Shown: piece after piece, positions 1-64,000 of the stretch
Numbering within the stretch: position 1 is the stretch's first letter
How the letters are laid out: the number at the start of each line of letters is the position of its first letter
Virus record (IMG/VR): IMGVR_UViG_3300038679_000051
Span: 160,001 to 224,000 of that record
Reading direction: 5' to 3' (one strand)
DNA: 64,000 nucleotides
Source of the DNA: a virus
Lineage: Duplodnaviria > Caudoviricetes
The notes under the pieces: model-generated
What the model was told of the DNA's origin: nothing
The model's input: only the letters and a program-made list of their open reading frames with translations
Databases searched by the model: none
Position numbers and translations under genes: made by a program

Positions 1-2
1 GT

Positions 3-1334
3 CGCAATGCATATAAATGTAATTATTGGACCTCTTATTTAAATGATCCAAGTTGTTGCAATACCATCGACGCGATAACGCATTCTCAATCCTACAAGAA
101 TTGTGCAAATGGACATTGTAAATCGATTGGTAGTGCAAAATGCAAATATGAAGGCAATTGTGAATATTGGAATAGATTGAACGAAGCAATACAAGCCACC
201 GTCTGTGCCATGAACTATAAGAGCTTTTTATTCCAAATGATGGTTGGCAATCGTTTCGTAGATAGATCTTTACTCATCGCGGATGAAGGTCATAACATAG
301 AAAATGAATTGATGGATTTCGTAAGCGTAACGTTTACCGACAAAATGCTTCGTGCGGCGAACATCAAGATAGAGGATTTGGGGTCTGTCCAGGCATATCA
401 AGAGCGATTTAGAACGAATGACATATCATCAATTTTATCAGAATTGAAGGCTCTTGCACTTAGTCAGTCTTCTATTAAAGAATACGAAGAAATTGAACGT
501 CTCGAAATCAAATTAAATATGTTTATGATAGAAGACCCAACGTGGTGGGTATACGAATTGAAGAATCACAAGAATGGCAACACGACGTTAGAATTTAAAC
601 CAATATATGTAAGACAACACGTCAATCGTTTGGTGTTTAGTAAAGCTTCCTCTATCTTGATTATGAGTGCAACTCTAATTGATTTTAACATGATTATGGA
701 TATGTATGGCATTGATCGCAATGATTGTGTCACCATCACTATGCCAAATTCTTTTCCAAAAGAGAATCGTCCCATCTATAAAAAATATGCTGGATCAATG
801 AACTTTAAAGATAAATTTGGTACTATGCCAGAATTAATTAAGAAAGTAAACGACATATGCCGTCATTATCGTGATTTCCGTGGAATCATCCATACGCATA
901 ATTTTGAAATCATGAAGAAACTTGAAGAATGTTGTTCGCAGGAGGTCTCCCAAAGATTTTTATTGCAGACTAATTTTCAAAACAAAGAAGCAATGTTGGA
1001 AGAGCATGCACAGACTAAGAATGGCATCATCGTTGCACCAGCGATGCACGAGGGTCTCGATCTTCGTGATGATTTGAGTCGATTTCAAATCATTTGCAAA
1101 ATTCCATATCCAAATTTTATGGACAATAAACAATTAAAGATGAGGACAGAGTTGAACCACAATTATTTAGGTTATTTATGTGCATTAAAGATAATACAAT
1201 CTTATGGTAGATCAATCAGATCCGAGGATGATTGGGCCGATACTTATGTCATCGATTCGGAATTCGATAGATTTGTACAACGGAACAGAGCAATGTTGCC
1301 AAAATGGTTTGTGGAAGCTATAACCACTCGTTGA
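3..1334 (+). CDS. DinG/XPD-family Fe-S SF2 helicase, 5' truncated by window
   Basis: Frame is open from base 3 (RNAYKC...CC...C...C...C Cys cluster), upstream of the track start at 177; IADEGH motif II, MSATL motif III, HEGLDL, QSYGRSIRSEDD motif VI. Confidence 0.9.
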   Translation, partial: RNAYKCNYWTSYLNDPSCCNTIDAITHSQSYKNCANGHCKSIGSAKCKYEGNCEYWNRLNEAIQATVCAMNYKSFLFQMMVGNRFVDRSLLIADEGHNIENELMDFVSVTFTDKMLRAANIKIEDLGSVQAYQERFRTNDISSILSELKALALSQSSIKEYEEIERLEIKLNMFMIEDPTWWVYELKNHKNGNTTLEFKPIYVRQHVNRLVFSKASSILIMSATLIDFNMIMDMYGIDRNDCVTITMPNSFPKENRPIYKKYAGSMNFKDKFGTMPELIKKVNDICRHYRDFRGIIHTHNFEIMKKLEECCSQEVSQRFLLQTNFQNKEAMLEEHAQTKNGIIVAPAMHEGLDLRDDLSRFQIICKIPYPNFMDNKQLKMRTELNHNYLGYLCALKIIQSYGRSIRSEDDWADTYVIDSEFDRFVQRNRAMLPKWFVEAITTR

Positions 1335-2064
1335 TGATTGGTCTATTTAATCTAATCAAACGATCAATATTGTGTCGTTTCATTGTATTCACTTTTTTAA
1401 ATTTCACAGATTGTTCCAATTTGAGTTTTCTGTCCTCGAATCCAGCACCAATTCGTTTGGCATGAATTAGCATTCCTTTAAATATTGTTGATTTATATAA
1501 CAATTCATTGTTATATTCTAAAATACGTTCTTCATTCGAATTTAAATCATATTCTGATGTACATTGTATTATTTTATTTTTCTGTCTGTTCTTTTGATAT
1601 GTAATTAATAATTTGTCTGGTTCATCATAGCGATATGAAATATAATATATTAAACCATCCAATTTAATTATTGAATCATTTGTGTCTCTTATGTGTACGT
1701 TAATCTCTGGATCAGAAAACACAATACGGTTCTTATATAAAAAACCGGCTCTAGTCCTAATGATCATTTTTGGTTCTGATAATTGATCCAATGTTTTACC
1801 GTGCATATGATATAAGAAAAATGGTGGTCCAGATATGAATGATACATTCCATTGTCCATCTTCGTACCACGCTGTTGGTGCACATTCGCAAGTATCATCA
1901 TCTAGATTAGTTTTAATTTTGATTATGTTCTCGTCACCAATTTCATAACATATCTTCCATGTTTTTTCGTATTTACAGAAAAACAATATGTCTTCGTTGT
2001 TTGGTCCAATCATCGCAAATGGCATGTGGGTTAAAATGTTATTATTCAGAACTTTATCGAACAT
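1318..2064 (-). CDS. hypothetical protein
   Basis: 248-aa ORF with GGAG SD; follows the fibre-like genes on the same strand. Confidence 0.75.
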   Translation of the reverse strand: MFDKVLNNNILTHMPFAMIGPNNEDILFFCKYEKTWKICYEIGDENIIKIKTNLDDDTCECAPTAWYEDGQWNVSFISGPPFFLYHMHGKTLDQLSEPKMIIRTRAGFLYKNRIVFSDPEINVHIRDTNDSIIKLDGLIYYISYRYDEPDKLLITYQKNRQKNKIIQCTSEYDLNSNEERILEYNNELLYKSTIFKGMLIHAKRIGAGFEDRKLKLEQSVKFKKVNTMKRHNIDRLIRLNRPIINEWL

Positions 2065-2104
2065 TTTTGTTTCTCCCTTGATCAGTCAGAATGCAATCTG
2101 ATTG

Positions 2105-5100
2105 TTAACCAAAATGTAAATATAATCTGGTGGTTGTGCTAGCAAGCATTTTATCTCCAACAGAGTCTGTAGCTAATTTACTCCAAGCTTGATTAGTATT
2201 ACCAAGAGGTCGTTGTTCGAACCAATTTGTTCCACCATCAGTAGAACAATAAATACGACCATTGGTAGTCGATGAATATATGCCCACCATCATTATTGCA
2301 GCATTTCCACCAATAACACCACATCTCCAATTTCTATTTCCTGGTGTGCCACCAGGTGGAAAAATTTCAGACCAATTTGCACCAGAATCCGATGACAAAT
2401 ATAATCTTCCGCCATATATGCCTGCTAACATATATTGGCCATTCTGACTACACGCCACAAAATCCCAATTTTTATTTCCTGGTGTGCCGCCAGGTGGAAA
2501 AATTTCAGACCAATTTGCACCAGAATCCGATGACAAATATAATCTTCCGCCATATACACATGCCATTAAATTCGTTCCAGTTGAATCAGATGCAACGTCA
2601 TCCCAACTCTTATCTTCGGCAGTTCCAGTTGGTGTAGTCTCTGACCAATTGGACCCATAATCTGATGATATATATACCCTGTCACTACACACAATCAAAT
2701 TAGATCCATCAGAATCAGATGCTATGCTAGCCCAATATTCATCATTGTCGCCAATTGGTCGTAATTCAGACCATGATGATCCATAATTTGTTGATTTATA
2801 TATCCTTCCAGTCGGTGTAAAACCCGAAATTTTGGATGAAATCACCACGATTTGTGAACCATTAGAATTACTGGCGGCATCCCCCCAATCTAAGTCCTGA
2901 TAGGTATCATTCGGTTGTGTCTCCGACCATATATCTCCACCATTGGTCGACACATACAATCTTTTACCATATGCCCCAGCGATCAAATTTTGGCCGTCAT
3001 CGTCAATCGCTAATGCTGTAAAATGACGATCAACGTTCCCTGCAGGTCTCGCTTCTGTCCAATATTCTGATGATCTAGACGAGGATGATGATCTAGACGA
3101 AGATGAAGAAGATTTAGATGAGGACAAAGAGGATGAAGAAGATTTAGATGAAAACGAAGAGGATTCAGAAGATTTAGAGGATTTAGACGAAGATGAAGAT
3201 AAAGATGAAGATAAAGAAGACGAAGACCAACAAAGATACGGTGTTTGTGATTCTTTGTTTGGCCAATTTATATAAGACCCAGATAATATACCTATTTCTA
3301 ATCTGATCTCTGTTAGGTTCGCGTCAGCGATGAATGAATTAGGTAGAAGTTCTAACTTCCCATTAGCGTCAACACATCCATAATCAAATATGAATCCATC
3401 TCTTGCTATTAATCTCCAGAATGCATTTGGCTCTGCTATATCATTGCCTAAGAATTGGGCAAGATCCCAAGAATCACCAATGTTTTGTAAAAATGCTCCG
3501 CCGAGTATCATAATTGGGCCACAGTCATTAAAATCAGATATATTTGTTAAGGGTTGACAATCGCCAGGCCATCGAATTGTCGTTTGATCGTCTGATTCTG
3601 AACAACCAATCTGCAATTGCATATATCCGGTATAATAGTAAGACGATACGAATTGTGCTGGTAATCCGAGCAATTCATTGTTTTCATCGATACATCCGGC
3701 ACCATACCATGGGTAAACAGTTGGGTAGCATGCACCAATCTCTATTAATCTCCAGTATCCACCACATGTTGCTATTCCAATTCCTTGATATGGTGTTAAA
3801 TCCCAAATTGGATCTGTTCCTCCATGGGTTGTTTTGCTAGCTAATATTGTTGGTGTGCATGAGCATAATGATGATGACGAACTGGATTTAGATGAACTGG
3901 AGCTGGATTTAGATGAACTGGAGCTGGATCTAGATGATGAACTAGATTTAGATGATGAACTAGAAGATTTAGACGACGAACTAGAACTGGAGGATTTAGA
4001 CGACGAACTAGAACTGGATCTAGATGATGATGAACTGGAGGATCTAGACGACGAACTGGAACTGGATTTAGATGACGAACTGGAACTGGATTTAGACGAA
4101 CTAGAACTGGAGGATTTAGACGACGAACTGGAACTGGATGACATAGATGATGATGAACTGGAACTAGACGACATGGAACTAGACGATGAGCTGGAACTAG
4201 ACGATAAACTAGATGAACTAGACGATGAACTAGATGAACTAGATGATGAACTGGAACTGGATGATGAACTGGATGATGAACTGGATGATGATGAACTAGA
4301 ACTGGACGACGACCCAGCGTCGCATGGTATCGATGTGCATACGTCCAATTCATATCCGGTACAACAGTCGACCTGGTTATAATTAATTTGCACCTTAATT
4401 AGAGCACTACCGCTCCATGGTTGATAATTTGGCGTATCAAATTTACTAGGTTTTGGTATTCTCAAAAAGAAAGTCAATTCACGCAATCCACCATCAGGTC
4501 TTAATATTGTTGCTTTAAATGTCTCATTCCCGATTGTTGGGACTGGGACTTCTTTGAGTCTCGTCATTAATTCTGCGACGATTGCATCGCCTACCCATTT
4601 GTCATTCAAATAAAGTTCGTTAAGATATGCATTCCATTGTGCGTCCGTCCAATTAGATAATTGTTGTCGTGATTGATTCCATTCTAGAGATGCGGGCATC
4701 TTCATTGCGTCAATGTCGGGCAATTTAAGATATGTCATTTTTTCTTGGTATTTAAATGGCGTCGGATGCGTCGTATCTATTGGGAAGAATTTTGCTCGTT
4801 GTTCAAAATACACTGGCGTTAATCCAGTGGCACTCAATAATTCTGCCGTCATAATTGCATTGCAACGACTTGGGAATTTACCACCAGCAGCTAAAAAATC
4901 ACCTCGTTCTTTGTCGCACTTATCAGTCGGTGATTTTACTTTTACCGTAAACGCTATCCATTCACCATCATCGCAGCATCCCCGCTTATAAGATCCATCT
5001 TCTTTTCTACAAGCTGGATCAAGCCATTCATCGTAATTCAATTTAAATGTGGCTATTTGTTTGTCGCCATTAATGGCACATTCTTGTGGTGGTATGCATC

Positions 5101-6463
5101 TGATTGTTTCTTCCTTGCATTCCACACAACACAATGGTGAACAGTTGATGTCAATTTCTTTGCCTTGTATTTCACATGGGCATGGACAACCGATTTTCTT
5201 AGGTGGACTGAATGCACCAGCAACATCACATACGTCACCAACGTTTGCGCACAAAAACATATCTTCTTGACAACAAAATTCCTCTGGTCTTGGATTTTTC
5301 ATGATCTTGAAGGGTAATGTTTGTTCTTCTTGCCATTCAAATTTCGCCCAATCGAATCTAGATACGTCAATGCATGCTCTCTGTGGCGTCCATGCCGGTA
5401 GATTCAACACTGGCTCGACCGAATCCGTTGAGATGTATTCATTATAGACGATATATTTACATGTCTGGGTCGTCGGTTGTATTGCTACCCATTTGACTAG
5501 ATGATCTGAATATCCTGGCGACGATGGATTTTCGTGACAGATGATGACTGGTTTGAATGCCGTAGCTGGCGGTAGATATGTCGGTACAATACCCATGACG
5601 CACATTTCTTTAGAGATTGCATCGACCAAATAGAATAAGTTATTGCCGACGTCGCTCTTTCTCAAATTTTTAACTGCTTGATCTACGATCAGACTATCTA
5701 ATAATTGTTGGTCCTCGATGATCTGTAAGAAATTTAAACCATCAGGTCCGATTTCACCTTTTGGGCCAATTTGTCTGATCTTGAACGTCCACGAACCCTT
5801 CTCAAACGTTCCATAAATTGTTGCTTTGAACGTCTCATTCTCCCACGTTATGTCTTTGATCTCGACTTGTTGTCCGATTATTTCGACTACTTCCATGTCT
5901 TTGGTCAACAACATTTCGGTAACTTGATTTCTGTAATTATATAAACGAAGTGAAATGTTCGTCTCGATTGGTAACGTCAATGCCTTCTCGACCATCATTG
6001 ATGATGTGGTTAAATTTCTGGGTTTCAAATGCCTTTCTTTATAAGCCTTAATGCCAGATCTGCCTTGTTTGCCTTGTAGTCCAGCATCACCTTTGGGACC
6101 TACGCAGACGTTGCGCAATACTTTCTGATGCAATCTACTTCTATCAACCTCATATCTTAGGCTCTGTTGTGATTCAGGATAGAATCTAATCAAATCATCA
6201 GACGAATTAAAATAATAGAAATATGCCTGATTATTTTCAAATTTTACTGTTTTGCGTAAGTCATCTTTGTGGAATTCTATTTTTCTTTCCCGATCGAATA
6301 ATGTCGGATACACCAACCCATCATTCTCTACATCTACAATTCGTGGAATTTTCGTCGCGCCCTTGTTTATCCATGAATTAGATTCTATGTCAAATTCATG
6401 CAGTACGCCATAAACATCTATGACTTGGTCTTTGTCTTTGGCATTTGGCGGAAACATAATCAT
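2105..6463 (-). CDS. large fibre/adhesin-like virion protein (collagen motifs, Cys-rich, poly-Ser linkers, C-terminal BNR-type propeller)
   Basis: GPKGDAGLQGKQG and GPKGEIGPDG triplets; Ser tracts; repeated S-x-D-x-G-x-x-W BNR motifs; function inferred. Confidence 0.7.
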   Translation of the reverse strand: MIMFPPNAKDKDQVIDVYGVLHEFDIESNSWINKGATKIPRIVDVENDGLVYPTLFDRERKIEFHKDDLRKTVKFENNQAYFYYFNSSDDLIRFYPESQQSLRYEVDRSRLHQKVLRNVCVGPKGDAGLQGKQGRSGIKAYKERHLKPRNLTTSSMMVEKALTLPIETNISLRLYNYRNQVTEMLLTKDMEVVEIIGQQVEIKDITWENETFKATIYGTFEKGSWTFKIRQIGPKGEIGPDGLNFLQIIEDQQLLDSLIVDQAVKNLRKSDVGNNLFYLVDAISKEMCVMGIVPTYLPPATAFKPVIICHENPSSPGYSDHLVKWVAIQPTTQTCKYIVYNEYISTDSVEPVLNLPAWTPQRACIDVSRFDWAKFEWQEEQTLPFKIMKNPRPEEFCCQEDMFLCANVGDVCDVAGAFSPPKKIGCPCPCEIQGKEIDINCSPLCCVECKEETIRCIPPQECAINGDKQIATFKLNYDEWLDPACRKEDGSYKRGCCDDGEWIAFTVKVKSPTDKCDKERGDFLAAGGKFPSRCNAIMTAELLSATGLTPVYFEQRAKFFPIDTTHPTPFKYQEKMTYLKLPDIDAMKMPASLEWNQSRQQLSNWTDAQWNAYLNELYLNDKWVGDAIVAELMTRLKEVPVPTIGNETFKATILRPDGGLRELTFFLRIPKPSKFDTPNYQPWSGSALIKVQINYNQVDCCTGYELDVCTSIPCDAGSSSSSSSSSSSSSSSSSSSSSSSSSSSSSSSSSSSLSSSSSSSSSSMSSSSSSSSSMSSSSSSSSKSSSSSSSKSSSSSSSKSSSSSSSRSSSSSSSRSSSSSSSKSSSSSSSSKSSSSSSKSSSSSRSSSSSSKSSSSSSKSSSSSSLCSCTPTILASKTTHGGTDPIWDLTPYQGIGIATCGGYWRLIEIGACYPTVYPWYGAGCIDENNELLGLPAQFVSSYYYTGYMQLQIGCSESDDQTTIRWPGDCQPLTNISDFNDCGPIMILGGAFLQNIGDSWDLAQFLGNDIAEPNAFWRLIARDGFIFDYGCVDANGKLELLPNSFIADANLTEIRLEIGILSGSYINWPNKESQTPYLCWSSSSLSSSLSSSSSKSSKSSESSSFSSKSSSSSLSSSKSSSSSSRSSSSSRSSEYWTEARPAGNVDRHFTALAIDDDGQNLIAGAYGKRLYVSTNGGDIWSETQPNDTYQDLDWGDAASNSNGSQIVVISSKISGFTPTGRIYKSTNYGSSWSELRPIGDNDEYWASIASDSDGSNLIVCSDRVYISSDYGSNWSETTPTGTAEDKSWDDVASDSTGTNLMACVYGGRLYLSSDSGANWSEIFPPGGTPGNKNWDFVACSQNGQYMLAGIYGGRLYLSSDSGANWSEIFPPGGTPGNRNWRCGVIGGNAAIMMVGIYSSTTNGRIYCSTDGGTNWFEQRPLGNTNQAWSKLATDSVGDKMLASTTTRLYLHFG
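2329..2556. repeat. ~90-bp near-identical direct repeat, period 138 bp (one propeller blade)
   Basis: ctggtgtgcc...cttccgccatata at 2341 and 2479; protein GGRLYLSSDSGANWSEIFPPGGTPGN twice. Confidence 0.9.
3068..3226 (-). repeat. second Ser-rich low-complexity tract (~53 codons)
   Basis: SSSSLSSSLSSSSSKSSKSSESS... in the 1452-aa ORF. Confidence 0.9.
3869..4312 (-). repeat. poly-serine coding tract (~148 codons) punctuated by K/R/M/L
   Basis: degenerate gatgatgaactagaactg-type repeats, TCN/AGY codons on the minus strand. Confidence 0.95.
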
Positions 6464-8193
6464 TCGACCACCTCCGCCGTCACCGTTAGATCATATCCAA
6501 TGCAGCACACAGTTTTATCTAGATTTACTTGTATATCTAATCTCATCGTCCCAGTTCCAATGATTATTATTGATGCATTACCCATGTCTGTTATTGCCAA
6601 TATTCCTTCGGGGTCTTGTGTCATCTCGTCTTCCAGACAGGTCGGTATTATGTTAGATCTTATTGAACATGGTTCTATTTTAAATTTTGTGTGCTCATCA
6701 CAGTAATTATTGTTATTCAATGCGATTGTTATTTTCGTTTTGGATTTATTTAAAATAATTTCTTGCCGATACTCGTGCATTTTCCCATTTATTGAACACT
6801 GATACGTATTCGATGTCGTTTCACCATCGAATATCATCAGGTCAGTTCTTGGTTGACAATCACACGGACATTCATCTGTTTCAAATCTGATGATTTTAGG
6901 CACATCGCCTTCTACTGGACATGAGTCGCCGACATTTGCGCACCAAAATAAGTCTTGTTGGCAACATTGTTCTGGTGGGCGTGGATCTTTTAATATGTTG
7001 AAAGGTATTACACCACCCTTTTCTTCTGCCTGGATGTCATCCTGCCAATCATATGTCGCTATTGGAAATCTTAGTCTATCAGCACATTGTTTCATTGGCG
7101 TCCAGAATGGTAAATTAAGCACTGGTTCGGATATTGCCGAAAGAGATAATGGCTTGATAGTGACAATGTCTTTACATTCCCTGGACGTCTCCAATATTGC
7201 TACCCATAATGCTCTCTCTACTATGTCAAGCGGTAGCCCATAAACCGGCGTCAAACCATAAACGCAGGATCCCTCAGTTACTGCTTGACGTTTATATAAT
7301 ATGTCTGAAGAAGTCGATGATTTCCTAACGTTTATCACTGCATTAGTAGAGACTATCCCTAGATCATCAATCCATTTTAATTTAGTTTGTAGAAAATTTA
7401 GCCCATTCGGCCCAGTTTCACCCTTTGGGCCGATTTGTCTGGTTTTAAAATAATGCTTGTCGTATGAACCTAACGACAACTTAATTGTTGCCTCGATCGT
7501 CCACACATCCTCAGTTTTCGCTATCTTTATTGTTGGATTTTCACTTATTATGGTGCTTTTAGTATAATTCTTTATGGTGATGTTGTCAGCGTTAGTGCCA
7601 TCCGTTTCAATTAATATCTCAGACGTTTTTATGTCATATTTGTTATATAATCGTATCGAAATAGGCGTATCAATTGGTATGTTGACGTCGACAGTGAATG
7701 TTGCCTCGACATTAGAAATGAATTTCGGTATGATTCGTCTTTCTTTAGGTGCCGACATACCTGGCCAACCCTGATCGCCCTCATATCCAACATCTCCCCG
7801 TTCCCCGACACATACGTTCCTGAGGATTTTTTGATATAATCTACCTCTATCGACTTCACATCGCAATGTCTCTCGTGTCTCACCATAAAATCTTATTAAA
7901 TCATCTGACGAATTAAAATAATAAAAATATGATGGCATCATTATTTCAGTCTGGAATTTGATCAAATTTAATTGATTTTTATACTTATTGATCAATAAAA
8001 TTCTATCATATAATTTAGGATATATTAATCCATTGGTTTCTTCGTTGACATTAGGCGGTGTTTTGATTACCCCTTTATTGATAAAGGAATCTGATTTCTT
8101 ATTATATTCATATATCACCCCTTCGCTATCAGCGTATTGCCCACCATCGATGAGGTTTCCATCAAATGGTGGAAGTTTGCATGATTTGGCCAT
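6460..8193 (-). CDS. paralog of the N-terminal part of the 1452-aa fibre-like protein
   Basis: shared YYFNSSDDLIRFY, RNVCVG, RQIGPKGExGPxG, EPVLNLPxWTP, PRPxExCCQxD motifs. Confidence 0.8.
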   Translation of the reverse strand: MAKSCKLPPFDGNLIDGGQYADSEGVIYEYNKKSDSFINKGVIKTPPNVNEETNGLIYPKLYDRILLINKYKNQLNLIKFQTEIMMPSYFYYFNSSDDLIRFYGETRETLRCEVDRGRLYQKILRNVCVGERGDVGYEGDQGWPGMSAPKERRIIPKFISNVEATFTVDVNIPIDTPISIRLYNKYDIKTSEILIETDGTNADNITIKNYTKSTIISENPTIKIAKTEDVWTIEATIKLSLGSYDKHYFKTRQIGPKGETGPNGLNFLQTKLKWIDDLGIVSTNAVINVRKSSTSSDILYKRQAVTEGSCVYGLTPVYGLPLDIVERALWVAILETSRECKDIVTIKPLSLSAISEPVLNLPFWTPMKQCADRLRFPIATYDWQDDIQAEEKGGVIPFNILKDPRPPEQCCQQDLFWCANVGDSCPVEGDVPKIIRFETDECPCDCQPRTDLMIFDGETTSNTYQCSINGKMHEYRQEIILNKSKTKITIALNNNNYCDEHTKFKIEPCSIRSNIIPTCLEDEMTQDPEGILAITDMGNASIIIIGTGTMRLDIQVNLDKTVCCIGYDLTVTAEVVE

Positions 8194-8222
8194 ACAGTTT
8201 TCCTCTTCCTATATATATATTT

Positions 8223-8810
8223 CCATCTGCGTTTAGATTTTCATCTTATTCAATATAGACCATCTCCTACCATCTGCGTCCCATAGGGCAAGCCAATAAA
8301 TCACAAAACAACCATGATTTTGGTTAATGCATTATGGGTATACCATAAAATAAATCACAATAATCATTTAGCACCAAGCAGCATAATGATAAATATGCTG
8401 GGCTTTTCCCAATCACATTGGCTAAATGTGATTGATTGTATGCCTTAATTGCTAAATGATTACATGGTTTTATGGTATGCAGATGTTTAAATCTTAAAAA
8501 ATCACCCAATGTCTTGCATAGGATGATTTTACCGGTGGAGGCCCATCTGCCCACATGTTTCTTGGGAAACATATGGAAGGAGAAACATCCTCCCGTCCGC
8601 GCATTACGCGCAGGGCGCTTTTCATGGCCAGGCTGTAAGATGGTTAGACTCACCTGGGGGCCTCTGTCCCACACTGGGTTTCTCCCGTCCTTTGGTCCGG
8701 GGTCTGCGTATCGTGCAGATGACGTGCCGTTCTCCCGTCGGTTTTTCGACCACATGGTCATGGTGAACCAATGATGATGCATTCGATTACGGCGTCTCAT
8801 CATCATTATT
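8223..8810. ncRNA. candidate structured ncRNA or structured origin element
   Basis: many inverted repeats (8341-8350/8468-8477, 8361-8373/8450-8462, 8410-8419/8425-8434, 8551-8561/8566-8576, 8770-8779/8798-8807); family not recognised. Confidence 0.4.
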
Positions 8811-8823
8811 CGATTTAAACCAT

Positions 8824-8951
8824 TTTTAATCTTTTAATCTTTTAATCTTTTAATCTTTTAATCTTTTAATCTTTTAATCTTTTAATCTTTTAATCTTTTA
8901 ATCTTTTAATCTTTTAATCTTTTAATCTTTTAATCTTTTAATCTTTTAATC
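8824..8951. repeat. perfect tandem repeat (TTTTAATC)16
   Basis: 128 bp, 16 exact copies counted. Confidence 0.97.
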
Positions 8952-9020
8952 ATCTCTCATCTCTGAATCTTCAATACTTAAATATTAGCAAAAATAAAAT
9001 GATGAAAAGGAGAAAAGAAA

Positions 9021-9386
9021 TTGATGAAAATCGCAGTTGACATAGATGATACTATTGTTAAACAAGAAGAGGATTTTGACATTACTGAATTTGGTATTCC
9101 ATTGCCCAATGCTATTGAAGCACTTAATAAATTGCGTCTAAATGGTTGGACTATTATTTTACATTCTTGTCGGACCACGCCGGATGTTAACCCAGGATAT
9201 GATCTAGAAATATTGAAGATGAATGTAATGATGTGGGCAGATGAAAATGGTGTACCATATGATGATGTTTGGGTTGGTGAAGGTAAACCATTGGCTGATG
9301 TGTATTTAGATAATAAGGCCATGGAATTTCATGGTGATTGGAAATTGGTCATGCAGAAATTAGAAGCGCTTCAGGAGGATCAATGA
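9021..9386 (+). CDS. HAD-superfamily phosphatase-like protein
   Basis: IAVDIDDT motif I, GKPLADVYLD(D/N)K cap-less HAD C-terminal motif; AGGAG SD. Confidence 0.8.
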   Translation: MMKIAVDIDDTIVKQEEDFDITEFGIPLPNAIEALNKLRLNGWTIILHSCRTTPDVNPGYDLEILKMNVMMWADENGVPYDDVWVGEGKPLADVYLDNKAMEFHGDWKLVMQKLEALQEDQ

Positions 9387-9664
9387 TGGGTCTCTTTGGA
9401 TTTCTTAGAAAAACGCCGAATATTCCTGCCCCAATGGTGATCGAATTACACATCACCGGGTCTTTGGAGATCAAAGGTGACCTACAGCGAGATTACGGCG
9501 AAAAATTTAAGTCGTTGGGAGTTTCCCAAAGAGACGATAGACAAATCAAGTCATCTGAGGGAAAGCTTGCTGACGCCATCGCTGCACAACAACTCACTAA
9601 CCTCAAATTGCAGTTTGAAGGACAGAATACGATTGCTGGTCTTGGCCAAGAAGCGGATCAATAA
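9383..9664 (+). CDS. hypothetical protein
   Basis: ATGA overlap with upstream stop, GGAGG SD; track start 9338 probably too early. Confidence 0.65.
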   Translation: MMGLFGFLRKTPNIPAPMVIELHITGSLEIKGDLQRDYGEKFKSLGVSQRDDRQIKSSEGKLADAIAAQQLTNLKLQFEGQNTIAGLGQEADQ

Positions 9665-9737
9665 CGTTGAAGAGAAACGTAAACTGGCGGATGTGCTTTC
9701 GAGAATTAGGCGAATTAGCTTTAGGAGCGGAAAAGCG

Positions 9738-10754
9738 ATGAATTTTGGATTAGATGTAGGGACCAAAAACGTGGTATTGTCTTATCGAGATCAAAGTGGT
9801 AAGATAAAAAGACGTCATGAAATCAATGGATTTTGTAAATTAAACAACGGCGATGGATTGTCTAAGCAGTTATTGACGCAGAACGGCATACCGTTCATTG
9901 AATGTAAGGACAATTTAATAGCATTAGGCGCACGTGCTGAGGAATTGTCCTACGCTTTTAATCAGCCATTACAACGACCAATGGCTGATGGAGTCGTAAA
10001 TGGTGATGAAGATGAAGCCATCAACATCATGTCCACTATTATCAGGTCGTTATTACTTGGCGTCATCGGTGGTGATTCGACGGTTCACTACTGCGTACCA
10101 GCCAAAGCTTTAAATGCTGAATTAAATGTTGCCTTTCATCAGAAAGTGGTTCAGATGATCGTAGATTCGGTCTCATCTAAGGGAGTAAAATTAGATGCCG
10201 TCGCCATAAATGAAGCTCGCGCTTTAGCTTTTAGCCAAATACCCGACAAAACCGCAATAGCCGTTTCGTTTGGTGCAGGAATGGTTAATGCTTGTTATAG
10301 TTTGTTTGGTTTACCAGTGTTTGAATTTAGTCTTGTTGGTTCTGGCGATTGGATTGACCGTGAAACGGCACGAGTGATCAAAGGTGAAACTATGACTTCA
10401 ACATGTCGATATAAGGAAAATAAATTGAAGAATAGAAAATTTACGTTGAAAAAAATGCCGGAAGACAATGTTGGGAAAGCATTATATATTAATTATGGCA
10501 TTCTAATTGAGAATGTCGTCAGAGGATTGGTCGACGGATTCATACAAAATGAAGACAAGGCCAGATTAGAACGACCAATGCCAATAATCTTGGGTGGTGG
10601 AACTGCGATGGTCGATGGATTTCAAGATAGATTTCAAGAGGTCATAAATGATTTAGAAGTACCATTTCAAGTTGGTGAAATTAAGATGGCCGACCCAATG
10701 CTTTATGCTGTAGCTGATGGATGTTTGGTTGCTTCTGAATTACATAAAGGATAA
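9738..10754 (+). CDS. actin-like ATPase (MreB/ParM/MamK superfamily)
   Basis: GLDVGT phosphate-1, SFGAG phosphate-2, LGGGTA adenosine motif, AVADG connect-2; start at AGGAG-preceded ATG 9738 (track 9477). Confidence 0.85.
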   Translation: MNFGLDVGTKNVVLSYRDQSGKIKRRHEINGFCKLNNGDGLSKQLLTQNGIPFIECKDNLIALGARAEELSYAFNQPLQRPMADGVVNGDEDEAINIMSTIIRSLLLGVIGGDSTVHYCVPAKALNAELNVAFHQKVVQMIVDSVSSKGVKLDAVAINEARALAFSQIPDKTAIAVSFGAGMVNACYSLFGLPVFEFSLVGSGDWIDRETARVIKGETMTSTCRYKENKLKNRKFTLKKMPEDNVGKALYINYGILIENVVRGLVDGFIQNEDKARLERPMPIILGGGTAMVDGFQDRFQEVINDLEVPFQVGEIKMADPMLYAVADGCLVASELHKG

Positions 10755-10756
10755 TT

Positions 10757-11176
10757 ATGCGGAAGACGTTTGAAATCAATGATCGTCGTTTCGTCGTAAA
10801 CGGGCCGATCGGCCCGTCTATGGAATTAATCAAACGATTGAAAAAATGGAAAGGAAACATATCAAAAAAAGCGCCAGAAACATTGCCTGGTACGTCATAT
10901 GCAATGATGGAATTGTCAAAAGAGAAGATTAAACCAAAATCATCGAAATTAGCAACATTAATCATACCATTTAGTATGAATGTCAAGGATTTGACAGGGA
11001 AGATTCCAAAATCTTGGATTCGTGGATTGGACGGATCTATGGGGCGTTGTAGAGTCTATCATCGTGGCATGTACAAAGGTACAATTAACGTAAAGTCCAT
11101 TGACACTAATACGGTCTCCTGCGATGAATTAAAAAAACAGAAAATCCCAATTTATGTAAGAGGCGTCCACAGTTGA
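10757..11176 (+). CDS. hypothetical basic protein
   Basis: 139-aa ORF abutting the actin-like gene. Confidence 0.7.
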   Translation: MRKTFEINDRRFVVNGPIGPSMELIKRLKKWKGNISKKAPETLPGTSYAMMELSKEKIKPKSSKLATLIIPFSMNVKDLTGKIPKSWIRGLDGSMGRCRVYHRGMYKGTINVKSIDTNTVSCDELKKQKIPIYVRGVHS

Positions 11177-11177
11177 A

Positions 11178-11182
11178 GTATT
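11178..11182 (+). promoter_or_regulatory. GTATT element 9 nt before SD-less ATG (dnaE piece 1)
   Basis: same motif 8-9 nt before ATGs at 13814, 14309, 22098, 34833, 58088. Confidence 0.5.
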
Positions 11183-11191
11183 TAATGACTC

Positions 11192-12541
11192 ATGGTTGAG
11201 GAATTTGTTCATCTACACGTTCATTCATTATTTAGCGTTCTGGACGGAATATGTTCGCCCAGACAGTATGTCGAAAAATGCATGGAGCGGAAATGGGGTG
11301 CAATAGCCTTAACTGAACACGGCAACATGGCCTCAATACCAGATCTCTATTTTGCTACGAAGGAATTTGGAATTAAACAAATAATTGGTTGTGAATTATA
11401 TTATAATGATGAACATTTAAAATTTAGAAAAATTGTTGATGCAGGTGGTACGATAGGTGATTTAAAAAAATCCGAAGATTTTGTTATAAAAGATTTAGCA
11501 TCTAGAATAACGCGTAATAGGCACATTACCATATTATGTAAAAACGAAATAGGATATCGTAATTTGTTACAAATAATGAAATGCGCATGGGAGATTGGTT
11601 TTTATTATAGACCAAGAACATGGTTTGACATGCTAGATAAACATCACGAAGGATTAATTATATTATCTGGATGCTTGAATGGACCAATTTCATTTGAAAT
11701 TCGTGAACACATGCGACTGACGAGGGAATATGAAATGCTTGGTGATGTACGTTATAAACAGAAAGCCGAAGAACATCTTCTGACTGGCATAAAATTATTT
11801 AAAAAATTCAAGAAGACATTTGGTGATGATTATTATGTGGAATTACAAATGCCAGGCGTGCCTGATGATGAAGAGGTATTTGCCAAATTACATGCATTAG
11901 CCATACAATCAAAGACGAAAGAAGTAATTACAGGTGACAGTCATTATTTGGAACGCAAAGATTTTATCATCCAGAAACTAATGATGGCTGTCGATCAGAA
12001 CGTTACCATTGATGATCCGAATTTATTCCATGTAAATTCAGATGAACAATTTTTTAAAGATCGTGCTCAATTTAGAGAAACATTCAATTCTAAATCATAT
12101 CGTGACAATTGTTCTATTGAGGATTTTGAACGTGCCTGTGACAACACTCTGGAAGTCGCAGACAAAGTGGTGCCATTTATGCTTGATTCTGAACCGAAAT
12201 ATCCATCTATAGAAAATGCAAATGAAATCCTACGTAAGCGGTGTCATGATGCTCTCAAGATGATGAAATTGGACAAAAAAGAATATGTCGATCGATTAGA
12301 ATTCGAATTAAATAGAATAATAAGCAAAGATTTTGCGTCATATTTCCTAATAACTCAAGACATGACCAATTTTTCTCGATCTCATGGGTTAGTCATAGGA
12401 CCTGGCCGTGGGAGCATAGGCGGGTGTTTAGTGGCATATTTATTGCGAATACATACCGTCGATCCATTAAAATGGGGATTGTCTTTCGATAGATTTCTTA
12501 GTCCTTCACGTGGCGGAAAGATGTTAAAGGTTGTTATGTAA
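11192..12541 (+). CDS. dnaE: DNA polymerase III alpha, N-terminal piece (PHP domain plus palm up to GRGS...FDRFL)
   Basis: VHLHVHS.FS.LDG, ALTEHGNM, GPGRGS, VDPLKWGLSFDRFLSPSR; ends before the catalytic PDID motif. Confidence 0.92.
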   Translation: MVEEFVHLHVHSLFSVLDGICSPRQYVEKCMERKWGAIALTEHGNMASIPDLYFATKEFGIKQIIGCELYYNDEHLKFRKIVDAGGTIGDLKKSEDFVIKDLASRITRNRHITILCKNEIGYRNLLQIMKCAWEIGFYYRPRTWFDMLDKHHEGLIILSGCLNGPISFEIREHMRLTREYEMLGDVRYKQKAEEHLLTGIKLFKKFKKTFGDDYYVELQMPGVPDDEEVFAKLHALAIQSKTKEVITGDSHYLERKDFIIQKLMMAVDQNVTIDDPNLFHVNSDEQFFKDRAQFRETFNSKSYRDNCSIEDFERACDNTLEVADKVVPFMLDSEPKYPSIENANEILRKRCHDALKMMKLDKKEYVDRLEFELNRIISKDFASYFLITQDMTNFSRSHGLVIGPGRGSIGGCLVAYLLRIHTVDPLKWGLSFDRFLSPSRGGKMLKVVM

Positions 12542-12559
12542 ATAAAATGAGAGGATGAC

Positions 12560-12955
12560 ATGGACAACGATAGAATTAGGAAATTAATGATCGAAGCGCG
12601 ACATTCGACTTACGTCTTTTATAAGATGTTGTCAGATGATAAAACCAATGACATAAACAAATCTCTTATGGCACCAATGTTGAAGTGGGTGGACGTAGCC
12701 GATGCATTTCTGAATAATGACGAGAAATTAGCATTGACTGATTTAGAAATGATTATAATTGAACCTATGAAAATGTTGGCTGATGCTTGTTCTGCACGTC
12801 TAAATAAGACTATTGAATCACCAGCGATGGAGAAAATAATTGCAGCGACTGATGTCTTTAAACGGAAAAAAGCGTACGTTGAATACATCAACGAATTGTT
12901 CGTTTCTTTAGAAACGATCACTGGAACGAGATACCCAAGAATAAAGGAGGCGTGA
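12560..12955 (+). CDS. hypothetical protein
   Basis: 131-aa ORF with GAGG SD. Confidence 0.75.
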   Translation: MDNDRIRKLMIEARHSTYVFYKMLSDDKTNDINKSLMAPMLKWVDVADAFLNNDEKLALTDLEMIIIEPMKMLADACSARLNKTIESPAMEKIIAATDVFKRKKAYVEYINELFVSLETITGTRYPRIKEA

Positions 12956-12956
12956 G

Positions 12957-13352
12957 ATGTATGACATATTGATCAGTGGTAAAAAATCTGCGATTGGCAT
13001 TATGTTTTTAAAGGATCGTCAATTAATAAAAAGCATAAGAATTGTGATTTCTAAACCGGAAAATTCCGACGTTAATAAATCGGAATTATTAGGTCTGAAA
13101 TATGCATTGTTGGCTGTAATAAATAAGATGATTCCACTTAATTTACACCTAAATACATATCCACTTAGGTCATTGTCACCAAGGACAAATCCATCAGTAA
13201 ACAAAGAACTGATCTCAGAATTAAGGGAATTATGTTCATCATTTAAAACGGTAAATTTATTAAGATTGCAAGATCATGAATTAATAAACCAGGTAAAGGA
13301 TTTAGCGACGATCACGGTTGATCTGCCAGTCGGAGCGACGGTTATATCTTGA
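12957..13352 (+). CDS. RNase H-fold protein, probably degenerate
   Basis: NKSELLGLKYALLAV resembles RNase HI NxAELxAxxxAL; first and third acidic residues not evident. Confidence 0.5.
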   Translation: MYDILISGKKSAIGIMFLKDRQLIKSIRIVISKPENSDVNKSELLGLKYALLAVINKMIPLNLHLNTYPLRSLSPRTNPSVNKELISELRELCSSFKTVNLLRLQDHELINQVKDLATITVDLPVGATVIS

Positions 13353-13797
13353 ATGATAATTCGCCCGGTTTATGAACTTGACCCATATTCAGTGGTCTCT
13401 GACTTGTTACGTCTTTATTCTTTCCTGCGTATTGTCCGGATAGCCATTTCATTAATCCCGTCCTGTCATATGCTGACGCCATATCATCAATTTCAATAAA
13501 AGTTTCATTGTCATTATAGCCAGTGGCATTTATCGGAAAGATTTCATCCTTATAGACATACATCTGATCTGATTCTGGCAATTTATCAAGCATATTGCGT
13601 GGCCAACTGACGATTGATTTCGTACCAGATGGGACATATAAACCTTTGATTGGTCTACCAATGCTGTCGACTATTGACACTGGTGACAAGAAATCATGGT
13701 CCGATTCATGATGAAATGGGCGTCCATTGTTGATTATGGCGGATTTAACCCATACGATTGGTATTAAACATCTAGGGGCATTTTCGAAATTTTTCAT
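13342..13797 (-). CDS. hypothetical protein
   Basis: in-frame ATG at 13797 avoids overlap with 13814 gene (track start 13863). Confidence 0.65.
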   Translation of the reverse strand: MKNFENAPRCLIPIVWVKSAIINNGRPFHHESDHDFLSPVSIVDSIGRPIKGLYVPSGTKSIVSWPRNMLDKLPESDQMYVYKDEIFPINATGYNDNETFIEIDDMASAYDRTGLMKWLSGQYAGKNKDVTSQRPLNMGQVHKPGELSFKI

Positions 13798-13813
13798 ATA
13801 GTATTTTTGAAAA

Positions 13814-14209
13814 ATGATAATAAAAGAATGGTCAGATGTCGTATTGATTGCAGCTAAACGCATACGAAACGATCGTCTGTCGGTCGAGTATGTCCAGCGG
13901 TTGAAATATGAAATTGATCAAATAGAAATGCAGGGCGCTAATGAATATTGGATGGATTTAATTAGAGAAGATAAAAAATTTGATCACAATAAAAACGGTT
14001 TGGTGTTGCCGTTTCTGTTGAATATGACGGACATAGATCCAATTATTTACAAACACATTTATGAACTCGATGACAATGGAATTGTTGGTGATGTGGTTGA
14101 TGTTACGTTGGAAGATGGATCTATGGTTTCGTTACCAGCAAAGGCTCATGTCAAAATTGAATCGTTAAGTAAATTGGTTTCTGATCTTAAGATTGGTGAT
14201 GAGATCTGA
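13814..14209 (+). CDS. DnaE-related middle piece: degenerate palm segment plus intein-N-like tail
   Basis: RLKYEIDQIEMQG and LPFLLNMTDIDPI parallel DnaE RLxYELxVI and LVAYLLGITDIDPI; tail VTLEDG...H...DLKIGDEI resembles HINT block B end. Confidence 0.7.
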   Translation: MIIKEWSDVVLIAAKRIRNDRLSVEYVQRLKYEIDQIEMQGANEYWMDLIREDKKFDHNKNGLVLPFLLNMTDIDPIIYKHIYELDDNGIVGDVVDVTLEDGSMVSLPAKAHVKIESLSKLVSDLKIGDEI

Positions 14210-14233
14210 CTTAAGATTGGTGATGAGATCTGA
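14186..14233 (+). repeat. perfect 24-bp tandem duplication of the ORF end
   Basis: cttaagattggtgatgagatctga at 14186-14209 and 14210-14233. Confidence 0.95.
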
Positions 14234-14308
14234 TAGAGTTTTCATCCCAGCAAAAGTCAATGTTGGTTTCATGCCACATTTTTGATTGTTATTATGTATT
14301 CATTTTTT

Positions 14309-14449
14309 ATGAAGATAACGGCAATTAATTTTAGGAAAGGAAAAATTAGGGACGTACCCGGTGATAGTTACAATGTCGGTGGGTTCCAAGTCATTCCAGA
14401 AATTGGGATTCCACACCGAATTGAACGTCACCCAGACGTTCCTGACTAG
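14309..14449 (+). CDS. 46-aa intein-C-like/DnaE junction peptide (MKITAINFRKGKIRDVPGDSYNVGGFQVIPEIGIPHRIERHPDVPD*), not in ORF track
   Basis: translated by hand; ends in VPD immediately before out-of-frame IDIDY; GTATT-N8-ATG start. Confidence 0.6.
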   Translation: MKITAINFRKGKIRDVPGDSYNVGGFQVIPEIGIPHRIERHPDVPD

Positions 14450-16532
14450 TGACATTGATATCGACTATTTGCCTGAAGCGAGAGAGAAAATTAAAGAATA
14501 TATTTCGTCTAAATATGGATTTGAACATGTATGTTCGGTTGGTCTATGGCAATCATACAATTTTAAAATGGCAATGCAAGATGCTGCCAAAGCTCTTGGC
14601 AAAGATAAAGCCCCGGTATTTAAAATAACAAAAACTTTGCCAGACGATTTTGATGATCGACCAATAAATGAAGTATTAAAGGCATTAACTTCGGAACATA
14701 TCAAACAAGAGAATCCAGAATTAAGTGAATTAGCTGATTATTATTCTACTGATGATGGTAAAATGGTCGTAGACATGGCATCAAGGATGACTGGTTTGTT
14801 AAAGACGCAAGGCAAACACGCCGCTGGAATAATCATATCTAATGTCAATTTGTTTGAAACCATACCTATGAGCAAACTTGGCGGTCTGTGGACGTCACAA
14901 TGGACCGAAGGATATTCACCACAATTATCTAAATTTGGTTTGATTAAATGGGACGTGTTGGGACTCAAGACGATGTCCTATATTTGGAAATGCATTAATT
15001 TCATTAAAGAGAAGAATAAAGACATAGGGTTGCCGAAATGTGTCATTTGTAATGGCACTGGCTCTAGCGAATCGGAATATGAGAAATTCGGTGACAAATG
15101 TATGGAATGTAGTGGATCGGGTGTATCGATCGAACACATAGATTTTAATGTCAAAGAAGTATTACGATTAGCTAATGATTTGAAAACTGAATCAGTTTTT
15201 CAATTCGAGACTGATTTGGCCAAATCAATTTTAAAAAAAGGTGGCGTCAAATCTTTTAATGATTTGTTGATTTATACGAGTTTAGGTAGACCAGGGCCAT
15301 TGCCCTTGATTGACGAATATATTGAACGTCGTGATGATAAAAATGAAAAATGGAGAAAACAAGAGCATCCTGATGTTGTTGAATTATTTAAGGATACTTT
15401 CGGAATAGTGGTCTTCCAAGAGACGTTGCAATTATATTGGACAAAGATTTGTGGTTTTACCGTTCCCGAAGCTGAAGCAGCTAGAAAAGCAGTGGCTAAA
15501 AAATGGGGTGAACAACTTGAAAAGGTAATGAAGAAAGCGGAGATTGGTGCAGCGAAAAAAATTGGACATGATGAAGCTGTGAAATGGAATAAACGAATCG
15601 AGACGTTTGGACGCTATGCCTTCAATAGATCACATGCCGTAGCCTATTCGATAATAGCATATCTTTGTTTGTATTTCAAATCAAAATTTCCTGTTGAATG
15701 GTGGGCGGCAGTATTGAGCATATGTGATGATCGCAACAAAATTTCGAATTATGTTATGGTGTCAAGAAATGAAGGCGTCAAATATTCGGCATTACACTGT
15801 GACAATTTGACCAAAGATTTTGTGGTTAGGAACGACGAAATCGTTCCCGGTCTATCTGGCATCAAGGGCATTGGTGATAAGGCAATGGCTAATGTCTTAT
15901 TGAATGCTGGTACGAAATATCAATCGGTTGATCATTTTATTGAGAAGAATGGCAAGAATAAAATATTGATGGAGAGATTGATTAAATTGGGTGCATTTGA
16001 TCACTTATTTCCTAATAGATCTGCGTTATGGATGTGGTATTTATTGAAACATTCGACGTGTAAACAATCTAAGGAAGCTAAATCATATTTTAAAACCAAA
16101 CTTGGAATACCAGAGAAGGGTAAATTGAACATATCGTTTGAGGAAGTGGTAAAATTGTCTCCAAAATGGGGATTGAGGAAGATTCTATTTTTTGAAAAGG
16201 ATTTCTTTGGGTATCATTTCACATCTCCAATGTCTTGTTATAAATTTAGTGGACATACCATCGAGGATGCGGCCGAAACCAATGTAATGGAAGTAGTAAT
16301 ACAAGACAATGAATTAAGGCAGACTAAGACTAATAAGAAATATCTAAAATTATTGGTTACTGATGGGACGACTAGTGCGACGTTGTTGATTTGGGATGTT
16401 GGCATAATAGATAACATTGAGGATGTGTCACCAGGATCCGGTATTAGAGTGGAAGTGAACTGGGATGAAAAATTCAATAGTTATTCACTTAGGAGAAATT
16501 CCAAGATTGTGTTACTTGACAAGGATGATTAA
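14361..16532 (+). CDS. dnaE: DNA polymerase III alpha, C-terminal piece (catalytic DIDID from 14451, fingers, OB fold)
   Basis: DIDIDY, GKHAAGIII, KWDVLGLKT, VFQFE, GRPGP, FNRSHAVAY; the first 30 codons of this frame may not be the true N-terminus. Confidence 0.9.
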   Translation: MIVTMSVGSKSFQKLGFHTELNVTQTFLTSDIDIDYLPEAREKIKEYISSKYGFEHVCSVGLWQSYNFKMAMQDAAKALGKDKAPVFKITKTLPDDFDDRPINEVLKALTSEHIKQENPELSELADYYSTDDGKMVVDMASRMTGLLKTQGKHAAGIIISNVNLFETIPMSKLGGLWTSQWTEGYSPQLSKFGLIKWDVLGLKTMSYIWKCINFIKEKNKDIGLPKCVICNGTGSSESEYEKFGDKCMECSGSGVSIEHIDFNVKEVLRLANDLKTESVFQFETDLAKSILKKGGVKSFNDLLIYTSLGRPGPLPLIDEYIERRDDKNEKWRKQEHPDVVELFKDTFGIVVFQETLQLYWTKICGFTVPEAEAARKAVAKKWGEQLEKVMKKAEIGAAKKIGHDEAVKWNKRIETFGRYAFNRSHAVAYSIIAYLCLYFKSKFPVEWWAAVLSICDDRNKISNYVMVSRNEGVKYSALHCDNLTKDFVVRNDEIVPGLSGIKGIGDKAMANVLLNAGTKYQSVDHFIEKNGKNKILMERLIKLGAFDHLFPNRSALWMWYLLKHSTCKQSKEAKSYFKTKLGIPEKGKLNISFEEVVKLSPKWGLRKILFFEKDFFGYHFTSPMSCYKFSGHTIEDAAETNVMEVVIQDNELRQTKTNKKYLKLLVTDGTTSATLLIWDVGIIDNIEDVSPGSGIRVEVNWDEKFNSYSLRRNSKIVLLDKDD

Positions 16533-16763
16533 ATGTTATTAGACACCAAGAATGGCATTGTTTGTGATTTGTGTAATAGACCACACAAGAATCAATTCGT
16601 TTATTATTCGATGCGAATGGTAAAAGTGTCTGTGGATGTTGATGCTAAACAAACTATACACACTGATACGGACATTGATCTAGATGTCTGTGAATTTTGT
16701 AAGAAGAAATTAGAGGAGAGGATTTTAGAGGTCTCAAAAATGAGAGGGGTGAATAATGGATGA
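16533..16763 (+). CDS. small Zn-ribbon protein
   Basis: CDLC ... CEFC. Confidence 0.7.
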   Translation: MLLDTKNGIVCDLCNRPHKNQFVYYSMRMVKVSVDVDAKQTIHTDTDIDLDVCEFCKKKLEERILEVSKMRGVNNG

Positions 16764-17091
16764 TCTGACTCCAGAACATTTTGCATTGATCATGGTTGAT
16801 ATTGGCGGCGTTACTGTGGAGGCCAGACCATATGAATGGGATTATGATGGTGATGGCAATCCAATAGTTGCTATGGCATATCGAACGACGTGTCCACATT
16901 GTTCACAATTAATAGAATTCAATGTGCATGATCTACATGACATGATGTTCTATTGTAATGAATGCAATAAAGGAAAGGATATGTGGACGCAGAAGAATAA
17001 TGAGATGTTGATCAATAAATCTTATGATGATGAGCCGATTATTTTCGATTTAATAGAACCGATAAAATCTGGATTGATGGAGATGCCATGA
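16756..17091 (+). CDS. Zn-ribbon hypothetical protein
   Basis: CPHC ... CNEC. Confidence 0.7.
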   Translation: MDDLTPEHFALIMVDIGGVTVEARPYEWDYDGDGNPIVAMAYRTTCPHCSQLIEFNVHDLHDMMFYCNECNKGKDMWTQKNNEMLINKSYDDEPIIFDLIEPIKSGLMEMP

Positions 17092-17945
17092 ATTTCATAT
17101 TAGGTAATGGATTGATAGGATTACTTGCTGGAAAGGCACTAAACCGTAAGATCATACCATATGGAAAATCTAGATTCTATTCATATTCGGTACCACTGGC
17201 AGAAAACATCATTAGATACGTCAAAGACGATGTCATCGAATTCTTGGGCCATCTATCTCCATTAATGTACGTTCAGAAGATGTCATTAGATGGGAAATTA
17301 TTTGATGTGACGAATGAGTTGCGCAACGTCTATATGAATAAACTTGGGACGCCAAATTCAGCTGTCGGGAACTTCTTAGGATCGTCGATGACTCTAAAGA
17401 CGACATGCACTGACTTATATGAATCATTGAGACGCGAAATTAACGTCCACGATGTGAAGATTAGAGAATTGAGACCGTTTAAAATGATTTTAGACAATGG
17501 AACGATTGTCGATTATGAATCACTAATCAGTACGATACCGTTGTATGTCTTATTAAAATTATTTAACATGGACATAAATTGTGAGGCTAGAGACGTTTAT
17601 TATTGTCATGTCGGATCTAATGACATAGATTTAGAAGGTGCATCGTGCGTTCACGTTCTAGATCAACATATTGAATTTCATAAGGTAACGACAATTAGGA
17701 AATCTGAATATGTTTTCGATTCATTCATTGAATTAGATGAATGGATTCTTGGAAAATATTTAAGAAATTTTAAAATCATACAAAAGACGGTGATTAGAAA
17801 ATCAATGCCGATTGATATGCCGCCCAATCTCGACATATTGGAGAAGATGGGGGTGATATGTGTTGGGAGTTGTGCACAATGGGATGAAGCCATGGATGTG
17901 TCTTCGTGCATTAGGAGAATTCTCAAGAAGGGGAATTCGGGATGA
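17088..17945 (+). CDS. FAD-binding oxidoreductase-like protein
   Basis: N-terminal ILGNGLIGLLA Rossmann motif, ISTIPL, C-terminal CVGSCAQW. Confidence 0.65.
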   Translation: MNFILGNGLIGLLAGKALNRKIIPYGKSRFYSYSVPLAENIIRYVKDDVIEFLGHLSPLMYVQKMSLDGKLFDVTNELRNVYMNKLGTPNSAVGNFLGSSMTLKTTCTDLYESLRREINVHDVKIRELRPFKMILDNGTIVDYESLISTIPLYVLLKLFNMDINCEARDVYYCHVGSNDIDLEGASCVHVLDQHIEFHKVTTIRKSEYVFDSFIELDEWILGKYLRNFKIIQKTVIRKSMPIDMPPNLDILEKMGVICVGSCAQWDEAMDVSSCIRRILKKGNSG

Positions 17946-18643
17946 CGGAGGATTTCACATTCAACATCGATCAATTGAGTGGGAAATTATCGATGCCCAA
18001 CATAATTAAGGTTAATGAAATTGAAACTGATGAGCAACGAAAACTTCGCATGCTCAATTCGATGAGTGCGTTGGTGATGTCATGTAGTTTGTGTGATTTA
18101 GGTAGGAAATCATGCATTGAGCATAGATCTGAGTTTGACCCACACGTATTCAGCACTAGAAACGTGAGTAGATGGCTGATCGTAGGACAAAATCCCGGAT
18201 ATAATGAATGTTTAAAACATGAACCATTTGTTGGTGATGCTGGCAGACTTTTTGATGAACAATTGGTTAGAAATGGATTGCATCGTTCACGTTTCTACAT
18301 ATCAAATGTCGTGAAATGTCATACGATCGCAAATGAATTACCAAATCCTGAACAAACATCTATCTGCTCTATGTTTCTAAAAATGGAAATATTATTGCTT
18401 AATCCGGTTTTGGTCGTGACGCTTGGGGCTGCCCCGTTTGGTGCGTTGTGCCCTAATTTAGTCTATTCGACTAGTCTCGGACAGATACACGATAGCGCTG
18501 AATTCAATTGTAAGGTTTTTCCGATTTATCATCCATCGCCTAGAAACATGAGTAATGTTGATAGGTTAGTCAGATTCAAACAGGACATGAAGAAATTATG
18601 TAAATTAATTAAGGCTTTTGAATCAACTGAATCATCAGACTGA
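17942..18643 (+). CDS. family-4 (Fe-S) uracil-DNA glycosylase
   Basis: CSLC, VGQNPG, PFVG, NVVKC, HPSP. Confidence 0.88.
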   Translation: MTEDFTFNIDQLSGKLSMPNIIKVNEIETDEQRKLRMLNSMSALVMSCSLCDLGRKSCIEHRSEFDPHVFSTRNVSRWLIVGQNPGYNECLKHEPFVGDAGRLFDEQLVRNGLHRSRFYISNVVKCHTIANELPNPEQTSICSMFLKMEILLLNPVLVVTLGAAPFGALCPNLVYSTSLGQIHDSAEFNCKVFPIYHPSPRNMSNVDRLVRFKQDMKKLCKLIKAFESTESSD

Positions 18644-19058
18644 TTCGTTTGCATTTCTTTCTTTTTATCAATTGAAGATTTTTAGACGAAAGGAATTGCA
18701 TTAATCTATAAGTTATGACTGATTTTGTGTGTCCTGCTTTAATCAATGGATCATATAAATCATCTAAAAATAATGATTCTGGAATGACCAATCTTGATTT
18801 CTCAATCAATGTAGTCGCAATATTTTTAATTCCATTATCGAGGATTCTTTTCGATTGGGCAGCATTATATGATTTTAATACATTTTTATTTTTATACATC
18901 AATTTACGAATGTCGACTTCCGTATTTTTAAATAGGATGTCTTCATCAAGCAATAACGTAATGGTGATTTGATTGGGGGATTCTTCGATGATCGGATGTG
19001 TGCTCTGCAATTCCATGGATAATTTAAATACTGAAATAGGCATCATCATAAATGACAA
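18609..19058 (-). CDS. hypothetical protein, start uncertain
   Basis: fills the gap between plus-strand genes; overlaps both neighbours. Confidence 0.4.
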   Translation of the reverse strand: MSFMMMPISVFKLSMELQSTHPIIEESPNQITITLLLDEDILFKNTEVDIRKLMYKNKNVLKSYNAAQSKRILDNGIKNIATTLIEKSRLVIPESLFLDDLYDPLIKAGHTKSVITYRLMQFLSSKNLQLIKRKKCKRISLMIQLIQKP

Positions 19059-19638
19059 GAAAGTTATGACGCTGATATGTGATTCTTGTGCAGACTCTGC
19101 GACGCCAAAAATGATAAAAGAGGCATATGAAAGAAAGGAAAAGAATGTTGGTGTCGTTTTGAAGAAATTAAACGAAGCCGCAGCACAGATAGGATATAAA
19201 TTGGTCCCTATTGAAGCACAAATACAAACGTCTCAACTACAATTACAGCCACAATTGCCTCAACCACAGCAATCTCAACCAACAAAGACGATAAAACTTC
19301 CGCCACCACCTAAAGCATCTGGGGCATCAATAGACAAACCATATATTAAGATTACACAAGATGGGAAAGCTATAGAATTGAATTCTAAAGTATTGGAAGC
19401 TCAAACTTTTAAATCAAACACCAGACCACCAACTACCATTCCTAAGAAGATCGTTGATCAATCAGGTGAAACGACAATCAACATAATTGATACGGGTGGC
19501 GATAAGGCACTACAAGAGACGTTTAAACAAGAGCATATCTCCACATATTTGAATGATTGCAGCGTATGTAAAGGGACTGGTAGGGTTATGAATGGTAACA
19601 AATGTCCAAGATGTAATGGCATTGGTATGATCAGATGA
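18973..19638 (+). CDS. hypothetical protein with N-terminal Zn ribbon and C-terminal DnaJ-type CxxCxGxG finger
   Basis: CVLC/CDSC; CSVCKGTG, CPRCNGIG. Confidence 0.75.
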   Translation: MGDSSMIGCVLCNSMDNLNTEIGIIINDKKVMTLICDSCADSATPKMIKEAYERKEKNVGVVLKKLNEAAAQIGYKLVPIEAQIQTSQLQLQPQLPQPQQSQPTKTIKLPPPPKASGASIDKPYIKITQDGKAIELNSKVLEAQTFKSNTRPPTTIPKKIVDQSGETTINIIDTGGDKALQETFKQEHISTYLNDCSVCKGTGRVMNGNKCPRCNGIGMIR

Positions 19639-19926
19639 TTATCTGAAAATTTTTTGTTTTCTGTGGGGCCAACTACCCAATGGTTGGCCCCATCCAATTT
19701 TTCCTTGTGTTGCACCTAATGGTGCATTAAAATATTTTCTATGACGTGGTTTCATCGGGGTGTCCTGATTGCCACTTCGATATGGTAATGGTCCATTACC
19801 ATCATTGCTCAGTTCTGGATAATTCGGATCTTGAATTTTATATGAATAATATTGTCCTATTGATGACCTTAAATTTTTTAGGACTGAATCAGATGGTCCT
19901 AGTTGTTCAAGCAATTTTATTCTCAT
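19639..19926 (-). CDS. hypothetical protein
   Basis: 95-aa ORF coupled to the upstream minus-strand gene. Confidence 0.65.
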   Translation of the reverse strand: MRIKLLEQLGPSDSVLKNLRSSIGQYYSYKIQDPNYPELSNDGNGPLPYRSGNQDTPMKPRHRKYFNAPLGATQGKIGWGQPLGSWPHRKQKIFR

Positions 19927-20378
19927 TACGCAAATCCGCCAGTGAACGGTTCGCTTTCTCCTTCTGATTCTAAATCTTGCATTCGTTCCGCGATTTCATC
20001 GAGATTTTCATTCCATCCAGCCGATCGTTCATCGTTTTTAAGATCTTTAATGACCTCTTTGTATGCATCTACCGCAGATTTTTGGTCTACGCCGGGTATC
20101 GCCCGTGACTTCAATTCCGCAACAAAAGCAGGGAGGAATTTTGGGTCATCTAAGTATTTATGTGAATGTACGGCCGTGAATGCAGAACGGATGGAATCAT
20201 AGAATGTTGAATCTACGATCTTCGAAGAAAATGCTTCTTGTGCATTTGACCAAGCGAATTGTTGATTGTGGGAATGTTCATGATCTTCGGGATCACCATG
20301 CAAATGTTTAATCCCAAGAATAGACCCATGAAGCATTCCTTTGACTGCTTCAAACAACATATGTTCTTCATTTTTCAT
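19926..20378 (-). CDS. hypothetical protein
   Basis: 150-aa ORF with AGGAG SD. Confidence 0.7.
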   Translation of the reverse strand: MKNEEHMLFEAVKGMLHGSILGIKHLHGDPEDHEHSHNQQFAWSNAQEAFSSKIVDSTFYDSIRSAFTAVHSHKYLDDPKFLPAFVAELKSRAIPGVDQKSAVDAYKEVIKDLKNDERSAGWNENLDEIAERMQDLESEGESEPFTGGFA

Positions 20379-20418
20379 TGGTTTTTCTCCTTAAATATAT
20401 GTTTGCTGGAGATAAATT

Positions 20419-20769
20419 ATGGCTAAACATGATCCATTGTTTAAAACATTTGATGTGGTCCAAATTTTGACCGTTAAGCATGTAAAATTCGTGTCTGGTC
20501 CAAAGAATCGTCCAGCATCACCGCATGGCAATTGGTCAGTAGTTGGATTTATCAAGAGTGATTTGATGCTTGCAAAAGATTCTACCATAGCATTAGTTCC
20601 AATTGATTCAGTTCGTAAAGTTGCATCATACGATCTGAATGGATTCCTAAAGAAGATTAAAGAGAGGGACACAAATGAAACAAAAAGAGAACAAACAAAA
20701 AGAGAACAAACAAAAAGAGAAGGTGGAACAACCGAAAACCTTCGAGGGATTGGTCACAAATCTCAATAG
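20419..20769 (+). CDS. hypothetical protein
   Basis: GGAG SD; C-terminus overlaps recA by 95 nt. Confidence 0.7.
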   Translation: MAKHDPLFKTFDVVQILTVKHVKFVSGPKNRPASPHGNWSVVGFIKSDLMLAKDSTIALVPIDSVRKVASYDLNGFLKKIKERDTNETKREQTKREQTKREGGTTENLRGIGHKSQ

Positions 20770-21751
20770 GGATTTTGGTGATGGTACCATCACATTCGTA
20801 AATCAAGGTTCAAAATTGAATGTTGATGTAATACCAACTGGGGCGATGACTCTAGATTTGGCCTTGGGTGTTGGCGGGGTCCCACGCAGTAGAATAATTG
20901 AGATATTCGGAGCAGAAGGCTGTGGCAAGACGACACTGTGTTTACATATTGTGGCTAATGCACAGAAAAAAGGCGGTAATGCTGCGTATATTGACGTTGA
21001 ATACGCTCTTGATATGACCTATGCAAAGAATTTGGGTGTGGACATTAATCACTTAGCATTATCTCAACCAGACACTGGGGAACAGGCATTGAGTTTGGTC
21101 GAAGGATTATTGAAATCGAACATGCTAGACGTGATTGTCGTTGATTCAGTTGCCGCGTTGATGACGAAGGCTGAACTCGAAGGAGAAATGGGAGACCAAC
21201 AAATGGCTCCCACGGCTAGATTAATGTCTCAGGCGCTTAGGAAATTGACGCCGCTTGTGGGTAAATCGAAGACATCACTGATATTCATCAATCAATTGCG
21301 TTCTAAGATCGGTTTCTTTATGGGTGATCCAAATACTACGCCAGGTGGTAGAGCTTTAAAATTTTATTCATCAGTACGCATACAAATGGCGAGGGTGGCA
21401 TCCGTTAAAGAAGGAGGTGAGAACATAGGTGGATTGGTTGTAGCCAATGTACTCAAAAACAAAGTCGCATCGCCATATAAGAAATGTCAATTCGAAATTC
21501 ATTATGGTTTGGGCATAAGTGCAGAGGCATCAATCATAGATGTCGGTACCAAAATCGGGATAATAAAGAAGAATGGGTCGTTCTTGAGTCATAATGATGT
21601 GAAATTAGGCAATGGTAAAATGGCAGCGATTTCTTTTTTAAAGAACAATACAAATATAACTGAGGAAATTAAATCCGAGATCATGAAAAAGATTTCAAGC
21701 GCAGAGGGGATGTTAGAAAATGGCGACGACACCGAAATTCAAGATCAATGA
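20675..21751 (+). CDS. recA: RecA recombinase
   Basis: GAEGCGKTT Walker A, SQPDTGEQAL, IVVDSVAAL, FINQLRSKIG, TTPGGRALKFYSSVR. Confidence 0.97.
   Translation: MKQKENKQKENKQKEKVEQPKTFEGLVTNLNRDFGDGTITFVNQGSKLNVDVIPTGAMTLDLALGVGGVPRSRIIEIFGAEGCGKTTLCLHIVANAQKKGGNAAYIDVEYALDMTYAKNLGVDINHLALSQPDTGEQALSLVEGLLKSNMLDVIVVDSVAALMTKAELEGEMGDQQMAPTARLMSQALRKLTPLVGKSKTSLIFINQLRSKIGFFMGDPNTTPGGRALKFYSSVRIQMARVASVKEGGENIGGLVVANVLKNKVASPYKKCQFEIHYGLGISAEASIIDVGTKIGIIKKNGSFLSHNDVKLGNGKMAAISFLKNNTNITEEIKSEIMKKISSAEGMLENGDDTEIQDQ
20678..20721 (+). repeat. 15-bp tandem repeat x3 (aaacaaaaagagaac)
   Basis: read as KQKEN in recA and TKREQ in the upstream ORF. Confidence 0.9.
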
Positions 21752-22082
21752 CATAGTATATCTGAAATCCTCTGCTGCGACTGGGATGCTCGAATCATAT
21801 AGAGTGTCACAAATAATAAAAACTGCTGCATCGTTGAATTGGCAATACAAAATAGCAATCAGGAAAAAATATGCCACTAGTCCGACGGTAGAAGATCAAG
21901 TCGATTTACAAACGGAGCAACCGTTCATTTTAGACGAAGGTGATTTATTGACTGGCTGTGAAGCGTCTTCAATTATGGTTGCTAACGCTAAAAAACGATA
22001 TGAACAAGCATTGGCAGTACAATTGACGTTGTGTAATGGAACGCCACCGCCGCCGGGTCCCACTTTTTGGTCGCAGACGTGA
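21720..22082 (+). CDS. hypothetical protein
   Basis: 120-aa ORF. Confidence 0.7.
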   Translation: MATTPKFKINDIVYLKSSAATGMLESYRVSQIIKTAASLNWQYKIAIRKKYATSPTVEDQVDLQTEQPFILDEGDLLTGCEASSIMVANAKKRYEQALAVQLTLCNGTPPPPGPTFWSQT

Positions 22083-22097
22083 ACGTATTAAATCTTT

Positions 22098-23525
22098 ATG
22101 GACGATCTAACATCATTTCTATCTCAATTGGATTTAGAAGACAGTGACATTGCTATGGATTCTAATGCCTTCGTAAAGATGGCATTCAATGAACCGTCTA
22201 CCTTCAAAAGAATGATGCCATATGTGGATAAATATTATACGACGAAGTCTATGTGGCAAGCGACTGCGTTGGCGATAATACGGAAATTTTATGAGGAACA
22301 TAATGAAATTCCTAGTAGAGGAGTCACTTTAAGGATTGCGAAGGCGAATCTAAAATCAGACGACATAGAAGACTACAATGAACTTGAGAAGAACATCAGC
22401 GAAATCATGTCGCAGTCCGATGTGAAACATTATAGATCAACGATTATTAAATGGTTAAAGAAGCAGCTGTTGTCAAATATGTTGAGCCAATCAAGCGAAT
22501 CTTTGGATGCTGCTGAACAGGGAAACGATGAATATTTCAAAGCATTGATTGATGACATTTCTACTCTCGATAGAATCGAAGCTAGACCGCTATATTTATG
22601 TGCTGATGCTGGTAAATTCCTAGAGAAGGATGAGTCCATAGGTCTGACATGTGGGGTGAGAGAATTAGATAGATATATGAACAATAACGTAGGGCCGACT
22701 TATGGTGAGATAGTGTGTTACATGGGAGGGACGGGCGTAGGTAAATCGAATTTTCTATGTAATGCAGCAGTCAAAGCCATAATGATGAAGAAGAATGTAT
22801 TGTATGTGACGCTTGAAATCCACACTAGACAACTAATATATAGATTGGTGTCTATCGTAGTGGGAATGATGAGAATGACTGGTTCCGATCCAACTCTACA
22901 TGGGGTCACCATTAGTAATTTGAGCGATCATAGAAAGAGATGCATGGAAGTATTAAGAGAACTATCTGCCACATGTGGTGCCGACATTGCCATTTCAGAT
23001 CTGCCTGGCAAAACTCTTACTGCTGAGGGGTTGAGTGGCATAATTGATGATTATCGACGGAATGGTTTTCACCCTGATGTCATCATAGTTGATTATCTAG
23101 ATGAAATGACAACGAAGCACGCTTCATTAAAAGACGGGGATTATTCTAGATTGAAGCACATCGCTAGTGATTTGCGTTCACTTGCCTCGAAACAAAATGT
23201 TTTAGTGATTACGGCAACTCAGACTAATAGAGGTAAGGATGATGACGATGAAATAATTGATCTAAATAGAACTGCTGAAAGTTATGGTAAGAATCATTCT
23301 CTAGATTATGTCATTTCGATCAATCAGCATGAATCCGAGAGACAATCATCTCAAATACGGTTATTTATTGTCAAAAACAGAAACGGTAAAAATAAAGTTG
23401 GAGTGAGGGGTAAAATAGATCTAACGACTCTCTATTATCACGTCACCGGTGAACTAGATGGTAGCGAGAAATCATTAGACAACATATCGCAGGTCAGATC
23501 TGGGGGAGATTTCGATGACGAATGA
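22098..23525 (+). CDS. DnaB/gp41-like replicative helicase
   Basis: GGTGVGKS Walker A, YVTLE, IIVDYLD, TATQTNR, IVKNRNG. Confidence 0.9.
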   Translation: MDDLTSFLSQLDLEDSDIAMDSNAFVKMAFNEPSTFKRMMPYVDKYYTTKSMWQATALAIIRKFYEEHNEIPSRGVTLRIAKANLKSDDIEDYNELEKNISEIMSQSDVKHYRSTIIKWLKKQLLSNMLSQSSESLDAAEQGNDEYFKALIDDISTLDRIEARPLYLCADAGKFLEKDESIGLTCGVRELDRYMNNNVGPTYGEIVCYMGGTGVGKSNFLCNAAVKAIMMKKNVLYVTLEIHTRQLIYRLVSIVVGMMRMTGSDPTLHGVTISNLSDHRKRCMEVLRELSATCGADIAISDLPGKTLTAEGLSGIIDDYRRNGFHPDVIIVDYLDEMTTKHASLKDGDYSRLKHIASDLRSLASKQNVLVITATQTNRGKDDDDEIIDLNRTAESYGKNHSLDYVISINQHESERQSSQIRLFIVKNRNGKNKVGVRGKIDLTTLYYHVTGELDGSEKSLDNISQVRSGGDFDDE

Positions 23526-23811
23526 TGTCTTTTATGATTCAGCACGTGAATTGATAATTATTACACATGATGGTAAGAAACGATATGTAGATTTACGCGC
23601 CAACGTTTTAGATACGGAACGGAACATATTAAATGAAATTATCGGATTACATGAGAAGAGTTGGTGTAATGGCAAAATGTTGTATGATTTTATTACTGCC
23701 ATGCAGGAAGCCATAAATGCGCGATTTGGCGTAGATATAAGAGCATTGCATGGTAGGAAGTTGAACTGGCGTAGTGGCAAGATTGAAGAGGAGACGACGA
23801 ATGAGATATGA
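23515..23811 (+). CDS. hypothetical protein
   Basis: 98-aa coupled ORF. Confidence 0.7.
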   Translation: MTNDVFYDSARELIIITHDGKKRYVDLRANVLDTERNILNEIIGLHEKSWCNGKMLYDFITAMQEAINARFGVDIRALHGRKLNWRSGKIEEETTNEI

Positions 23812-24133
23812 TTATGCTTGTGACAAATGCGAGACGGTTTTAGAAGTGACGCATGGGATGTTAGAAAAACCGACAATAAAATGCGATAAATGTCATCGTG
23901 TTATGCGTCTGGTGTTCAGCGTACCGATGGTGTATGTCCGTGGATATGGGTGGTGTGACAAAAAAGGTGCGAAACGGGATATGAATTTGTGGAAGTTGAA
24001 GAATGAAGATCCATACGCCAAAATCAGACCACCAGGAGATAAAAGTGATTTAGAACATAAATTAACACAAGGCGGTAAGAGACAGAAGAATCGTCGGCAT
24101 TATGCCGTGAATCTTGGTAAGAAGAAGAAATGA
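23801..24133 (+). CDS. FmdB-type Zn-ribbon protein
   Basis: MRYDYACDKC...E...CDKC; GAGGAG SD before 23801. Confidence 0.75.
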   Translation: MRYDYACDKCETVLEVTHGMLEKPTIKCDKCHRVMRLVFSVPMVYVRGYGWCDKKGAKRDMNLWKLKNEDPYAKIRPPGDKSDLEHKLTQGGKRQKNRRHYAVNLGKKKK

Positions 24134-25242
24134 TATATCTCTGTACGGCATTTAAACGTAATGGACTACCAATAATGTCATGTTTATATGGGAATGACAT
24201 AGAGATGATTCCATTGTATTGTGAAAATAATAAATTAAAGACTATTGACGCGAATAAAAAGAAAATTAGTGACCTCACAAAAAACAATCAAGTGATGATA
24301 CTGGATTGTAAGGCACATTTTGATGTCTTCGACATTACATCATCTGAAGTTTATGAGGCATTGCCTACGGCACATATCAGCGACATGGGAATTTTAAATG
24401 ATGTTAAAAAGACGTTGTTGAAATGCATGCATGTGATGACCGACGTGAAGAAACCGTCTTTGTGGCGGAAAACCATAGCTGATGCCGCGAAGATATACAC
24501 AAAATTACAGAACATAAAAATTATGGTTGATGGACAATACGTTCAACCAAAATACTATGTCGACACTTTTAGTGGTAGATCAAGAGCTACCGATTTTCCG
24601 ATTCAAACGACCAATGACAATCTCACCGTTGACGTGGATTTCGATTATTTCATCCATCTTGACTGGTTGTCAGCCGACATGCGCATCGCGTCGATATTAT
24701 CAAATGATGCAGATCTCATATCGTCGTTTGAACGTTCAGATCCATATACTTATCTTTCAGAAACATTAGATTTACCGCGTCATGATTGTAAAACTAGTCT
24801 CTTGGCGGCGATTTATTCGCTCACCATCGATGAACCGATATTACAATGTTTTCCGAGATTTAGAGATTGGATGGATGATACTGTCAAGAAGTTGCGATCT
24901 AATAAACATGCTGATTCAATATTGGGTAGAAGATTTTATATGTCCGATAAGACTAGTGATAAAACTTTATTTAATGCAACCATACAAGGATCAGTGGCAC
25001 ATGCCATGCATCTGGTTTTAAAAAGAGCGTTTGATTCCAGACACCGTAACGTATTTACGGAGTTACAGGATTCTTTGGTACTAATTGCGAAGAAAGATGA
25101 AGTTGGAGATGTGCTTGAGGATGTGCTTGACATCATGCTACATCCATTTGAGGGCGTTTTAGACGACAATCCAACGTTCCCTGTGAGAGTAAGCATAGGC
25201 AAGAAATGGAGAAATTGGAAAAAATATAAGGAATTCAGATGA
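24130..25242 (+). CDS. minimal family-A DNA polymerase (no exonuclease domains evident)
   Basis: motif A LDWLSADMRI, motif B RHDCKTSLLAAIYS, NATIQGSVAH, motif C ELQDSLV. Confidence 0.75.
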   Translation: MIYLCTAFKRNGLPIMSCLYGNDIEMIPLYCENNKLKTIDANKKKISDLTKNNQVMILDCKAHFDVFDITSSEVYEALPTAHISDMGILNDVKKTLLKCMHVMTDVKKPSLWRKTIADAAKIYTKLQNIKIMVDGQYVQPKYYVDTFSGRSRATDFPIQTTNDNLTVDVDFDYFIHLDWLSADMRIASILSNDADLISSFERSDPYTYLSETLDLPRHDCKTSLLAAIYSLTIDEPILQCFPRFRDWMDDTVKKLRSNKHADSILGRRFYMSDKTSDKTLFNATIQGSVAHAMHLVLKRAFDSRHRNVFTELQDSLVLIAKKDEVGDVLEDVLDIMLHPFEGVLDDNPTFPVRVSIGKKWRNWKKYKEFR

Positions 25243-25391
25243 ATGAGCGAAAGAGACTAAAGAGAAAGAAACGACGAGAGATACAGATTGCCGAGAAGTT
25301 GAGAGAGAGAAGATTGAGACTGAGAGAGCGAAAAAGGCGAGATGACGAAGAGCGAGATAAGATTGATAAATTGATGAAGAAATTGGGGTAA
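25239..25391 (+). CDS. 50-aa Arg/Lys-rich small protein, not in ORF track
   Basis: ATGA-coupled; MNERKRLKRKKRREIQIAEKLRERRLRLRERKRRDDEERDKIDKLMKKLG; exactly fills the gap. Confidence 0.6.
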   Translation: MNERKRLKRKKRREIQIAEKLRERRLRLRERKRRDDEERDKIDKLMKKLG

Positions 25392-25395
25392 GACG

Positions 25396-25887
25396 ATGAG
25401 TCAGGATGAATTCGAATCAATTTTTGATGAGCTTCCGTCGGAAATTAAAGATCTATTGGTTAGGATCAAAATAAGCATTCCTAATCGTAAACCAATAAGT
25501 TGTAATGTTATGCCATTGGTAAAGACATCATATGATCATCTTGAAGATCAACTGCAACAGACGCCATCGATTTTCTGTTTTTGGGGTATGGTCCATGCTG
25601 AGCAAAAGATGATTGTATCCGTATTGGAATTAAATTTGCAGAAGCGTAAAGCAACACTTGCTACCGACATGATAAAACAATCCAAAGAAGACGGATTTGA
25701 CATCCGTAGGAGCGATATAAAGGACGTATTAGAATCAGACACGGAGGTTTTACGTCTGCAGGCTAAGTTAGTATTGGAAGAGAAGTCACTGAATAAGATG
25801 AACGTATTGATGGATGCACTACGCATGAAGTCTGAGCATTTGCGCTCATTGAGTGGGTTTAAGAAGCAAGAGTTAAGGGACGCATGA
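25396..25887 (+). CDS. UvsY-like recombination mediator
   Basis: coiled-coil profile, size, position just before the SSB. Confidence 0.5.
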   Translation: MSQDEFESIFDELPSEIKDLLVRIKISIPNRKPISCNVMPLVKTSYDHLEDQLQQTPSIFCFWGMVHAEQKMIVSVLELNLQKRKATLATDMIKQSKEDGFDIRRSDIKDVLESDTEVLRLQAKLVLEEKSLNKMNVLMDALRMKSEHLRSLSGFKKQELRDA

Positions 25888-25914
25888 CCGCTGAGAGCGG
25901 AAGGGAGACAAAGC

Positions 25915-27021
25915 ATGGCGATTACGAAAGAGGAACTTGAGAAAATCAGGAAACGGATGTTGGACAAGAAATCTGGTGGATTTCATCGTGATCCATTGAA
26001 ATTTTCGATAGACAAGACGAAGTTGCCTAAGGATGGTTCACCAGTCATCTATCGATTTAGGATTTTGCCGCCAGTGTCGAGTGGTGACAAAGTGTTGATT
26101 GACGACAAACAGGTCGTCGCGAATGCTGATTTGGATTGGTGCGTTGAACATGGCAGTCATTGGTTCAACAATAAGAATTATGGTTGCCCTCGCATATCCG
26201 ACAATGGGAAATGTCCGGTTTGCGATATCGGATTTAATTTGTTTAAAAGTGTGACGGACAAAGACAAAAGGTCGAGCATTGCAAAACAATATCTATCTAA
26301 GACGTTTTGGGCGGTTAACGTGTATTTTCTAAATGCTTCACCAAACCCAGAAGAGGTTCGTGGCAAGGTGATGTGGATGGATCTGAATAAATCATTGTAT
26401 GATATTTGTGAGCAATGCATCATGTCTGACGATGGTGGTGATGATGAAGTTGATCCGAAAGCCTTCGGTGCATTCTTTGATCAGGACGAAGGATATGTTC
26501 TACAGATGGAAGTCAAATTAGACAATGGTTATCAATCATATAAGACTAGCAGATTTCTGCCTAGAACCAAAGGTCCGTTGGCGAAAACTTCGTCTGGTGA
26601 AGCAGATTTAGCTAGAGTAAAAGACATTTTATCAAAGCGACAATTGCTCACTGATAAGATTGATCAAATTAATATTGATGAGTTAAATCAAATCGCTGAG
26701 AGCATCTGCGACGATGATGCGGATGCAGAGGAGACCGTAGAAGAGAATGTCACGGAAGCGTCTACGGTCGTGCAACCGGGCAATAAGGGTAGACCAAAAC
26801 CAATGACGGAAGATGTCGTCGAAGATGTCGTCGAAGATGTTGTCGAAGAGGAGAAACCAGTAGAAAAGGCGAAGCCGAAACCACCGAAAAAGAAAACGGA
26901 GCCGGAACCAGAATCGGAACCAGAATCAGCGGAATCGGCGGAATCGGAACCTGGATCAGAATTCGATAATGATCCAGAATTGGCTAAATTGATGAATACA
27001 CTAAAAACGAAGAAGAAATAA
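25915..27021 (+). CDS. gp32-like single-stranded DNA-binding protein
   Basis: FRILPP, H.W...CP...CPVC Zn site, YQSYKTSRF, long acidic tail. Confidence 0.85.
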   Translation: MAITKEELEKIRKRMLDKKSGGFHRDPLKFSIDKTKLPKDGSPVIYRFRILPPVSSGDKVLIDDKQVVANADLDWCVEHGSHWFNNKNYGCPRISDNGKCPVCDIGFNLFKSVTDKDKRSSIAKQYLSKTFWAVNVYFLNASPNPEEVRGKVMWMDLNKSLYDICEQCIMSDDGGDDEVDPKAFGAFFDQDEGYVLQMEVKLDNGYQSYKTSRFLPRTKGPLAKTSSGEADLARVKDILSKRQLLTDKIDQINIDELNQIAESICDDDADAEETVEENVTEASTVVQPGNKGRPKPMTEDVVEDVVEDVVEEEKPVEKAKPKPPKKKTEPEPESEPESAESAESEPGSEFDNDPELAKLMNTLKTKKK

Positions 27022-27839
27022 TGCATTTATTGGTGGACGGTAAAAATTGTGCATATCGTGCATTGTTCGTGTCAAGGTCCACGAACGTACATCCAGTGAC
27101 GATTATGGTTCGTTTCATAGGATCATATGTCGAAAAATTTAGCCCATCCCACGTCCACATATTTTGGGAGGGACCTAGTCGGCAACTGTGGAGAAAATCT
27201 TTATATAAGGCATATAAAGATAATCGGCACCAGGATCATGGTTTTGATGTCGAAGAGCATATACGAATGACGCAGATTGCTGCAATTGAGCTATTCACAT
27301 GGCTCAATTGCAGACAATATCATAAATCATTTATGGAAGCGGACGATTTGATATATGCATTTTGTCGCTCGAATCTCGGCAAATCACTAATAATTTCAAG
27401 CGATGGTGATTTTCGACAATTATGTTATGCGTTTAAAAATGTGTCTTTATATGACCCAATGAAGAATGCGACATATGTCCCAGGTGATGTTGATCCATTA
27501 GAATTGAAGTGTTTCCATGGCGATAAATCAGACAACATTAGTGGTTATAAGGGCATTGGTCCTAAAAGGGCAATACAATTAATCAATGATATAAACAAAC
27601 AAAATGAATTTCTTAATCACAATGGCAGAGACATTTATCTGTTAAATAGAAGATTGATTGATTTGTCATTGTGTCCATATGTAGCGGACAACATTCTACA
27701 TATTAGAAGCATGATAACGAAAGAATCGAAATTTGACAAAAATAAAGTGGTGGAAATGATCAAGAAACACAAGATCATTGGACTCATGACCGAAATGCGC
27801 ATATGTGAGAGACGTTTCGGGGCGATGAAAGGGTGGTAA
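27021..27839 (+). CDS. 5'-3' exonuclease (T4 RNase H/FEN family)
   Basis: LLVDG.N, YKDNR, EADDLI, IISSDGDF, GDKSDNI.G..GIG.K. Confidence 0.92.
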   Translation: MHLLVDGKNCAYRALFVSRSTNVHPVTIMVRFIGSYVEKFSPSHVHIFWEGPSRQLWRKSLYKAYKDNRHQDHGFDVEEHIRMTQIAAIELFTWLNCRQYHKSFMEADDLIYAFCRSNLGKSLIISSDGDFRQLCYAFKNVSLYDPMKNATYVPGDVDPLELKCFHGDKSDNISGYKGIGPKRAIQLINDINKQNEFLNHNGRDIYLLNRRLIDLSLCPYVADNILHIRSMITKESKFDKNKVVEMIKKHKIIGLMTEMRICERRFGAMKGW

Positions 27840-27840
27840 A

Positions 27841-28071
27841 ATGAAAATTTGGAGAAAAGCCTGGATAATTGTCCTGTTTATGTGTGTCAGTGGATGCGTA
27901 TCTCGTGTAGTAAAAGAAAATGTAAGAGTTAATACGGAAACGCAGAAAGAATACGTGAAGAGAATGGATGAAGGAAATACTACGTCAGATCAAGACAAAG
28001 AGGTCATTAGAGCACAATCAAGGAATTGGGAAGCCATTAATCGTTATTTAAATGGAGATCATGATGAATAA
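27841..28071 (+). CDS. predicted lipoprotein
   Basis: hydrophobic signal with VSGC lipobox. Confidence 0.65.
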   Translation: MKIWRKAWIIVLFMCVSGCVSRVVKENVRVNTETQKEYVKRMDEGNTTSDQDKEVIRAQSRNWEAINRYLNGDHDE

Positions 28072-28417
28072 TTGGATAGACAATATGATCGATGTCATAG
28101 GTGATGATGTTACCGTTGATGTCATTAAATTCATAAAAGACAACAGGAATGTGATATCGAGGCTTGGCTCTGATGGGTTTAGACAGATACTTGAAATGAT
28201 AAAGGTTGGCAAGGAATCGGACGCGAGGATAATGTTGCTGAAGTCGATGGACAATTGGGAATTGATTGATGTTATGAATCAAACTGCAGAGGCATTGATT
28301 GCCTCTGCAAAATTTAAAATAGAATTTAATCAATTTCTGCTAGATTTGTTTGTTCAGATCGGTAAATCAGTCGCTACTAAGCTGTTGTTCTTTTTTCTTT
28401 CTCAGATTAGGGGATGA
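28052..28417 (+). CDS. hypothetical protein
   Basis: 121-aa ORF. Confidence 0.65.
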   Translation: MEIMMNNWIDNMIDVIGDDVTVDVIKFIKDNRNVISRLGSDGFRQILEMIKVGKESDARIMLLKSMDNWELIDVMNQTAEALIASAKFKIEFNQFLLDLFVQIGKSVATKLLFFFLSQIRG

Positions 28418-28420
28418 TCA

Positions 28421-28663
28421 ATGAAATTGTCAATAATGGAAACAATGTCACCTAGTGAGGCAATATATGGATTTCTTGGGTGGTTGACGACTAGACCAGA
28501 AGTGACCAAATTTGGGGGTGCCTGTGATTGTGCTCCTGCTGCTCAACTTGCTGATAAGTGGTGCAAAGAGAATGATTTAGATGAACCAACTGATGTATTT
28601 CCAGACAACATAAAACATCCGAAGTCCGAACCTGGGTCCAAAATAAAAGGAGAAGAGAAATGA
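28421..28663 (+). CDS. hypothetical protein
   Basis: 80-aa ORF. Confidence 0.65.
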   Translation: MKLSIMETMSPSEAIYGFLGWLTTRPEVTKFGGACDCAPAAQLADKWCKENDLDEPTDVFPDNIKHPKSEPGSKIKGEEK

Positions 28664-29163
28664 AAAAGATTTTGTCTGTGGTGGTTTTGGCGTTGATGTT
28701 AGCCAGCGTTGGTTGTGCGCCCCCGAAACCAGAAGACCAGAAAAAGATTGTGGATATAATTAGAATATCATCTAAAGCAGCCACTAAGGTTGGATTTGAT
28801 TATTTCGACAAGAAAGATCATAAGGCGGCAGTCAAGACTGCAGATGAAGTCAATAAAGCAATTGTTGAGGTGGTGTTGCCATATCTAAATGGTGAGGCAG
28901 TGACTGTGGCGAGTTTTGTGGTTAGTGAGATGCTACAAGAGAAATTTTTTGATAAATTAGATGTTGAAATCAAATTGGCTATTATTTCTGCTGCTACTAT
29001 CTTAGATATTTATATCTCTCCACCAGATCCAACTAAGAAATTAACGAAGGAAGAATTGGATTATATGAAGGCTTTCTTTGAGGGCGTTGCGTCTGGGACG
29101 GATGGATTTGGCAATAAATTGAACGTAACTGAGAGACAGCAACATTCACGATGGTTTAAATGA
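28660..29163 (+). CDS. predicted lipoprotein
   Basis: MKKILSVVVLALMLASVGC lipobox. Confidence 0.75.
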   Translation: MKKILSVVVLALMLASVGCAPPKPEDQKKIVDIIRISSKAATKVGFDYFDKKDHKAAVKTADEVNKAIVEVVLPYLNGEAVTVASFVVSEMLQEKFFDKLDVEIKLAIISAATILDIYISPPDPTKKLTKEELDYMKAFFEGVASGTDGFGNKLNVTERQQHSRWFK

Positions 29164-29171
29164 GGTGAAAT

Positions 29172-29399
29172 ATGGGATGTGGATGTGGTGGTAAAAAACG
29201 CCAAATACCAAATGCTTCAAATTCTGCAAACGCCTATAATCCACGACCACAAACAACACAAACAACTGTAACCCAACAGAGATGCCCAAAATGTTCTTGG
29301 CCGACGAGAAAATTTAATCATTATGACCACAAACTCAAGACGTTTGTAAATACTTTTGTGTGTTCTAATACGTCTTGTAGACAGAGGTTGACAAAATGA
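29172..29399 (+). CDS. small Cys-rich protein
   Basis: MGCGCGG, CPKC, CSNTSC; GAGG SD. Confidence 0.7.
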   Translation: MGCGCGGKKRQIPNASNSANAYNPRPQTTQTTVTQQRCPKCSWPTRKFNHYDHKLKTFVNTFVCSNTSCRQRLTK

Positions 29400-29836
29400 T
29401 TACAATTATTTGTTGGGTGGCTGCCGTGGCGTATGTCGAGGCGGTAACTGAGATATTGTTGACTGGCAACATCTTTAGTAATCAGCGGCATTGGTTATTA
29501 AATAGATCAAATGAACCATTTGCATGGTATGAAAAGGGACCATATAAATGGTTCATTTGTTTTGTTGCCGAATTGGCGACGTGTGGTCACTGTTTGTCCG
29601 TATGGGTTGCTGGCACGATATTTTGGGCATTGCCATTAACTTTAACAGATTATGAGATCGTAGATTATGCCATCAAGTTATTCTTTTTACATAGGATGTC
29701 GAACGTTCTTCACGAACTTTTGTCAAGGTGGTTCAATCGAATTCCATTTAATTTAGTTATAACTAAAATTGAAAACACTCAGAGTATTTTAAAAGATGAG
29801 ATAGGAGAAACCAAAAATGACGAGCAAAACGAATAA
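29396..29836 (+). CDS. membrane protein (DUF1360-like CxxCxSVW motif)
   Basis: CGHCLSVW plus hydrophobic segments. Confidence 0.6.
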   Translation: MITIICWVAAVAYVEAVTEILLTGNIFSNQRHWLLNRSNEPFAWYEKGPYKWFICFVAELATCGHCLSVWVAGTIFWALPLTLTDYEIVDYAIKLFFLHRMSNVLHELLSRWFNRIPFNLVITKIENTQSILKDEIGETKNDEQNE

Positions 29837-30275
29837 GATTGAACCAATCAACATTACGTGTCTGGGTGACATCAAACGAGTCATAAATAAATTTAACACC
29901 GGATCAGTTGGTGAGACGAAATTATCTACTGAAGTGTCTTATGAACAAGATGGAAAACCAATCAAAGAATTAGTCGAAGCAATTGTTCATAATACTTCGC
30001 CTAGAGCGATGTTGATCGAGGGTCTTGAGATAGTCAAAAAGAGAATTGATTTTCAGACAGCCAGCAGAGAATTATATGACCAAATAGAATCATCTCATTG
30101 GAAATCAAGCAATTTATTTGATATGGACATAAACAAGACGTTCTTCTGGGTCGATTCGTTGATTAAAAATCGTCTCGGTGGAGTTAGATATAATTTGTGC
30201 GTTAGGTGGTCCATTAAAGATGAGACATATGAATGGGATCCGTTTACGGGTGATCTAAGGGAAATAAAGAAATGA
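29817..30275 (+). CDS. hypothetical protein
   Basis: 152-aa ORF. Confidence 0.7.
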   Translation: MTSKTNKIEPINITCLGDIKRVINKFNTGSVGETKLSTEVSYEQDGKPIKELVEAIVHNTSPRAMLIEGLEIVKKRIDFQTASRELYDQIESSHWKSSNLFDMDINKTFFWVDSLIKNRLGGVRYNLCVRWSIKDETYEWDPFTGDLREIKK

Positions 30276-30568
30276 ATGGGTTTACATATGCACAATATTT
30301 GCCGATTGCCGATTGGCGTCCGATTGTTGGTGATTTCGTGATATGGCACGGGTGGTTTACGCATTGGTTTGGATATGTGACGTCGATAGACAATAAAGGA
30401 TGTCTATCGATAGTTAAGTCGGGATTGCCGACGTTATTGATGAGGATGAATCAGACTGACATGATTAGAAACACAATTAAAATGAATATGTTTAAGATAA
30501 TGGAGTCGAAACATGGCGGATACGCAGCAATACAATTATCACGCGGATCAATAGTGTGGTACATATGA
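30272..30568 (+). CDS. hypothetical protein
   Basis: 98-aa coupled ORF. Confidence 0.7.
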   Translation: MNGFTYAQYLPIADWRPIVGDFVIWHGWFTHWFGYVTSIDNKGCLSIVKSGLPTLLMRMNQTDMIRNTIKMNMFKIMESKHGGYAAIQLSRGSIVWYI

Positions 30569-31050
30569 TTCCAACCCCGTTGCCATATCCAATATTTAGT
30601 ACGATCACTGAGTTACATGATAAGGCTTTGGTTTATGTGGTAAAGAAATATGAAATGTCGGGCATAAGCATAATTGCATCTAGAGTAAGTGAGGGATTTA
30701 TGATCAGGGTTGCTGATTGGGTTGGAAATCTTATAGATCCGACTCCATCAGATGACATAAATAAAATTTTGTTAATAATTAAACATGCGAGAATAGCACA
30801 ATCACAATGGTATTTCAGTGGTGGTAAATTAGTTGACATTAGGAAATCAATTGATTCATTTGTGGGTCCAGGGATGTTACGAGATTTATGTGGCAAGGTT
30901 TTTGATACGCAGGAGGTCATTGAGATAGGTGAATTTGGTTCAATCAAAACCAAATCAGAATTGAAAGGATCAATCATTAAACCGGCCAGATTTAGAACGA
31001 TCGCAAAAGACGATGAATTAATCCCATTATATGGCATATTAGGAGATTGA
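30556..31050 (+). CDS. hypothetical protein
   Basis: 164-aa ORF; GSIIKP weakly ligase-like. Confidence 0.65.
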   Translation: MVHMIPTPLPYPIFSTITELHDKALVYVVKKYEMSGISIIASRVSEGFMIRVADWVGNLIDPTPSDDINKILLIIKHARIAQSQWYFSGGKLVDIRKSIDSFVGPGMLRDLCGKVFDTQEVIEIGEFGSIKTKSELKGSIIKPARFRTIAKDDELIPLYGILGD

Positions 31051-31577
31051 TAATGCTGATTGTGATGGGTGGTCTGCCAAAGTCAGGCAAAACAATCATA
31101 GCAAATCATATCGCAAACAAATTTGGTGCGACATTATTTGGCGTTGACCATCTTTTACCAGAGAACATTGATCAATTTCCAGAAGATGAACAGAAAGAAA
31201 TTAGATTATATGCTTGGAAACAATGTCACAGTTCTACGATCAAATTTTGTTCAAATAAGAAGAAATCACGCGAAATCGCAATTTATGACACTGCGGGTAG
31301 TAGCGTAATGATATTGGAAGAGATTAAGAGATTGTGTTCGATATATGATCATGGCATGGTATATGTGTACGTTCATGATACCATGGAACGTTGTCACAAA
31401 AGAGGAGTTGATAAGAAATTATTAAATGATTATTTTGAGAAATTTATGGTGGTATTGAAACGTTTTCGTGATTGCGTAGAGATAATTAAAAATAGTGGGA
31501 CGCCGGACCATTTTGTGTCCTCTGGAGAGGAATTATGTCAAAGATTGAGTTCGAAAATCCAAATGATTTCGCAGTAA
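31047..31577 (+). CDS. P-loop kinase (AAA_33/PNK-like)
   Basis: GGLPKSGKT Walker A, IYDT, ERCHKR lid. Confidence 0.8.
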   Translation: MIMLIVMGGLPKSGKTIIANHIANKFGATLFGVDHLLPENIDQFPEDEQKEIRLYAWKQCHSSTIKFCSNKKKSREIAIYDTAGSSVMILEEIKRLCSIYDHGMVYVYVHDTMERCHKRGVDKKLLNDYFEKFMVVLKRFRDCVEIIKNSGTPDHFVSSGEELCQRLSSKIQMISQ

Positions 31578-34486
31578 CTCTCGCTGGTCCAAACGGTCGT
31601 CAACTTACAGTCGGCGGCCGTGGGAGGGTTCTGTTGGATGATTGGTGGATGAGATATAGCCCACAACATTTACGGGTAATCAAGGAATCAAATGCTGGGA
31701 TTAGGGTAGTCTCGTCAATGAAAATGCAAACAATTAAACCTAACATAGTCAGACCAAACATTCAGAATCTACCAGTCGCCAACAAAATCGCCTTGAGGAA
31801 TCAAGACCAAAATCGGAAACTCAATGCAGTACAGCAGAGGCGTGCACAATTGATAGACAAGAAAAGAGTTGGTAGGTCAGTATACGTCAATGAGCAGTCT
31901 ACGAAACATTACATTGAAGTAATTTCTAAACTAAATCAATTCGTTCCATCGTTTTCGAGCAATATTGGGGTCGGAATATTGAGTTATAATAGATTGGATT
32001 GTGTAAAGAGATTGTTGTCATCAATTAGAATGCATACTGACCTGTCAAAAGTTACAATTTTTATCAGTGATGAGTCCACCAATCACGTGGTCAAGGATTG
32101 GTTGCGGGAACAGAATGACATAACATTAATTGACAATCAGGTGAAACTTGGGGTTGCTGGTAATAGTAACAGATTATTGAAATGTTTATCTAGATTTAAA
32201 TACAAAATTTTATTGAATGATGATGTAGAAATATTGAATGATGGATGGGAGAAATTTTATTTTGATGCCATGATTAGAACAGGAATGCACCATTTTTGTT
32301 ATAGGCAGGCTGGTGTATATGGTGCCAATTTAGCTGATGCTAAACGCATGAGGGTGAATGATACCATAGTAAACAAAATCGACAAAAAGCCACATGGTGC
32401 AGTCATGGCTTTTGATCAACTGTGTTTTGAAAAGGTAGGATATTTTGATGAAGGTTTCAATCCTTACGGTATGGAGCATGTTGATTGGTCTAATAGAATT
32501 CATTACGCAGGGCTTCAGCCAAGTGGATATTATGACGTCAATGGCTCGGAGAGATTTTTTAAAATCCATCATGAACGATCTGCTTCTGAGGACAGAAGTG
32601 CAATGTTGGCAAAATCGAATGGCATATTCAAAACTGTTTCTGCAGATAGGAATAGGATTTATATAGATAGCAACGTGATGGTTCCAAGCATGAGCGTAAT
32701 AGTGCCATTTCGTGGTATTGATAGAGCGAAAGCAATCAGAACGGTAGTAGAAAATCTTCGTTGTCAATTGTTTCCGGTATTGGAAATACTGGTGATAGAA
32801 CAAGATGAAATTTCTAGATTGAATCCAGCGGACATATATCCAGCAAAATTGATGCATTGTCCAAACAATCCTGGTAGACAATTTTGTAAATCGGCGGCGT
32901 TCAATATGGGGGTGATGAATGCTAGCCATGATTTGTTGATCCTACATGATGCCGATATGGTAGTGCAAATTAATTATGCCAAGTTGATATATGATAAGTT
33001 ACAGAAATCAGAAGCATGTCATATAGGTAAAGATGTTGCCTATTTTGATCATATGACGACCGAGACGATTTATAATCGTGGGATGTCTTTTAATAATATT
33101 GATGATGTGGTGTGTGAACGGACAGTGAATTATTTTGAGGGTGGATCTTTGGCACTTCACAAGGGGACATATCTTAGGATTGGTGGGTTTAATGAGGATT
33201 TTATTGGATATGGGTGTGAGGATTGTGAATTTTTTCGAAGATTAAAAAGCCAATCTAAATTTGACGATGAGAGGACGGTTACTTTATTTCATCTGTGGCA
33301 TGGACGGACTGCTGGATGGGATGGATGTCATAAGACTAACAAACGGAAATGGACTGCCTTCGAATCAAAACCAATGGTCGAGAGAATTTCGCAATTGACG
33401 AATCAATTATCGAAGTGGAAGGGAAAAGTTGCACCATTGGAATGTGTCACTAATTTCGATTCAATAAACATGCAGGAATTAAAGGTCGGGGGCGTGTTGT
33501 GTTGTGGCCCAGATGGTGGTGCGTTTAAATATTATACGGATGGGATTGGGAATGCGTTTAAAGAATTAGGCATTAGATTTCATCAATGGGATGGTAAGGA
33601 TGAATCGATCATAAAAGAGTTGCAACCAAGATTATATATAGCATGTTCAGAGGCATGGCAACATAATTATCCGGAATGGGCCAGAAAGGAATATGACACA
33701 AAGGTTATCATTCATGTTAATCCATATGGCATCACCAAAATAGGTAGCGTCGATGGTGGACCAGTCATCGACGCTAAAGACAAGGACATAAAATGGGTCA
33801 TTTCACAGAAACCACATAGCGTGTTCTGCTATGCTATGAATGAGACAATTGATAATTATTATAATTATTGGCAGAACAGACATGGTTTCAAGACTTATGC
33901 GATGCCACTTGCTGCTGATCATGTTTTATATGGAATGGGTAGTGACGTTGAGAGATTCAAATTCGACGTTGGATGGATAGGTGGAATGTGGCCTTATAAA
34001 CAAAAAATGATGGACGTATATTTAAATCCACTTCGCAATAAATATAAATGTGGTTTTTATGGGTGGAATAATGCGTGGGGAATGGGGACAATATCTAATG
34101 ATGATTCAAAACATTTATTTAAGAGTTGTAAAATTTGTCCATCAGTGTCTGAATCACATTCAGTGCAACACCCGATAGACATACCTGAGAGAGTCTATAA
34201 AGTGCCGTGTGCTGGCGGTTTTACCATTCACACTCCCACTAAGGCAATTGCGTCAATGGGATTATCTGATGTCATACCAGTCGCGGCGGATGCAAATGAT
34301 TGGTTCCAAATGATTCATCATTATATGACTAATGATGACGAACGGATTGATCTTGCATTGAAACAAAGAAGCGCAATCCTTGGTGGACATACATATCTGC
34401 ATCGTATAACGAATCTAATTAATGAATTTTATCCAGAGATGATCAACGTACTAGACGAGAAAAAATCATTACTCATCAATGGATAG
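31535..34486 (+). CDS. multidomain glycosyltransferase (GT2 + GT2/GT7-like + CgeB-like GT-B)
   Basis: ILSYNR...LLNDDV; IVPFR...LHDAD...GGFNEDFIGYGCED; ERVYKVPCAGGF. Confidence 0.85.
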   Translation: MSKIEFENPNDFAVTLAGPNGRQLTVGGRGRVLLDDWWMRYSPQHLRVIKESNAGIRVVSSMKMQTIKPNIVRPNIQNLPVANKIALRNQDQNRKLNAVQQRRAQLIDKKRVGRSVYVNEQSTKHYIEVISKLNQFVPSFSSNIGVGILSYNRLDCVKRLLSSIRMHTDLSKVTIFISDESTNHVVKDWLREQNDITLIDNQVKLGVAGNSNRLLKCLSRFKYKILLNDDVEILNDGWEKFYFDAMIRTGMHHFCYRQAGVYGANLADAKRMRVNDTIVNKIDKKPHGAVMAFDQLCFEKVGYFDEGFNPYGMEHVDWSNRIHYAGLQPSGYYDVNGSERFFKIHHERSASEDRSAMLAKSNGIFKTVSADRNRIYIDSNVMVPSMSVIVPFRGIDRAKAIRTVVENLRCQLFPVLEILVIEQDEISRLNPADIYPAKLMHCPNNPGRQFCKSAAFNMGVMNASHDLLILHDADMVVQINYAKLIYDKLQKSEACHIGKDVAYFDHMTTETIYNRGMSFNNIDDVVCERTVNYFEGGSLALHKGTYLRIGGFNEDFIGYGCEDCEFFRRLKSQSKFDDERTVTLFHLWHGRTAGWDGCHKTNKRKWTAFESKPMVERISQLTNQLSKWKGKVAPLECVTNFDSINMQELKVGGVLCCGPDGGAFKYYTDGIGNAFKELGIRFHQWDGKDESIIKELQPRLYIACSEAWQHNYPEWARKEYDTKVIIHVNPYGITKIGSVDGGPVIDAKDKDIKWVISQKPHSVFCYAMNETIDNYYNYWQNRHGFKTYAMPLAADHVLYGMGSDVERFKFDVGWIGGMWPYKQKMMDVYLNPLRNKYKCGFYGWNNAWGMGTISNDDSKHLFKSCKICPSVSESHSVQHPIDIPERVYKVPCAGGFTIHTPTKAIASMGLSDVIPVAADANDWFQMIHHYMTNDDERIDLALKQRSAILGGHTYLHRITNLINEFYPEMINVLDEKKSLLING

Positions 34487-34786
34487 AGTTTCAGCGATTT
34501 GTCGTCGGAATTGTTCAAACAACCATTTCGACAACTTGGCCGCTTCCAGTATTTCGCCTCTATAGGCGAGCATTGGTTGATTCGTTTTGGGGTCAATGAT
34601 GACGATTGCCGATAACTTGATCTCATTGCTATCTAAATGTTTATATAAAGGGATCATCAATTCCTTGAACCTGGTTTCATATGCCTTTTCGGCATCTTTT
34701 TGTAATTCTTCTGGGTTCTTCGTGGTTACGTCTTGGGTTGGTTGCTCCGGCGTTCTTTTTATTTCTTTTTTTGTCTCTTTTTTCAT
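34469..34786 (-). CDS. hypothetical protein
   Basis: 105-aa ORF with AAGGAG SD. Confidence 0.7.
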   Translation of the reverse strand: MKKETKKEIKRTPEQPTQDVTTKNPEELQKDAEKAYETRFKELMIPLYKHLDSNEIKLSAIVIIDPKTNQPMLAYRGEILEAAKLSKWLFEQFRRQIAETLSIDE

Positions 34787-34801
34787 GCGTTTCTCCTTTA
34801 A

Positions 34802-34829
34802 AGATTGAATACTTATAAGTATTCAATCT
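34802..34829. promoter_or_regulatory. perfect 28-bp palindrome between divergent genes
   Basis: agattgaatacttataagtattcaatct; carries GTATT on both strands. Confidence 0.65.
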
Positions 34830-34832
34830 ATA

Positions 34833-35459
34833 ATGGATATGACGGATGAGAAAATTCAAACGATTTATGGGTGGTATGTTGATGCTCTAAAGAGAAATGG
34901 TGCCCACCCTAATGTTCCTAAGAAAACTGATCTTAAAAAGACATATGTATGGCGAGCAATTACGAAGTTTGCAAACAAGACGGCTGGCTGGGGCATCAGC
35001 GATGAATTATCAAAGAAATTAATATATGAAGTAGTGACCTTCTCGATGAAGAGAAAAAACAAATCAGCTTTATTGATGAGCGACGCAGTGCTTAAAAAGT
35101 GTCTTAATTTTATGATTGATAGAATGAAAGCACAAGAGGAAGCAATGGAGCGTTTAAGAAAATCCAAAAGATTCCTAGACAAAAACGAAAAATTGTTGTT
35201 AATGAAAGAACGTGACGGAGGTTGGCCCAACATCGTAGTGTGGCATAGATCTGGTGATTTATCATTGTCATGTCTAGCATTATCAAGACGATGTGGACAT
35301 ATAATGAAGCAAATGTCAGAAATCGATAGACGAAATTTACCTGATTTAGATAGAATTAATAAGATACGCATTAAGTATCTTATAAATGATGAGATGTCAG
35401 AATGTTGTCGCAAAACATTGGGTTCTGATTTGGTAACACCAAGGTGGGGGAAACAATGA
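34833..35459 (+). CDS. hypothetical protein
   Basis: 208-aa ORF. Confidence 0.75.
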   Translation: MDMTDEKIQTIYGWYVDALKRNGAHPNVPKKTDLKKTYVWRAITKFANKTAGWGISDELSKKLIYEVVTFSMKRKNKSALLMSDAVLKKCLNFMIDRMKAQEEAMERLRKSKRFLDKNEKLLLMKERDGGWPNIVVWHRSGDLSLSCLALSRRCGHIMKQMSEIDRRNLPDLDRINKIRIKYLINDEMSECCRKTLGSDLVTPRWGKQ

Positions 35460-38400
35460 TCGATAGATTTGCCACTTCCGTTGGTACAGATCCATTCTCA
35501 TTATGTGATTGGGTTATGACTGAAGTAAGAATTAAAGATCATCGTACTGGTGCGGATGTTTTTTATCTGCCTAAAGCGGAAGTCCCAACGCATTGGTCTA
35601 AAAATGCGGCGCAGATATGCGTATCAAAATATTTTAGAATGACTGATATTCCAAACGCGACGACACCTATTGCTGAAGATGGTGTACCAAATTGGTTATG
35701 GCGTAGGGCAGCGAATGCAAATAATGTGACATATGGCAGTGAAACGAGCGTTAAACAGGTTCTCCATAGAATAACAGGATATTGGACATATTGGGGATGG
35801 AAGTATGGATATTTTGGGGATGAATTAGAAGCAAGAACATTTTACGATGAATGTGTCTATGCTATGGTGATGCAATGGATGGCACCGAATACTCCTGTGT
35901 TCTTCAATGCTGGTCTGTATTGGGCATATGGCATACAAGGCAATAAGAAGGGTATGTGGCGTTGTGATCCAAAGACTGGCGTAGCTTATGAAACTGATGA
36001 TTTTTTTACGCATGCCGGGACCCATGCTTGTCATATATTGTCTTTAAGTGATACATTGTTAGAAGAAGGTGGAATATATGACAATTTATCGGTAGAAGCA
36101 CGAGCATTTGCCACTGGTGGTGGTGTTGGATCAAATTTCTCAAACATAAGATCATCTGGTGAATTGTTGAGTACTGGTAATAGAGCGACTGGATTGATGT
36201 CCTTCTTAAAAGTGTTTGATAGGTCGGCTGGTGTTATAAAGAGTGGGTCGAATAGCCGTCGTGCTGCAAAAATGGTAATTATTGATATTGACCACCCAGA
36301 GATTGAGGAATTTATAGATTGGAAGGCGAATGAAGAAAAGAAAGTAGATGCATTAATATCAGCAGGATATGACAATGATTATGAAGGCGAAGCTTATCGA
36401 ACCGTTTCAGGACAAAACTCAAATAATTCAGTCAGAATATCAAATAAATTCATGAAGACATTGAACGAAGACAAAGATTGGCAATTGACGTCTAGAACGG
36501 GTGGCGATGCAGTAAAAGAAATTAAGGCTGTTGATTTATGGAATAAAATCTTAAAAGCGGCTTGGCGATGTGGCGATCCAGCCGTACAATTTGATGATAC
36601 GTTTAATGATTGGAATACGTGTCCGAATGATGGGAGAATTAGGGGTACCAATCCATGCTCTGAATATTCTGGATTAGATAACACATCATGCAATTTAGCA
36701 TCCATTAATCTACAGAAGGTGGTTGACAGTGATTTGAACGTGGACATCGATAAATTGCGGCATGTTTGCCGATTATTGGTCGTAGCGCTGGATATCAATA
36801 ACATAGCTGCACAATTGCCATCTAAGAAATTAGCTGAGGGAGTTTATAAATATAGATCGATTGGCATTGGACATACTGGGATTGGTGCAGTCTTAATGAG
36901 AGCTGGGATGTCTTATAGTTCGCAGACATCATGTAATTTTGCCGCTGCAGTCACTTCATTAATGACTGCATATGCATATGAGATGAGCAATGAATTGGCG
37001 GGTAAATTAGGGTCATTTCCGCGTTATGATCATAACAAAGACGCAATGATGTCAATTATCGCAAAACACGCCGAATTATCCTGTGGATGTAAATCGCATT
37101 TTTATTATTCGATAACACATCGATTACTTGACAGTAAATTGAGTGATGCATTATGTATATGGACTAAATTGAAAGGACTTGACGGTTTCAGAAATTCATT
37201 TGTCACCCTGATTCAACCATCTGGTACGATAGGTTTGTTGATGGATTGCGACACATTGGCTGTTGAACCGGATTATTCACTAATTAAACATAAGAGATTG
37301 TCCGGCGGTGGAAGTATGAAAATAGTAAATGAGGGCGTCAGGGAAGCATTGCAGAAATTGCAATATGATGATTGTCAAGTTAGGGAAATGATGTTATGGA
37401 TGCTTGGACATGGTACGATTAAGAGTGCGCCACACATAAATGCAAATTCATTGCATGAAATGGGTGTGACGATAGAGGATCTTGATAAAATTGATGCTGC
37501 CGCAAAAAGTGCAATTGAACTTAGACATATTATGGAATTGTCGAATGTCAGCAAAAAGAATGTCGGCATCGAAATGAAATTCAGTGGTAACATATTTAAG
37601 AGACTTAATTTTACTAAAGAACAATATAAAGAGGCGAATGGATGGATATGCGGACATGGGACGCTTGAGGGCGCACCACATATAAAACCAGAACATTTGT
37701 GCGTATTCGATTGTGCGAACGTCAATGGTGATGGCCAAAGATCCATTTCATGGCAAGCACATGTTGCGATGATGGCAGCTGTCAGTCCATTTATATCAGG
37801 GTCAATAAGTAAGACGGTGAATATGCCGAATGATGCTACAGAAAAGGATCTCAATGATGTCTTCATTAAGTCGCATTTAAGCGGCATAAAATGTATATCC
37901 ATATATCGAGATGGTTGCAAACGATCACAGCCACTTAATAATCCATTGGATTTGACTTGGTGGGATCCGCCTATAGAAGATAAGATTTATTTCCGTGGAC
38001 AACGCAAGAAACCACCAAAACGGAGACTAGGCATTATCGAGGAAGCAACGATAAATGATGCAGGGAAACATTATAAATTGTGGGTACAATTCTTCGAATA
38101 TGAAGACGGTGCATTGTGTGAGATATGGATCGACATTAGTAAGGAGAATCCTCATTATAAACTTGCGTTAAAGTGGTGGGCAAGAGCTTTGTCAAATGCG
38201 ATCCAATATGGACAACCTCTCGATGAAATTGGCTCTAGTTTTCTGTTTGAGGAGGGTGGTCCATCGGGTCCTACTGATCATAAATATATAACATATTGTA
38301 AGTCGATACCGGATTTCGTTATGAAATTAATGGCCATGCATTATTTAGGTGACACCAATTGGTGTCGCATTAAACCACCGATTAGTGAATTGCGTTGCAG

Positions 38401-38578
38401 AATGGATCGATCAATTAAATATTCCACTGGCATCACTAAATCTGAAATGGCACCAAAAAGAATGAAAATAAGCAACACTGACATCACTAAGTGCGATAAA
38501 TGTGGTGGGGCTGTGAGTCTATGGCCCTGTCCGACATGTACTGAGTGTGGATATCAATCAAAAGGGTGTAATCCATAA
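35456..38578 (+). CDS. nrdJ: class II (B12-dependent) ribonucleotide reductase
   Basis: PNTPVFFN, HACHI, GTNPCSEY, QPSGTIG, SGSISKTVN, C-terminal TSCPD-like domain and Zn ribbon. Confidence 0.93.
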   Translation: MIDRFATSVGTDPFSLCDWVMTEVRIKDHRTGADVFYLPKAEVPTHWSKNAAQICVSKYFRMTDIPNATTPIAEDGVPNWLWRRAANANNVTYGSETSVKQVLHRITGYWTYWGWKYGYFGDELEARTFYDECVYAMVMQWMAPNTPVFFNAGLYWAYGIQGNKKGMWRCDPKTGVAYETDDFFTHAGTHACHILSLSDTLLEEGGIYDNLSVEARAFATGGGVGSNFSNIRSSGELLSTGNRATGLMSFLKVFDRSAGVIKSGSNSRRAAKMVIIDIDHPEIEEFIDWKANEEKKVDALISAGYDNDYEGEAYRTVSGQNSNNSVRISNKFMKTLNEDKDWQLTSRTGGDAVKEIKAVDLWNKILKAAWRCGDPAVQFDDTFNDWNTCPNDGRIRGTNPCSEYSGLDNTSCNLASINLQKVVDSDLNVDIDKLRHVCRLLVVALDINNIAAQLPSKKLAEGVYKYRSIGIGHTGIGAVLMRAGMSYSSQTSCNFAAAVTSLMTAYAYEMSNELAGKLGSFPRYDHNKDAMMSIIAKHAELSCGCKSHFYYSITHRLLDSKLSDALCIWTKLKGLDGFRNSFVTLIQPSGTIGLLMDCDTLAVEPDYSLIKHKRLSGGGSMKIVNEGVREALQKLQYDDCQVREMMLWMLGHGTIKSAPHINANSLHEMGVTIEDLDKIDAAAKSAIELRHIMELSNVSKKNVGIEMKFSGNIFKRLNFTKEQYKEANGWICGHGTLEGAPHIKPEHLCVFDCANVNGDGQRSISWQAHVAMMAAVSPFISGSISKTVNMPNDATEKDLNDVFIKSHLSGIKCISIYRDGCKRSQPLNNPLDLTWWDPPIEDKIYFRGQRKKPPKRRLGIIEEATINDAGKHYKLWVQFFEYEDGALCEIWIDISKENPHYKLALKWWARALSNAIQYGQPLDEIGSSFLFEEGGPSGPTDHKYITYCKSIPDFVMKLMAMHYLGDTNWCRIKPPISELRCRMDRSIKYSTGITKSEMAPKRMKISNTDITKCDKCGGAVSLWPCPTCTECGYQSKGCNP

Positions 38579-38591
38579 AGTAGAGGGTGGA

Positions 38592-40112
38592 ATGCTAATA
38601 AAAATAAGAGATAACAAAATCATACATGTAGAAGGCATTACCACGACAGAAGAACAATTGTTGCGGAAATGGTTCAGCGCCAGAAACCCTGCATTCAGAT
38701 ATATCCGTGGCATAATGCCAGGGGTCAGTTACGATGGGGTAGTATGTAGATATAATGCAGTTAAACGGACTTTGCCATTGACGTTTAAAAATGAATTGCG
38801 CACGAGGTGTGCCCAATATGACATCAAATTAACGATAATCGATGAACGGCAGCGACCAAAATATGCAGCTGATCCGGATTTAATAAATGAAGACTGGTTG
38901 CCTGGCATTAAATTAAATGATTATCAAATAGATTCAATAAAGGCGGCTTGCGTAGAGGAATGCGGTATATTATGTTTACCTACCGGCAGTGGTAAAGGCG
39001 AATTGATAGCCGGTATTGTGAAGGCATACAAATGCCCAACAGTGATATTAGCTGAACAAGTAGTCATCATCGATCAATTGAAGGAGAGATTAGAACTTAG
39101 AGATGTGGTTGAAGAAGTAGGGTTATTTTATGCTGGGACGACGCCAGACGATAAGTTAGTATGCATTGGGACTTCGTCGTCATTATTGATCCCACCATTG
39201 CCGACAAAATTCAAACACAAACCTACCAAATTTCTACAATTAATGAAAGCAAGACAAACTAGAAGCGAAAATGCTATGAAATATAGAGATTTGCTAAAGA
39301 AAGCTGATCTATTGATAGTTGATGAATGCGATAGAGCAGTTTCAAAGACTTATAAACACATGTTTAGACATTGGTTTAACGGTAGACGTAGATTCGGCAT
39401 GAGTGCAACGCCATTTGATAGGAAGAAACCAATAGAAAATCTATTTGTTCGCGAACATTTTGGATCTATAATTCATGAAGTTCATAGAGACGTAGTGGAG
39501 CAAAGTGGTAGAATCATTCCAATAAAATTCTACATGATAGCTATTGGAGAAGATGGATATAAATTCGAGGGATCGACTTGGGATATCGCATTGAAAGAGC
39601 AAGTAATTGAGAACGGGGAATTCCACCAAACCGTCAAAGGCGTAGTAGAATCATTTAAAGACGATGGTACGTTGATATTAGTGGAAAGAGACGAGCTGGG
39701 CAAAATGCTTGAATCAATAATTGAAAATTCTGTGTTTATTAATGGACAAACTCCTAAAAAACAGAGAAGAAATGTGATTGATCGGTTCGAGAAGAGAGAA
39801 ATTAAGTGTCTGATAGGTGGGAAAATTCTCAAACGTGGATTCGATTTAAAGGGTGGTTGTGAAAATCTTATTTTGAGTGGTATGGGCCAGCTCCACTCTG
39901 ATCTATTGCAGCAGATCGGCCGAGCTTTTCGTTTAAACTCGAAAGGTAAAGCTAGAGTGTTCGATTTTTATTTTATGAATAATAAATATTTATATGGTCA
40001 CAGCAAAGAGCGATTAAAGGCTGTTGTCAATTCTGGATATGATGCTACAGTCATTTTCAAAAATAAGACAATATCTGGACTGGAATTGATTAAGCGTAAA
40101 TTTAGGATATAG
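38592..40112 (+). CDS. uvsW: UvsW-like SF2 helicase
   Basis: LPTGSGKG, IVDECD, GMSATP, QQIGRAFR. Confidence 0.85.
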   Translation: MLIKIRDNKIIHVEGITTTEEQLLRKWFSARNPAFRYIRGIMPGVSYDGVVCRYNAVKRTLPLTFKNELRTRCAQYDIKLTIIDERQRPKYAADPDLINEDWLPGIKLNDYQIDSIKAACVEECGILCLPTGSGKGELIAGIVKAYKCPTVILAEQVVIIDQLKERLELRDVVEEVGLFYAGTTPDDKLVCIGTSSSLLIPPLPTKFKHKPTKFLQLMKARQTRSENAMKYRDLLKKADLLIVDECDRAVSKTYKHMFRHWFNGRRRFGMSATPFDRKKPIENLFVREHFGSIIHEVHRDVVEQSGRIIPIKFYMIAIGEDGYKFEGSTWDIALKEQVIENGEFHQTVKGVVESFKDDGTLILVERDELGKMLESIIENSVFINGQTPKKQRRNVIDRFEKREIKCLIGGKILKRGFDLKGGCENLILSGMGQLHSDLLQQIGRAFRLNSKGKARVFDFYFMNNKYLYGHSKERLKAVVNSGYDATVIFKNKTISGLELIKRKFRI

Positions 40113-40150
40113 ATCGAAATATTTAATGTATTAAATTATTGGGAGGTAAG

Positions 40151-41128
40151 ATGATAACTACGATGACAAAGACGAAAAAATTAAATCTTGTCGATTTGGA
40201 CGATGCGCAATTGCGTGAATTACTTCCGCCTAATTATGATTTCAATAGAGATAATCTTCTGAGTAATGGTCTCAGAAGGATGCGATGGATAAATTACATA
40301 AGACATAACAATCCAAATATGGTCAAAATGCAGCAGACACAAAAAATACAAAAAAGTCGTAAGCTTAAAGTGCCTGAACCTGAATCTAAAATCGAAGCGA
40401 ATGTCGATGAAACTGATGAAATTATCGAGAACATTGATAATACAGTTGATAAAAAACTTCCTAAGAATTATTATTTCGACAATGAGAAGGTAGAGAAATT
40501 ATTGCAACGATATGTTGATGGTGCTTGTACTGATGTCGTATTGCGTAATGAAATCATGGAACATGCTAGTGAATTGATTAGACAAATCATACGTGCACAT
40601 GGATTACATAACATTTATCCAGGTCGTGAAGATTCATCTTTTTTTGATTTGTTTCAGTTGGCATGGTGTCAGATTGAATCTACATTATATAAATATCAAA
40701 AAGGAAGAGCCAAAATATTTAATATGTTCAGTCAAGTTGCTAGAACGGTAATTCTGGCACACATTAAAAAGGAAGGCAGAGATAAGAAGAATTGTAAACC
40801 ATATCAAGACATGCTTGTCCGCAAACATGGTACTGCTAGGTCGTTGATGTTCGATAGATTTATTGAAGAAGCCAGAGAGATTTGTAAATTTAATGAAGAT
40901 CATCTTATAGTTTTAGATGCATTGGGTAGATTGTTTGATGTTGACCATAAACCATATGATGGTTTGGTCAGTAAATTAATTAAAATGTCAGGTAGAAGCA
41001 GACAACATGTGGTCAGTTTCATTGAAACTTTACGGATGAGGAGTTCTGAGTTCACTGACTCACCGATAAATGATAAACCAATGCCACACCCATTGGTTTA
41101 TCAAGGGGTGCCCGACGATGAAGATTGA
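40151..41128 (+). CDS. phage sigma-factor-like protein (gp55/late type)
   Basis: YYFDNE...DLFQLAWCQIESTLYKY...FNMFSQVAR region-2-like; sits before the head genes. Confidence 0.55.
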   Translation: MITTMTKTKKLNLVDLDDAQLRELLPPNYDFNRDNLLSNGLRRMRWINYIRHNNPNMVKMQQTQKIQKSRKLKVPEPESKIEANVDETDEIIENIDNTVDKKLPKNYYFDNEKVEKLLQRYVDGACTDVVLRNEIMEHASELIRQIIRAHGLHNIYPGREDSSFFDLFQLAWCQIESTLYKYQKGRAKIFNMFSQVARTVILAHIKKEGRDKKNCKPYQDMLVRKHGTARSLMFDRFIEEAREICKFNEDHLIVLDALGRLFDVDHKPYDGLVSKLIKMSGRSRQHVVSFIETLRMRSSEFTDSPINDKPMPHPLVYQGVPDDED

Positions 41129-41555
41129 AGAATCTTTGCCACATTCAATTAAGGATAAGGTGTTTAAGAAAGTCAGACGTAAAAAAATTGGTTCGCCAGA
41201 GACTAATCTACATATAGGGCTAGTTCCTAGAAAATCAGCCAACCATGTTGCTAGGATGTATAGATACGGTAGAGGCAAGGAGGATGAAGACATGGATCAA
41301 AAGAATGTGGAAGAGACTATAGTTGAAGATGTCAATATGGAAGTCATTAAGGCATATGAGGACATGAAGAAGAGCATGGCTGAGCTTACTAAATTGTTTG
41401 CTCAAATAAATCAGACAATGCAACAGAATGTTGCTAGTATGCAGAAATGGGAGAAATTACATGCACTCCAACGACAACAGGAGCAGCGAGAACAACGAGC
41501 GAAACAACGATCTGAACGATCAATTGAGCGAATTGAACCAACTGCTGGACAATGA
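41118..41555 (+). CDS. hypothetical protein
   Basis: coupled ORF with coiled-coil C-terminus. Confidence 0.55.
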   Translation: MKIEESLPHSIKDKVFKKVRRKKIGSPETNLHIGLVPRKSANHVARMYRYGRGKEDEDMDQKNVEETIVEDVNMEVIKAYEDMKKSMAELTKLFAQINQTMQQNVASMQKWEKLHALQRQQEQREQRAKQRSERSIERIEPTAGQ

Positions 41556-41982
41556 TGTGCCAGAAACGATAGAAGAAGCACCCATAACGCAAGAACCACA
41601 GACACAGACAATGGAGATAGCACCGACGGCGCAAATGTTACCGCAAGTACAACCAGCTCAGATTGAAGCAACACAATTATTGTCAGATTTTCAACAGACG
41701 TCACATGAAATATTGGGAAATTTTAGAGAAGATAGGCGACAAGTAGATGAAGTTGTCAGGCATCTTTGGGATAAAGTCAAGAACAATGAAGACATACCAA
41801 GAACTTATATTGAACAATTAGTGTCGGCATTAGGAGTTAAAGCTGACATCAATGCTAATGCTTGTAAATTACTTGAAGCTAAGGCTAAAATGATGTCTGC
41901 TGGAAAATCTGCTTTCATAAATAACAACAACATATTTGCTGGTTCTGATCTAGATGAATTACTAGATAGGCCCATACAATAA
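41461..41982 (+). CDS. hypothetical protein, possible terminase small subunit
   Basis: directly upstream of and coupled to the large terminase; GGAG SD before 41461. Confidence 0.5.
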   Translation: MHSNDNRSSENNERNNDLNDQLSELNQLLDNDVPETIEEAPITQEPQTQTMEIAPTAQMLPQVQPAQIEATQLLSDFQQTSHEILGNFREDRRQVDEVVRHLWDKVKNNEDIPRTYIEQLVSALGVKADINANACKLLEAKAKMMSAGKSAFINNNNIFAGSDLDELLDRPIQ

Positions 41983-43811
41983 TGGATCAGCGAATCTTAG
42001 AGATTATTAGTAGGTGTCGTAAATCACCATTTTATTTTATGGAGAATTTCTGTAAGGTCAAACACCCAGGGGCTGGTATAATTCCAATGAATTTGTTTTC
42101 ATATCAGAAAGATTCGTTGCAGAAATTTCTACAACATAAAATGACGTGTTATGTCAAGACTAGACAATGTGGCATAAGTTCGTTGTGCGGTGCTTATGCA
42201 TTATGGTTAATAATGTTCTTTAAATCTAAGACGGTGTTAATTACGTCAATGGGCGATCGTGAAGCAAAAGCATTCCTTGAAAAGAATATAAAATTCGTCT
42301 ATAGAAACCTGCCGGAGTGGATGAAGTCCATTTTCCCATTTCCAATTGATAATGAACATGAATTTGGATGTGGTAGAACTGATTCAAAAATCACAAGTCT
42401 ACCGGCTGGCGACGATGTCCTGCGATCTCATTCGTCATCATTAAACATCATTGATGAATCAGCATTCATACGACAGATGGAAAAAATGTGGGCTGCTGGT
42501 TATCCTACGTTGACGCATGGTGGTAGAGTGATCGTGGTTTCCACTTGTGGAGGAATAGGTGGATGGTATTGGAACACGGTTATGGATGCTAGAGCCAATA
42601 CCAATGATTTCCATTTAATAGAAGTCAATTGGTGGGATATGGATTGGGTGATAGAATATGTTGATTCAATTGATGGGAAGAGACGGCGCATAGCGCCGAG
42701 AGATGGCATCAGAAAATCGACACCAGACGAGAAACCGATTTTTGGTGAATGGTGGTCACCATGGTTACAAGATCAATATCGTCAATTGCAGAGTAAAGGT
42801 GAAGCGCATAAATTCCGTCAGGAAGTATTGGCGGAATTTATCGGAACTGGTAATACGGTAGTACCATTACCTAAACTCAAACATGTGGAAATGTGTGTCA
42901 AGAATGCTCCTAAAAAACAAACTATAGATCGGGTGTCGTATTCAAATCCAGAGGCTAGCATTGAACGCACGCTCGATTTCGAGAATGAATTATGGATTTG
43001 GAAGACGCCAGAATATGGTTCCAATCAGAGATTAATGAACGGACAAATAATTGGTGATGTCGGGCATCAATATGTGTTGTCCGTAGATCCTTCGACTGGT
43101 GAAGACAGAGACCAATCTGCGATCGAAGTTGTTGATCAGAGCACAATGGAACAAGTGGCCGAATATGCTGGTAAGGTTGATTCCACAGTATTATCAATGA
43201 TGGCTGATTATCTTGGTAGATGGTATAATGGCGCTAAAATTTTGGTTGAGCGCAATGGTTATGGTATGGCAGTGTTGCAGAAATTACGCGATGAATTATA
43301 TTATCCAAATTTGTGGAGAGAAATTAAAAGCCCTGGTCATGCTTCTGATTATGGTTGGAAGACAACACCAAACACAAAAGCACAATTAAATGCACGAATT
43401 ATCGATGGCGTGGAGGATGTGACGATTTATTCAGCACGTTTATATAAACAATTGACTATCTATGTAAATCTCCGCAGCAATAAATTTGGCCATGAACCTG
43501 GAGCGGGAAACCATGATGACTTAGTCATGGCATTTGGTATCGTATTGGTCGGGATTGGTTCAAGCTCATCTGAACCAGTGATGGTTGTTAGGCCATCGGA
43601 AACTCCAGAACTGAATGATCCAGACTTGCGCATGAAATTTATGTCTGAGATGTCTATGATTGGTGGTACTAGAGCCATGTTGCCATTTGTCTCATCACCA
43701 TTGGGTATTGATGATGGTGATTTAGATAAATTTACTAAGCAATTAGTTGGCGTTCCAAAACCATTGAAGATGGTTGTCGACAAAAAGAATATGCTACCGC
43801 CAAAGAAATAA
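41982..43811 (+). CDS. terL: terminase large subunit (T4 gp17-like)
   Basis: KTRQCG, IIDESAF, QEVLAEF, VLSVDPSTG, HDDLVMA. Confidence 0.95.
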   Translation: MDQRILEIISRCRKSPFYFMENFCKVKHPGAGIIPMNLFSYQKDSLQKFLQHKMTCYVKTRQCGISSLCGAYALWLIMFFKSKTVLITSMGDREAKAFLEKNIKFVYRNLPEWMKSIFPFPIDNEHEFGCGRTDSKITSLPAGDDVLRSHSSSLNIIDESAFIRQMEKMWAAGYPTLTHGGRVIVVSTCGGIGGWYWNTVMDARANTNDFHLIEVNWWDMDWVIEYVDSIDGKRRRIAPRDGIRKSTPDEKPIFGEWWSPWLQDQYRQLQSKGEAHKFRQEVLAEFIGTGNTVVPLPKLKHVEMCVKNAPKKQTIDRVSYSNPEASIERTLDFENELWIWKTPEYGSNQRLMNGQIIGDVGHQYVLSVDPSTGEDRDQSAIEVVDQSTMEQVAEYAGKVDSTVLSMMADYLGRWYNGAKILVERNGYGMAVLQKLRDELYYPNLWREIKSPGHASDYGWKTTPNTKAQLNARIIDGVEDVTIYSARLYKQLTIYVNLRSNKFGHEPGAGNHDDLVMAFGIVLVGIGSSSSEPVMVVRPSETPELNDPDLRMKFMSEMSMIGGTRAMLPFVSSPLGIDDGDLDKFTKQLVGVPKPLKMVVDKKNMLPPKK

Positions 43812-43967
43812 ATTATCTATCATAGTTTATCAGAGGAATTGAATATCCACACAAATTAAAATCTAATTTAAAGGCATGTTAGAAAGGTGGTGTGCATAAT
43901 TATATATAGAGGAAGACTGATATGCAGATTGGATTAATTTTGTCTTTTTGTCACTAGATAGTGAGGG

Positions 43968-45710
43968 ATGAAAATGAGTTGGCAACTTTTTGATAGATTG
44001 AGGGCGCTGTTTAAGCAGGGTAATATATATCGACAAGACCAATTACATCAAGACCAAGTCGATATTGAGAGACTAACAACAGGCAAGAATTCACTTAATT
44101 TAGCTACATATGGCGTATTGCTTGAACAGACCAATTTACAGATCAATCGTCTTGAGCGTTTTAAAGATTATGACCAAATGGATGAAATGGGTGAGATTTC
44201 AGCATCACTCGATATGTATGCCGACGAATCGACATTGATTGATCCTGAATATAAACATAATGTCATGATCAGGTCGAAATATGCTAGAGTTAAGAGTGAA
44301 TTGTCCGATCTATTTTATTCCACATTATGCGTAGATAGTGTACTCCGTTCATGGGTCAGATATTTATGTAAATATGGTGATTTACCACTTGAAATCGTGC
44401 CAACTAAGAACAGGGATGGGGTTGCATCAGTCAGATTTCTGAATGTCTATAATTTCTCACGAGTTGAAACCAAAAAAGGGGATTTGATCGGTTTCTTTTA
44501 TCAAGACGAAGGTGACACACAACCTACGTTTATGCATCCATGGCAAGTAGTACACATGCGACTTGATTCTCTTGAAAACATATTCAAACCATATGGCAGA
44601 AGCATTTTAGAAGGTGGTCGTAAAGATTTTAAACGTCTTCGCCTGATGGAAGACGCTGCATTGATATATCGGATTACTCGTGCGCCTGAACGGCGAGTGT
44701 TTAAAATACCAATTGGTGAAATACCGGCACAGCAAGTCCCTACATATATGGAAATGTTCGCCAGAAACATCAAAAAGCGTAGGTTTTATAATCCATCTAC
44801 TGGGCAAATTGATGAACGGTGGTCACCATTAATCCAAGAGGATGATTATTATCTACCAAGAAGACCAGATGGCACTGGGCCGGAAGTCGACACGTTGCCT
44901 GGTGGTGAGAATTTAGATCAAATTGCGGACATTGAATATTTTAAGAAGAAGATGATATCGGCTATGAAAATACCGTTTTCGAGAGTAGGGTTAGGAGATG
45001 CTGGAGAAGATGGACGTCAATCATTGTCCCAAGTTGCACCAGAATTTGCAAAAGCCGTGCAATATGTTCAACGGGTCACTGCGATTGGATTGCAGAAGAT
45101 TGGATTGGTACACCTTGCATTAAAGGGGATCTCGGTAAATGAAATGAAACGAGTGGAATTATATCTTCCGGCATCATCTGCAATTGATGAATTATATCGA
45201 ATAGAGAAATGGGCGACTAGGGCGGATGTCATTGCTAATTTGAAGGACACTGGATTATTCGATCCAGTATGGATATTAAGAACGTTTACTGACATGTCTG
45301 AAGATGAGATAGTAAAAATGCAAAAGAATATGAAATCATTGCCTGAGGAGCCAGCACTTGGTGAGATGCCTTTGCCTGAAGGCGTGGAAATAGACCAAAG
45401 GGTCATTGCTGAATCGAAAAAATTAGACTCTGATTATGGAATCTTTAAAGAGCGGATGAAACGAGTGATGAATGAGGAGGAAATTACCTCCAACATGTTG
45501 GTGAACATGATCAACAATAATGAACTAGATGGATTAAAGAAAGATGATGAAATCCTGCTTGAACACAACATCGATCGAGTATCGATGCTCGAAATAATCA
45601 AAGAGTGTAGAGAATCGTTTATAAAAGAACGTAATGAATTTATAGAGAAACAAACCAAGGCACAATCCATAGTGCAGGATGAAATAACAGAAACTGACAT
45701 ACCTTCATAA
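43968..45710 (+). CDS. gp20: portal protein (T4 gp20-like)
   Basis: EDAALIYRITRAPERRVFKI, EDDYYLPRR, TLPGG, IEYFKKK. Confidence 0.95.
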   Translation: MKMSWQLFDRLRALFKQGNIYRQDQLHQDQVDIERLTTGKNSLNLATYGVLLEQTNLQINRLERFKDYDQMDEMGEISASLDMYADESTLIDPEYKHNVMIRSKYARVKSELSDLFYSTLCVDSVLRSWVRYLCKYGDLPLEIVPTKNRDGVASVRFLNVYNFSRVETKKGDLIGFFYQDEGDTQPTFMHPWQVVHMRLDSLENIFKPYGRSILEGGRKDFKRLRLMEDAALIYRITRAPERRVFKIPIGEIPAQQVPTYMEMFARNIKKRRFYNPSTGQIDERWSPLIQEDDYYLPRRPDGTGPEVDTLPGGENLDQIADIEYFKKKMISAMKIPFSRVGLGDAGEDGRQSLSQVAPEFAKAVQYVQRVTAIGLQKIGLVHLALKGISVNEMKRVELYLPASSAIDELYRIEKWATRADVIANLKDTGLFDPVWILRTFTDMSEDEIVKMQKNMKSLPEEPALGEMPLPEGVEIDQRVIAESKKLDSDYGIFKERMKRVMNEEEITSNMLVNMINNNELDGLKKDDEILLEHNIDRVSMLEIIKECRESFIKERNEFIEKQTKAQSIVQDEITETDIPS

Positions 45711-45773
45711 TTTTTCGCAAAAATATTTTTGTTAGATTGTGGATACAGAACCCATCAAAAAAGGAGAACCAAA

Positions 45774-48137
45774 ATGTCTGTGAATCAGAAGAAAACGACA
45801 TCCGCAATTACGATGGATGCTCGTAAATTCCTGCACGGAATCAATGAATCTGCACAAGCGAAAATTGTCTTTTTCGAGAGATTGATTAAGAAACTCGGTG
45901 ATGCACAACAGAAGAATTGGAAATTAGTAGCGTTACATCCGAATGAACTGATGTTCGAAGACGTTGACACTCACGTTTATTGTCAGGCGACGATCAAGCG
46001 TGATAAAGGCGGCAAATTGTCAATTGAAGACATCAAGAAGATAAATGTCGTTGAAGAAAAGAAAGAGCAATTGTTCAACCAATTTTGCACTGAATTGGTT
46101 GAGGCAATATCCGAAGACAATCAACACAAAGCCGAAGTCGCATTCAACAAGATCGAATCATGTCGTTTTCGGCCGAATGTAATACCACACAACGGACACG
46201 TTAGAACGCGTGATGGTCGCACGCACTATGTCCCGGTCATTGAATCCGTGGTGGCCGAAGACAAGAAATCAATCATCGTTGCTGCGGCGGTTAAGGCACT
46301 CAAATCTGATGTGAAAATGAGTGAAGGTAGATTGGTATCTGCAACTATCGTCGAAGCGAATGACAAGAAAACCATTACGTTGCCAATAGACGAACTCGTG
46401 CGTCGGCGCGTAGTGGCGAGGAACATGCGGGCTGTTGCTGAGAATGCCTGGAAACAACAGGAATTTCAGGAACATGTTCAGACGATCGCTGGGCTTATAA
46501 GTGAATCGAAAATTACCGAATCAGTCGAATATGCGGCGAAATTTCTGAATGAATACCAGGAATTTTCATTGTTGGACAAAGCAGAGACCAAGAAATTAAT
46601 CGAAAACGCGTTGATTTCGACTGGATGTTTCAATTCAGCATTAATCGAAGATTGTAGCGTCTTGTTTTATAAGACCAATATGAAGATCAATCGTAATGAC
46701 ATAATTGAATCATGGCAAAAAACTGCAGCCAAGACAGAATTTGCTCCTCTTATTTCAGAAGTAAACAAATTAGCGGAATCTAAGAGTTTTGATGAAGATT
46801 ATGGTGCGTTTCTCAAGAACGTATTTATGGAAGCAGCTGACGTCAAAGAAGTTCGTCGGTTAGCCTATTTGAATAGCATGAAATTGATTCGTAACGTAAT
46901 CGACGTTGAAGATGACATCGTTGCAGACCAGTTACAAGACCTAATTGATCGACTGGAGACTCCAGAAGTCGATGATGCAACGCTTCGTGAAGCAGAAGAT
47001 CTATTGGCATCAATATCCGAAGAATTAATGCAAGCCGTTTCTACGTTGGATGATTTTGATAAGATGCCGGGTGAAGACGAGGAATTGCCAGAAATTGAGC
47101 CTGAACCAGAAGTCGAACCAGGGGCCGAACTTGAAGCTCCGGAAGGTGAACCTAGTGGGACCATCGAAACTCCGCCTGAGGCTCCAGCTGCAGCTCCTGA
47201 ATTAGAAGTTCCAGAATCAGTCGATGCGTCTAAAATCATCCCAATTTCGGAAATGAATGAAGATAAACTTGTTGAGGAATTAGCCTGCTGGGAAAAGAAT
47301 CATGAATTGTATGTTACCGAAGATGGCATTAAGGATTGTATGAAACAACTTAATGAATATATTGATCGTGCAGAGACTATCAATTGTCAATCTTTGGCCG
47401 AAAAGTTTAGATCGATGCGTGATCAACATTCAGTAATCAGCGAGAAGCAATATTTTGGGATGCCAAGTTTGAAGAAACCGGCAACCAAGATTAAATCAGA
47501 TTATAAGAAGGTGAATGGCGTATCGCAAATGACTGGTAGTAATCAGAAGGGTGAAGGGCACAAAATGGACGCAGAAGGAACTGCAATCGGTAGTGGGAAA
47601 CTCAAAGATGCTGGCCATGAAATGGATCGCGTTGATGGGAGCGTTGGTGACCAACACCCAGCCACAAAAGCGAAAGCCGCTGGTGAAGCTGTTGTGACTC
47701 ACAAAAACGATCATCCTGCCAACAAAAAAGGCAAGGGTCCAGCAGTTAAGGGTATCGCTGAAGCCATAGAAGGAAAAGCTTGTGAATGTGGTGCGCCGAT
47801 TGGCGAGGATGAATTGTTATGTCCGAAATGTAAAGGTGCTGGAAAAGCACCAGATGTTAAAAGCGCCGGGACGTCAAACAAATCTGACATTAAATCCGAA
47901 TGTACATGTGAATGTGGTGCGATGATGGAATGTGATACACAGGTTTGTCCGAAATGTGGCGCACAAAGAATGTCTGAAGACCAAATTAAAGACCCGAAAA
48001 TTCCGGGTATTGGTTTGAAGAGATCGGCAATTGCAAAAGAAAGTGTCGATGATGACATCGATCAAGCTTTAGCGGAAGTTCTGAAGAATTGCAGCGAAGA
48101 AGATAAGAAAGTGAATAAAGAAGGCAACAAAGAATAG
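45774..48137 (+). CDS. large acidic hypothetical head-region protein with C-terminal Zn ribbons
   Basis: AGGAG SD before 45774; E/P-rich linker; CECG...CPKC twice. Confidence 0.75.
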   Translation: MSVNQKKTTSAITMDARKFLHGINESAQAKIVFFERLIKKLGDAQQKNWKLVALHPNELMFEDVDTHVYCQATIKRDKGGKLSIEDIKKINVVEEKKEQLFNQFCTELVEAISEDNQHKAEVAFNKIESCRFRPNVIPHNGHVRTRDGRTHYVPVIESVVAEDKKSIIVAAAVKALKSDVKMSEGRLVSATIVEANDKKTITLPIDELVRRRVVARNMRAVAENAWKQQEFQEHVQTIAGLISESKITESVEYAAKFLNEYQEFSLLDKAETKKLIENALISTGCFNSALIEDCSVLFYKTNMKINRNDIIESWQKTAAKTEFAPLISEVNKLAESKSFDEDYGAFLKNVFMEAADVKEVRRLAYLNSMKLIRNVIDVEDDIVADQLQDLIDRLETPEVDDATLREAEDLLASISEELMQAVSTLDDFDKMPGEDEELPEIEPEPEVEPGAELEAPEGEPSGTIETPPEAPAAAPELEVPESVDASKIIPISEMNEDKLVEELACWEKNHELYVTEDGIKDCMKQLNEYIDRAETINCQSLAEKFRSMRDQHSVISEKQYFGMPSLKKPATKIKSDYKKVNGVSQMTGSNQKGEGHKMDAEGTAIGSGKLKDAGHEMDRVDGSVGDQHPATKAKAAGEAVVTHKNDHPANKKGKGPAVKGIAEAIEGKACECGAPIGEDELLCPKCKGAGKAPDVKSAGTSNKSDIKSECTCECGAMMECDTQVCPKCGAQRMSEDQIKDPKIPGIGLKRSAIAKESVDDDIDQALAEVLKNCSEEDKKVNKEGNKE

Positions 48138-48149
48138 ATCGGGAAAATA

Positions 48150-49247
48150 ATGGTCATTACACACAATAATAAAAAAGCGTTGGTGTTGCATAGCGATGAT
48201 AAATTTCATTATTTGTTTTATCTTGAAAAAGGAACAAATAAAACTAAAATAGTTACAACTAAGAAGGCGAAGGAGGAACCAAAATCTAATTTAATATCAA
48301 AATCTGACACTGAATCAAAACATCTTGGACCGAGAGAACGAAATTTTATCGCTATGTATCTACACACGGTGAAGCATATACCTATGTCTGATGTTGTAAC
48401 ACAAATTGCGAATGTCGATCCAGAGGAATTGTTGCGTATATATAATGAAATCTCTAACAAATATGCAATAATCGGTAATCGTGTTATAACTAAGGAATTG
48501 AAAACAAAAGAAGATAAGTTAGCTAAAGTAATTGCGAGCATGTCATTTCAGGAATTAATTGCATTAGATATCAAAGAGATTGAAGATTATATCAAGGATG
48601 GCAAGGTTGAATTTTTCGACGCCCTAGTTATTGTCGAAAAATTAAGTGAAGAGCAAATAGATTACTATTTAGAATTATATGGGAATGGAATCAGAGAAGA
48701 GAGAGAAGTGCCTGATTGGCTACAAGCAGCGCGGCATGGTAGTTCAAAACCTGTGGCTGAACCTGTGGCTGAACCTGAGATAACAGGGGTTGGGAAATTG
48801 GGGCTTGGTGATTTAATAGCCGCACCTGGTGCTGATGGTCGTCCATATGCGGCAAAAGTATTGAAGATTAAGGGTGCTGGAGGATTTTCGGTAGAAGTCA
48901 AGCCACCCACTGAATATGTCGTTTCGGGATCCAAACCAAAACTTGAGAGAAGGAGCATATCAAGTGGTTCGGTTATTGTAGAAGTTGTCCCATTGAGTGT
49001 CGAAAGTATTGTACATAAAAGTGCCTCAACTATTCCTGTCAGGCAAATTATTTATAAGGATGGCGAAAGTGTGCCACTATTGACGGTAGTTCCGAAGGAT
49101 AAAATACAAATGTCCGGTAAATCAGACGTAAGCGTATCTGCACCAGGGGAACGTTTTGTCAAACCATTACATAAGACTGAACAAGAGGCCATTGCTGATC
49201 GTGCGGCAGAAAAACGTGCAGCAAGGGAACGCGCAAAGGGAACTTAA
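48150..49247 (+). CDS. hypothetical protein
   Basis: 365-aa ORF in head operon. Confidence 0.7.
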   Translation: MVITHNNKKALVLHSDDKFHYLFYLEKGTNKTKIVTTKKAKEEPKSNLISKSDTESKHLGPRERNFIAMYLHTVKHIPMSDVVTQIANVDPEELLRIYNEISNKYAIIGNRVITKELKTKEDKLAKVIASMSFQELIALDIKEIEDYIKDGKVEFFDALVIVEKLSEEQIDYYLELYGNGIREEREVPDWLQAARHGSSKPVAEPVAEPEITGVGKLGLGDLIAAPGADGRPYAAKVLKIKGAGGFSVEVKPPTEYVVSGSKPKLERRSISSGSVIVEVVPLSVESIVHKSASTIPVRQIIYKDGESVPLLTVVPKDKIQMSGKSDVSVSAPGERFVKPLHKTEQEAIADRAAEKRAARERAKGT

Positions 49248-49251
49248 GCAT

Positions 49252-49920
49252 CTACGATGTGTGCTGCATTATGTTGACCAATTTTTTCGATCTGTTTCCT
49301 ACTTGTTTATGCCATTTGGAATTGACCATTTCTTTTGCAGCTTTTCCATAATCACGAACCAACAATGCTTTCCGCATTTCGACGAATTTTGCCAGTCTAC
49401 CCGGTCCCAAATTATATGCCATGTCAATTATTATTAATTGGACGTTGTGCGGATGATCGGATAAATTGATAAAAGCGTTTGCATGTTGTCTTGCTGTTCT
49501 TACGTCTCCTCTAAATAAGACATCAATGTCTGTGTTTGAAAGTCGCTGACCCTTCATGATGTCATTTATGTCATATCCAAGTTTTTCTAATTTTTCTGCG
49601 GCATCGGGTCGTTTCAAATTAAAACCGACGCCAATAGTTGGAACACCCATCGTGTCCAAATAGACTTTATCTCTTCTTCCTTCGTGTGGTTCGATAAATG
49701 CCATCACCATATCATCCGACAATGTTTGTGTTTGAATAGGTAATTTTTGTGTTGATTGTGGTGTTGGTGTTGATTGTGGTGTTGGCATTGATATTGATTG
49801 CGACTGGCGTGGATGTGTGTCTATGTTCGTTGGCATGGTCAATGCAGCCGCACCAATCATAGCCGCATTTCTTATGAATTTTGGCCATGCTGGAGCTTCA
49901 TGTAGTTGGGTTAATTTCAT
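49252..49920 (-). CDS. GH24 (T4-type) lysozyme with N-terminal extension
   Basis: HEGRRDKVYLDTMGVPTIGVG catalytic E-x8-D-x5-T; DMAYNLG; SKWHKQVGNR. Confidence 0.92.
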   Translation of the reverse strand: MKLTQLHEAPAWPKFIRNAAMIGAAALTMPTNIDTHPRQSQSISMPTPQSTPTPQSTQKLPIQTQTLSDDMVMAFIEPHEGRRDKVYLDTMGVPTIGVGFNLKRPDAAEKLEKLGYDINDIMKGQRLSNTDIDVLFRGDVRTARQHANAFINLSDHPHNVQLIIIDMAYNLGPGRLAKFVEMRKALLVRDYGKAAKEMVNSKWHKQVGNRSKKLVNIMQHTS

Positions 49921-49981
49921 ATGATATTTTTTATCAATGTAGGTTCTTTTGCAAATATATCGTTAAGGGAGGAGCAAACCA

Positions 49982-50590
49982 ATGGGTGGATTAATCTCTG
50001 ACATCATTCCGTTTGAAATTAAGAAATGTGATCGGATAATGGTGGAGGGCGCGTCAGGGTCGCGTCCAGTTACTAGAGTGTCTGGCATTTTCCAGCGTGC
50101 AAATGTTGTAAACGCTAATGGTAGGATGTATCCAAGGAAAGTATTATCTAAAGCGGTTGATGCTCTACAAGAGGCAGTGAAATGCCGATCGGTGCTGGGT
50201 GAATTTGATCATCCAACTGACGCCAAAATTCATATGGATAGAGCATGCCAATTAATCACCAAAGTGTGGATGGAAGGTGACAACGTTTATGGTGAATGTG
50301 AAATATTAGAAGACATGCCATGTGGCAAAATGTTGAAGACTTTGATTGACAATAAAGTGCGCGTGTCGGTTTCGTCTCGTGGCGTTGGCGACATGGAATC
50401 AATCAAAGAGGGAGATAAAGAATATCAAAAAGTAATGGATGGTTATACTATTGTGACATGGGATACCGTACATGAACCGAGCGTGAAGGGAACTGAGTTG
50501 AGTGTGATGGAAAGTAGAAATCGCATGCTCGATCTTAAGGTGCAATTCGAGCATGAATTGTTGGAAGAAATCAAAGACATGTTGAGGTGA
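49982..50590 (+). CDS. gp21: prohead protease (T4 gp21-like)
   Basis: NANGRMYP, GEFDHP, VSSRGVG, WDTVHEPS. Confidence 0.95.
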   Translation: MGGLISDIIPFEIKKCDRIMVEGASGSRPVTRVSGIFQRANVVNANGRMYPRKVLSKAVDALQEAVKCRSVLGEFDHPTDAKIHMDRACQLITKVWMEGDNVYGECEILEDMPCGKMLKTLIDNKVRVSVSSRGVGDMESIKEGDKEYQKVMDGYTIVTWDTVHEPSVKGTELSVMESRNRMLDLKVQFEHELLEEIKDMLR

Positions 50591-50660
50591 TAAAATGGAT
50601 TTTAAAAGTAAATTATGCATGATTTTGGAAAAAATAACGATAAGAGAGGATCAATATAAA

Positions 50661-50759
50661 ATGCCGTCTGCAGCGCATCGTCTACGTCAGACGTCATATC
50701 GTTCATCATTCGGGAAATCACCGTCGTTTGGTGGTGTAACAAATGGAAAGGCGAAATAA
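50661..50759 (+). CDS. 32-aa basic small protein, not in ORF track
   Basis: GAGAGGA SD; MPSAAHRLRQTSYRSSFGKSPSFGGVTNGKAK. Confidence 0.45.
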   Translation: MPSAAHRLRQTSYRSSFGKSPSFGGVTNGKAK

Positions 50760-50761
50760 CC

Positions 50762-51019
50762 ATGTCCATTAGAAATTATTTTGGAGGTGCTTCTGGTTAT
50801 TATGGCTCATCTAATAAGATGAATGGCCATAAAATGATGTGCAATGAATGGGCACCACAGCAACCGGTATTGATGGCAGTAGTCGTGAGACAGCCATTGA
50901 TGCAGTTGCAACCGCCGCTGTGTTCTGGTTTTACCTATCTTGATGGTACGTCTAGAAGATTTGGGCCTAGTCGTGGTTTTTATAAATCTCGATATTTTGG
51001 ACCGATTTCTCAATATTAG
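50762..51019 (+). CDS. small basic hypothetical protein
   Basis: 85-aa ORF coupled to the previous one. Confidence 0.55.
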   Translation: MSIRNYFGGASGYYGSSNKMNGHKMMCNEWAPQQPVLMAVVVRQPLMQLQPPLCSGFTYLDGTSRRFGPSRGFYKSRYFGPISQY

Positions 51020-51024
51020 GGTAA

Positions 51025-51594
51025 TTATAGTATCTCTAGGATTTTCTTCTCATTAATCTCTGACAACCACACATATCTAAACCTTGGCATCAATGCATTA
51101 ACGAATGTCTCTTTTGCTTTTGCGCTTTTTTGCATTTCCTCTGTGTTTCTTCTAGCGTCAAGCAATATTTGTCCATCACTGTCGGGATAAAGGAGAACAT
51201 CAAATACGTAGAATGCTTCTTTATATCGTTTCTTATATGGTATGTTCATTTTGTCGAGAATTGGGTAGATATTTAGTCCCTTTTTCTTTATTGCTATCAT
51301 CATAGATATTTTGGTTTTATTATCATCGCTTCGTATAATTTTTAACATTTTTTCCTTGTTTTCTGATTTTGACCACCATTTCTTCATTCTTTGGCTTTTT
51401 TGTTGCCAGTCGTTTCGTGCGATAATTTTTTCCGCCAATTTTCTTCTATTATCTTCATTTTTAAAGAAATTTTTTGTGCGTTCAGAACATTTTGATTTTA
51501 ATTCTTCATTTGCATATGTTTTTTTAAGGGTGTTTATCGTTCGTCGTCGTCTACCATCGTTCCATTGTTGTTTTAATGATTCACTTCTAGTCAT
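51025..51594 (-). CDS. NUMOD3-like repeats plus degenerate PD-(D/E)xK domain (homing-endonuclease-like)
   Basis: basic helical repeats (SERTK, SQRMKKWW, KTKIS) followed by YVFDVLLY...ILLD. Confidence 0.5.
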   Translation of the reverse strand: MTRSESLKQQWNDGRRRRTINTLKKTYANEELKSKCSERTKNFFKNEDNRRKLAEKIIARNDWQQKSQRMKKWWSKSENKEKMLKIIRSDDNKTKISMMIAIKKKGLNIYPILDKMNIPYKKRYKEAFYVFDVLLYPDSDGQILLDARRNTEEMQKSAKAKETFVNALMPRFRYVWLSEINEKKILEIL

Positions 51595-51853
51595 ATCTTA
51601 TCTGTCTAATTGCTTTTTGTTTCGGGCGTATTTTATGAAATATACAACCAAATGTGTCCTCAACATGCAAACTCTTGTTCCAAATCAGTTGACTATTAGT
51701 AGGCATCAATGCTTTGGCTAATATTTCACAGCGACCATTAGATTTATGCCATACACTTCTCCGGAAATGTTTGCACGTTATGCATTTTTTCATGTTAAGT
51801 GAAATACATCTTATTTGAGTAACATTTTCGAATTTCTTTTCCATATTTTCCAC
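51587..51853 (-). CDS. small Cys-rich protein
   Basis: CITCKHF...C...FGC. Confidence 0.6.
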   Translation of the reverse strand: MENMEKKFENVTQIRCISLNMKKCITCKHFRRSVWHKSNGRCEILAKALMPTNSQLIWNKSLHVEDTFGCIFHKIRPKQKAIRQIRYD

Positions 51854-51961
51854 ATTAACAAATATGTTATTAGTGTCAAATTTACTCCAGATGCCAGAAA
51901 TGGCGAAACCGATGATTGGTCGCAGTAGATGACTAAATCATCAAGACAAAGGAGAAACGAG

Positions 51962-53041
51962 ATGGAAAAGATCAAGGACCTGTTGGGAAAGATTGGTGCT
52001 AGTAAGCAGTTGCAGGAAGCATTGATCGTTGAACTTGACAATTTCGTCAAGACAACTGAGGCGAAGTACGAGAAGTTGTTTAAAGAGCGCAAAGAAAAGG
52101 CCGTCAAGGTTTGTACGGAAGAAGTTGAGAACTACAAACGTGAATTGGCCGGAAAAGTTGCGGTCTTTCTTGAGAGCAAACAGGCTCAAATGGCTCGTGC
52201 GAATGAGAAGCAGCTTGCGTTGGAAGGATCAGAGGCCGCTGACAAGCTAAGCAGGGTTAAAGCTGTCGTCGAAGGCATCAAATTGAATGATGCCGGTGCC
52301 GTTACCAACGAAAATAAGCAGCTCCATGAGCGTGCCCTGGCCCTTGAGCAAGCCAATGCTCGCTTGATTGCCGAACGTGACCTGACCACCAAACGAGCAG
52401 TTCGTGCCCAGACGATTGCTAATGATGTGTTGAAGGCGAATCGTTTACTGGAATCGAAGCTCCAAAAGGGTGAGACGGTTAAAGAGGAGTTCAACACAAA
52501 GGTTTTGTCAGTAGATGAGAAACAACATCTATTGGCTGACCTGCGTGATGTTCTTGCTGGCCAAGGTGGCACGGAAGAGATGAAGAGTAAGCTTCAGAAT
52601 ATGGTTACCAATTTAGAAACTGAATTGGAACCTGAAGCCAAAGTCGGCGGTGAAGATGTGACTGGTGCTGTTGCTGAAGCTGACACTGAAGCTGGCACTG
52701 AAGTTGCTGCTGAAGCTGGTACTGAAGCTGGTACTGAAGCTGTTGCTGAAGCTGGCGCTGGAGCTGGCGCTGAAGTTGCTGCTGAAGCTGACGATGAAAT
52801 TGCAGGGGTTGCTGACAGCATGGATGCTGACGATGATGCCAAAGAGCATCCAGTACTGCCGTCAAAACTCAGCGGTTCACCGCCGTTCGACGGAGAAGTT
52901 GTCGAATTCGCGGACAAGAAGGCTGGCAAAGTGGTTACAGAGAGTTTGAAATCTCTACGCACCAAACCAGCTACCACCATCAAAACAAAAGCCAAAACGG
53001 CGGTCGATCCGATCAGTGCCATTGCTGATATGGTCGATTAA
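51962..53041 (+). CDS. prohead scaffold (gp22-like)
   Basis: coiled coil, acidic EAGTE repeats, between protease and capsid genes; AGGAG SD. Confidence 0.75.
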   Translation: MEKIKDLLGKIGASKQLQEALIVELDNFVKTTEAKYEKLFKERKEKAVKVCTEEVENYKRELAGKVAVFLESKQAQMARANEKQLALEGSEAADKLSRVKAVVEGIKLNDAGAVTNENKQLHERALALEQANARLIAERDLTTKRAVRAQTIANDVLKANRLLESKLQKGETVKEEFNTKVLSVDEKQHLLADLRDVLAGQGGTEEMKSKLQNMVTNLETELEPEAKVGGEDVTGAVAEADTEAGTEVAAEAGTEAGTEAVAEAGAGAGAEVAAEADDEIAGVADSMDADDDAKEHPVLPSKLSGSPPFDGEVVEFADKKAGKVVTESLKSLRTKPATTIKTKAKTAVDPISAIADMVD

Positions 53042-53068
53042 CCACCCCCATGGGTGAAAGGACATAAC

Positions 53069-54592
53069 ATGTCGCAAACGCTTACAGAAGCACGCGAGAC
53101 GATGCTTCTTCAAGAGAGTAAAAAGAATCAGATCGTAGAGAAGTGGATGCCGGTTCTTAAGAAGATGCCGGAAGTCGGCAAACGCAAAGTGGCATTGATT
53201 GCGACTTTGCTTGAGAACCAGCACAATTCGATGAATGCCAGGCGTTCCAGCTCGTTGTTGAGCGAAGAGACCACCACCACCAACAACGTTGCGGATTTTA
53301 CCCGGTTTGCTCTGCCGTTGATCCGCAAGTCGTTCCCTCGGTTGATTGCTGACAATTTGGTCGGCGTACAGCCGATGTCAACTCCAGCCAGTTTGATCTT
53401 CTACATCCGCTATCGTTATGGTCTGAATAAAGGCCAGACGGTTGCTGGTACGCAGATCATGCGCCAAAATACGGCCAACCAATTTGCTCGTCAAAATGGT
53501 TGGGCGTTGGACCCCTACTACAGCAGCCAGACCGTTCGGAAAGAAACTCTGACGGTCAGCGGTGGTGGTTTGGTCATTTCTGGTACGTTGTTGCACAAGC
53601 CTGTCCTCGCTGGTACGGTCGTCGTAAGCGTCTATCCAGATGCTGATACGGCTTGCACCGAAGCCGATCCTTGCTTGCAGGTCATTTTTGATAGCAATGG
53701 TGAAGCTTCTACCGTGTTGGTTGGTACTGGTTCAAGTTGTCCTTCTTTCGTGGTTGATGCTGGCGTTACTACTACGCATTTCGATCACGATACGGCTTCC
53801 GTCCAAATCACTCTGACCGGCACGGCCATCCCAGCTGGGTATGTTGCGTATGCCGATTATGAATATGATTTGGAAAACAATCCATTCCAGCCAGAAGTGA
53901 CGTTGAGCATTGATTCCGACAGCGTTTCTGCTTCTACTCGAAAGTTGAAAACCTCTTGGTCCATCGAAGCTGCACAGGATCTTAAGAGCGTTCACAACAT
54001 CGACGCAGAATCTACGTTGACGGATCTGATGGCCGATGAAATGGTTGCGGAAATCGACCGCGAAATCATCAACGATTTGATCATCGCTGCTGCGATTCGT
54101 GCGAATCACAATTTTGCCACCGCTGCCGGAGCATCCGTGAATTTCACTGACCGGAACATTGCGTTGCTCTATAAGACGCTGGAAGTCGCCAACATCATCC
54201 ACAGAACCACTCTTCGTGGTCCGGCCAATTGGATGGTTACGTCGGCTGACATCAGCTCTAAGTTTGAACAACTCAACGATTTCCGTGGCAGTGATGCATT
54301 GGCGGAAGACGGAATTGACGTTGGCATCGTCAAAGCTGGCACGATTCAAGGCAAGTTGAAACTCTACAAGGATCCGTTGTTCCCCAACTGCAAAATCCTG
54401 TTGGGCTTCAAAGGTTCTTCGGTGCTTGATAGCGGATACTTCTACGCACCTTACATTCCGCTTCTGAGCACTCCTACCGTGTTGGATCCGAACAGCTTCA
54501 CGCCCAATAAAGGGATCATGACTCGGTATGGCAAGAAACTGATCGAGGATGGTTCGTTGTTCTACGGCACGATCAATGTAACAAATCTATAA
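53069..54592 (+). CDS. gp23: major capsid protein (T4 gp23-like)
   Basis: LIADNLVGVQPMSTP, RKLKTSWSIEAAQDL, EIDREII, GYFYAPYIPL, GIMTRYG. Confidence 0.97.
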   Translation: MSQTLTEARETMLLQESKKNQIVEKWMPVLKKMPEVGKRKVALIATLLENQHNSMNARRSSSLLSEETTTTNNVADFTRFALPLIRKSFPRLIADNLVGVQPMSTPASLIFYIRYRYGLNKGQTVAGTQIMRQNTANQFARQNGWALDPYYSSQTVRKETLTVSGGGLVISGTLLHKPVLAGTVVVSVYPDADTACTEADPCLQVIFDSNGEASTVLVGTGSSCPSFVVDAGVTTTHFDHDTASVQITLTGTAIPAGYVAYADYEYDLENNPFQPEVTLSIDSDSVSASTRKLKTSWSIEAAQDLKSVHNIDAESTLTDLMADEMVAEIDREIINDLIIAAAIRANHNFATAAGASVNFTDRNIALLYKTLEVANIIHRTTLRGPANWMVTSADISSKFEQLNDFRGSDALAEDGIDVGIVKAGTIQGKLKLYKDPLFPNCKILLGFKGSSVLDSGYFYAPYIPLLSTPTVLDPNSFTPNKGIMTRYGKKLIEDGSLFYGTINVTNL

Positions 54593-54606
54593 CGAGTCAC
54601 AATGTT

Positions 54607-54831
54607 TTACACTAAGAGCCAGGATATCCTGGCTCTTAGTGTATTTATGTGTACGCAAGAAACGGTGCTACCATTGGCTACTACGGTGATTACTCCCATA
54701 AATGAACCATTCGCGCCGTTTTTTGTTCCGGCCAACCATGGAAGCCCACAATGATTGGCTTCTACATAACCAGTCCCTGGCACTTCATCACCTGGCTCAA
54801 GAACATTCGTTCCGTCTTCTAAATTCATCAT
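54607..54831 (-). CDS. possible small protein
   Basis: 74-aa ORF with GGA upstream; runs into the palindrome. Confidence 0.35.
   Translation of the reverse strand: MMNLEDGTNVLEPGDEVPGTGYVEANHCGLPWLAGTKNGANGSFMGVITVVANGSTVSCVHINTLRARISWLLV
54608..54650 (+). terminator. intrinsic terminator after the capsid gene (36-bp perfect palindrome)
   Basis: tacactaagagccaggatatcctggctcttagtgta followed by tttatgt. Confidence 0.8.
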
Positions 54832-54832
54832 T

Positions 54833-55816
54833 TTATTTCCTTTCTACTTCCGGTTTGGACTCTTGTTGTATTTGTATACTTCGCTTTTCGACGATTGTGC
54901 TGCCCACTCGTTTTAATCGTTTCCATTCATCGTCCACACACCACTTACACCTCACCTTGTTTATTCGTCCTTTGCAGAAATAAATTTTGTGGCCCTTGCG
55001 CAACGTTCTGGATATGCGCGGTGGTTTCAATTTAGTCAACGTCGCTACAGTCTCTATCATTGATTTCATTGTGTGTTCACCATCAATGTTCAATAAAGCA
55101 TCTTCGATCACACCAATCGTACGCATGGACGCAGAATTTAATGCTTTGACTCCTGGCCATGGTCTAGCATTGAAATTGTCTAATTTAGAACTAATGCCAG
55201 ACATTTTGTTTCTGATCGCAATAATTGATATTTTTATTAATTGTCGTATACGTTCTCTGCTAATATTATGAATCTCGCCTATTTGTCTAAGATTCATACG
55301 TTGGCATAAAATGCCATAATAACGTTTAATCATGTCTGTTTGTCGTTCAGGCAATGAATCAATCATAGACAGTATGTCGTCGAATCGTTCTAGACCGTGG
55401 ATTGTGCGGGCTGTGTTTAGAGATCTATAATCATACAATATGTCGTCGGATGGTTCTAATCCCATTGATAACAATTGTGGTGATTTACTCGTACGCACCA
55501 TGCCAATTTGACGTAATTGCTGTTTGATGCTAGTATATAATCGTTGCCGTGCCCAAAAGAATGCATATGTCGAGAATTTGCCCAATTCTGGATTATAACG
55601 TTCAGCTGCAGTGATTATACCTATTGATGCTTCGGCAATGCAATCGTGTCTATTCATACCAGCTAATCGTCTCAGACCATAGAAATGGTGTCTAACTATT
55701 TCGATAGCTACCCAGTGATGGTCCTCTACCAGTTTCTGTTGGTCTCTTGTCAGCATATGCCTCTCACAATCTATCGACGTCGATTTTCTCGTTTTATTTT
55801 TATCGTTACTCCTCAT
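54833..55816 (-). CDS. sigma70-family RNA polymerase sigma factor with C-terminal extension
   Basis: region 2 DCIAEASIGIITAAERYNPELGKFSTYAFFWARQ; region 4 NLRQIGEIHNISRERIRQL; start uncertain. Confidence 0.88.
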   Translation of the reverse strand: MRSNDKNKTRKSTSIDCERHMLTRDQQKLVEDHHWVAIEIVRHHFYGLRRLAGMNRHDCIAEASIGIITAAERYNPELGKFSTYAFFWARQRLYTSIKQQLRQIGMVRTSKSPQLLSMGLEPSDDILYDYRSLNTARTIHGLERFDDILSMIDSLPERQTDMIKRYYGILCQRMNLRQIGEIHNISRERIRQLIKISIIAIRNKMSGISSKLDNFNARPWPGVKALNSASMRTIGVIEDALLNIDGEHTMKSMIETVATLTKLKPPRISRTLRKGHKIYFCKGRINKVRCKWCVDDEWKRLKRVGSTIVEKRSIQIQQESKPEVERK

Positions 55817-55876
55817 TTTGTAAATGTCGAGCAAAAATTGTAGTATTTGAGGAAATAAACATGGGGGCAAAGATCA

Positions 55877-56182
55877 ATGGAATACCAGACGTTGGTTAAT
55901 GAAGTCAAGAGGCTTAGCATTAGAATAGCCAAGTTGGAATCTGTCGGGTTTGATGACTCAGATGACGTTTATGAATTTGTTGAACCACATGTTACTGGTG
56001 GACGTTGTGTCGTTAGATTGCAGCGTAAGACGATAATAAATAATATGCGCACATGTGAACAACACAAAACTAAAAGGAAACTAACAACCGATGACGAATT
56101 GGTTGATGAATTTTGTACGACACATTATGCCTATAAGATCAAATCTTCTAAATCATTTACGATGCGACATAATGTGATATGA
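55877..56182 (+). CDS. hypothetical protein
   Basis: 101-aa ORF. Confidence 0.65.
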   Translation: MEYQTLVNEVKRLSIRIAKLESVGFDDSDDVYEFVEPHVTGGRCVVRLQRKTIINNMRTCEQHKTKRKLTTDDELVDEFCTTHYAYKIKSSKSFTMRHNVI

Positions 56183-56204
56183 TGGTCATGAGGAGGAAAT
56201 TTCC

Positions 56205-56489
56205 ATGCAGAGTGAATTTTTGAGTGATCAAAGTGAATGTACGACAGAAACAATAAAGCAGATCATTGATGCGGTGCGTAGGTCGCCACGTTTGTCTAAA
56301 ATTGTCAGTAAGCATCAAGATGAGATAATAATAAAAGCGATTTCTGATGAATCTATATTATTTTATAACATCATCACATTTATGGTTGATCCAAAATTGT
56401 CAATCAGGAGAATCAGTGAACTACAAGCCAATCAATCTATGGATCCAGCGGTCCGTCTAGAGAAATGGCTGAAGGATCGGCAATCTTAG
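56205..56489 (+). CDS. hypothetical protein
   Basis: GAGGAGG SD. Confidence 0.7.
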   Translation: MQSEFLSDQSECTTETIKQIIDAVRRSPRLSKIVSKHQDEIIIKAISDESILFYNIITFMVDPKLSIRRISELQANQSMDPAVRLEKWLKDRQS

Positions 56490-56515
56490 TATTTCAAAAA
56501 TAGAAAGGAGAAACC

Positions 56516-57283
56516 ATGAATAAATTAGGAAATGCGAAAAAATTCGTAGCACAGGCTATGGGCAGTTTAGGTCGAATTTGGGAGATGGTTCCAAATTCTG
56601 AGGATAATTTTTTCTGGATGTCGATGATGCATGTCGACGGTAGGATAATAACGGCAGATTTCTCCGCATTATTTAATAACGTTCCAGATGACGTTAATCC
56701 AAGGCAAGCTAAAGAAATTATTTCTGATGCCATCAACATTGTGACTTATGAACATAAAATAATGGAAGCCGTCATATGTTATAATTCGACAATCTCACCA
56801 TATCACAATACATATGGTTCGAGCACCGTGGTGGCGTTCAATTATCATGGAATTCTGGGGCAGAAATTCAATTTCCGGCCAATTTGTATCATCGACGATA
56901 TGAAGATCAGCGATAGACCATATTTAGGTAAATGTGACAAACCAATAGGCGACGTGACGAAATGGATGGATGCTAAGCCGGATTTGTTCAGAGATTTGGT
57001 GCCACATCAAAAGGTTAGATTGGACATAACTCAACACGAGGATCGATGGTATCTTAGCGTGTGTGATTTAGCACCAAAAGTTCTGCCGAATGCGACTGTC
57101 AATGGTTTTAAATCTAGATTTGAGGCCATCGAACATATAAAGATGATTGAGGAAGTAATGCAAACGTACAACGCAGAAAAAAGCGTTTTGCAAAAAATAA
57201 ATCGTGAATTTTACGCAGAGAGAAAACGGCGTTGTCCAATCAAGATGGGGATAAATTATGGCGGAATTGATAAACCTTGGTAA
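56516..57283 (+). CDS. hypothetical protein
   Basis: AAGGAG SD, 255 aa. Confidence 0.75.
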   Translation: MNKLGNAKKFVAQAMGSLGRIWEMVPNSEDNFFWMSMMHVDGRIITADFSALFNNVPDDVNPRQAKEIISDAINIVTYEHKIMEAVICYNSTISPYHNTYGSSTVVAFNYHGILGQKFNFRPICIIDDMKISDRPYLGKCDKPIGDVTKWMDAKPDLFRDLVPHQKVRLDITQHEDRWYLSVCDLAPKVLPNATVNGFKSRFEAIEHIKMIEEVMQTYNAEKSVLQKINREFYAERKRRCPIKMGINYGGIDKPW

Positions 57284-57815
57284 TGGCAAAATAGTATATG
57301 TGACGTTTTCTGATGAGTCGGAGAGGCGTGATTTCGATAACATTAAAATTAAAGACAATTTATTGACTGCGTATAGATGGTGGTTGGGAAGACATAAAAA
57401 GAAATCATCCAAAACGAATAAAACACCCAAAACACCACCTAAAACGCCGCCATCATTATTTGACGATGTTCAGGTTCCTTTTAAAAAGAAGTTGAGAGCG
57501 ATAATGGAGGAACCGCATATGTTTTGGTATCCGAAGCCAGACACACCAATCACCATACCGGGAACTGACATGTCATTCAAATTTGGTTTTGATCTGCGTT
57601 TGGAGAGATGGGCACCACATCTCTATAATGATTATTTGCGGGCGATTACGAGAGAAGGCATAGTCGGTAATACTCCAGGCGGGTGGCAATATATGGTATT
57701 GCCACCGGGGAAAAATCCTATTTTTAGACCAGCGACCGCAGATGAAGTCGAGCGATGTCTGAAGCTTCCGGATGAATGGCTACAGCGCATCGTGATTGAT
57801 GATTGGGGTGATTAA
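57258..57815 (+). CDS. hypothetical protein
   Basis: 185-aa ORF. Confidence 0.7.
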   Translation: MAELINLGNGKIVYVTFSDESERRDFDNIKIKDNLLTAYRWWLGRHKKKSSKTNKTPKTPPKTPPSLFDDVQVPFKKKLRAIMEEPHMFWYPKPDTPITIPGTDMSFKFGFDLRLERWAPHLYNDYLRAITREGIVGNTPGGWQYMVLPPGKNPIFRPATADEVERCLKLPDEWLQRIVIDDWGD

Positions 57816-58050
57816 GATGATGGTATGTAAGATAATTGAAGAGAGTTCTGATGGACATGTCAGAATCACACGCGGGGATAATTTTTTGATTGTAGGTGGT
57901 AGTGAAGAATCACATGTGTCATTACAAAACACAATCATGACGTTGAGTGATAAATTAAATGATAGAGATTTATCATCGCCTGAAATAGTGGAAATCCTAA
58001 ATGAATTGAATTTTGGCGACATTAAGTCGGTCGAATCGATCGATTTATAG
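57796..58050 (+). CDS. hypothetical protein
   Basis: 84-aa ORF. Confidence 0.6.
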   Translation: MMIGVIKMMVCKIIEESSDGHVRITRGDNFLIVGGSEESHVSLQNTIMTLSDKLNDRDLSSPEIVEILNELNFGDIKSVESIDL

Positions 58051-58087
58051 AGTTAATCTTGCTGTCGTTCCATAGTATTTCAACGAC

Positions 58088-59086
58088 ATGCTAGAAATGA
58101 CTTCTGAACATATCAAGAATTGGGTCGCTAAGCATTTTGAGTATAAATCAAACGACAAGCAGATTAGGATTTGTAATCCCGCAGATCCAGACGACAAAGA
58201 ATTCAAATTATATATTTCCCTTCGTAAAACTAAATCTCGACGATCGGAGAAAACCAACTTTTGGGTGCACGATTTTAGGCCGAATCATGGTTGTTATGAT
58301 GGGTCATTCTTAAATTTTGTCGCTAAGTACAAGCAGATTACATTTAAACAGGCAGTCAGGGAAGTTGTTGGCGCACGATCGTTTTTAATTAAAAAGGATA
58401 AAGAAGAAGACAAAGAAGAAACGATCACATTGCGTGAGATGAAAGGGTTGTCTTTGCCAGAGGGGGCAATTAGGATAGATGGTTCTGACGATCCGATACA
58501 AAAAATGGCATTGGTGTTCCTAAAGAAACGTGGGTTCTCCACGATTGATGCTATGAAATATGATTTACATTATACGATTGGTTCGATCATATTCATATAT
58601 CGTGAATTTGGTAGAGTTGTGCATTGGCAGCAGCGGTCATTATTAGGTAAGACTTTCAATTTTCCAGATGCCAGCAAGAAGGGTGACCATTTGTTTGGTT
58701 ATGACTTATGTAATGATAATTCTCCGATTGGAATCACAGAGGCAGCATTTGGTGCGATGGCTTTGGGACCAGGAGTTACAGCTTCCGGTGGGGCGTCGCT
58801 GACTGAGAACATCGTTAAATTGTTGAGAAAGAAAAACCCAAGCAGGATCATACTAACTCCAGACAATGATAAAGCTGGAATTAAATCATTAAAATCAAAT
58901 TGGAAGATATTGATAAAACATTTTGATAACATATATTATTGTTTACCGCCGAAAATGCCAGAAAAGAAGGATTGGAATGACGCAATGTTATTGTTTGGGC
59001 GTGATGCTATTAGGTCTTTTTACTCTGATCATCAGCGGTTGTTGACAATAGGGGAGATATCGAAGCCACGTCTATTTCCTTTATGA
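58088..59086 (+). CDS. DNA primase (Zn-finger-like plus TOPRIM)
   Basis: ICNP...WVHDF...C; ITEAAFGAM; PDNDKAG; KDWND. Confidence 0.85.
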   Translation: MLEMTSEHIKNWVAKHFEYKSNDKQIRICNPADPDDKEFKLYISLRKTKSRRSEKTNFWVHDFRPNHGCYDGSFLNFVAKYKQITFKQAVREVVGARSFLIKKDKEEDKEETITLREMKGLSLPEGAIRIDGSDDPIQKMALVFLKKRGFSTIDAMKYDLHYTIGSIIFIYREFGRVVHWQQRSLLGKTFNFPDASKKGDHLFGYDLCNDNSPIGITEAAFGAMALGPGVTASGGASLTENIVKLLRKKNPSRIILTPDNDKAGIKSLKSNWKILIKHFDNIYYCLPPKMPEKKDWNDAMLLFGRDAIRSFYSDHQRLLTIGEISKPRLFPL

Positions 59087-59351
59087 TTTCACAATTATTT
59101 TGTTTTGCAGTTCGATATGCCTGTCTAAAAGAGTCTGGAATTGATTCCTTCATCCATTTAATGATATCGCTGGCATCTAATCTATCTAATGTCTGTGCGT
59201 TGGATCTTATTAAATTTACATCTCTTTGCGAAATATATTTTGAATCAAGATAAGCAATTAGGCCGTTTTCGTTCTTGATAAATAAACCTAGGCGGAGGGT
59301 TTCCTTTTCTCCAGCTTTGTGTTTAATGTGCATCAATTGCATGAGGAACAA
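59010..59351 (-). CDS. hypothetical protein
   Basis: 113-aa ORF filling the gap. Confidence 0.5.
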   Translation of the reverse strand: MFLMQLMHIKHKAGEKETLRLGLFIKNENGLIAYLDSKYISQRDVNLIRSNAQTLDRLDASDIIKWMKESIPDSFRQAYRTAKQNNCEIIKEIDVASISPLLSTTADDQSKKT

Positions 59352-59356
59352 TCTCC

Positions 59357-60595
59357 ATGGGTGATCCTAAAAAGACGCAGGGACCAACGGTTAAAATACT
59401 AGTTGAGGGCTTGGATGGTGAACCAAATTTTGCTTATTTCGAATGGATGGCTATGGCAAATGGCGGTTATATTGTGCGGGCGAGAATACATGATCCATAT
59501 CTAAATTTCCTCGATAAGATTGCAAAAATTTTATTACAGAAAGCAAGAAGTGATAAGGTTGAGGTAAAATTCAAAATCAAATGGGTTGATGGAGATGAAA
59601 CAGAGGAAATTAAGGCATGGGTAGTGGACGTTACAGTACCACAAGGAAATGCAGCATATGCCGAAACTGAAATTATAGCGATTGATCCTCCAAGCTGGGC
59701 GCTGAATGCCGGACAAAGCCTCGGTAAGATGTATAAAGGTAATGTCACTAGTGTCATTAGGCAAGTCATAGATGATCATAAGTTTGGTGGTGCACCTAAT
59801 TTGCAGAAAATTACTGAGACAAAAGACGACAAGAATAACCAGTGGTGGATTATGCGACAAGATCCCAAGACGTTTATACAGATGTTGCTCGATTGGTCAT
59901 CATCAGTAACGCCACAGAAAACAAATTGGGTTACAAATTGTAAGAATTATGACATGAACATTGTCGAACAAGCCGACCTACCAGACAAAAATTTTGGTAC
60001 TTATAAGGTTAACATAGAGAATTGGGGTGCCGCTACTGATGTTAATAGCTCTAGTGGATTTACATTGCAATCTGATACGTTGTTGTCACTTTGGCAGACT
60101 GAACTACATACCCAAGGATTGTCTGCGGTGTCTGGAAAATATTATGACAGAATAACTTCAAAAGATGATGTCATCGTAAAAGATGAGAACACAGGAGCAA
60201 AAATCAATTCCTCTTGTAAGTCTGAAGAGTCGTTTCAAAAGCCAGGACAAAAATGGTCGACGAGTTTATTGGGCATACCTGAACACAATGCTGGCGATGT
60301 TGGCATTAAATATGGGAAATATGTTGATGGGAAATCCAGGAATATGTATATCAGTCAATTAAATTTGATGCATCGGATTTGTGTCAGCGTACGTGGCGAC
60401 GCAAAAGTTACTGATCCGCTTGGTTTGGATGGTACGTCATGTAATTTCCTGTGGATCAATGAAAAAGGACAGAATTATTGGTTAGGTGGCAAATGGATAG
60501 TATATGGTTTCCACCATAAAGTATCTAGGGAGAATTGGACGACAGATCTATACTGTCGCAGATATGACTATAATGCGGCGGCGCAAAAGCGATGA
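59357..60595 (+). CDS. baseplate hub/gp27-like tail protein
   Basis: IDPPSWAL, WWIMRQDPKTFI, WLGGKWIVYGFHH hub-like C-terminal motif; next to the tape measure. Confidence 0.55.
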   Translation: MGDPKKTQGPTVKILVEGLDGEPNFAYFEWMAMANGGYIVRARIHDPYLNFLDKIAKILLQKARSDKVEVKFKIKWVDGDETEEIKAWVVDVTVPQGNAAYAETEIIAIDPPSWALNAGQSLGKMYKGNVTSVIRQVIDDHKFGGAPNLQKITETKDDKNNQWWIMRQDPKTFIQMLLDWSSSVTPQKTNWVTNCKNYDMNIVEQADLPDKNFGTYKVNIENWGAATDVNSSSGFTLQSDTLLSLWQTELHTQGLSAVSGKYYDRITSKDDVIVKDENTGAKINSSCKSEESFQKPGQKWSTSLLGIPEHNAGDVGIKYGKYVDGKSRNMYISQLNLMHRICVSVRGDAKVTDPLGLDGTSCNFLWINEKGQNYWLGGKWIVYGFHHKVSRENWTTDLYCRRYDYNAAAQKR

Positions 60596-60624
60596 TTCAA
60601 ACTTAGTAAAGATGGAGATGAAAC

Positions 60625-63600
60625 ATGGCTGATAGAAGCCAACAAGCTGCCGAAATATTTCTAGGGACCGATGTTTTTCCTAACACATCGTCCATTAAAG
60701 TGGCTGTAAATGAAATAGGAAATGCATTAATACAAGGTATGGAGAAAGCGTATCAGAAGGTCAATGCTCAGATGACCAGGAAGATGGCGACAGCTGAAAA
60801 TCTTATACAATTTAAAATAAATATCGCAGATCCGACCGCAGAAATCACGAGAATACAGGAACAGGCCGTAGAAAAATGGAAGAAGGGACGTTTATTGATC
60901 GCTGCCGATCCGACTTCTTTAGCCGAATTTTCAGCGAGGGAATTAGATACGTTATCTAGAGAAGATCTCTATGATCCTGCTAAAGCCGAACAATTATTAA
61001 ATTTGTCCAATGCATTGAAGCTTACAGTAAGAGACACTGCGAACATAAATCTTTTTACGTTCGATGAACGAGAAGCGATCGTTGCTAAGACGCTCCACTT
61101 AGAGAAATCTCTCCAGAGGACGCACCGAGACATTACTGATGAAATGTACGAATCTTTAGAAGCAGCACAAATTATGGAGAAAACTGAAGGTAAATTGAGC
61201 AAGGAGATGCTGAAGAGATTATTGAAGGCGTCTGATGAATATAAGAAACATGAGAATTTAATGATCAGGATCAATAAATCAGGAGAGAAAGATATAAATC
61301 GACATAAAGAAACTATTGGCATTATGGATAAGATGTTAATTAGACAGAATAAGTTGCTTAAACAAGAAGAGGAGATGTTAAAAATAGGGAAGTTATTAGA
61401 TGCGCTTAAGATGGGGTGGGCTAAAAATTTATTGTCGGCACAGGGCATAGCTACTACCGTATTAGGTGGCCTTGCTGATAGTTTTAGTATGATGATCACC
61501 ACACAAGAACGGTTCCATACCGTGAATTATCGTATGTATCACAGCATAGGAGAGACATCAAATCAGATTTATGCGATGGCAAGAAATACTGGACTTCTGA
61601 CTGAGAATATTGAGAAATCATATCAGGCGATGATGGAAGTTGGTGCACCAAAGGCGGCAATTACGGAGTTGACTGAACAGAATGCTAAATTTGTTAGGAC
61701 TACCGGTGCGTCAGCAGATGTAGTCGCGAGATTTCAGAAAGTATTATATGCCACTACTGGGTCGACCAAATCGACTAGAGGTGCAATGGCTGCACTGATA
61801 CACCAAATGAAGACGGTTGGACTAAATGCCAGAGACGTTGAAGAAATTATGTCGATGGTTGAGAAAAACGCTGTAGCGTTTAAGACGATGTTTGGCAAAA
61901 GAGAGATTGAAGAATTTTCAGCTGTGATGATTAAATCAGCCGCAGCTGCTAAGCAATTTGGGGAATCGACGGCCAGAGCAGTTATGGATACAATTGGAAG
62001 AGTGTCGACTGGTGCGCTCGATCAATGGGACATGATGTTATATGGTGCTGATTTGATGTTTATGAAACCATCAGAAGCGATTACAACTATGATAATGGGG
62101 GCGGAGGACGCCAAACGGCAATTGGAAGGATTGCCATATTTTATGCAATTGCAACTTAAAGATCGTGCAGCGACCATTGAAGTGCACAGACAAATGTTGA
62201 AAGAGGCACAGGCAGCGGCACGTGCTCGTGGTGATGTTTCTAAGGAGGCTGTGGAGAGAGAATTAAAGAGAATAAACAAGAACAATGAAATAAAGGAGAA
62301 GGCAGAGGCAGAATCGCAGAGGACTTTACATATGCAGTTCAAGAAATTTACGGATGCACTCATACGAATCGGTGCATTGTTGGCCGATCCATTAGAAAAG
62401 CTTGTCGGACCAATAGAATGGGTAATCAAGGGCATTGAGACGCTTGTCGGCGGATTTGATAGCGCCACTAAAGGCATGGGTGTATTTGGTAGTGCTCTGA
62501 AATTATTGATTCTTGGTTTCATTACTATGAAGTCCATGTCGTTATTATATTGTAATACGATTGGTAAGGTTTTTGGTTCAAGTGGTTGTGTGACAAATTC
62601 ATTTGATGGAATATGTAAAATCCTTGGAAATAAGTTCAAAGGTTTGAGCAGCATAGTTAGTGGATTGTTTACTAAGAAAGCAGCGGGTGCCGCCGCTGGT
62701 GTGAGCGTTAAAGCTGCAGGTGCCGCTGCTGTGGGTGCTAAAGGTGCTGGTGGAATATTAGCTAGTATTGGCATGCTATTTAAGGGTGGGGGTGGATTGT
62801 TTGCAAGACTCGGTAGTGTATTAATGGGGGTTTTTAAGGTTGGTGTGAAATTTTTGGGATTATCGAATCCAATTGGATGGGTCATTTTAGCGTTGACATT
62901 GTTCCATAAAGAAATCTGGGGAATTGTCAAACCATTGTGGGATGTGGTATCGAAATTACTTGAATTGGCTTGGAGTGTGGTGAAGATCGCACTGATGCCA
63001 CTTCGTTTTTCCTTGACATTAATAGCCAAATTATTGCAATACTTCTTAGCTCCGGTTATAAAATGGTTTGGTGGATTAATCGAAAAAGTAAGTTATGCTG
63101 TGAAATGGTGGGAGGATGCTATGTTTGATTTCATGACTGAAATATTAGTGTGGACTAATAGACTTACTCTCGGTTGGAAATCGGCAGACACAATCCGAGC
63201 TGAGAGAGCTGCCGAGAAGGCAGCAAATGCAAATACAAAAGCAATTGAAGAGAACACTAATGTGATGGTAGGAGAAGAAGAAATAGAAGAAGAACCATTT
63301 AAAGCGATCGAAGGACCAGAATGGTTAGAACAATATCGACAGTTATCTAGCTTAGATAAGGCTGGACGAGAAGCTGAAGCTCAAAAACTCGGTTTTTCTG
63401 ATTTTAATGCTTGGACTGATGACATAAATAAGAAACTGGAACAAGAGGCACTTAGAAAAACTGAATTATATAAAACTGGCGAATATGATATCAGAACCGG
63501 ACAGAAAATGACCAAAGAAGACAAAGAGAAAGAAATCGAGAAGTCACGCAAAAAAGCGATAAAAACGGGAGTAGAAACAAAAGCAAAAGCAGAAACAGAA

Positions 63601-64000
63601 GTAAAGGCGGAGGCTGGCATTGGTTTTATGGATATTGCGGGGGCAATAATTCCTGGTTTGGGCATGTCTAATCTAGCAGCAAAAATAGCAACTAGTGCCA
63701 AGGGACAGCAAGATCAGATACAAATGCGGAAGTTACCAAGTTCTGGGAATTATCTTGCTAATGAGGATGGAACATATGACAACCTTCCCTCGTGGGTACA
63801 TGACAATACGACGAGTTCTGCATTGGCCACAGCCGCACCAGCCACTAATACGCCTAATGAACCGATAAATGCCCCATTGACTACAGATACGGCACGACCA
63901 AAAATTACTAATGAAATTGATATATTGACCATAATTAAGAATACGTTGCTGGGCATAGATGATAAGATTGATTTGCGACCATTGAAGGACATAGCTGTGA
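60625..64000 (+). CDS. tape-measure-like protein, 3' truncated by window
   Basis: ATG at 60625 after GGAG; frame open in every segment checked through to base 64000; long helical/coiled-coil sequence and GLSNPIGWVILAL segment; absent from the track because no stop codon. Confidence 0.75.
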   Translation, partial: MADRSQQAAEIFLGTDVFPNTSSIKVAVNEIGNALIQGMEKAYQKVNAQMTRKMATAENLIQFKINIADPTAEITRIQEQAVEKWKKGRLLIAADPTSLAEFSARELDTLSREDLYDPAKAEQLLNLSNALKLTVRDTANINLFTFDEREAIVAKTLHLEKSLQRTHRDITDEMYESLEAAQIMEKTEGKLSKEMLKRLLKASDEYKKHENLMIRINKSGEKDINRHKETIGIMDKMLIRQNKLLKQEEEMLKIGKLLDALKMGWAKNLLSAQGIATTVLGGLADSFSMMITTQERFHTVNYRMYHSIGETSNQIYAMARNTGLLTENIEKSYQAMMEVGAPKAAITELTEQNAKFVRTTGASADVVARFQKVLYATTGSTKSTRGAMAALIHQMKTVGLNARDVEEIMSMVEKNAVAFKTMFGKREIEEFSAVMIKSAAAAKQFGESTARAVMDTIGRVSTGALDQWDMMLYGADLMFMKPSEAITTMIMGAEDAKRQLEGLPYFMQLQLKDRAATIEVHRQMLKEAQAAARARGDVSKEAVERELKRINKNNEIKEKAEAESQRTLHMQFKKFTDALIRIGALLADPLEKLVGPIEWVIKGIETLVGGFDSATKGMGVFGSALKLLILGFITMKSMSLLYCNTIGKVFGSSGCVTNSFDGICKILGNKFKGLSSIVSGLFTKKAAGAAAGVSVKAAGAAAVGAKGAGGILASIGMLFKGGGGLFARLGSVLMGVFKVGVKFLGLSNPIGWVILALTLFHKEIWGIVKPLWDVVSKLLELAWSVVKIALMPLRFSLTLIAKLLQYFLAPVIKWFGGLIEKVSYAVKWWEDAMFDFMTEILVWTNRLTLGWKSADTIRAERAAEKAANANTKAIEENTNVMVGEEEIEEEPFKAIEGPEWLEQYRQLSSLDKAGREAEAQKLGFSDFNAWTDDINKKLEQEALRKTELYKTGEYDIRTGQKMTKEDKEKEIEKSRKKAIKTGVETKAKAETEVKAEAGIGFMDIAGAIIPGLGMSNLAAKIATSAKGQQDQIQMRKLPSSGNYLANEDGTYDNLPSWVHDNTTSSALATAAPATNTPNEPINAPLTTDTARPKITNEIDILTIIKNTLLGIDDKIDLRPLKDIAV

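Follow-up and report, generated by a model that had tools for sequence, protein, structure and literature searches.

Organization of the DnaE genes

The window, a stretch of 64,000 nucleotides, derives from a 320-kb groundwater phage. In the lineage formed by this phage and more than 100 relatives, DnaE is encoded by two genes, N and C, which are arranged in the window as follows.

11192..12541, plus strand: DnaE N gene (piece 1), with PHP domain and GPGRGS loop
12560-12955, plus strand: small gene between the N and C genes
12957-13352, plus strand: small gene between the N and C genes
13342-13863, minus strand: small gene between the N and C genes
13814..14044, plus strand: 5' end of the C gene, a pre-palm segment (from homologues, BLASTP against piece 1 and AF2)
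14454..16532, plus strand: rest of the C gene (piece 3), with the remaining catalytic Asp codons, palm, thumb, fingers, HhH and C-terminal domain

The initial annotation, which described a DnaE fractured into three pieces, placed piece 1 at 11192-12541, three ORFs next and piece 2 at 13814-14209, and these coordinates are confirmed. Piece 1 encodes 449 residues ending in ...SPSRGGKMLKVVM and matches the Pfam families PHP (E 3e-37) and DNA_pol3_alpha (positions 2-98, E 1.5e-27). The palm begins in piece 1, GPGRGS loop included, and is followed there by a conserved C-terminal strand that lacks Asp (...SRGGxMLKVxM). The N gene is found at the equivalent position, with the same C-terminal end, in L005, L006, L096 and L097, and these loci share the order N gene, small genes, C gene. 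The small genes of L005 and L006 at the equivalent place are alike in size and orientation. Pfam and PHROG searches with the three small ORFs of the window (12560..13863) gave no match; these genes are context and lie outside DnaE.

Piece 2 is a plus-strand ORF of 131 residues with the C-terminus ...DLKIGDEI. The piece-2 segment opens more than 100 homologues of 780-860 aa, in which the sequence continues uninterrupted into the catalytic motif. By comparison with these relatives, pieces 2 and 3 are a single C gene; piece 3 matches DNA_pol3_alpha positions 101-260, DNA_pol3_finger and HHH_6. Piece 2 itself weakly matches DNA_pol3_alpha positions 13-91 and aligns with piece 1 residues 364-426 (BLASTP E 0.001), with a 12-residue gap at GPGRGS. 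The AF2 model of the pre-palm segment consists of four helices (pLDDT 93-98). Judged from these alignments, the segment duplicates piece 1 residues 364-426 in degenerate form, the GRGS loop being absent. In DnaE coordinates, pieces 1 and 2 overlap because both match the same DNA_pol3_alpha/piece 1 stretch, and the N and C genes share about 90 residues of these coordinates. The N protein has kept the GRGS nucleotide-binding loop together with a copy of the catalytic strand that lacks Asp, and the C protein has lost GRGS and retained the catalytic aspartates.

A cassette with an intein-derived tail and a nuclease gene

Between the two parts of the C gene, the window contains the following additional features.

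14045..14209, plus strand: C-terminal extension of piece 2 (tail), 54 aa plus stop, with intein N-half homology
14165..14272, minus strand: homing-endonuclease gene remnant, a 35-codon ORF that aligns with the ends of the L004 copy
14180..14234: tandem duplication of 24 nt, 2.2 copies (TRF)
14309..14404, plus strand: N-terminal extension (head) of the downstream ORF, 32 codons (MKITAINF...) with a new start codon

The end of piece 2 had been noted to resemble a split-intein N half, and profile comparison bears this out. A profile of 41 tails aligns with 13 genuine split-intein N halves over 44 columns (hhalign 98.7%, E 2.9e-16). The tail corresponds to the last 44 residues of such halves, with 44 of about 99 N-half positions present. 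Its profile also matches the gp41-1 and NrdJ-1 inteins (PDB), and an exhaustive profile search recovered intein-ended gene fragments (E 1e-8 to 1e-4). Cys1 and TxxH are missing from the tail, and the T and H of block B are replaced by P and A. The sequence likewise agrees with the earlier observation that a block-A Cys, a terminal His-Asn and a +1 nucleophile are absent. Four strands are predicted, which are weakly superposable on intein structures, that of the Npu DnaE intein included (Foldseek E 0.4-5 over 36-46 columns, a weak match). On the evidence of homology, the tail is what remains of a split-intein N half, truncated and catalytically dead, and purifying selection acts on it (dN/dS 0.27). 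Among 47 hits to stand-alone piece-2-like ORFs, a tail of ~52 aa is present in 44 distinct clusters, and a full intein N half is absent from all 44.

The head is missing in intact relatives, e.g. P0006, and conserved in 9 loci. It had been taken for an intein C half; a search for such homology in its 32 residues detected none. The tail and head are predicted to form a complex with an ipSAE of 0.56 (best control 0.01), a value in the range of 0.60 or under, where 7 of 80 solved complexes passed our association mark, as did both of the mismatched pairs that passed it. Overall, 58 of the 80 solved complexes and two of 110 mismatched pairs passed. The predictions used our own alignments, the runs shared at least 94% of contacts, and partner pLDDT was at least 73. 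This modeling weakly suggests that tail and head associate.

These results bear on the architecture first proposed, in which three colinear, separately started DnaE fragments include pieces 2 and 3 joined by a complete dead HINT fold. This reading is favored by the tail's intein N-half homology and by its weakly predicted association with the head, and what survives of the proposed non-splicing association module is an N-half remnant amounting to about half a HINT domain. The C half has no detectable counterpart. The pieces are also not colinear thirds: piece 1 is a separate conserved gene that piece 2 overlaps, and piece 3 as counted from 14309 is interrupted by a frame change at 14447. Relatives do carry pieces 2 and 3 as one contiguous ORF, an outcome that the initial annotation had named as refuting; more than 100 lack the tail-head segment, and P0007 carries it as a continuous insertion. 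We therefore regard this architecture as very unlikely.

The minus-strand ORF of 35 aa consists of the first 8 codons of a nuclease gene and its duplicated last ~16 codons, and aligns with both ends of a fragmented nuclease copy in L004 (833-1700, minus strand). The 24-nt duplication (TRF period 24, 93% matches, score 103) spans the piece-2 stop codon and lies at the deletion junction of the nuclease gene. Neither the duplication nor the remnant figured in the initial annotation. An intact nuclease gene (300-307 aa) lies between tail and head in L012, L097 and L098; these copies match DUF7487 (36-39 bits), TnsA-like N (20-24 bits) and PHROG 'homing endonuclease' families. The gene has an internal deletion in L096, and L103 carries a different, PD-(D/E)XK-like nuclease-like gene at the cassette. 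The cassette is mobile: P0020, an intact allele, and L098, which carries the cassette, agree at 694 of 696 piece 3 residues and throughout the first 73 residues of piece 2, and their differences adjoin the junction.

A stop-led insert in the catalytic motif

Piece 3 had been placed from 14309. An ATG at this position does open MKITAINF..., but its frame stops at 14447-14449, after 46 codons, and DnaE sequence (DIDIDY...) goes on to 16532 in the +1 frame. Two features account for this organization.

14405..14446, plus strand: host-derived DnaE codons GIPHRIERHPDVPD, ending in the first catalytic Asp (candidate take-off GAC 14444-14446)
14447..14453, plus strand: insert TAGTGAC, 7 nt, by comparison with the uninterrupted L005 and L006

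In alignments, the host-derived codons correspond to ...GLSHKWERHPDVPD-VDIDW of the intact P0006 and to the equivalent segment of P0007. The insert consists of the stop UAG and a U, which make a 4-nt coding gap, and a duplicated Asp codon (candidate landing GAC 14451-14453). The small ORF ends after 46 codons because TAGTGAC separates the duplicated Asp codons of the catalytic motif. Contigs from three runs (45.7 kb, depth 22-41) are identical to the window over 13700-14900, though they may be this assembly's own source.

Stop-led inserts of 1-10 nt, in seven forms, were found in 12 loci, all within the same three codons; none was found in unsplit loci. The forms are grouped below.

GAY-[UAGU]-GAC: window, L004, L008
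GAU-[UAGCUGG]-GAC: L103, an independent 10-nt form
AUA-[UA]-GAU: L012, L020, L097, L098
GUU-[U]-GAC: L013
AUU-[UAGCUU]-GAU: L096
CCA-[UGAGCGU]-GAU: L009

Catalytic Asp codons are retained on both sides of the gap in 12/12 loci. In every form except that of L009, which offers no codon for re-pairing, re-pairing of the P-site tRNA could regenerate the ancestral protein. In L012, L013, L020, L096, L097 and L098, the stop separates the catalytic aspartates, the first being encoded only before it and the rest only after it.

Purifying selection is strong on all three fragments: at saturated synonymous divergence, dN/dS between the window and L004 is 0.17 (piece 2), 0.15 (small ORF) and 0.03 (piece 3). 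The small ORFs of the AUA-UA loci give values of 0.06-0.24. It is thus highly improbable that the C gene is a decaying pseudogene and that replication depends on a PolA-like ORF or a host enzyme. Two disruptions of the gene and a PolA-like ORF in the window speak for decay, which is nevertheless at odds with this selection, with the Asp codons kept across the gap in every locus and with the same architecture in 44 distinct clusters.

Piece 3 might also be expressed without recoding, the 46-aa peptide ending at UAG and piece 3 starting itself at ATG 14373 or GTG 14361; the small peptide would then be either a fourth chain of the polymerase or dispensable. The downstream frame of the window has a complete S-D-I-D-I-D-Y motif and an in-frame ATG 14373, and an independently started piece 3 is therefore possible there. 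This ATG and the GTG lie 26-30 codons before the intact motif, gene callers picked ATG/GTG starts (P0003, P0004), and L009 too has a start, TTG, with a complete motif. Selection in the overlap points the other way, with dN/dS between the window and L004 of 0.21 in the small-ORF frame against 1.29 in the piece-3 frame; the 26 codons before the motif are hence under no protein-level selection in the latter. Moreover, the start positions vary among the window, L004 and L008, and no start codon that would preserve a complete motif was found in the six loci with divided Asp codons. A selected head that is predicted to dock on the tail would also tether nothing if detached; that the head is under selection is understandable only with head and piece 3 in one protein. 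Expression without recoding is, in our judgement, unlikely.

The reading we prefer, at slightly better than even odds (about 0.55), is that the locus is the scar of a cassette, that its tails tether the halves of the C gene and that ribosomes hop the gap, yielding a three-chain polymerase. After the division into N and C genes, a mobile 'fractured-gene' cassette would have entered the C gene in the loop directly before the catalytic strand. It would have given the upstream half its stop codon and a C-terminal tail of 54 aa, and the downstream half a head of 32 aa with a start codon of its own. Its homing-endonuclease gene, TnsA-like/DUF7487 and free-standing, would have lain on the other strand, and 14 codons past the head it would have carried the 7-nt stop-led insert between duplicated Asp codons (P-D-x-D-x-D). 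The nuclease gene would later have been deleted in this phage, leaving the 35-codon remnant and the 24-nt duplication. The tail and head, which probably no longer splice, may join the C-gene halves non-covalently. Ribosomes from ATG 14309 would arrive at GAC-UAG, where peptidyl-tRNA-Asp may detach and re-pair with the GAC 7 nt downstream, and the hop product ...HPDVPD-IDIDY... would equal the ancestral sequence. The active polymerase would comprise the N protein, piece 2 and the head-hop-piece 3 protein. Three chains had been proposed at the outset, which would hold only with ribosomes crossing the 7-nt stop-containing gap, a feature absent from the initial annotation. The active enzyme probably needs both the tails as a tether and ribosomes that cross the gap. 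Short stop-hops are inefficient in synthetic constructs. A conserved RNA hairpin, a Shine-Dalgarno-like element and other known bypass stimulators were looked for at the gap and not found (fold z-scores -0.3 to +1.4).

The same history could instead involve a +1 frameshift at GAC-UAG, with Ser-tRNA reading AGU, in which case the product, ...PDVPD-SD-IDIDY, would gain two residues ahead of the catalytic strand. Shifts to +1 at a stop codon are known from prfB. The 7-nt insert is equal to +1, the window, L004 and L008 all keep AGU, and a shift is the sole explanation of the L009 insert (CCA-UGA-GCG-U), read as P-ER-DVDID. Several features make this route improbable: GAC is unable to re-pair in the +1 frame, residues added beside the catalytic Asp would probably be harmful, and the 2-nt and in-frame 6-nt inserts could not be read in this way. 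Nor does a shift need a duplicated Asp codon, yet one recurs in the 7-nt insert and again in the 10-nt insert of L103, which is independent. The junction peptide is predicted to be HPDVPDIDIDY if ribosomes hop and HPDVPDSDIDIDY if they shift.

Relationship to known systems

The proposed hop resembles the +1 frameshift of prfB and synthetic stop-hops, in which a stop codon occupies the A site while the tRNA in the P site moves to a matching codon close by and pairs again (PMC5009743). GUU-UGA-C of L013 resembles CUU-UGA-C. An upstream Shine-Dalgarno stimulator is absent here. Natural stop-hops of this kind were not known to Atkins et al. in their 2016 review (PMC5009743).

Phage T4 offers a close parallel. 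There, mobA splits the topoisomerase gene 39/60 and adds tails of ~44 aa (10.1101/2022.08.31.505936, citing Bonocora et al. 2011), and gene 60 has a 50-nt stop-led gap after codon 46 that is protective against MobA (10.1101/2022.08.31.505936). T4 and the loci here share a gap after codon 46, a cassette that adds a C-terminal tail and an N-terminal head (about 44 aa in T4), a nuclease gene often degraded or lost while the split and gap persist, and near-identical alleles without the element. By analogy, the insert may break the DNA target of the nuclease and so shield the cassette-bearing genome. The systems differ in host gene (DnaE here, topoisomerase in T4), nuclease (TnsA-like/DUF7487, or PD-(D/E)XK-like in L103, against the HNH MobA) and gap length (1-10 nt against 50 nt). 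The tail here is intein-derived, bypass here is a proposal, and no take-off hairpin, Shine-Dalgarno-like element or nascent-peptide signal was identified here.

The 'fractured genes' of marine metagenomes include three DnaE loci (Dassa et al. 2009, PMC2677866), and loss of the nuclease gene is a later step in such genes (PMC2677866). The tail here is homologous to N halves of split inteins of that class, e.g. gp41-1 and NrdJ-1. Unlike the products of fractured genes, the pieces here are not ligatable because the intein halves are truncated and lack any splicing residue. The stop-led insert in catalytic codons and a nuclease of another family than their Vsr-like one are further differences (PMC2677866).

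Related divisions occur in other enzymes and lineages. A homing endonuclease, MobE, likewise splits nrdA of Aeromonas phage Aeh1 ('genes in pieces'), whose products are associated and active and require the added tails (10.1101/2022.08.31.505936); it has neither the intein-derived tails nor the coding gap found here. The cyanobacterial Ssp/Npu DnaE is also a two-part gene, ending and beginning with intein halves, but its intein is active, at a different site and between genes far apart, whereas the remnant here is unable to splice. The DnaE of the cultured Cellulophaga phage phi13:1 (gp038/gp039, KC821625) differs in being of the canonical single-gene type with GRGS in the same chain, and in having no frameshifting insert and no nuclease gene between its ORFs. 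It is nonetheless annotated as a pair of adjacent ORFs with the break in the same loop; the upstream one has a similar ...TLEDGS... tail and the downstream one a similar MKI... head.

Sequence and reading frames of the interrupted region

The parent virus record of the window is 320,399 bp long and carries direct terminal repeats. The stretch is present in DNA runs from groundwater and coal metagenomes (a look-up of sequencing runs listed no RNA run), and 45.7-kb contigs from three runs, which may be the assembly's own source, are identical over 13700-14900 at a depth of 22-41. The open reading frames (ORFs) are as described in the initial annotation, except that the one opening with the ATG at 14309 ends at a stop (14447-14449) after 46 codons. 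Past this stop, DnaE sequence resumes in the +1 frame. The features of the region are as follows.

11192-12541: piece 1, the DnaE N gene, with a PHP domain and Pfam DNA_pol3_alpha positions 2-98
13814-14209: piece 2, with a weak match to DNA_pol3_alpha positions 13-91
14045-14209: tail, the C-terminal extension of piece 2
14165-14272, minus strand: 35-codon remnant of a nuclease gene
14309-14449: small ORF of 46 codons, of which the first 32 are the head and the rest DnaE-derived
14444-14453: GAC-UAG-U-GAC, the take-off codon, stop and landing codon of the proposed hop
to 16532: piece 3, the large ORF, with DNA_pol3_alpha positions 101-260, fingers and HhH (Pfam)

An alternative genetic code was rejected; UAG and UGA both occur in frame and what has to be explained is a change of frame, for which a reassigned stop is of no help. 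Introns were likewise rejected, the interruptions of 100 nt and 7 nt both being too short, and a search of 11000-17000 for group I/II introns or other RNA families gave nothing relevant at E-values up to 10.

Organization of DnaE into two overlapping genes

All parts of DnaE (PHP, palm with catalytic Asp triad, fingers, HhH) are present by Pfam, split between pieces 1 and 3. DnaE had initially been regarded as three independently started pieces, a view contradicted in part by its relatives. A search with piece 3 retrieved more than 100 homologues of ~780-860 aa, each opening with a segment like piece 2 residues 1-77, followed after ~14 residues directly by the catalytic motif P-D-x-D-x-D. Synteny is also conserved among relatives: an N gene with PHP and DNA_pol3_alpha domains is followed by two or three small genes and then the C gene, and in two relatives with an uninterrupted motif (L005, L006) the last small gene before the C gene is on the minus strand. 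Taken with this synteny, the contiguous C gene indicates that the lineage encodes DnaE as two genes; on these alignments, pieces 2 and 3 belong to one gene and piece 1 to a second. No single-protein locus turned up in a search with piece 3.

The two genes overlap in what they encode. Residues 364-426 of piece 1 can be aligned with piece 2, which lacks their 12-residue GPGRGS loop. All N genes close with a conserved ...SRGGxMLKVxM, which occupies the position of the catalytic strand without its aspartates and is conserved in five lineages. The N protein thus keeps GPGRGS and an Asp-less strand, the C protein lacks GRGS and keeps the catalytic Asp residues, and the two share a ~90-residue overlap (in DnaE coordinates) with complementary degeneracy.

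In L006, a Mom-like gene and an IS605-type TnpB gene (3477-5168 and 6254-7456) have also entered the space between N and C genes, so this interval is an insertion hotspot. Genuine inteins occur in relatives at a second DnaE site, AFN[KR]|C...HN|SHA, where the window is intein-free. They are found in L004 at 3064-3489 (protein P0004, residues 419-560), at the end of the L008 protein P0120 (residues 391-481) and in proteins P0028, P0035 and P0102, and include mini-inteins of 142-156 aa, ~400-aa versions that contain a nuclease domain, and true split inteins. In P0120 and a further protein, P0059, the C-terminus is a split-intein N half with Cys1 and TxxH.

Origin of the tail of piece 2

A set of 1.84 billion representative proteins was searched with a profile built from seven tails. 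The matches were other piece-2-like ORFs and the C-terminal ends of N-terminal fragments of unrelated enzymes, such as MetK, dUTPase-like proteins and another DnaE (E 2.6e-8 to 1e-4). Each of these fragments terminates in a genuine split-intein N half that has Cys1 and TxxH. When 41 tails were compared with 13 such N halves by hhalign, the probability was 98.7% (E 2.9e-16) over 44 columns; the match is limited to positions 48-91 of the 99-position N-half profile, and homology extends to the last 44 residues only. Against the PDB, the tail profile matched the gp41-1 (7e-4) and NrdJ-1 (1.3e-3) inteins, both of the 'fractured gene' class (Dassa et al. 2009, PMC2677866). A comparison of the seven-tail profile with the inteins resident in these DnaE genes gave a probability of 5% and is superseded by that with the right class. 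Leads from a protein atlas comprised clusters of small DNA_pol3_alpha and Hint fragments with scores of at most 0.90.

An AF2 model of piece 2 (42 sequences) has a mean pLDDT of 89.9, with the tail formed by four strands at pLDDT 72-87. The best 50 Foldseek rows for this model include DnaE/PolC structures and ~20 inteins, all at weak E-values (0.16-5.6 overall, 0.4-5 for the inteins). The tail begins right after ...IDPI, with no Cys or Ser aligned to Cys1 of block A. In the hhalign alignment, the block B TxxH has its T replaced by P and its H by A; most of the 41 tails read S-x-x-T, and TSKH is kept only in L008. With block A missing and the block B residues replaced, the tail reads as a dead remnant of a split-intein N half.

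Head and predicted association with the tail

The head ends in ...FQVIPE, followed by I-G-I-P-H, and has neither a C-terminal His-Asn nor a +1 Cys/Ser/Thr. The initial annotation had noted these absences, and that of Cys1, correctly. The resemblance to split-intein halves that it described is borne out for the tail, which is homologous to intein N halves. The head carries no such signal: hhalign against intein C halves gave probabilities of 0.3-0.7%, and a PDB profile search returned no intein.

Predicted together, tail and head reached an ipSAE of 0.56, compared with 0.01 for the best control, with at least 94% contact agreement between runs and partner pLDDT of at least 73. These predictions used our own alignments. 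Of 80 solved complexes, 58 reach the ipSAE mark, as do 2 of 110 mismatched pairs; the range up to 0.60 holds just 7 of those solved complexes and both passing mismatches, and the tail-head value weakly supports an association. Given the tail homology and this prediction, the earlier idea of a non-splicing association module is reasonable, in a reduced form: the module would amount to about half a HINT domain, and an intein origin is shown for its N half only.

In one relative's protein, P0007, tail and head are fused in a single ORF, with no nuclease gene and no frameshift, most simply as a secondary fusion. A word-based search found no other fused form. A single-chain AF2 model of P0007 residues 62-190, made without an alignment, had a pLDDT of 44.8, too low for use.

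A nuclease cassette between tail and head

The break in the C gene is attributed to a homing cassette, seen with its nuclease gene in relatives. Stand-alone piece-2-like ORFs with a ~52-aa tail form 44 distinct clusters. In L012 and L097/L098, an intact gene of 300-307 aa lies on the opposite strand exactly between the piece-2-like ORF and a small MKI... ORF. Its product matches DUF7487 (36-39 bits), an HTH and PHROG 'homing endonuclease' families (E ~1e-6), as well as a TnsA-like nuclease N-terminal domain at 20-24 bits, under the Pfam cut-off. L103 has a different, plus-strand gene in the cassette position (3914-5407), encoding a 497-aa nuclease-like protein (REase_MTES_1575, E 4.6e-4). The nuclease gene is intact in L012, L097, L098 and L103 and degraded in L004 and L096: L004, whose piece 3 is 84% identical to that of the window, has the same gene in four fragments, and L096 keeps its two ends and nothing else. 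In the window, the 35-codon remnant joins the first 8 nuclease codons to a duplicated copy of the last ~16, aligns with both ends of the L004 copy and contains a 24-nt tandem duplication (14180-14234). The L004 nuclease fragment had no tblastn match among cultured phages.

Alleles with and without the cassette exist in nearly identical backgrounds. P0020, an intact C protein, and the cassette-bearing L098 share 694 of 696 piece 3 residues and are identical over piece 2 residues 1-73, with their few differences adjoining the junction. Judged from this pair, the cassette is, or recently was, mobile. No such pair was found for the window's own lineage. The break at the catalytic site appears to persist after almost complete loss of tail, nuclease gene and head, as in an ORF pair from ENA contigs: P0223 is a 102-aa ORF in which the piece-2 helical segment leads through a 10-residue linker to ...IPHRWERHPDVPD and a stop, and the following ORF, P0005, starts 3' of the catalytic motif.

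The same loop is occupied elsewhere. In the cultured Cellulophaga phage phi13:1 (KC821625; L001, 2816-6416), a canonical DnaE is split at this loop into two adjacent ORFs, with a tail and head similar to those of the window and no frameshift, while L036 encodes a full-length DnaE with a continuous ~75-aa insertion there. The cassette family has apparently reached remote clades of DnaE.

A short gap in the catalytic motif

Uninterrupted relatives (L005, L006) read CCN GAY ATH/GTN GAY ATH GAY at the catalytic motif, and the window reads CCT GAC TAGTGAC ATT GAT ATC GAC, a 7-nt insert. The first catalytic Asp codon lies 5' of the gap, and its duplicate and the other Asp codons lie 3' of it. The insert is shared with L004 and L008, the latter at ~43% protein identity. 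Inserts in other loci fall within the same three codons, and each makes an immediate stop in the incoming frame. As far as the contigs reach, all insert-bearing loci have the tail/head split; the intact loci examined have no insert. Scans for the TAGTGAC junction as a DNA pattern found none in viral contigs, and two matches in metagenome contigs were discarded as unrelated genes.

Inserts in the catalytic motif (locus: insert; arrangement)
Window and L004: TAGTGAC; GAC-UAG-U-GAC, matched codons
L008: same inserted bases; GAT take-off codon
L103, 5539-5570 region: TAGCTGGGAC, 10 nt; GAU-UAGCUGG-GAC, 7-nt gap
L012, L020, L097, L098: TA; AUA-UA-GAU
L013: T; GUU-U-GAC
L096: TAGCTT; in frame
L009: TGAGCGT

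In all forms but that of L009, the tRNA of the last codon before the stop is able to re-pair a few bases downstream, with a perfect match for GAC/GAC and AUA/AUA and two of three bases for GUU/UUU and AUU/CUU, and the re-paired reading is the exact ancestral protein. A +1 shift at GAC-UAG, which would give the junction peptide HPDVPDSDIDIDY, leads into the same downstream frame, and we consider it unlikely. Another proposal is that piece 3 starts independently, with no junction peptide. This is possible in the 7-nt forms, where the whole motif is kept downstream, and is opposed by six loci (L012, L013, L020 and L096-L098) in which the first catalytic Asp lies solely 5' of the stop and the others solely 3', with no start codon yielding a protein with the whole motif; it too seems improbable.

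RNA structure predictions at the junctions of eight loci gave z-scores from -0.33 to +1.38 and no shared hairpin. In L103, the flanks UCCCUG/CUGGGA could pair around the 10-nt gap. In L092 (1-50), the sequence immediately 5' of GTG-GAC-GTT-GAT-TAC (VDVDY) bears no relation to DnaE and opens with a GAGGA...TCCTC hairpin; it may be an intron or other element at the same site, where the contig ends.

Selection on the divided gene

For the window-L004 pair, whose synonymous sites are near saturation, the dN/dS values are 0.17 (piece 2), 0.15 (small ORF) and 0.03 (piece 3). Where the small ORF overlaps the annotated start of piece 3, the small-ORF frame gives 0.21 and the piece-3 frame 1.29 (window versus L004), and it is therefore the small-ORF frame that codes as far as the stop. 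In the AUA-UA loci, the small ORFs have values of 0.06-0.24. Since the window and L004 share a decayed nuclease gene and the same gap, they probably diverged after the insertion. Conservation of piece 3 is uninformative about post-insertion function where the cassette arrived recently, as in L098. Beside the window-L004 values, it is very improbable that the C gene is a pseudogene.

Proposed mechanism and comparison with known systems

In phage T4, mobA splits the topoisomerase gene 39/60 within a metal-binding site, its cassette adds ~44-aa tails, and gene 60 has a stop-led gap between matched GGA codons after codon 46; the gap shields the DNA against MobA, whose gene is often lost later (Manning & Atkins 2022, bioRxiv 10.1101/2022.08.31.505936). 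These authors called the cassette unique. Shorter counterparts with matched codons have long been presumed, with no natural stop-hops known (2016 review, Atkins et al., PMC5009743).

As in T4, the window, L004, L008 and L103 have a stop directly 3' of the take-off codon with a matching landing codon, and near-identical alleles occur with and without the element (P0020/L098). On these parallels, the window is read as a decayed cassette with the same logic and different parts. The nuclease here is DUF7487 plus TnsA-like, in contrast to the HNH MobA, and the gaps are of 1-10 nt with no significant RNA structure, compared with 50 nt, a take-off hairpin and a Shine-Dalgarno-like element in T4. The L013 form, GUU-U-GAC, also resembles CUU-UGA-C of prfB. 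As in the 'fractured genes' of Dassa et al. (2009, PMC2677866), a nuclease gene lies between gene halves, and in the present loci it ranges from intact to remnant; unlike those genes, these loci have no ligation-capable split intein, all splicing residues being absent.

We propose that very short (1-10 nt), stop-led gaps in the DnaE Asp codons are read by stop-hops, that the cassette supplies protein tails, domesticated half-inteins, as non-covalent glue and that the gap immunises the DNA of its carrier against the nuclease of the cassette itself, and assign this reading as a whole a tentative probability of about 45%. In the window, ribosomes would hop from GAC 14444-14446 to GAC 14451-14453, giving the junction peptide HPDVPDIDIDYLPEAR. 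With the tails acting as glue between the halves of the C protein, three chains (N protein, piece 2 and head-piece 3 protein) would make up the polymerase. To the anatomy, homology, mobility and selection documented here, the proposal adds two inferred elements, the hop, from the codon arrangement, and a protective role of the insert against the nuclease, by analogy with T4.

If true, the T4 gene 60 bypass, hitherto treated as essentially unique, would have an independent counterpart: a non-homologous nuclease cassette in another essential gene, following the same logic in seven sequence forms, which constitute a natural variant set for the requirements of a minimal hop. It would also provide a path by which split inteins could evolve into the 'tails' of genes in pieces. 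The tails shown here indicate that those of a gene in pieces can be relics of a non-splicing split intein, which connects 'fractured genes' with 'genes in pieces'. In addition, the analysis brings to light a DnaE made of two genes that overlap and are degenerate in complementary ways. A point for annotation is that gene callers place the start of the large ORF in these loci at false start codons or 3' of the catalytic motif.

Other features of the window

Between palm and fingers, piece 3 has a zinc-ribbon-like CxxC...CxxC insertion (15036-15137, residues ~226-258) with weak matches to DnaJ_CXXCXGXG and Anti-TRAP (E 0.002-0.008). Two genes upstream of the DnaE N gene is an actin-like gene (9477-10754; Pfam Volactin, E 1.5e-47), and L006 has an actin-like gene in the same position. 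The match of a 373-aa ORF at ~24844-25212 (G000 184844-185212) to Pfam DNA_pol_A is confined to the C-terminal third of the family (positions 246-380, 32.6 bits), and the ORF may represent another polymerase gene that is split or truncated; a similar faint DNA_pol_A match occurs downstream in L006.

Follow-up and report, generated by a model that had tools for sequence, protein, structure and literature searches.

Organization of the polymerase locus

The window, i.e. the 64,000-nt stretch analysed here (positions 160,001 to 224,000 of IMG/VR record IMGVR_UViG_3300038679_000051), belongs to an uncultured phage of 320 kb whose DnaE is encoded in several pieces. DnaE-N (11192-12541, + strand) comprises the PHP domain and the first part of the palm (Pfam PHP and DNA_pol3_alpha 2-98), contains GPGRGS and ends with ...FDRFLSPSRGG. 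It is a separate gene throughout the family, with the same split in relatives L003, L097, L111 and L137; DnaE is divided family-wide into DnaE-N and DnaE-C. Between the two lie three conserved small ORFs (12560-13863; 12560-12955 and 12957-13352 on the + strand, 13342-13863 on the - strand), for which family searches gave no matches. Syntenic ORFs of similar size were called at the same place in L003 and L005.

DnaE-C itself is interrupted. Piece 1 (13814-14209, + strand), colinear with P0004 and L019, carries an N-terminal extension, then the palm segment again in a degenerate second version running to ...MTDIDPI and finally the N-terminal half of an insert domain, before ending at a TGA; this architecture recurs in over 25 clusters of ~130-aa ORFs. 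The last seven codons of piece 1 and its TGA are repeated in a 24-nt tandem duplication (14186-14233, + strand; copies 14186-14209 and 14210-14233), a sequence that is single-copy in L002. Piece 2 (14309-14449, + strand) consists of 46 codons and a TAG, and encodes MKITAINFRKGKIRDVPGDSYNVGGFQVIPEI, the C-terminal half of the insert domain, and then GIPHRIERHPDVPD. The insert domain, about 85 aa long and beta-rich, is thus shared between the two pieces. A complex prediction for the tail of piece 1 with piece 2 scored 0.31, against a mark of 0.34, which argues neither for nor against their association. The polymerase body (14454-16532, + strand) resumes at ATT with IDIDY... and contains the remaining palm, the fingers, the HhH and an OB-like C-terminus (Pfam DNA_pol3_alpha 101-260, DNA_pol3_finger and HHH_6). 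Together, DnaE-N and the body display the PHP, palm PDxDxD, fingers and HhH of a C-family replicative polymerase (DnaE / Pol III alpha).

The preliminary description of the locus had pointed to a GTATT-N8 motif in front of ATG 14309, as in front of other replication genes, and the genome-wide count agrees with it: 14 GTATT-N8-ATG leaders precede ORFs of at least 40 aa, versus 2.0 expected (7-fold). One (GTATT at 13801-13805) precedes piece 1 and another, GTATTC-N8 at 14296-14308, precedes piece 2 and is conserved in L002; DnaE-N has a GTATT with N9 spacing before its start at 11192. No comparable signal was found upstream of ATG 14373, GTG 14361 or ATT 14454. A promoter and terminator scan of 13600-14700 gave results no better than shuffled sequences, and no terminator between the pieces.

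A 7-nt gap between the codons of two catalytic aspartates

The ORF opened by ATG 14309 reads MKITAINFRKGKIRDVPGDSYNVGGFQVIPEIGIPHRIERHPDVPD, ending ...HPDVPD, and terminates with CCT (14441-14443), GAC (14444-14446) and TAG (14447-14449); the next in-frame triplet is TGA (14450-14452). In the +1 frame, GAC ATT GAT ATC GAC TAT (DIDIDY) starts at 14451-14453 and the frame stays open to 16532. In silico deletion of 14447-14453 (TAGTGAC) restores HPDVPDIDIDY, which is the family consensus: the uninterrupted relatives P0004 and L019 have HPDVPDVDIDW and QPDVPDIDIDY at this position. PDxDxD is present in about 150 relative proteins, among which the D-x-D spacing is invariant. Alignment to the solved Pol III alpha (2HPI and 2HNH) places the Asp of PD opposite D463 of the Taq enzyme and D401 of the E. 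coli enzyme, and the following Asp opposite D465 and D403, so that the insert sits between the codons of two catalytic aspartates. The proposed take-off codon GAC (14444-14446, + strand) encodes the first of them, the equivalent of E. coli D401, and the 7-nt coding gap (14447-14453, + strand) is made of UAG, a U and the proposed landing GAC (14451-14453).

The matched GAC-TAG-T-GAC interrupting the catalytic motif is therefore as previously described in its coordinates, codons and frame, as are the palindrome ACTAGT and the in-frame GTG 14361 and ATG 14373. The argument that readthrough of the TAG cannot rescue the frame also stands, since the TGA at 14450-14452 comes next. An assembly error had been put forward as one alternative and read mapping as a check. 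The segment 13750-14950 is identical in Logan contigs from three runs at 22-41x word depth, runs that may share the sampling campaign of the source and are not fully independent, and the seven nucleotides are retained in all of them. The gap consists of real bases; because the contigs of the three runs are identical, a one-off misassembly is excluded.

Probable origin of the gap in a homing-endonuclease cassette

DnaE-C has here been fractured further by a PD-(D/E)xK (DUF7487) homing-endonuclease cassette, the nuclease gene of which has since been deleted. A remnant of that gene, comprising its first codons (MKPTLTFA...) and upstream region, was recognized at 14165-14272 (- strand) by BLASTN against L002; L002 has about 760 nt of the gene (903-1663, unmatched) that are missing from the window at ~14232-14234. 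The nuclease fragments of L002 and the intact genes of L098, L100 and L105 match the DUF7487, PD-(D/E)xK and TnsA-like families. The gene is thus intact in three lineages, decayed in L002 and deleted in the window.

What the cassette left in DnaE-C are the two halves of a non-splicing intein-like domain. None of the intein catalytic residues (N-terminal Cys/Ser, block B TxxH, terminal Asn, +1 Cys/Ser/Thr) is conserved among 16 N-halves and 8 C-halves, the C-half ends with ..VIPEI/G, and Pfam returned no Hint or intein match. The comparison of L105, which carries the cassette, with L111, which does not, ties the catalytic-motif insert to the mobile element. Downstream, the two match without a difference over 1450 nt, and upstream they are 99.3% identical; what separates these flanks is a 1140-nt cassette plus 16 substitutions and a 2-nt insert packed into 66 nt across the motif. 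The insert is therefore part of the mobile unit, and the gap in the window would exist because a DUF7487 / PD-(D/E)xK cassette invaded DnaE-C. This fractured-gene context, which accounts for the gap, is absent from the preliminary description. The insertion footprint suggested earlier as an alternative to recoding is not a true alternative: the footprint, that of a homing-endonuclease cassette, is most likely also bypassed.

Junctions in the relatives

In every fractured lineage found, a second piece of about 47 codons ends with a stop inside the PDxDxD codons, and the inserts measure 1, 2, 5, 7, 7, 7 or 9 bases across lineages. The 7-nt layout (codon, stop, N, triplet, resumption) was found three times, in the window, in L137 (CCA UGA A UCA GAU) and in L099. 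L100, L103 and L105 share the junction GAY AUA UA GAU, where the AUAUA run permits perfect +2 re-pairing; their bodies are 69-76% identical and 51-65% different at four-fold sites. The sister lineage L005-L008, contigs of whose type (L005) recur in many samples, has GAC UAG UU AUU. In L097 the junction is GUU U GAC, i.e. GUU UGA C. The +1 programmed frameshift site of prfB (RF2) is CUU UGA C, where a stop in the A site drives realignment of the P-site tRNA, as it would in L097; unlike prfB, the phage genes show neither an upstream Shine-Dalgarno stimulator nor an autoregulatory logic, and the window needs +7 rather than +1.

At least four junction types leave the body frame without the first catalytic Asp or without any start codon; both are missing in L100, L103 and L105, the start codon in L137 and the first Asp in L005-L008. 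With the gene fractured by homologous cassettes, an active polymerase could therefore not be made at those junctions without recoding. Matching of take-off and landing codons, the geometry emphasized initially, holds for the window and L002 but is not a general rule in the family, because the 5-nt gap of L005-L008 has no cognate landing triplet: GUU would pair at two of three positions, and the first GAC lies at +11, where landing would delete 'ID'. L098 has an in-frame TAG GTG followed by LDIDIDC, resembling a stop-restart; covalent continuity is therefore presumably not always required in the family.

Searches further afield brought little. The phage GenBank collection held no close relatives by DNA, and protein matches were all at most 34% identical; pattern scans of IMG/VR and GTDB (HPDVPD-TAG, generic type-a and type-c junctions) returned chance matches only, except for the known L097 contig; a protein search with the 46-aa piece 2 gave no candidate, the query sharing too few words.

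Conservation of the site and frame of selection

L002, whose protein is 82% identical, is the relative in which the exact junction recurs: the 13-nt site CCTGACTAGTGAC is the same in both, which answers the call for an alignment check of the GAC-stop-N-GAC gap. This invariance stands against saturated synonymous sites (63% of the four-fold sites differ), with different codons at 18 of the 39 conserved Asp and 13 of the 19 conserved Pro, and with synonymous changes in the codons that flank the site. By a rough estimate, the chance of the four spacer bases and the take-off codon being invariant is about 0.01-0.02.

Upstream of the gap, codon differences between the window and L002 number 14 synonymous and 10 non-synonymous in the frame of piece 2, versus 1 and 23 in the body frame; translation of the upstream frame therefore extends as far as PD. 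Downstream, the first 30 codons of the body frame show 14 synonymous and 2 non-synonymous changes. Selection thus changes frame exactly at the gap. Strong purifying selection acts on the body in three lineages (82% aa identity, synonymous sites saturated).

Proposed decoding of the junction and its rivals

On balance we favour a GAC-to-GAC ribosomal hop of +7 over 14447-14453, the gap having probably been left by the homing-endonuclease cassette. Ribosomes would start at ATG 14309, translate the 46 codons of piece 2 and pause with peptidyl-tRNA-Asp on GAC 14444-14446 and UAG in the A site. The tRNA would then unpair and, once the mRNA has slid by 7 nt, re-pair on the identical GAC 14451-14453; decoding would restart at AUU 14454, giving a single chain ...HPDVPD-IDIDY... 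with both catalytic aspartates in consensus spacing and HPDVPDIDIDYLPEAR as junction peptide. Ribosomes terminating at the UAG would release only a 46-aa peptide. The cassette would have delivered the intein-like halves, the start signal of piece 2 and, over the codons of the catalytic motif, an altered sequence with the stop-containing insert, which would shield the carrier from the nuclease; the nuclease gene would have been lost later in the window phage. A point against the hop is that stop-hopping tends to be inefficient when tested with constructs in E. coli. A hairpin of 7 bp (GAACGUC-ACCCA-GACGUUC, 14423-14441, + strand) ends 2 nt 5' of the take-off codon, but the 101-nt stretch containing it has a z-score of -0.94, which is not significant; L002 has a weaker stem and in L005 its make-up is different. 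In gene 60-type bypassing, a stretch of the nascent peptide about 25-30 residues from the P site acts as stimulator; all piece-2 peptides have a basic patch (FRKGKIR and equivalents) at 33-39 residues from the stop, which is also within the folded domain.

Recoding at the matched codons, as originally proposed, gains from an upstream frame selected as far as PD, an invariant site and homologous junctions that need it; its main rival is a separate start at ATG 14373. Under that reading, to which we would give a minor share of credence, piece 2 is released as a 46-aa peptide and the body, initiated at ATG 14373 (or GTG 14361) as M...FLTS-D-I-D-I-D-Y with the second GAC supplying the first catalytic Asp, assembles non-covalently with DnaE-N, piece 1 and piece 2. 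The body frame is indeed open from 14361, both the window and L002 have an in-frame ATG, and thanks to the duplicated GAC the body retains all three Asp; a division into DnaE-N and DnaE-C already exists in the family, and the TAG-GTG of L098, like the TTG found 10 codons upstream in L099, makes separate bodies plausible. However, the ATGs of the window and L002 are non-homologous, being 2 codons apart, and neither is preceded by a GTATT or AGGAG signal. The 26-codon leader has 1 synonymous change against 13 non-synonymous ones and so lacks conservation at the protein level, and the invariant Pro before the first Asp would turn into Ser. In L005-L008 the body frame has neither the Asp nor a nearby canonical start, and in L100, L103, L105 and L137 it has no start codon at all, so that the cassette family must rely on something other than separate starts. 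As to the earlier alternative of a ..TSDIDIDY product, the frame and the starts do exist, whereas a start signal and a conserved leader do not.

A +1 frameshift at GAC-UAG without a hop, in which AGU GAC AUU would be read to give ...HPDVPD-SD-IDIDY with two extra residues, is very improbable. A stop in the A site favours +1 shifts and the prfB-like GUU UGA C of L097 would work in this way, but tRNA-Asp is unable to re-pair on ACU, and Ser-Asp between the first and second catalytic Asp would ruin the spacing kept in all of the ~150 relatives. We give equally little credit to removal of the gap by excision or editing of the RNA, or to a decaying pseudogene in a phage replicated by another polymerase. 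Although the cassette has lost its nuclease gene to decay or deletion, the purifying selection on the body in three lineages, the recurrence of L005-type contigs and the frames, intact on either side of the break in every relative, speak against decay, and no mechanism is known that excises 7 nt. Rfam gave no match to an intron family at the gathering threshold or at E<=10, and an intron, whether group I, group II or BHB, is rejected; all known introns are longer than seven nucleotides. Also rejected were an alternative genetic code (the standard code agrees with both the stop-to-stop ORF statistics and the use of stops, TAG being the stop of 46 of the 334 long ORFs of the genome), UAG reassignment alone (the UGA directly after the UAG keeps the frame closed), reinitiation at ATT 14454 (its product would have no first catalytic Asp) and a suppressor tRNA or special tRNA-Asp supplied by the phage (a tRNA-Met and a tmRNA are all that its genome encodes).

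Comparison with known systems

The closest parallel is T4 gene 60 with mobA (NC_000866; Manning & Atkins, bioRxiv 10.1101/2022.08.31.505936; PMC5009743). There too, take-off and landing codons match, a UAG directly follows the take-off codon, the first ORF is exactly 46 codons long, the gap falls within a conserved catalytic motif, the enzyme being essential for replication and split by a nuclease cassette, and the gap moves with the mobile element, some lineages being nuclease-less ('hit and run'). The stop is likewise found at the break in every fractured relative, as it is directly 3' of the take-off codon in the window. The 46-aa peptides are unrelated: piece 2 has no similarity to residues 1-46 of T4 gp60. 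The systems also differ in the length of the gap (7 nt here and 1-9 nt in the relatives, versus 50 nt), in the nuclease (DUF7487 / PD-(D/E)xK versus the HNH MobA) and in the target (DnaE versus topoisomerase). Of the gene 60 stimulators, neither a take-off stem-loop nor a Shine-Dalgarno sequence in the gap was detectable at the window site, where bypass is putative.

Laboratory stop-hop constructs resemble the proposed event in that peptidyl-tRNA re-pairs on an identical codon just past a stop; they stay in frame (+6), whereas the hop here would be +7, frame-changing and in a natural essential gene. As of a 2016 review (PMC5009743), no natural use of in-frame stop hopping was known, and natural bypassing was documented essentially for T4 gene 60 with its homologues and for one yeast mitochondrial system. 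In the latter, the mitochondria of Magnusiomyces capitatus, many short coding inserts are skipped and the landing codon may match the take-off codon imperfectly, as it does in L005 and L099; that system differs in being mitochondrial, in having an unused codon at the A site and in lacking any tie to nuclease cassettes (PMC5009743).

The gene arrangement recalls the fractured genes of Dassa, London, Stoddard, Schueler-Furman and Pietrokovski (2009, PMC2677866), phage replication genes, DnaE among them, halved around a free-standing PD-(D/E)xK-type endonuclease gene, with control elements arriving with the insert. The flanking halves in the present family, in contrast, lack all intein catalytic residues, so that protein splicing cannot rejoin them; and neither a second break in a catalytic motif nor recoding is described there.

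Implications

For the family as a whole, we see about even chances that mobile nuclease cassettes in the DnaE genes of jumbo phages place micro-inserts of 1-9 nt with a stop either between the catalytic-Asp codons or next to them, making the carrier immune and the polymerase dependent on +1, +2, +5 or +7 hops or shifts. If true, this would be the second independent 'homing endonuclease plus translational bypass' system found in nature after T4 gene 60, with the shortest known programmed hops among its members; one mobile element would bring together fractured genes, dead intein-like domains and recoding. Gene finders would then systematically mis-annotate such polymerases as truncated, as with the 719-aa ORF called here from ATG 14373. 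The natural variants (+1, +2, +5 and +7, with matched or unmatched landing triplets) would constitute a ready series for studying what ribosome bypass requires. For the phage, dependence on a hop or shift may be a way to keep the polymerase at a set low level. If the junctions are decoded by hopping, short hops would be a recurrent solution imposed by selfish DNA on essential phage genes.

Organization of the split polymerase gene

The window covers positions 160001-224000 of its source record (320,399 bp, with direct terminal repeats), which comes from groundwater or coal-bed metagenomes. Its replicative polymerase, DnaE, is encoded in separate parts. DnaE-N (11192-12541) contains the PHP domain and palm positions 2-98 and ends with ...FDRFLSPSRGG; three small conserved ORFs lie between it and DnaE-C, and both the separation and the intervening ORFs are family-wide. 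DnaE-C is itself in three parts: piece 1 (13814-14209), which runs up to ...MTDIDPI and then into a beta-rich tail of ~55 residues; piece 2 (14309-14449), which adds ~32 residues of the same beta-rich domain followed by GIPHRIERHPDVPD; and the body, which begins 3' of a 7-nt gap (14447-14453). The piece 1 ORF is homologous to the first ~75 residues of the ~800-aa DnaE-C proteins, a large family from uncultured phages. One of them, P0004 (813 aa, 57% identity to the window's body), and those of its type are unbroken through ...NKNGLLLPFLLELIDVDPIKTGLSHKWERHPDVPDVDIDW.... In the related contig L019 (62% identical), the domain shared by the two pieces (~85 aa) is present in frame and unbroken, as is PDIDIDY. 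The pattern of this domain is like that of the intein Hint fold; aligning 16 N-halves and 8 C-halves showed no splicing residues, and Pfam Hint gave no match.

Other features of the locus were recorded. The palm segment that ends DnaE-N (12230-12520) recurs in degenerate form as the N-terminal extension of DnaE-C (13814-14040), which matches Pfam DNA_pol3_alpha positions 13-91 (E = 0.047); as this second copy is without the GPGRGS loop, DnaE-N has to supply the nucleotide-binding loop. A perfect 24-nt tandem duplication (14186-14233), single-copy in L002, repeats the last seven codons of piece 1 plus TGA (LKIGDEI* twice). A CxxC...CxxC zinc-ribbon-like insert (15027-15110, residues 223-250 of the 723-aa ORF), with weak DnaJ_CXXCXGXG and Anti-TRAP matches, is kept in P0002 to P0004. 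Directly 5' of the dnaE cluster is an actin-like ATPase gene (9477-10754), which in L003 and L111, where the order of genes is alike, belongs to the Volactin family; this synteny is kept throughout the family. The P0004 contig has a Mom-like gene and an IS605-type TnpB between DnaE-N and DnaE-C (L003:5077-9056).

The gap lies between the catalytic aspartates

Re-reading of 14441-14456 gave exactly the sequence of the preliminary description. The piece 2 ORF, from ATG 14309, has 46 codons (MKITAINFRKGKIRDVPGDSYNVGGFQVIPEIGIPHRIERHPDVPD) and is followed by TAG (14447-9) and TGA (14450-2). In the +1 frame, GAC (14451-3) precedes ATT GAT ATC GAC TAT, and the frame is open through 16532, covering DNA_pol3_alpha profile positions 101-260, the finger domain and HhH. 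A one-off assembly error there can be set aside, although the samples may be of one campaign with the source: the contigs of three separately assembled runs (22-41x word depth) do not differ across 13750-14950. When aligned to the Thermus and E. coli Pol III alpha, the Asp of 'PD' corresponds to D463 and D401, respectively, and the next Asp to D465 and D403. These we take to be the catalytic aspartate pair, so that the gap splits their codons. Reinitiation at ATT 14454 was rejected, since the enzyme would be dead. Two routes are left for the window: a GAC-to-GAC hop, which would yield the consensus product, or a body begun upstream, with the second GAC coding for the first Asp.

Selection and start signals around the gap

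The window and L002 differ at 63% of four-fold degenerate sites, 18 of the 39 conserved Asp codons and 13 of the 19 conserved Pro codons. The junction CCTGACTAGTGAC is unchanged between them, and the codons flanking it on both sides show synonymous changes. Upstream of the gap, the codon changes in the piece 2 frame number 14 synonymous and 10 non-synonymous, and the corresponding figures for the body frame are 1 and 23; downstream, the body frame shows 14 and 2. The frame under selection thus changes at the gap site.

GTATT-N8-ATG is found at 14 ORFs of at least 40 aa in the whole genome (2.0 expected), the other genes using AGGAG. The signal is common to all the dnaE pieces with an ATG of this kind: GTATT(T/C) is present at 13801-13813 (piece 1), 14296-14308 (piece 2) and, with N9, 11178-11191 (DnaE-N), and it is kept 5' of the DnaE-C start in L002, L003, L005 and L019. 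Its role may be transcriptional, as a phage-specific promoter -10 element giving rise to short-leader mRNAs, or it may act as a translational operator. Neither it nor AGGAG is found 5' of ATG 14373, GTG 14361 or ATT 14454.

Junctions in other lineages

Comparison of junctions across lineages is the main new evidence on the gap. In every readable lineage with a fractured DnaE-C, piece 2 has 43-47 codons and its stop lies inside the motif codons. The junctions are P D [TAGTGAC] I D I D Y in the window and L002 (type a), P D [TAGTT] I D I D Y in L005-L008 (b), P D V [T] D I D L L, i.e. GUU UGA C, in L097 (c), P D I [TA] D V/I D L, i.e. GAY AUA UAG AU, in L100/L101, L103 and L105 (d), F P [TGAGCGT] D V D I D F in L099 (e), L P [TAG GTG CTC] D I D I D C in L098 (f) and F P [TGAATCA] D I D L D F in L137 (h). 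L096 is a further variant (g), in whose contig only 35 nt precede the body; given so short a flank, its gap may be longer and structured. In L096:1-60, the body start GTG GAC GTT GAT TAC directly follows ...GAATAGTG, and 18 nt upstream lies the hairpin AGAGGAttttGTCCTCT. The GAC-stop-N-GAC gap of the window is identical in L002, other inserts being found elsewhere.

The first catalytic Asp is missing from the body frame in types b, c and d. In types d and h there is no ATG, GTG or TTG from the upstream stop to the motif, and an active polymerase is there impossible without recoding. Type c is almost the same as the prfB shift site. Type d, where AUAUA permits perfect +2 re-pairing of tRNA-Ile, is kept in three lineages with bodies 69-76% identical and four-fold sites 51-65% different. 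Types a, e and h are all laid out as [codon][stop][N][triplet][resume], with GAC for GAC, CGU for CCA and UCA for CCA, respectively, as landing triplets. In type b, found in many samples and with the insert domain collapsed to KGDNGNVPGKA, the +5 triplet is not cognate and the first GAC is at +11, where landing would delete 'ID'. Type f resembles a stop-restart and type e has a TTG upstream; a fused chain is thus not needed in all lineages.

A nuclease cassette at the junction

Between pieces 1 and 2, L002 (body 82% identical) has decayed DUF7487 gene fragments on the minus strand; L098, L100 and L105 have intact genes at the same site, with HTH and PD-(D/E)xK / TnsA-like nuclease domains. Only the first codons remain in the window, ~760 nt being deleted. 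The uninterrupted DnaE-C loci L003, L017-L019 and L107-L111 have no nuclease gene. L105, with the cassette, and L111, without, are the same phage: over the left-hand 2719 nt they share 99.3% identity, and across 1450 nt on the right (from L105 position 3928) they do not differ at all, 21 nt being replaced by a 1140-nt cassette in the middle. The 66 nt after the cassette, coding GIPH...PDI|DVDLQPAARPLI, carry 16 substitutions and the 2-nt insert. The insert thus travels with the cassette, in the pattern that homing with co-conversion leaves behind; rewriting of the target is expected if, as we infer, the nuclease recognizes the motif DNA.

The arrangement is that of the 'fractured gene' of Dassa et al. 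2009 (PMC2677866), except that here the intein-like domain is dead. Piece-1-type ORFs (~130 aa) form >25 clusters at 50% identity in a profile-free search, and the fractured arrangement is therefore widespread. Inside its body gene, L002 has a canonical mini-intein (..YAFNR|CLDADE...IHKN|SHAV.., approximately L002:3060-3500), at a site uninterrupted in the window; the L019 body spans ~2.9 kb for 534 aligned residues. Several kinds of mobile insert have settled in the dnaE polymerase gene, making it a hotspot.

A candidate translational bypass

For the window, the best-supported account, somewhat more likely than not, is a +7 hop from GAC to GAC. A ribosome on piece 2 would stall with tRNA-Asp at GAC and UAG in the A site, slide 7 nt with re-pairing of the tRNA to the second GAC, and restart decoding at AUU. 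Separate initiation of the body upstream is unlikely: the window does offer ATG 14373 and GTG 14361, both devoid of the start signals, and such a route would be of the kind suggested by types e and f. A +1 shift would give PD-SD-IDIDY instead of the consensus and appears very improbable. RNA-level removal and a dead gene, taken jointly, deserve as little credence.

The proposed hop shares with T4 gene 60 the matched codons, a UAG adjoining the take-off, a first ORF of 46 codons, a catalytic-motif site and a nuclease cassette; it differs in its much shorter gap, and the 46-codon peptides are unrelated. No RNA stimulators are apparent around the window's gap. According to a 2016 review (PMC5009743), natural stop-hops were unknown, and no publication describing recoding in phage DnaE turned up in our literature search. 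Outside the window (G000:C1:38777-39541), a tmRNA gene (tag peptide AKENIFAVNARKGVAFAA) adjoins tRNA-Met, the genome's only tRNA; a phage-borne ribosome-rescue RNA is of note where the polymerase mRNA would pause ribosomes at a stop codon.
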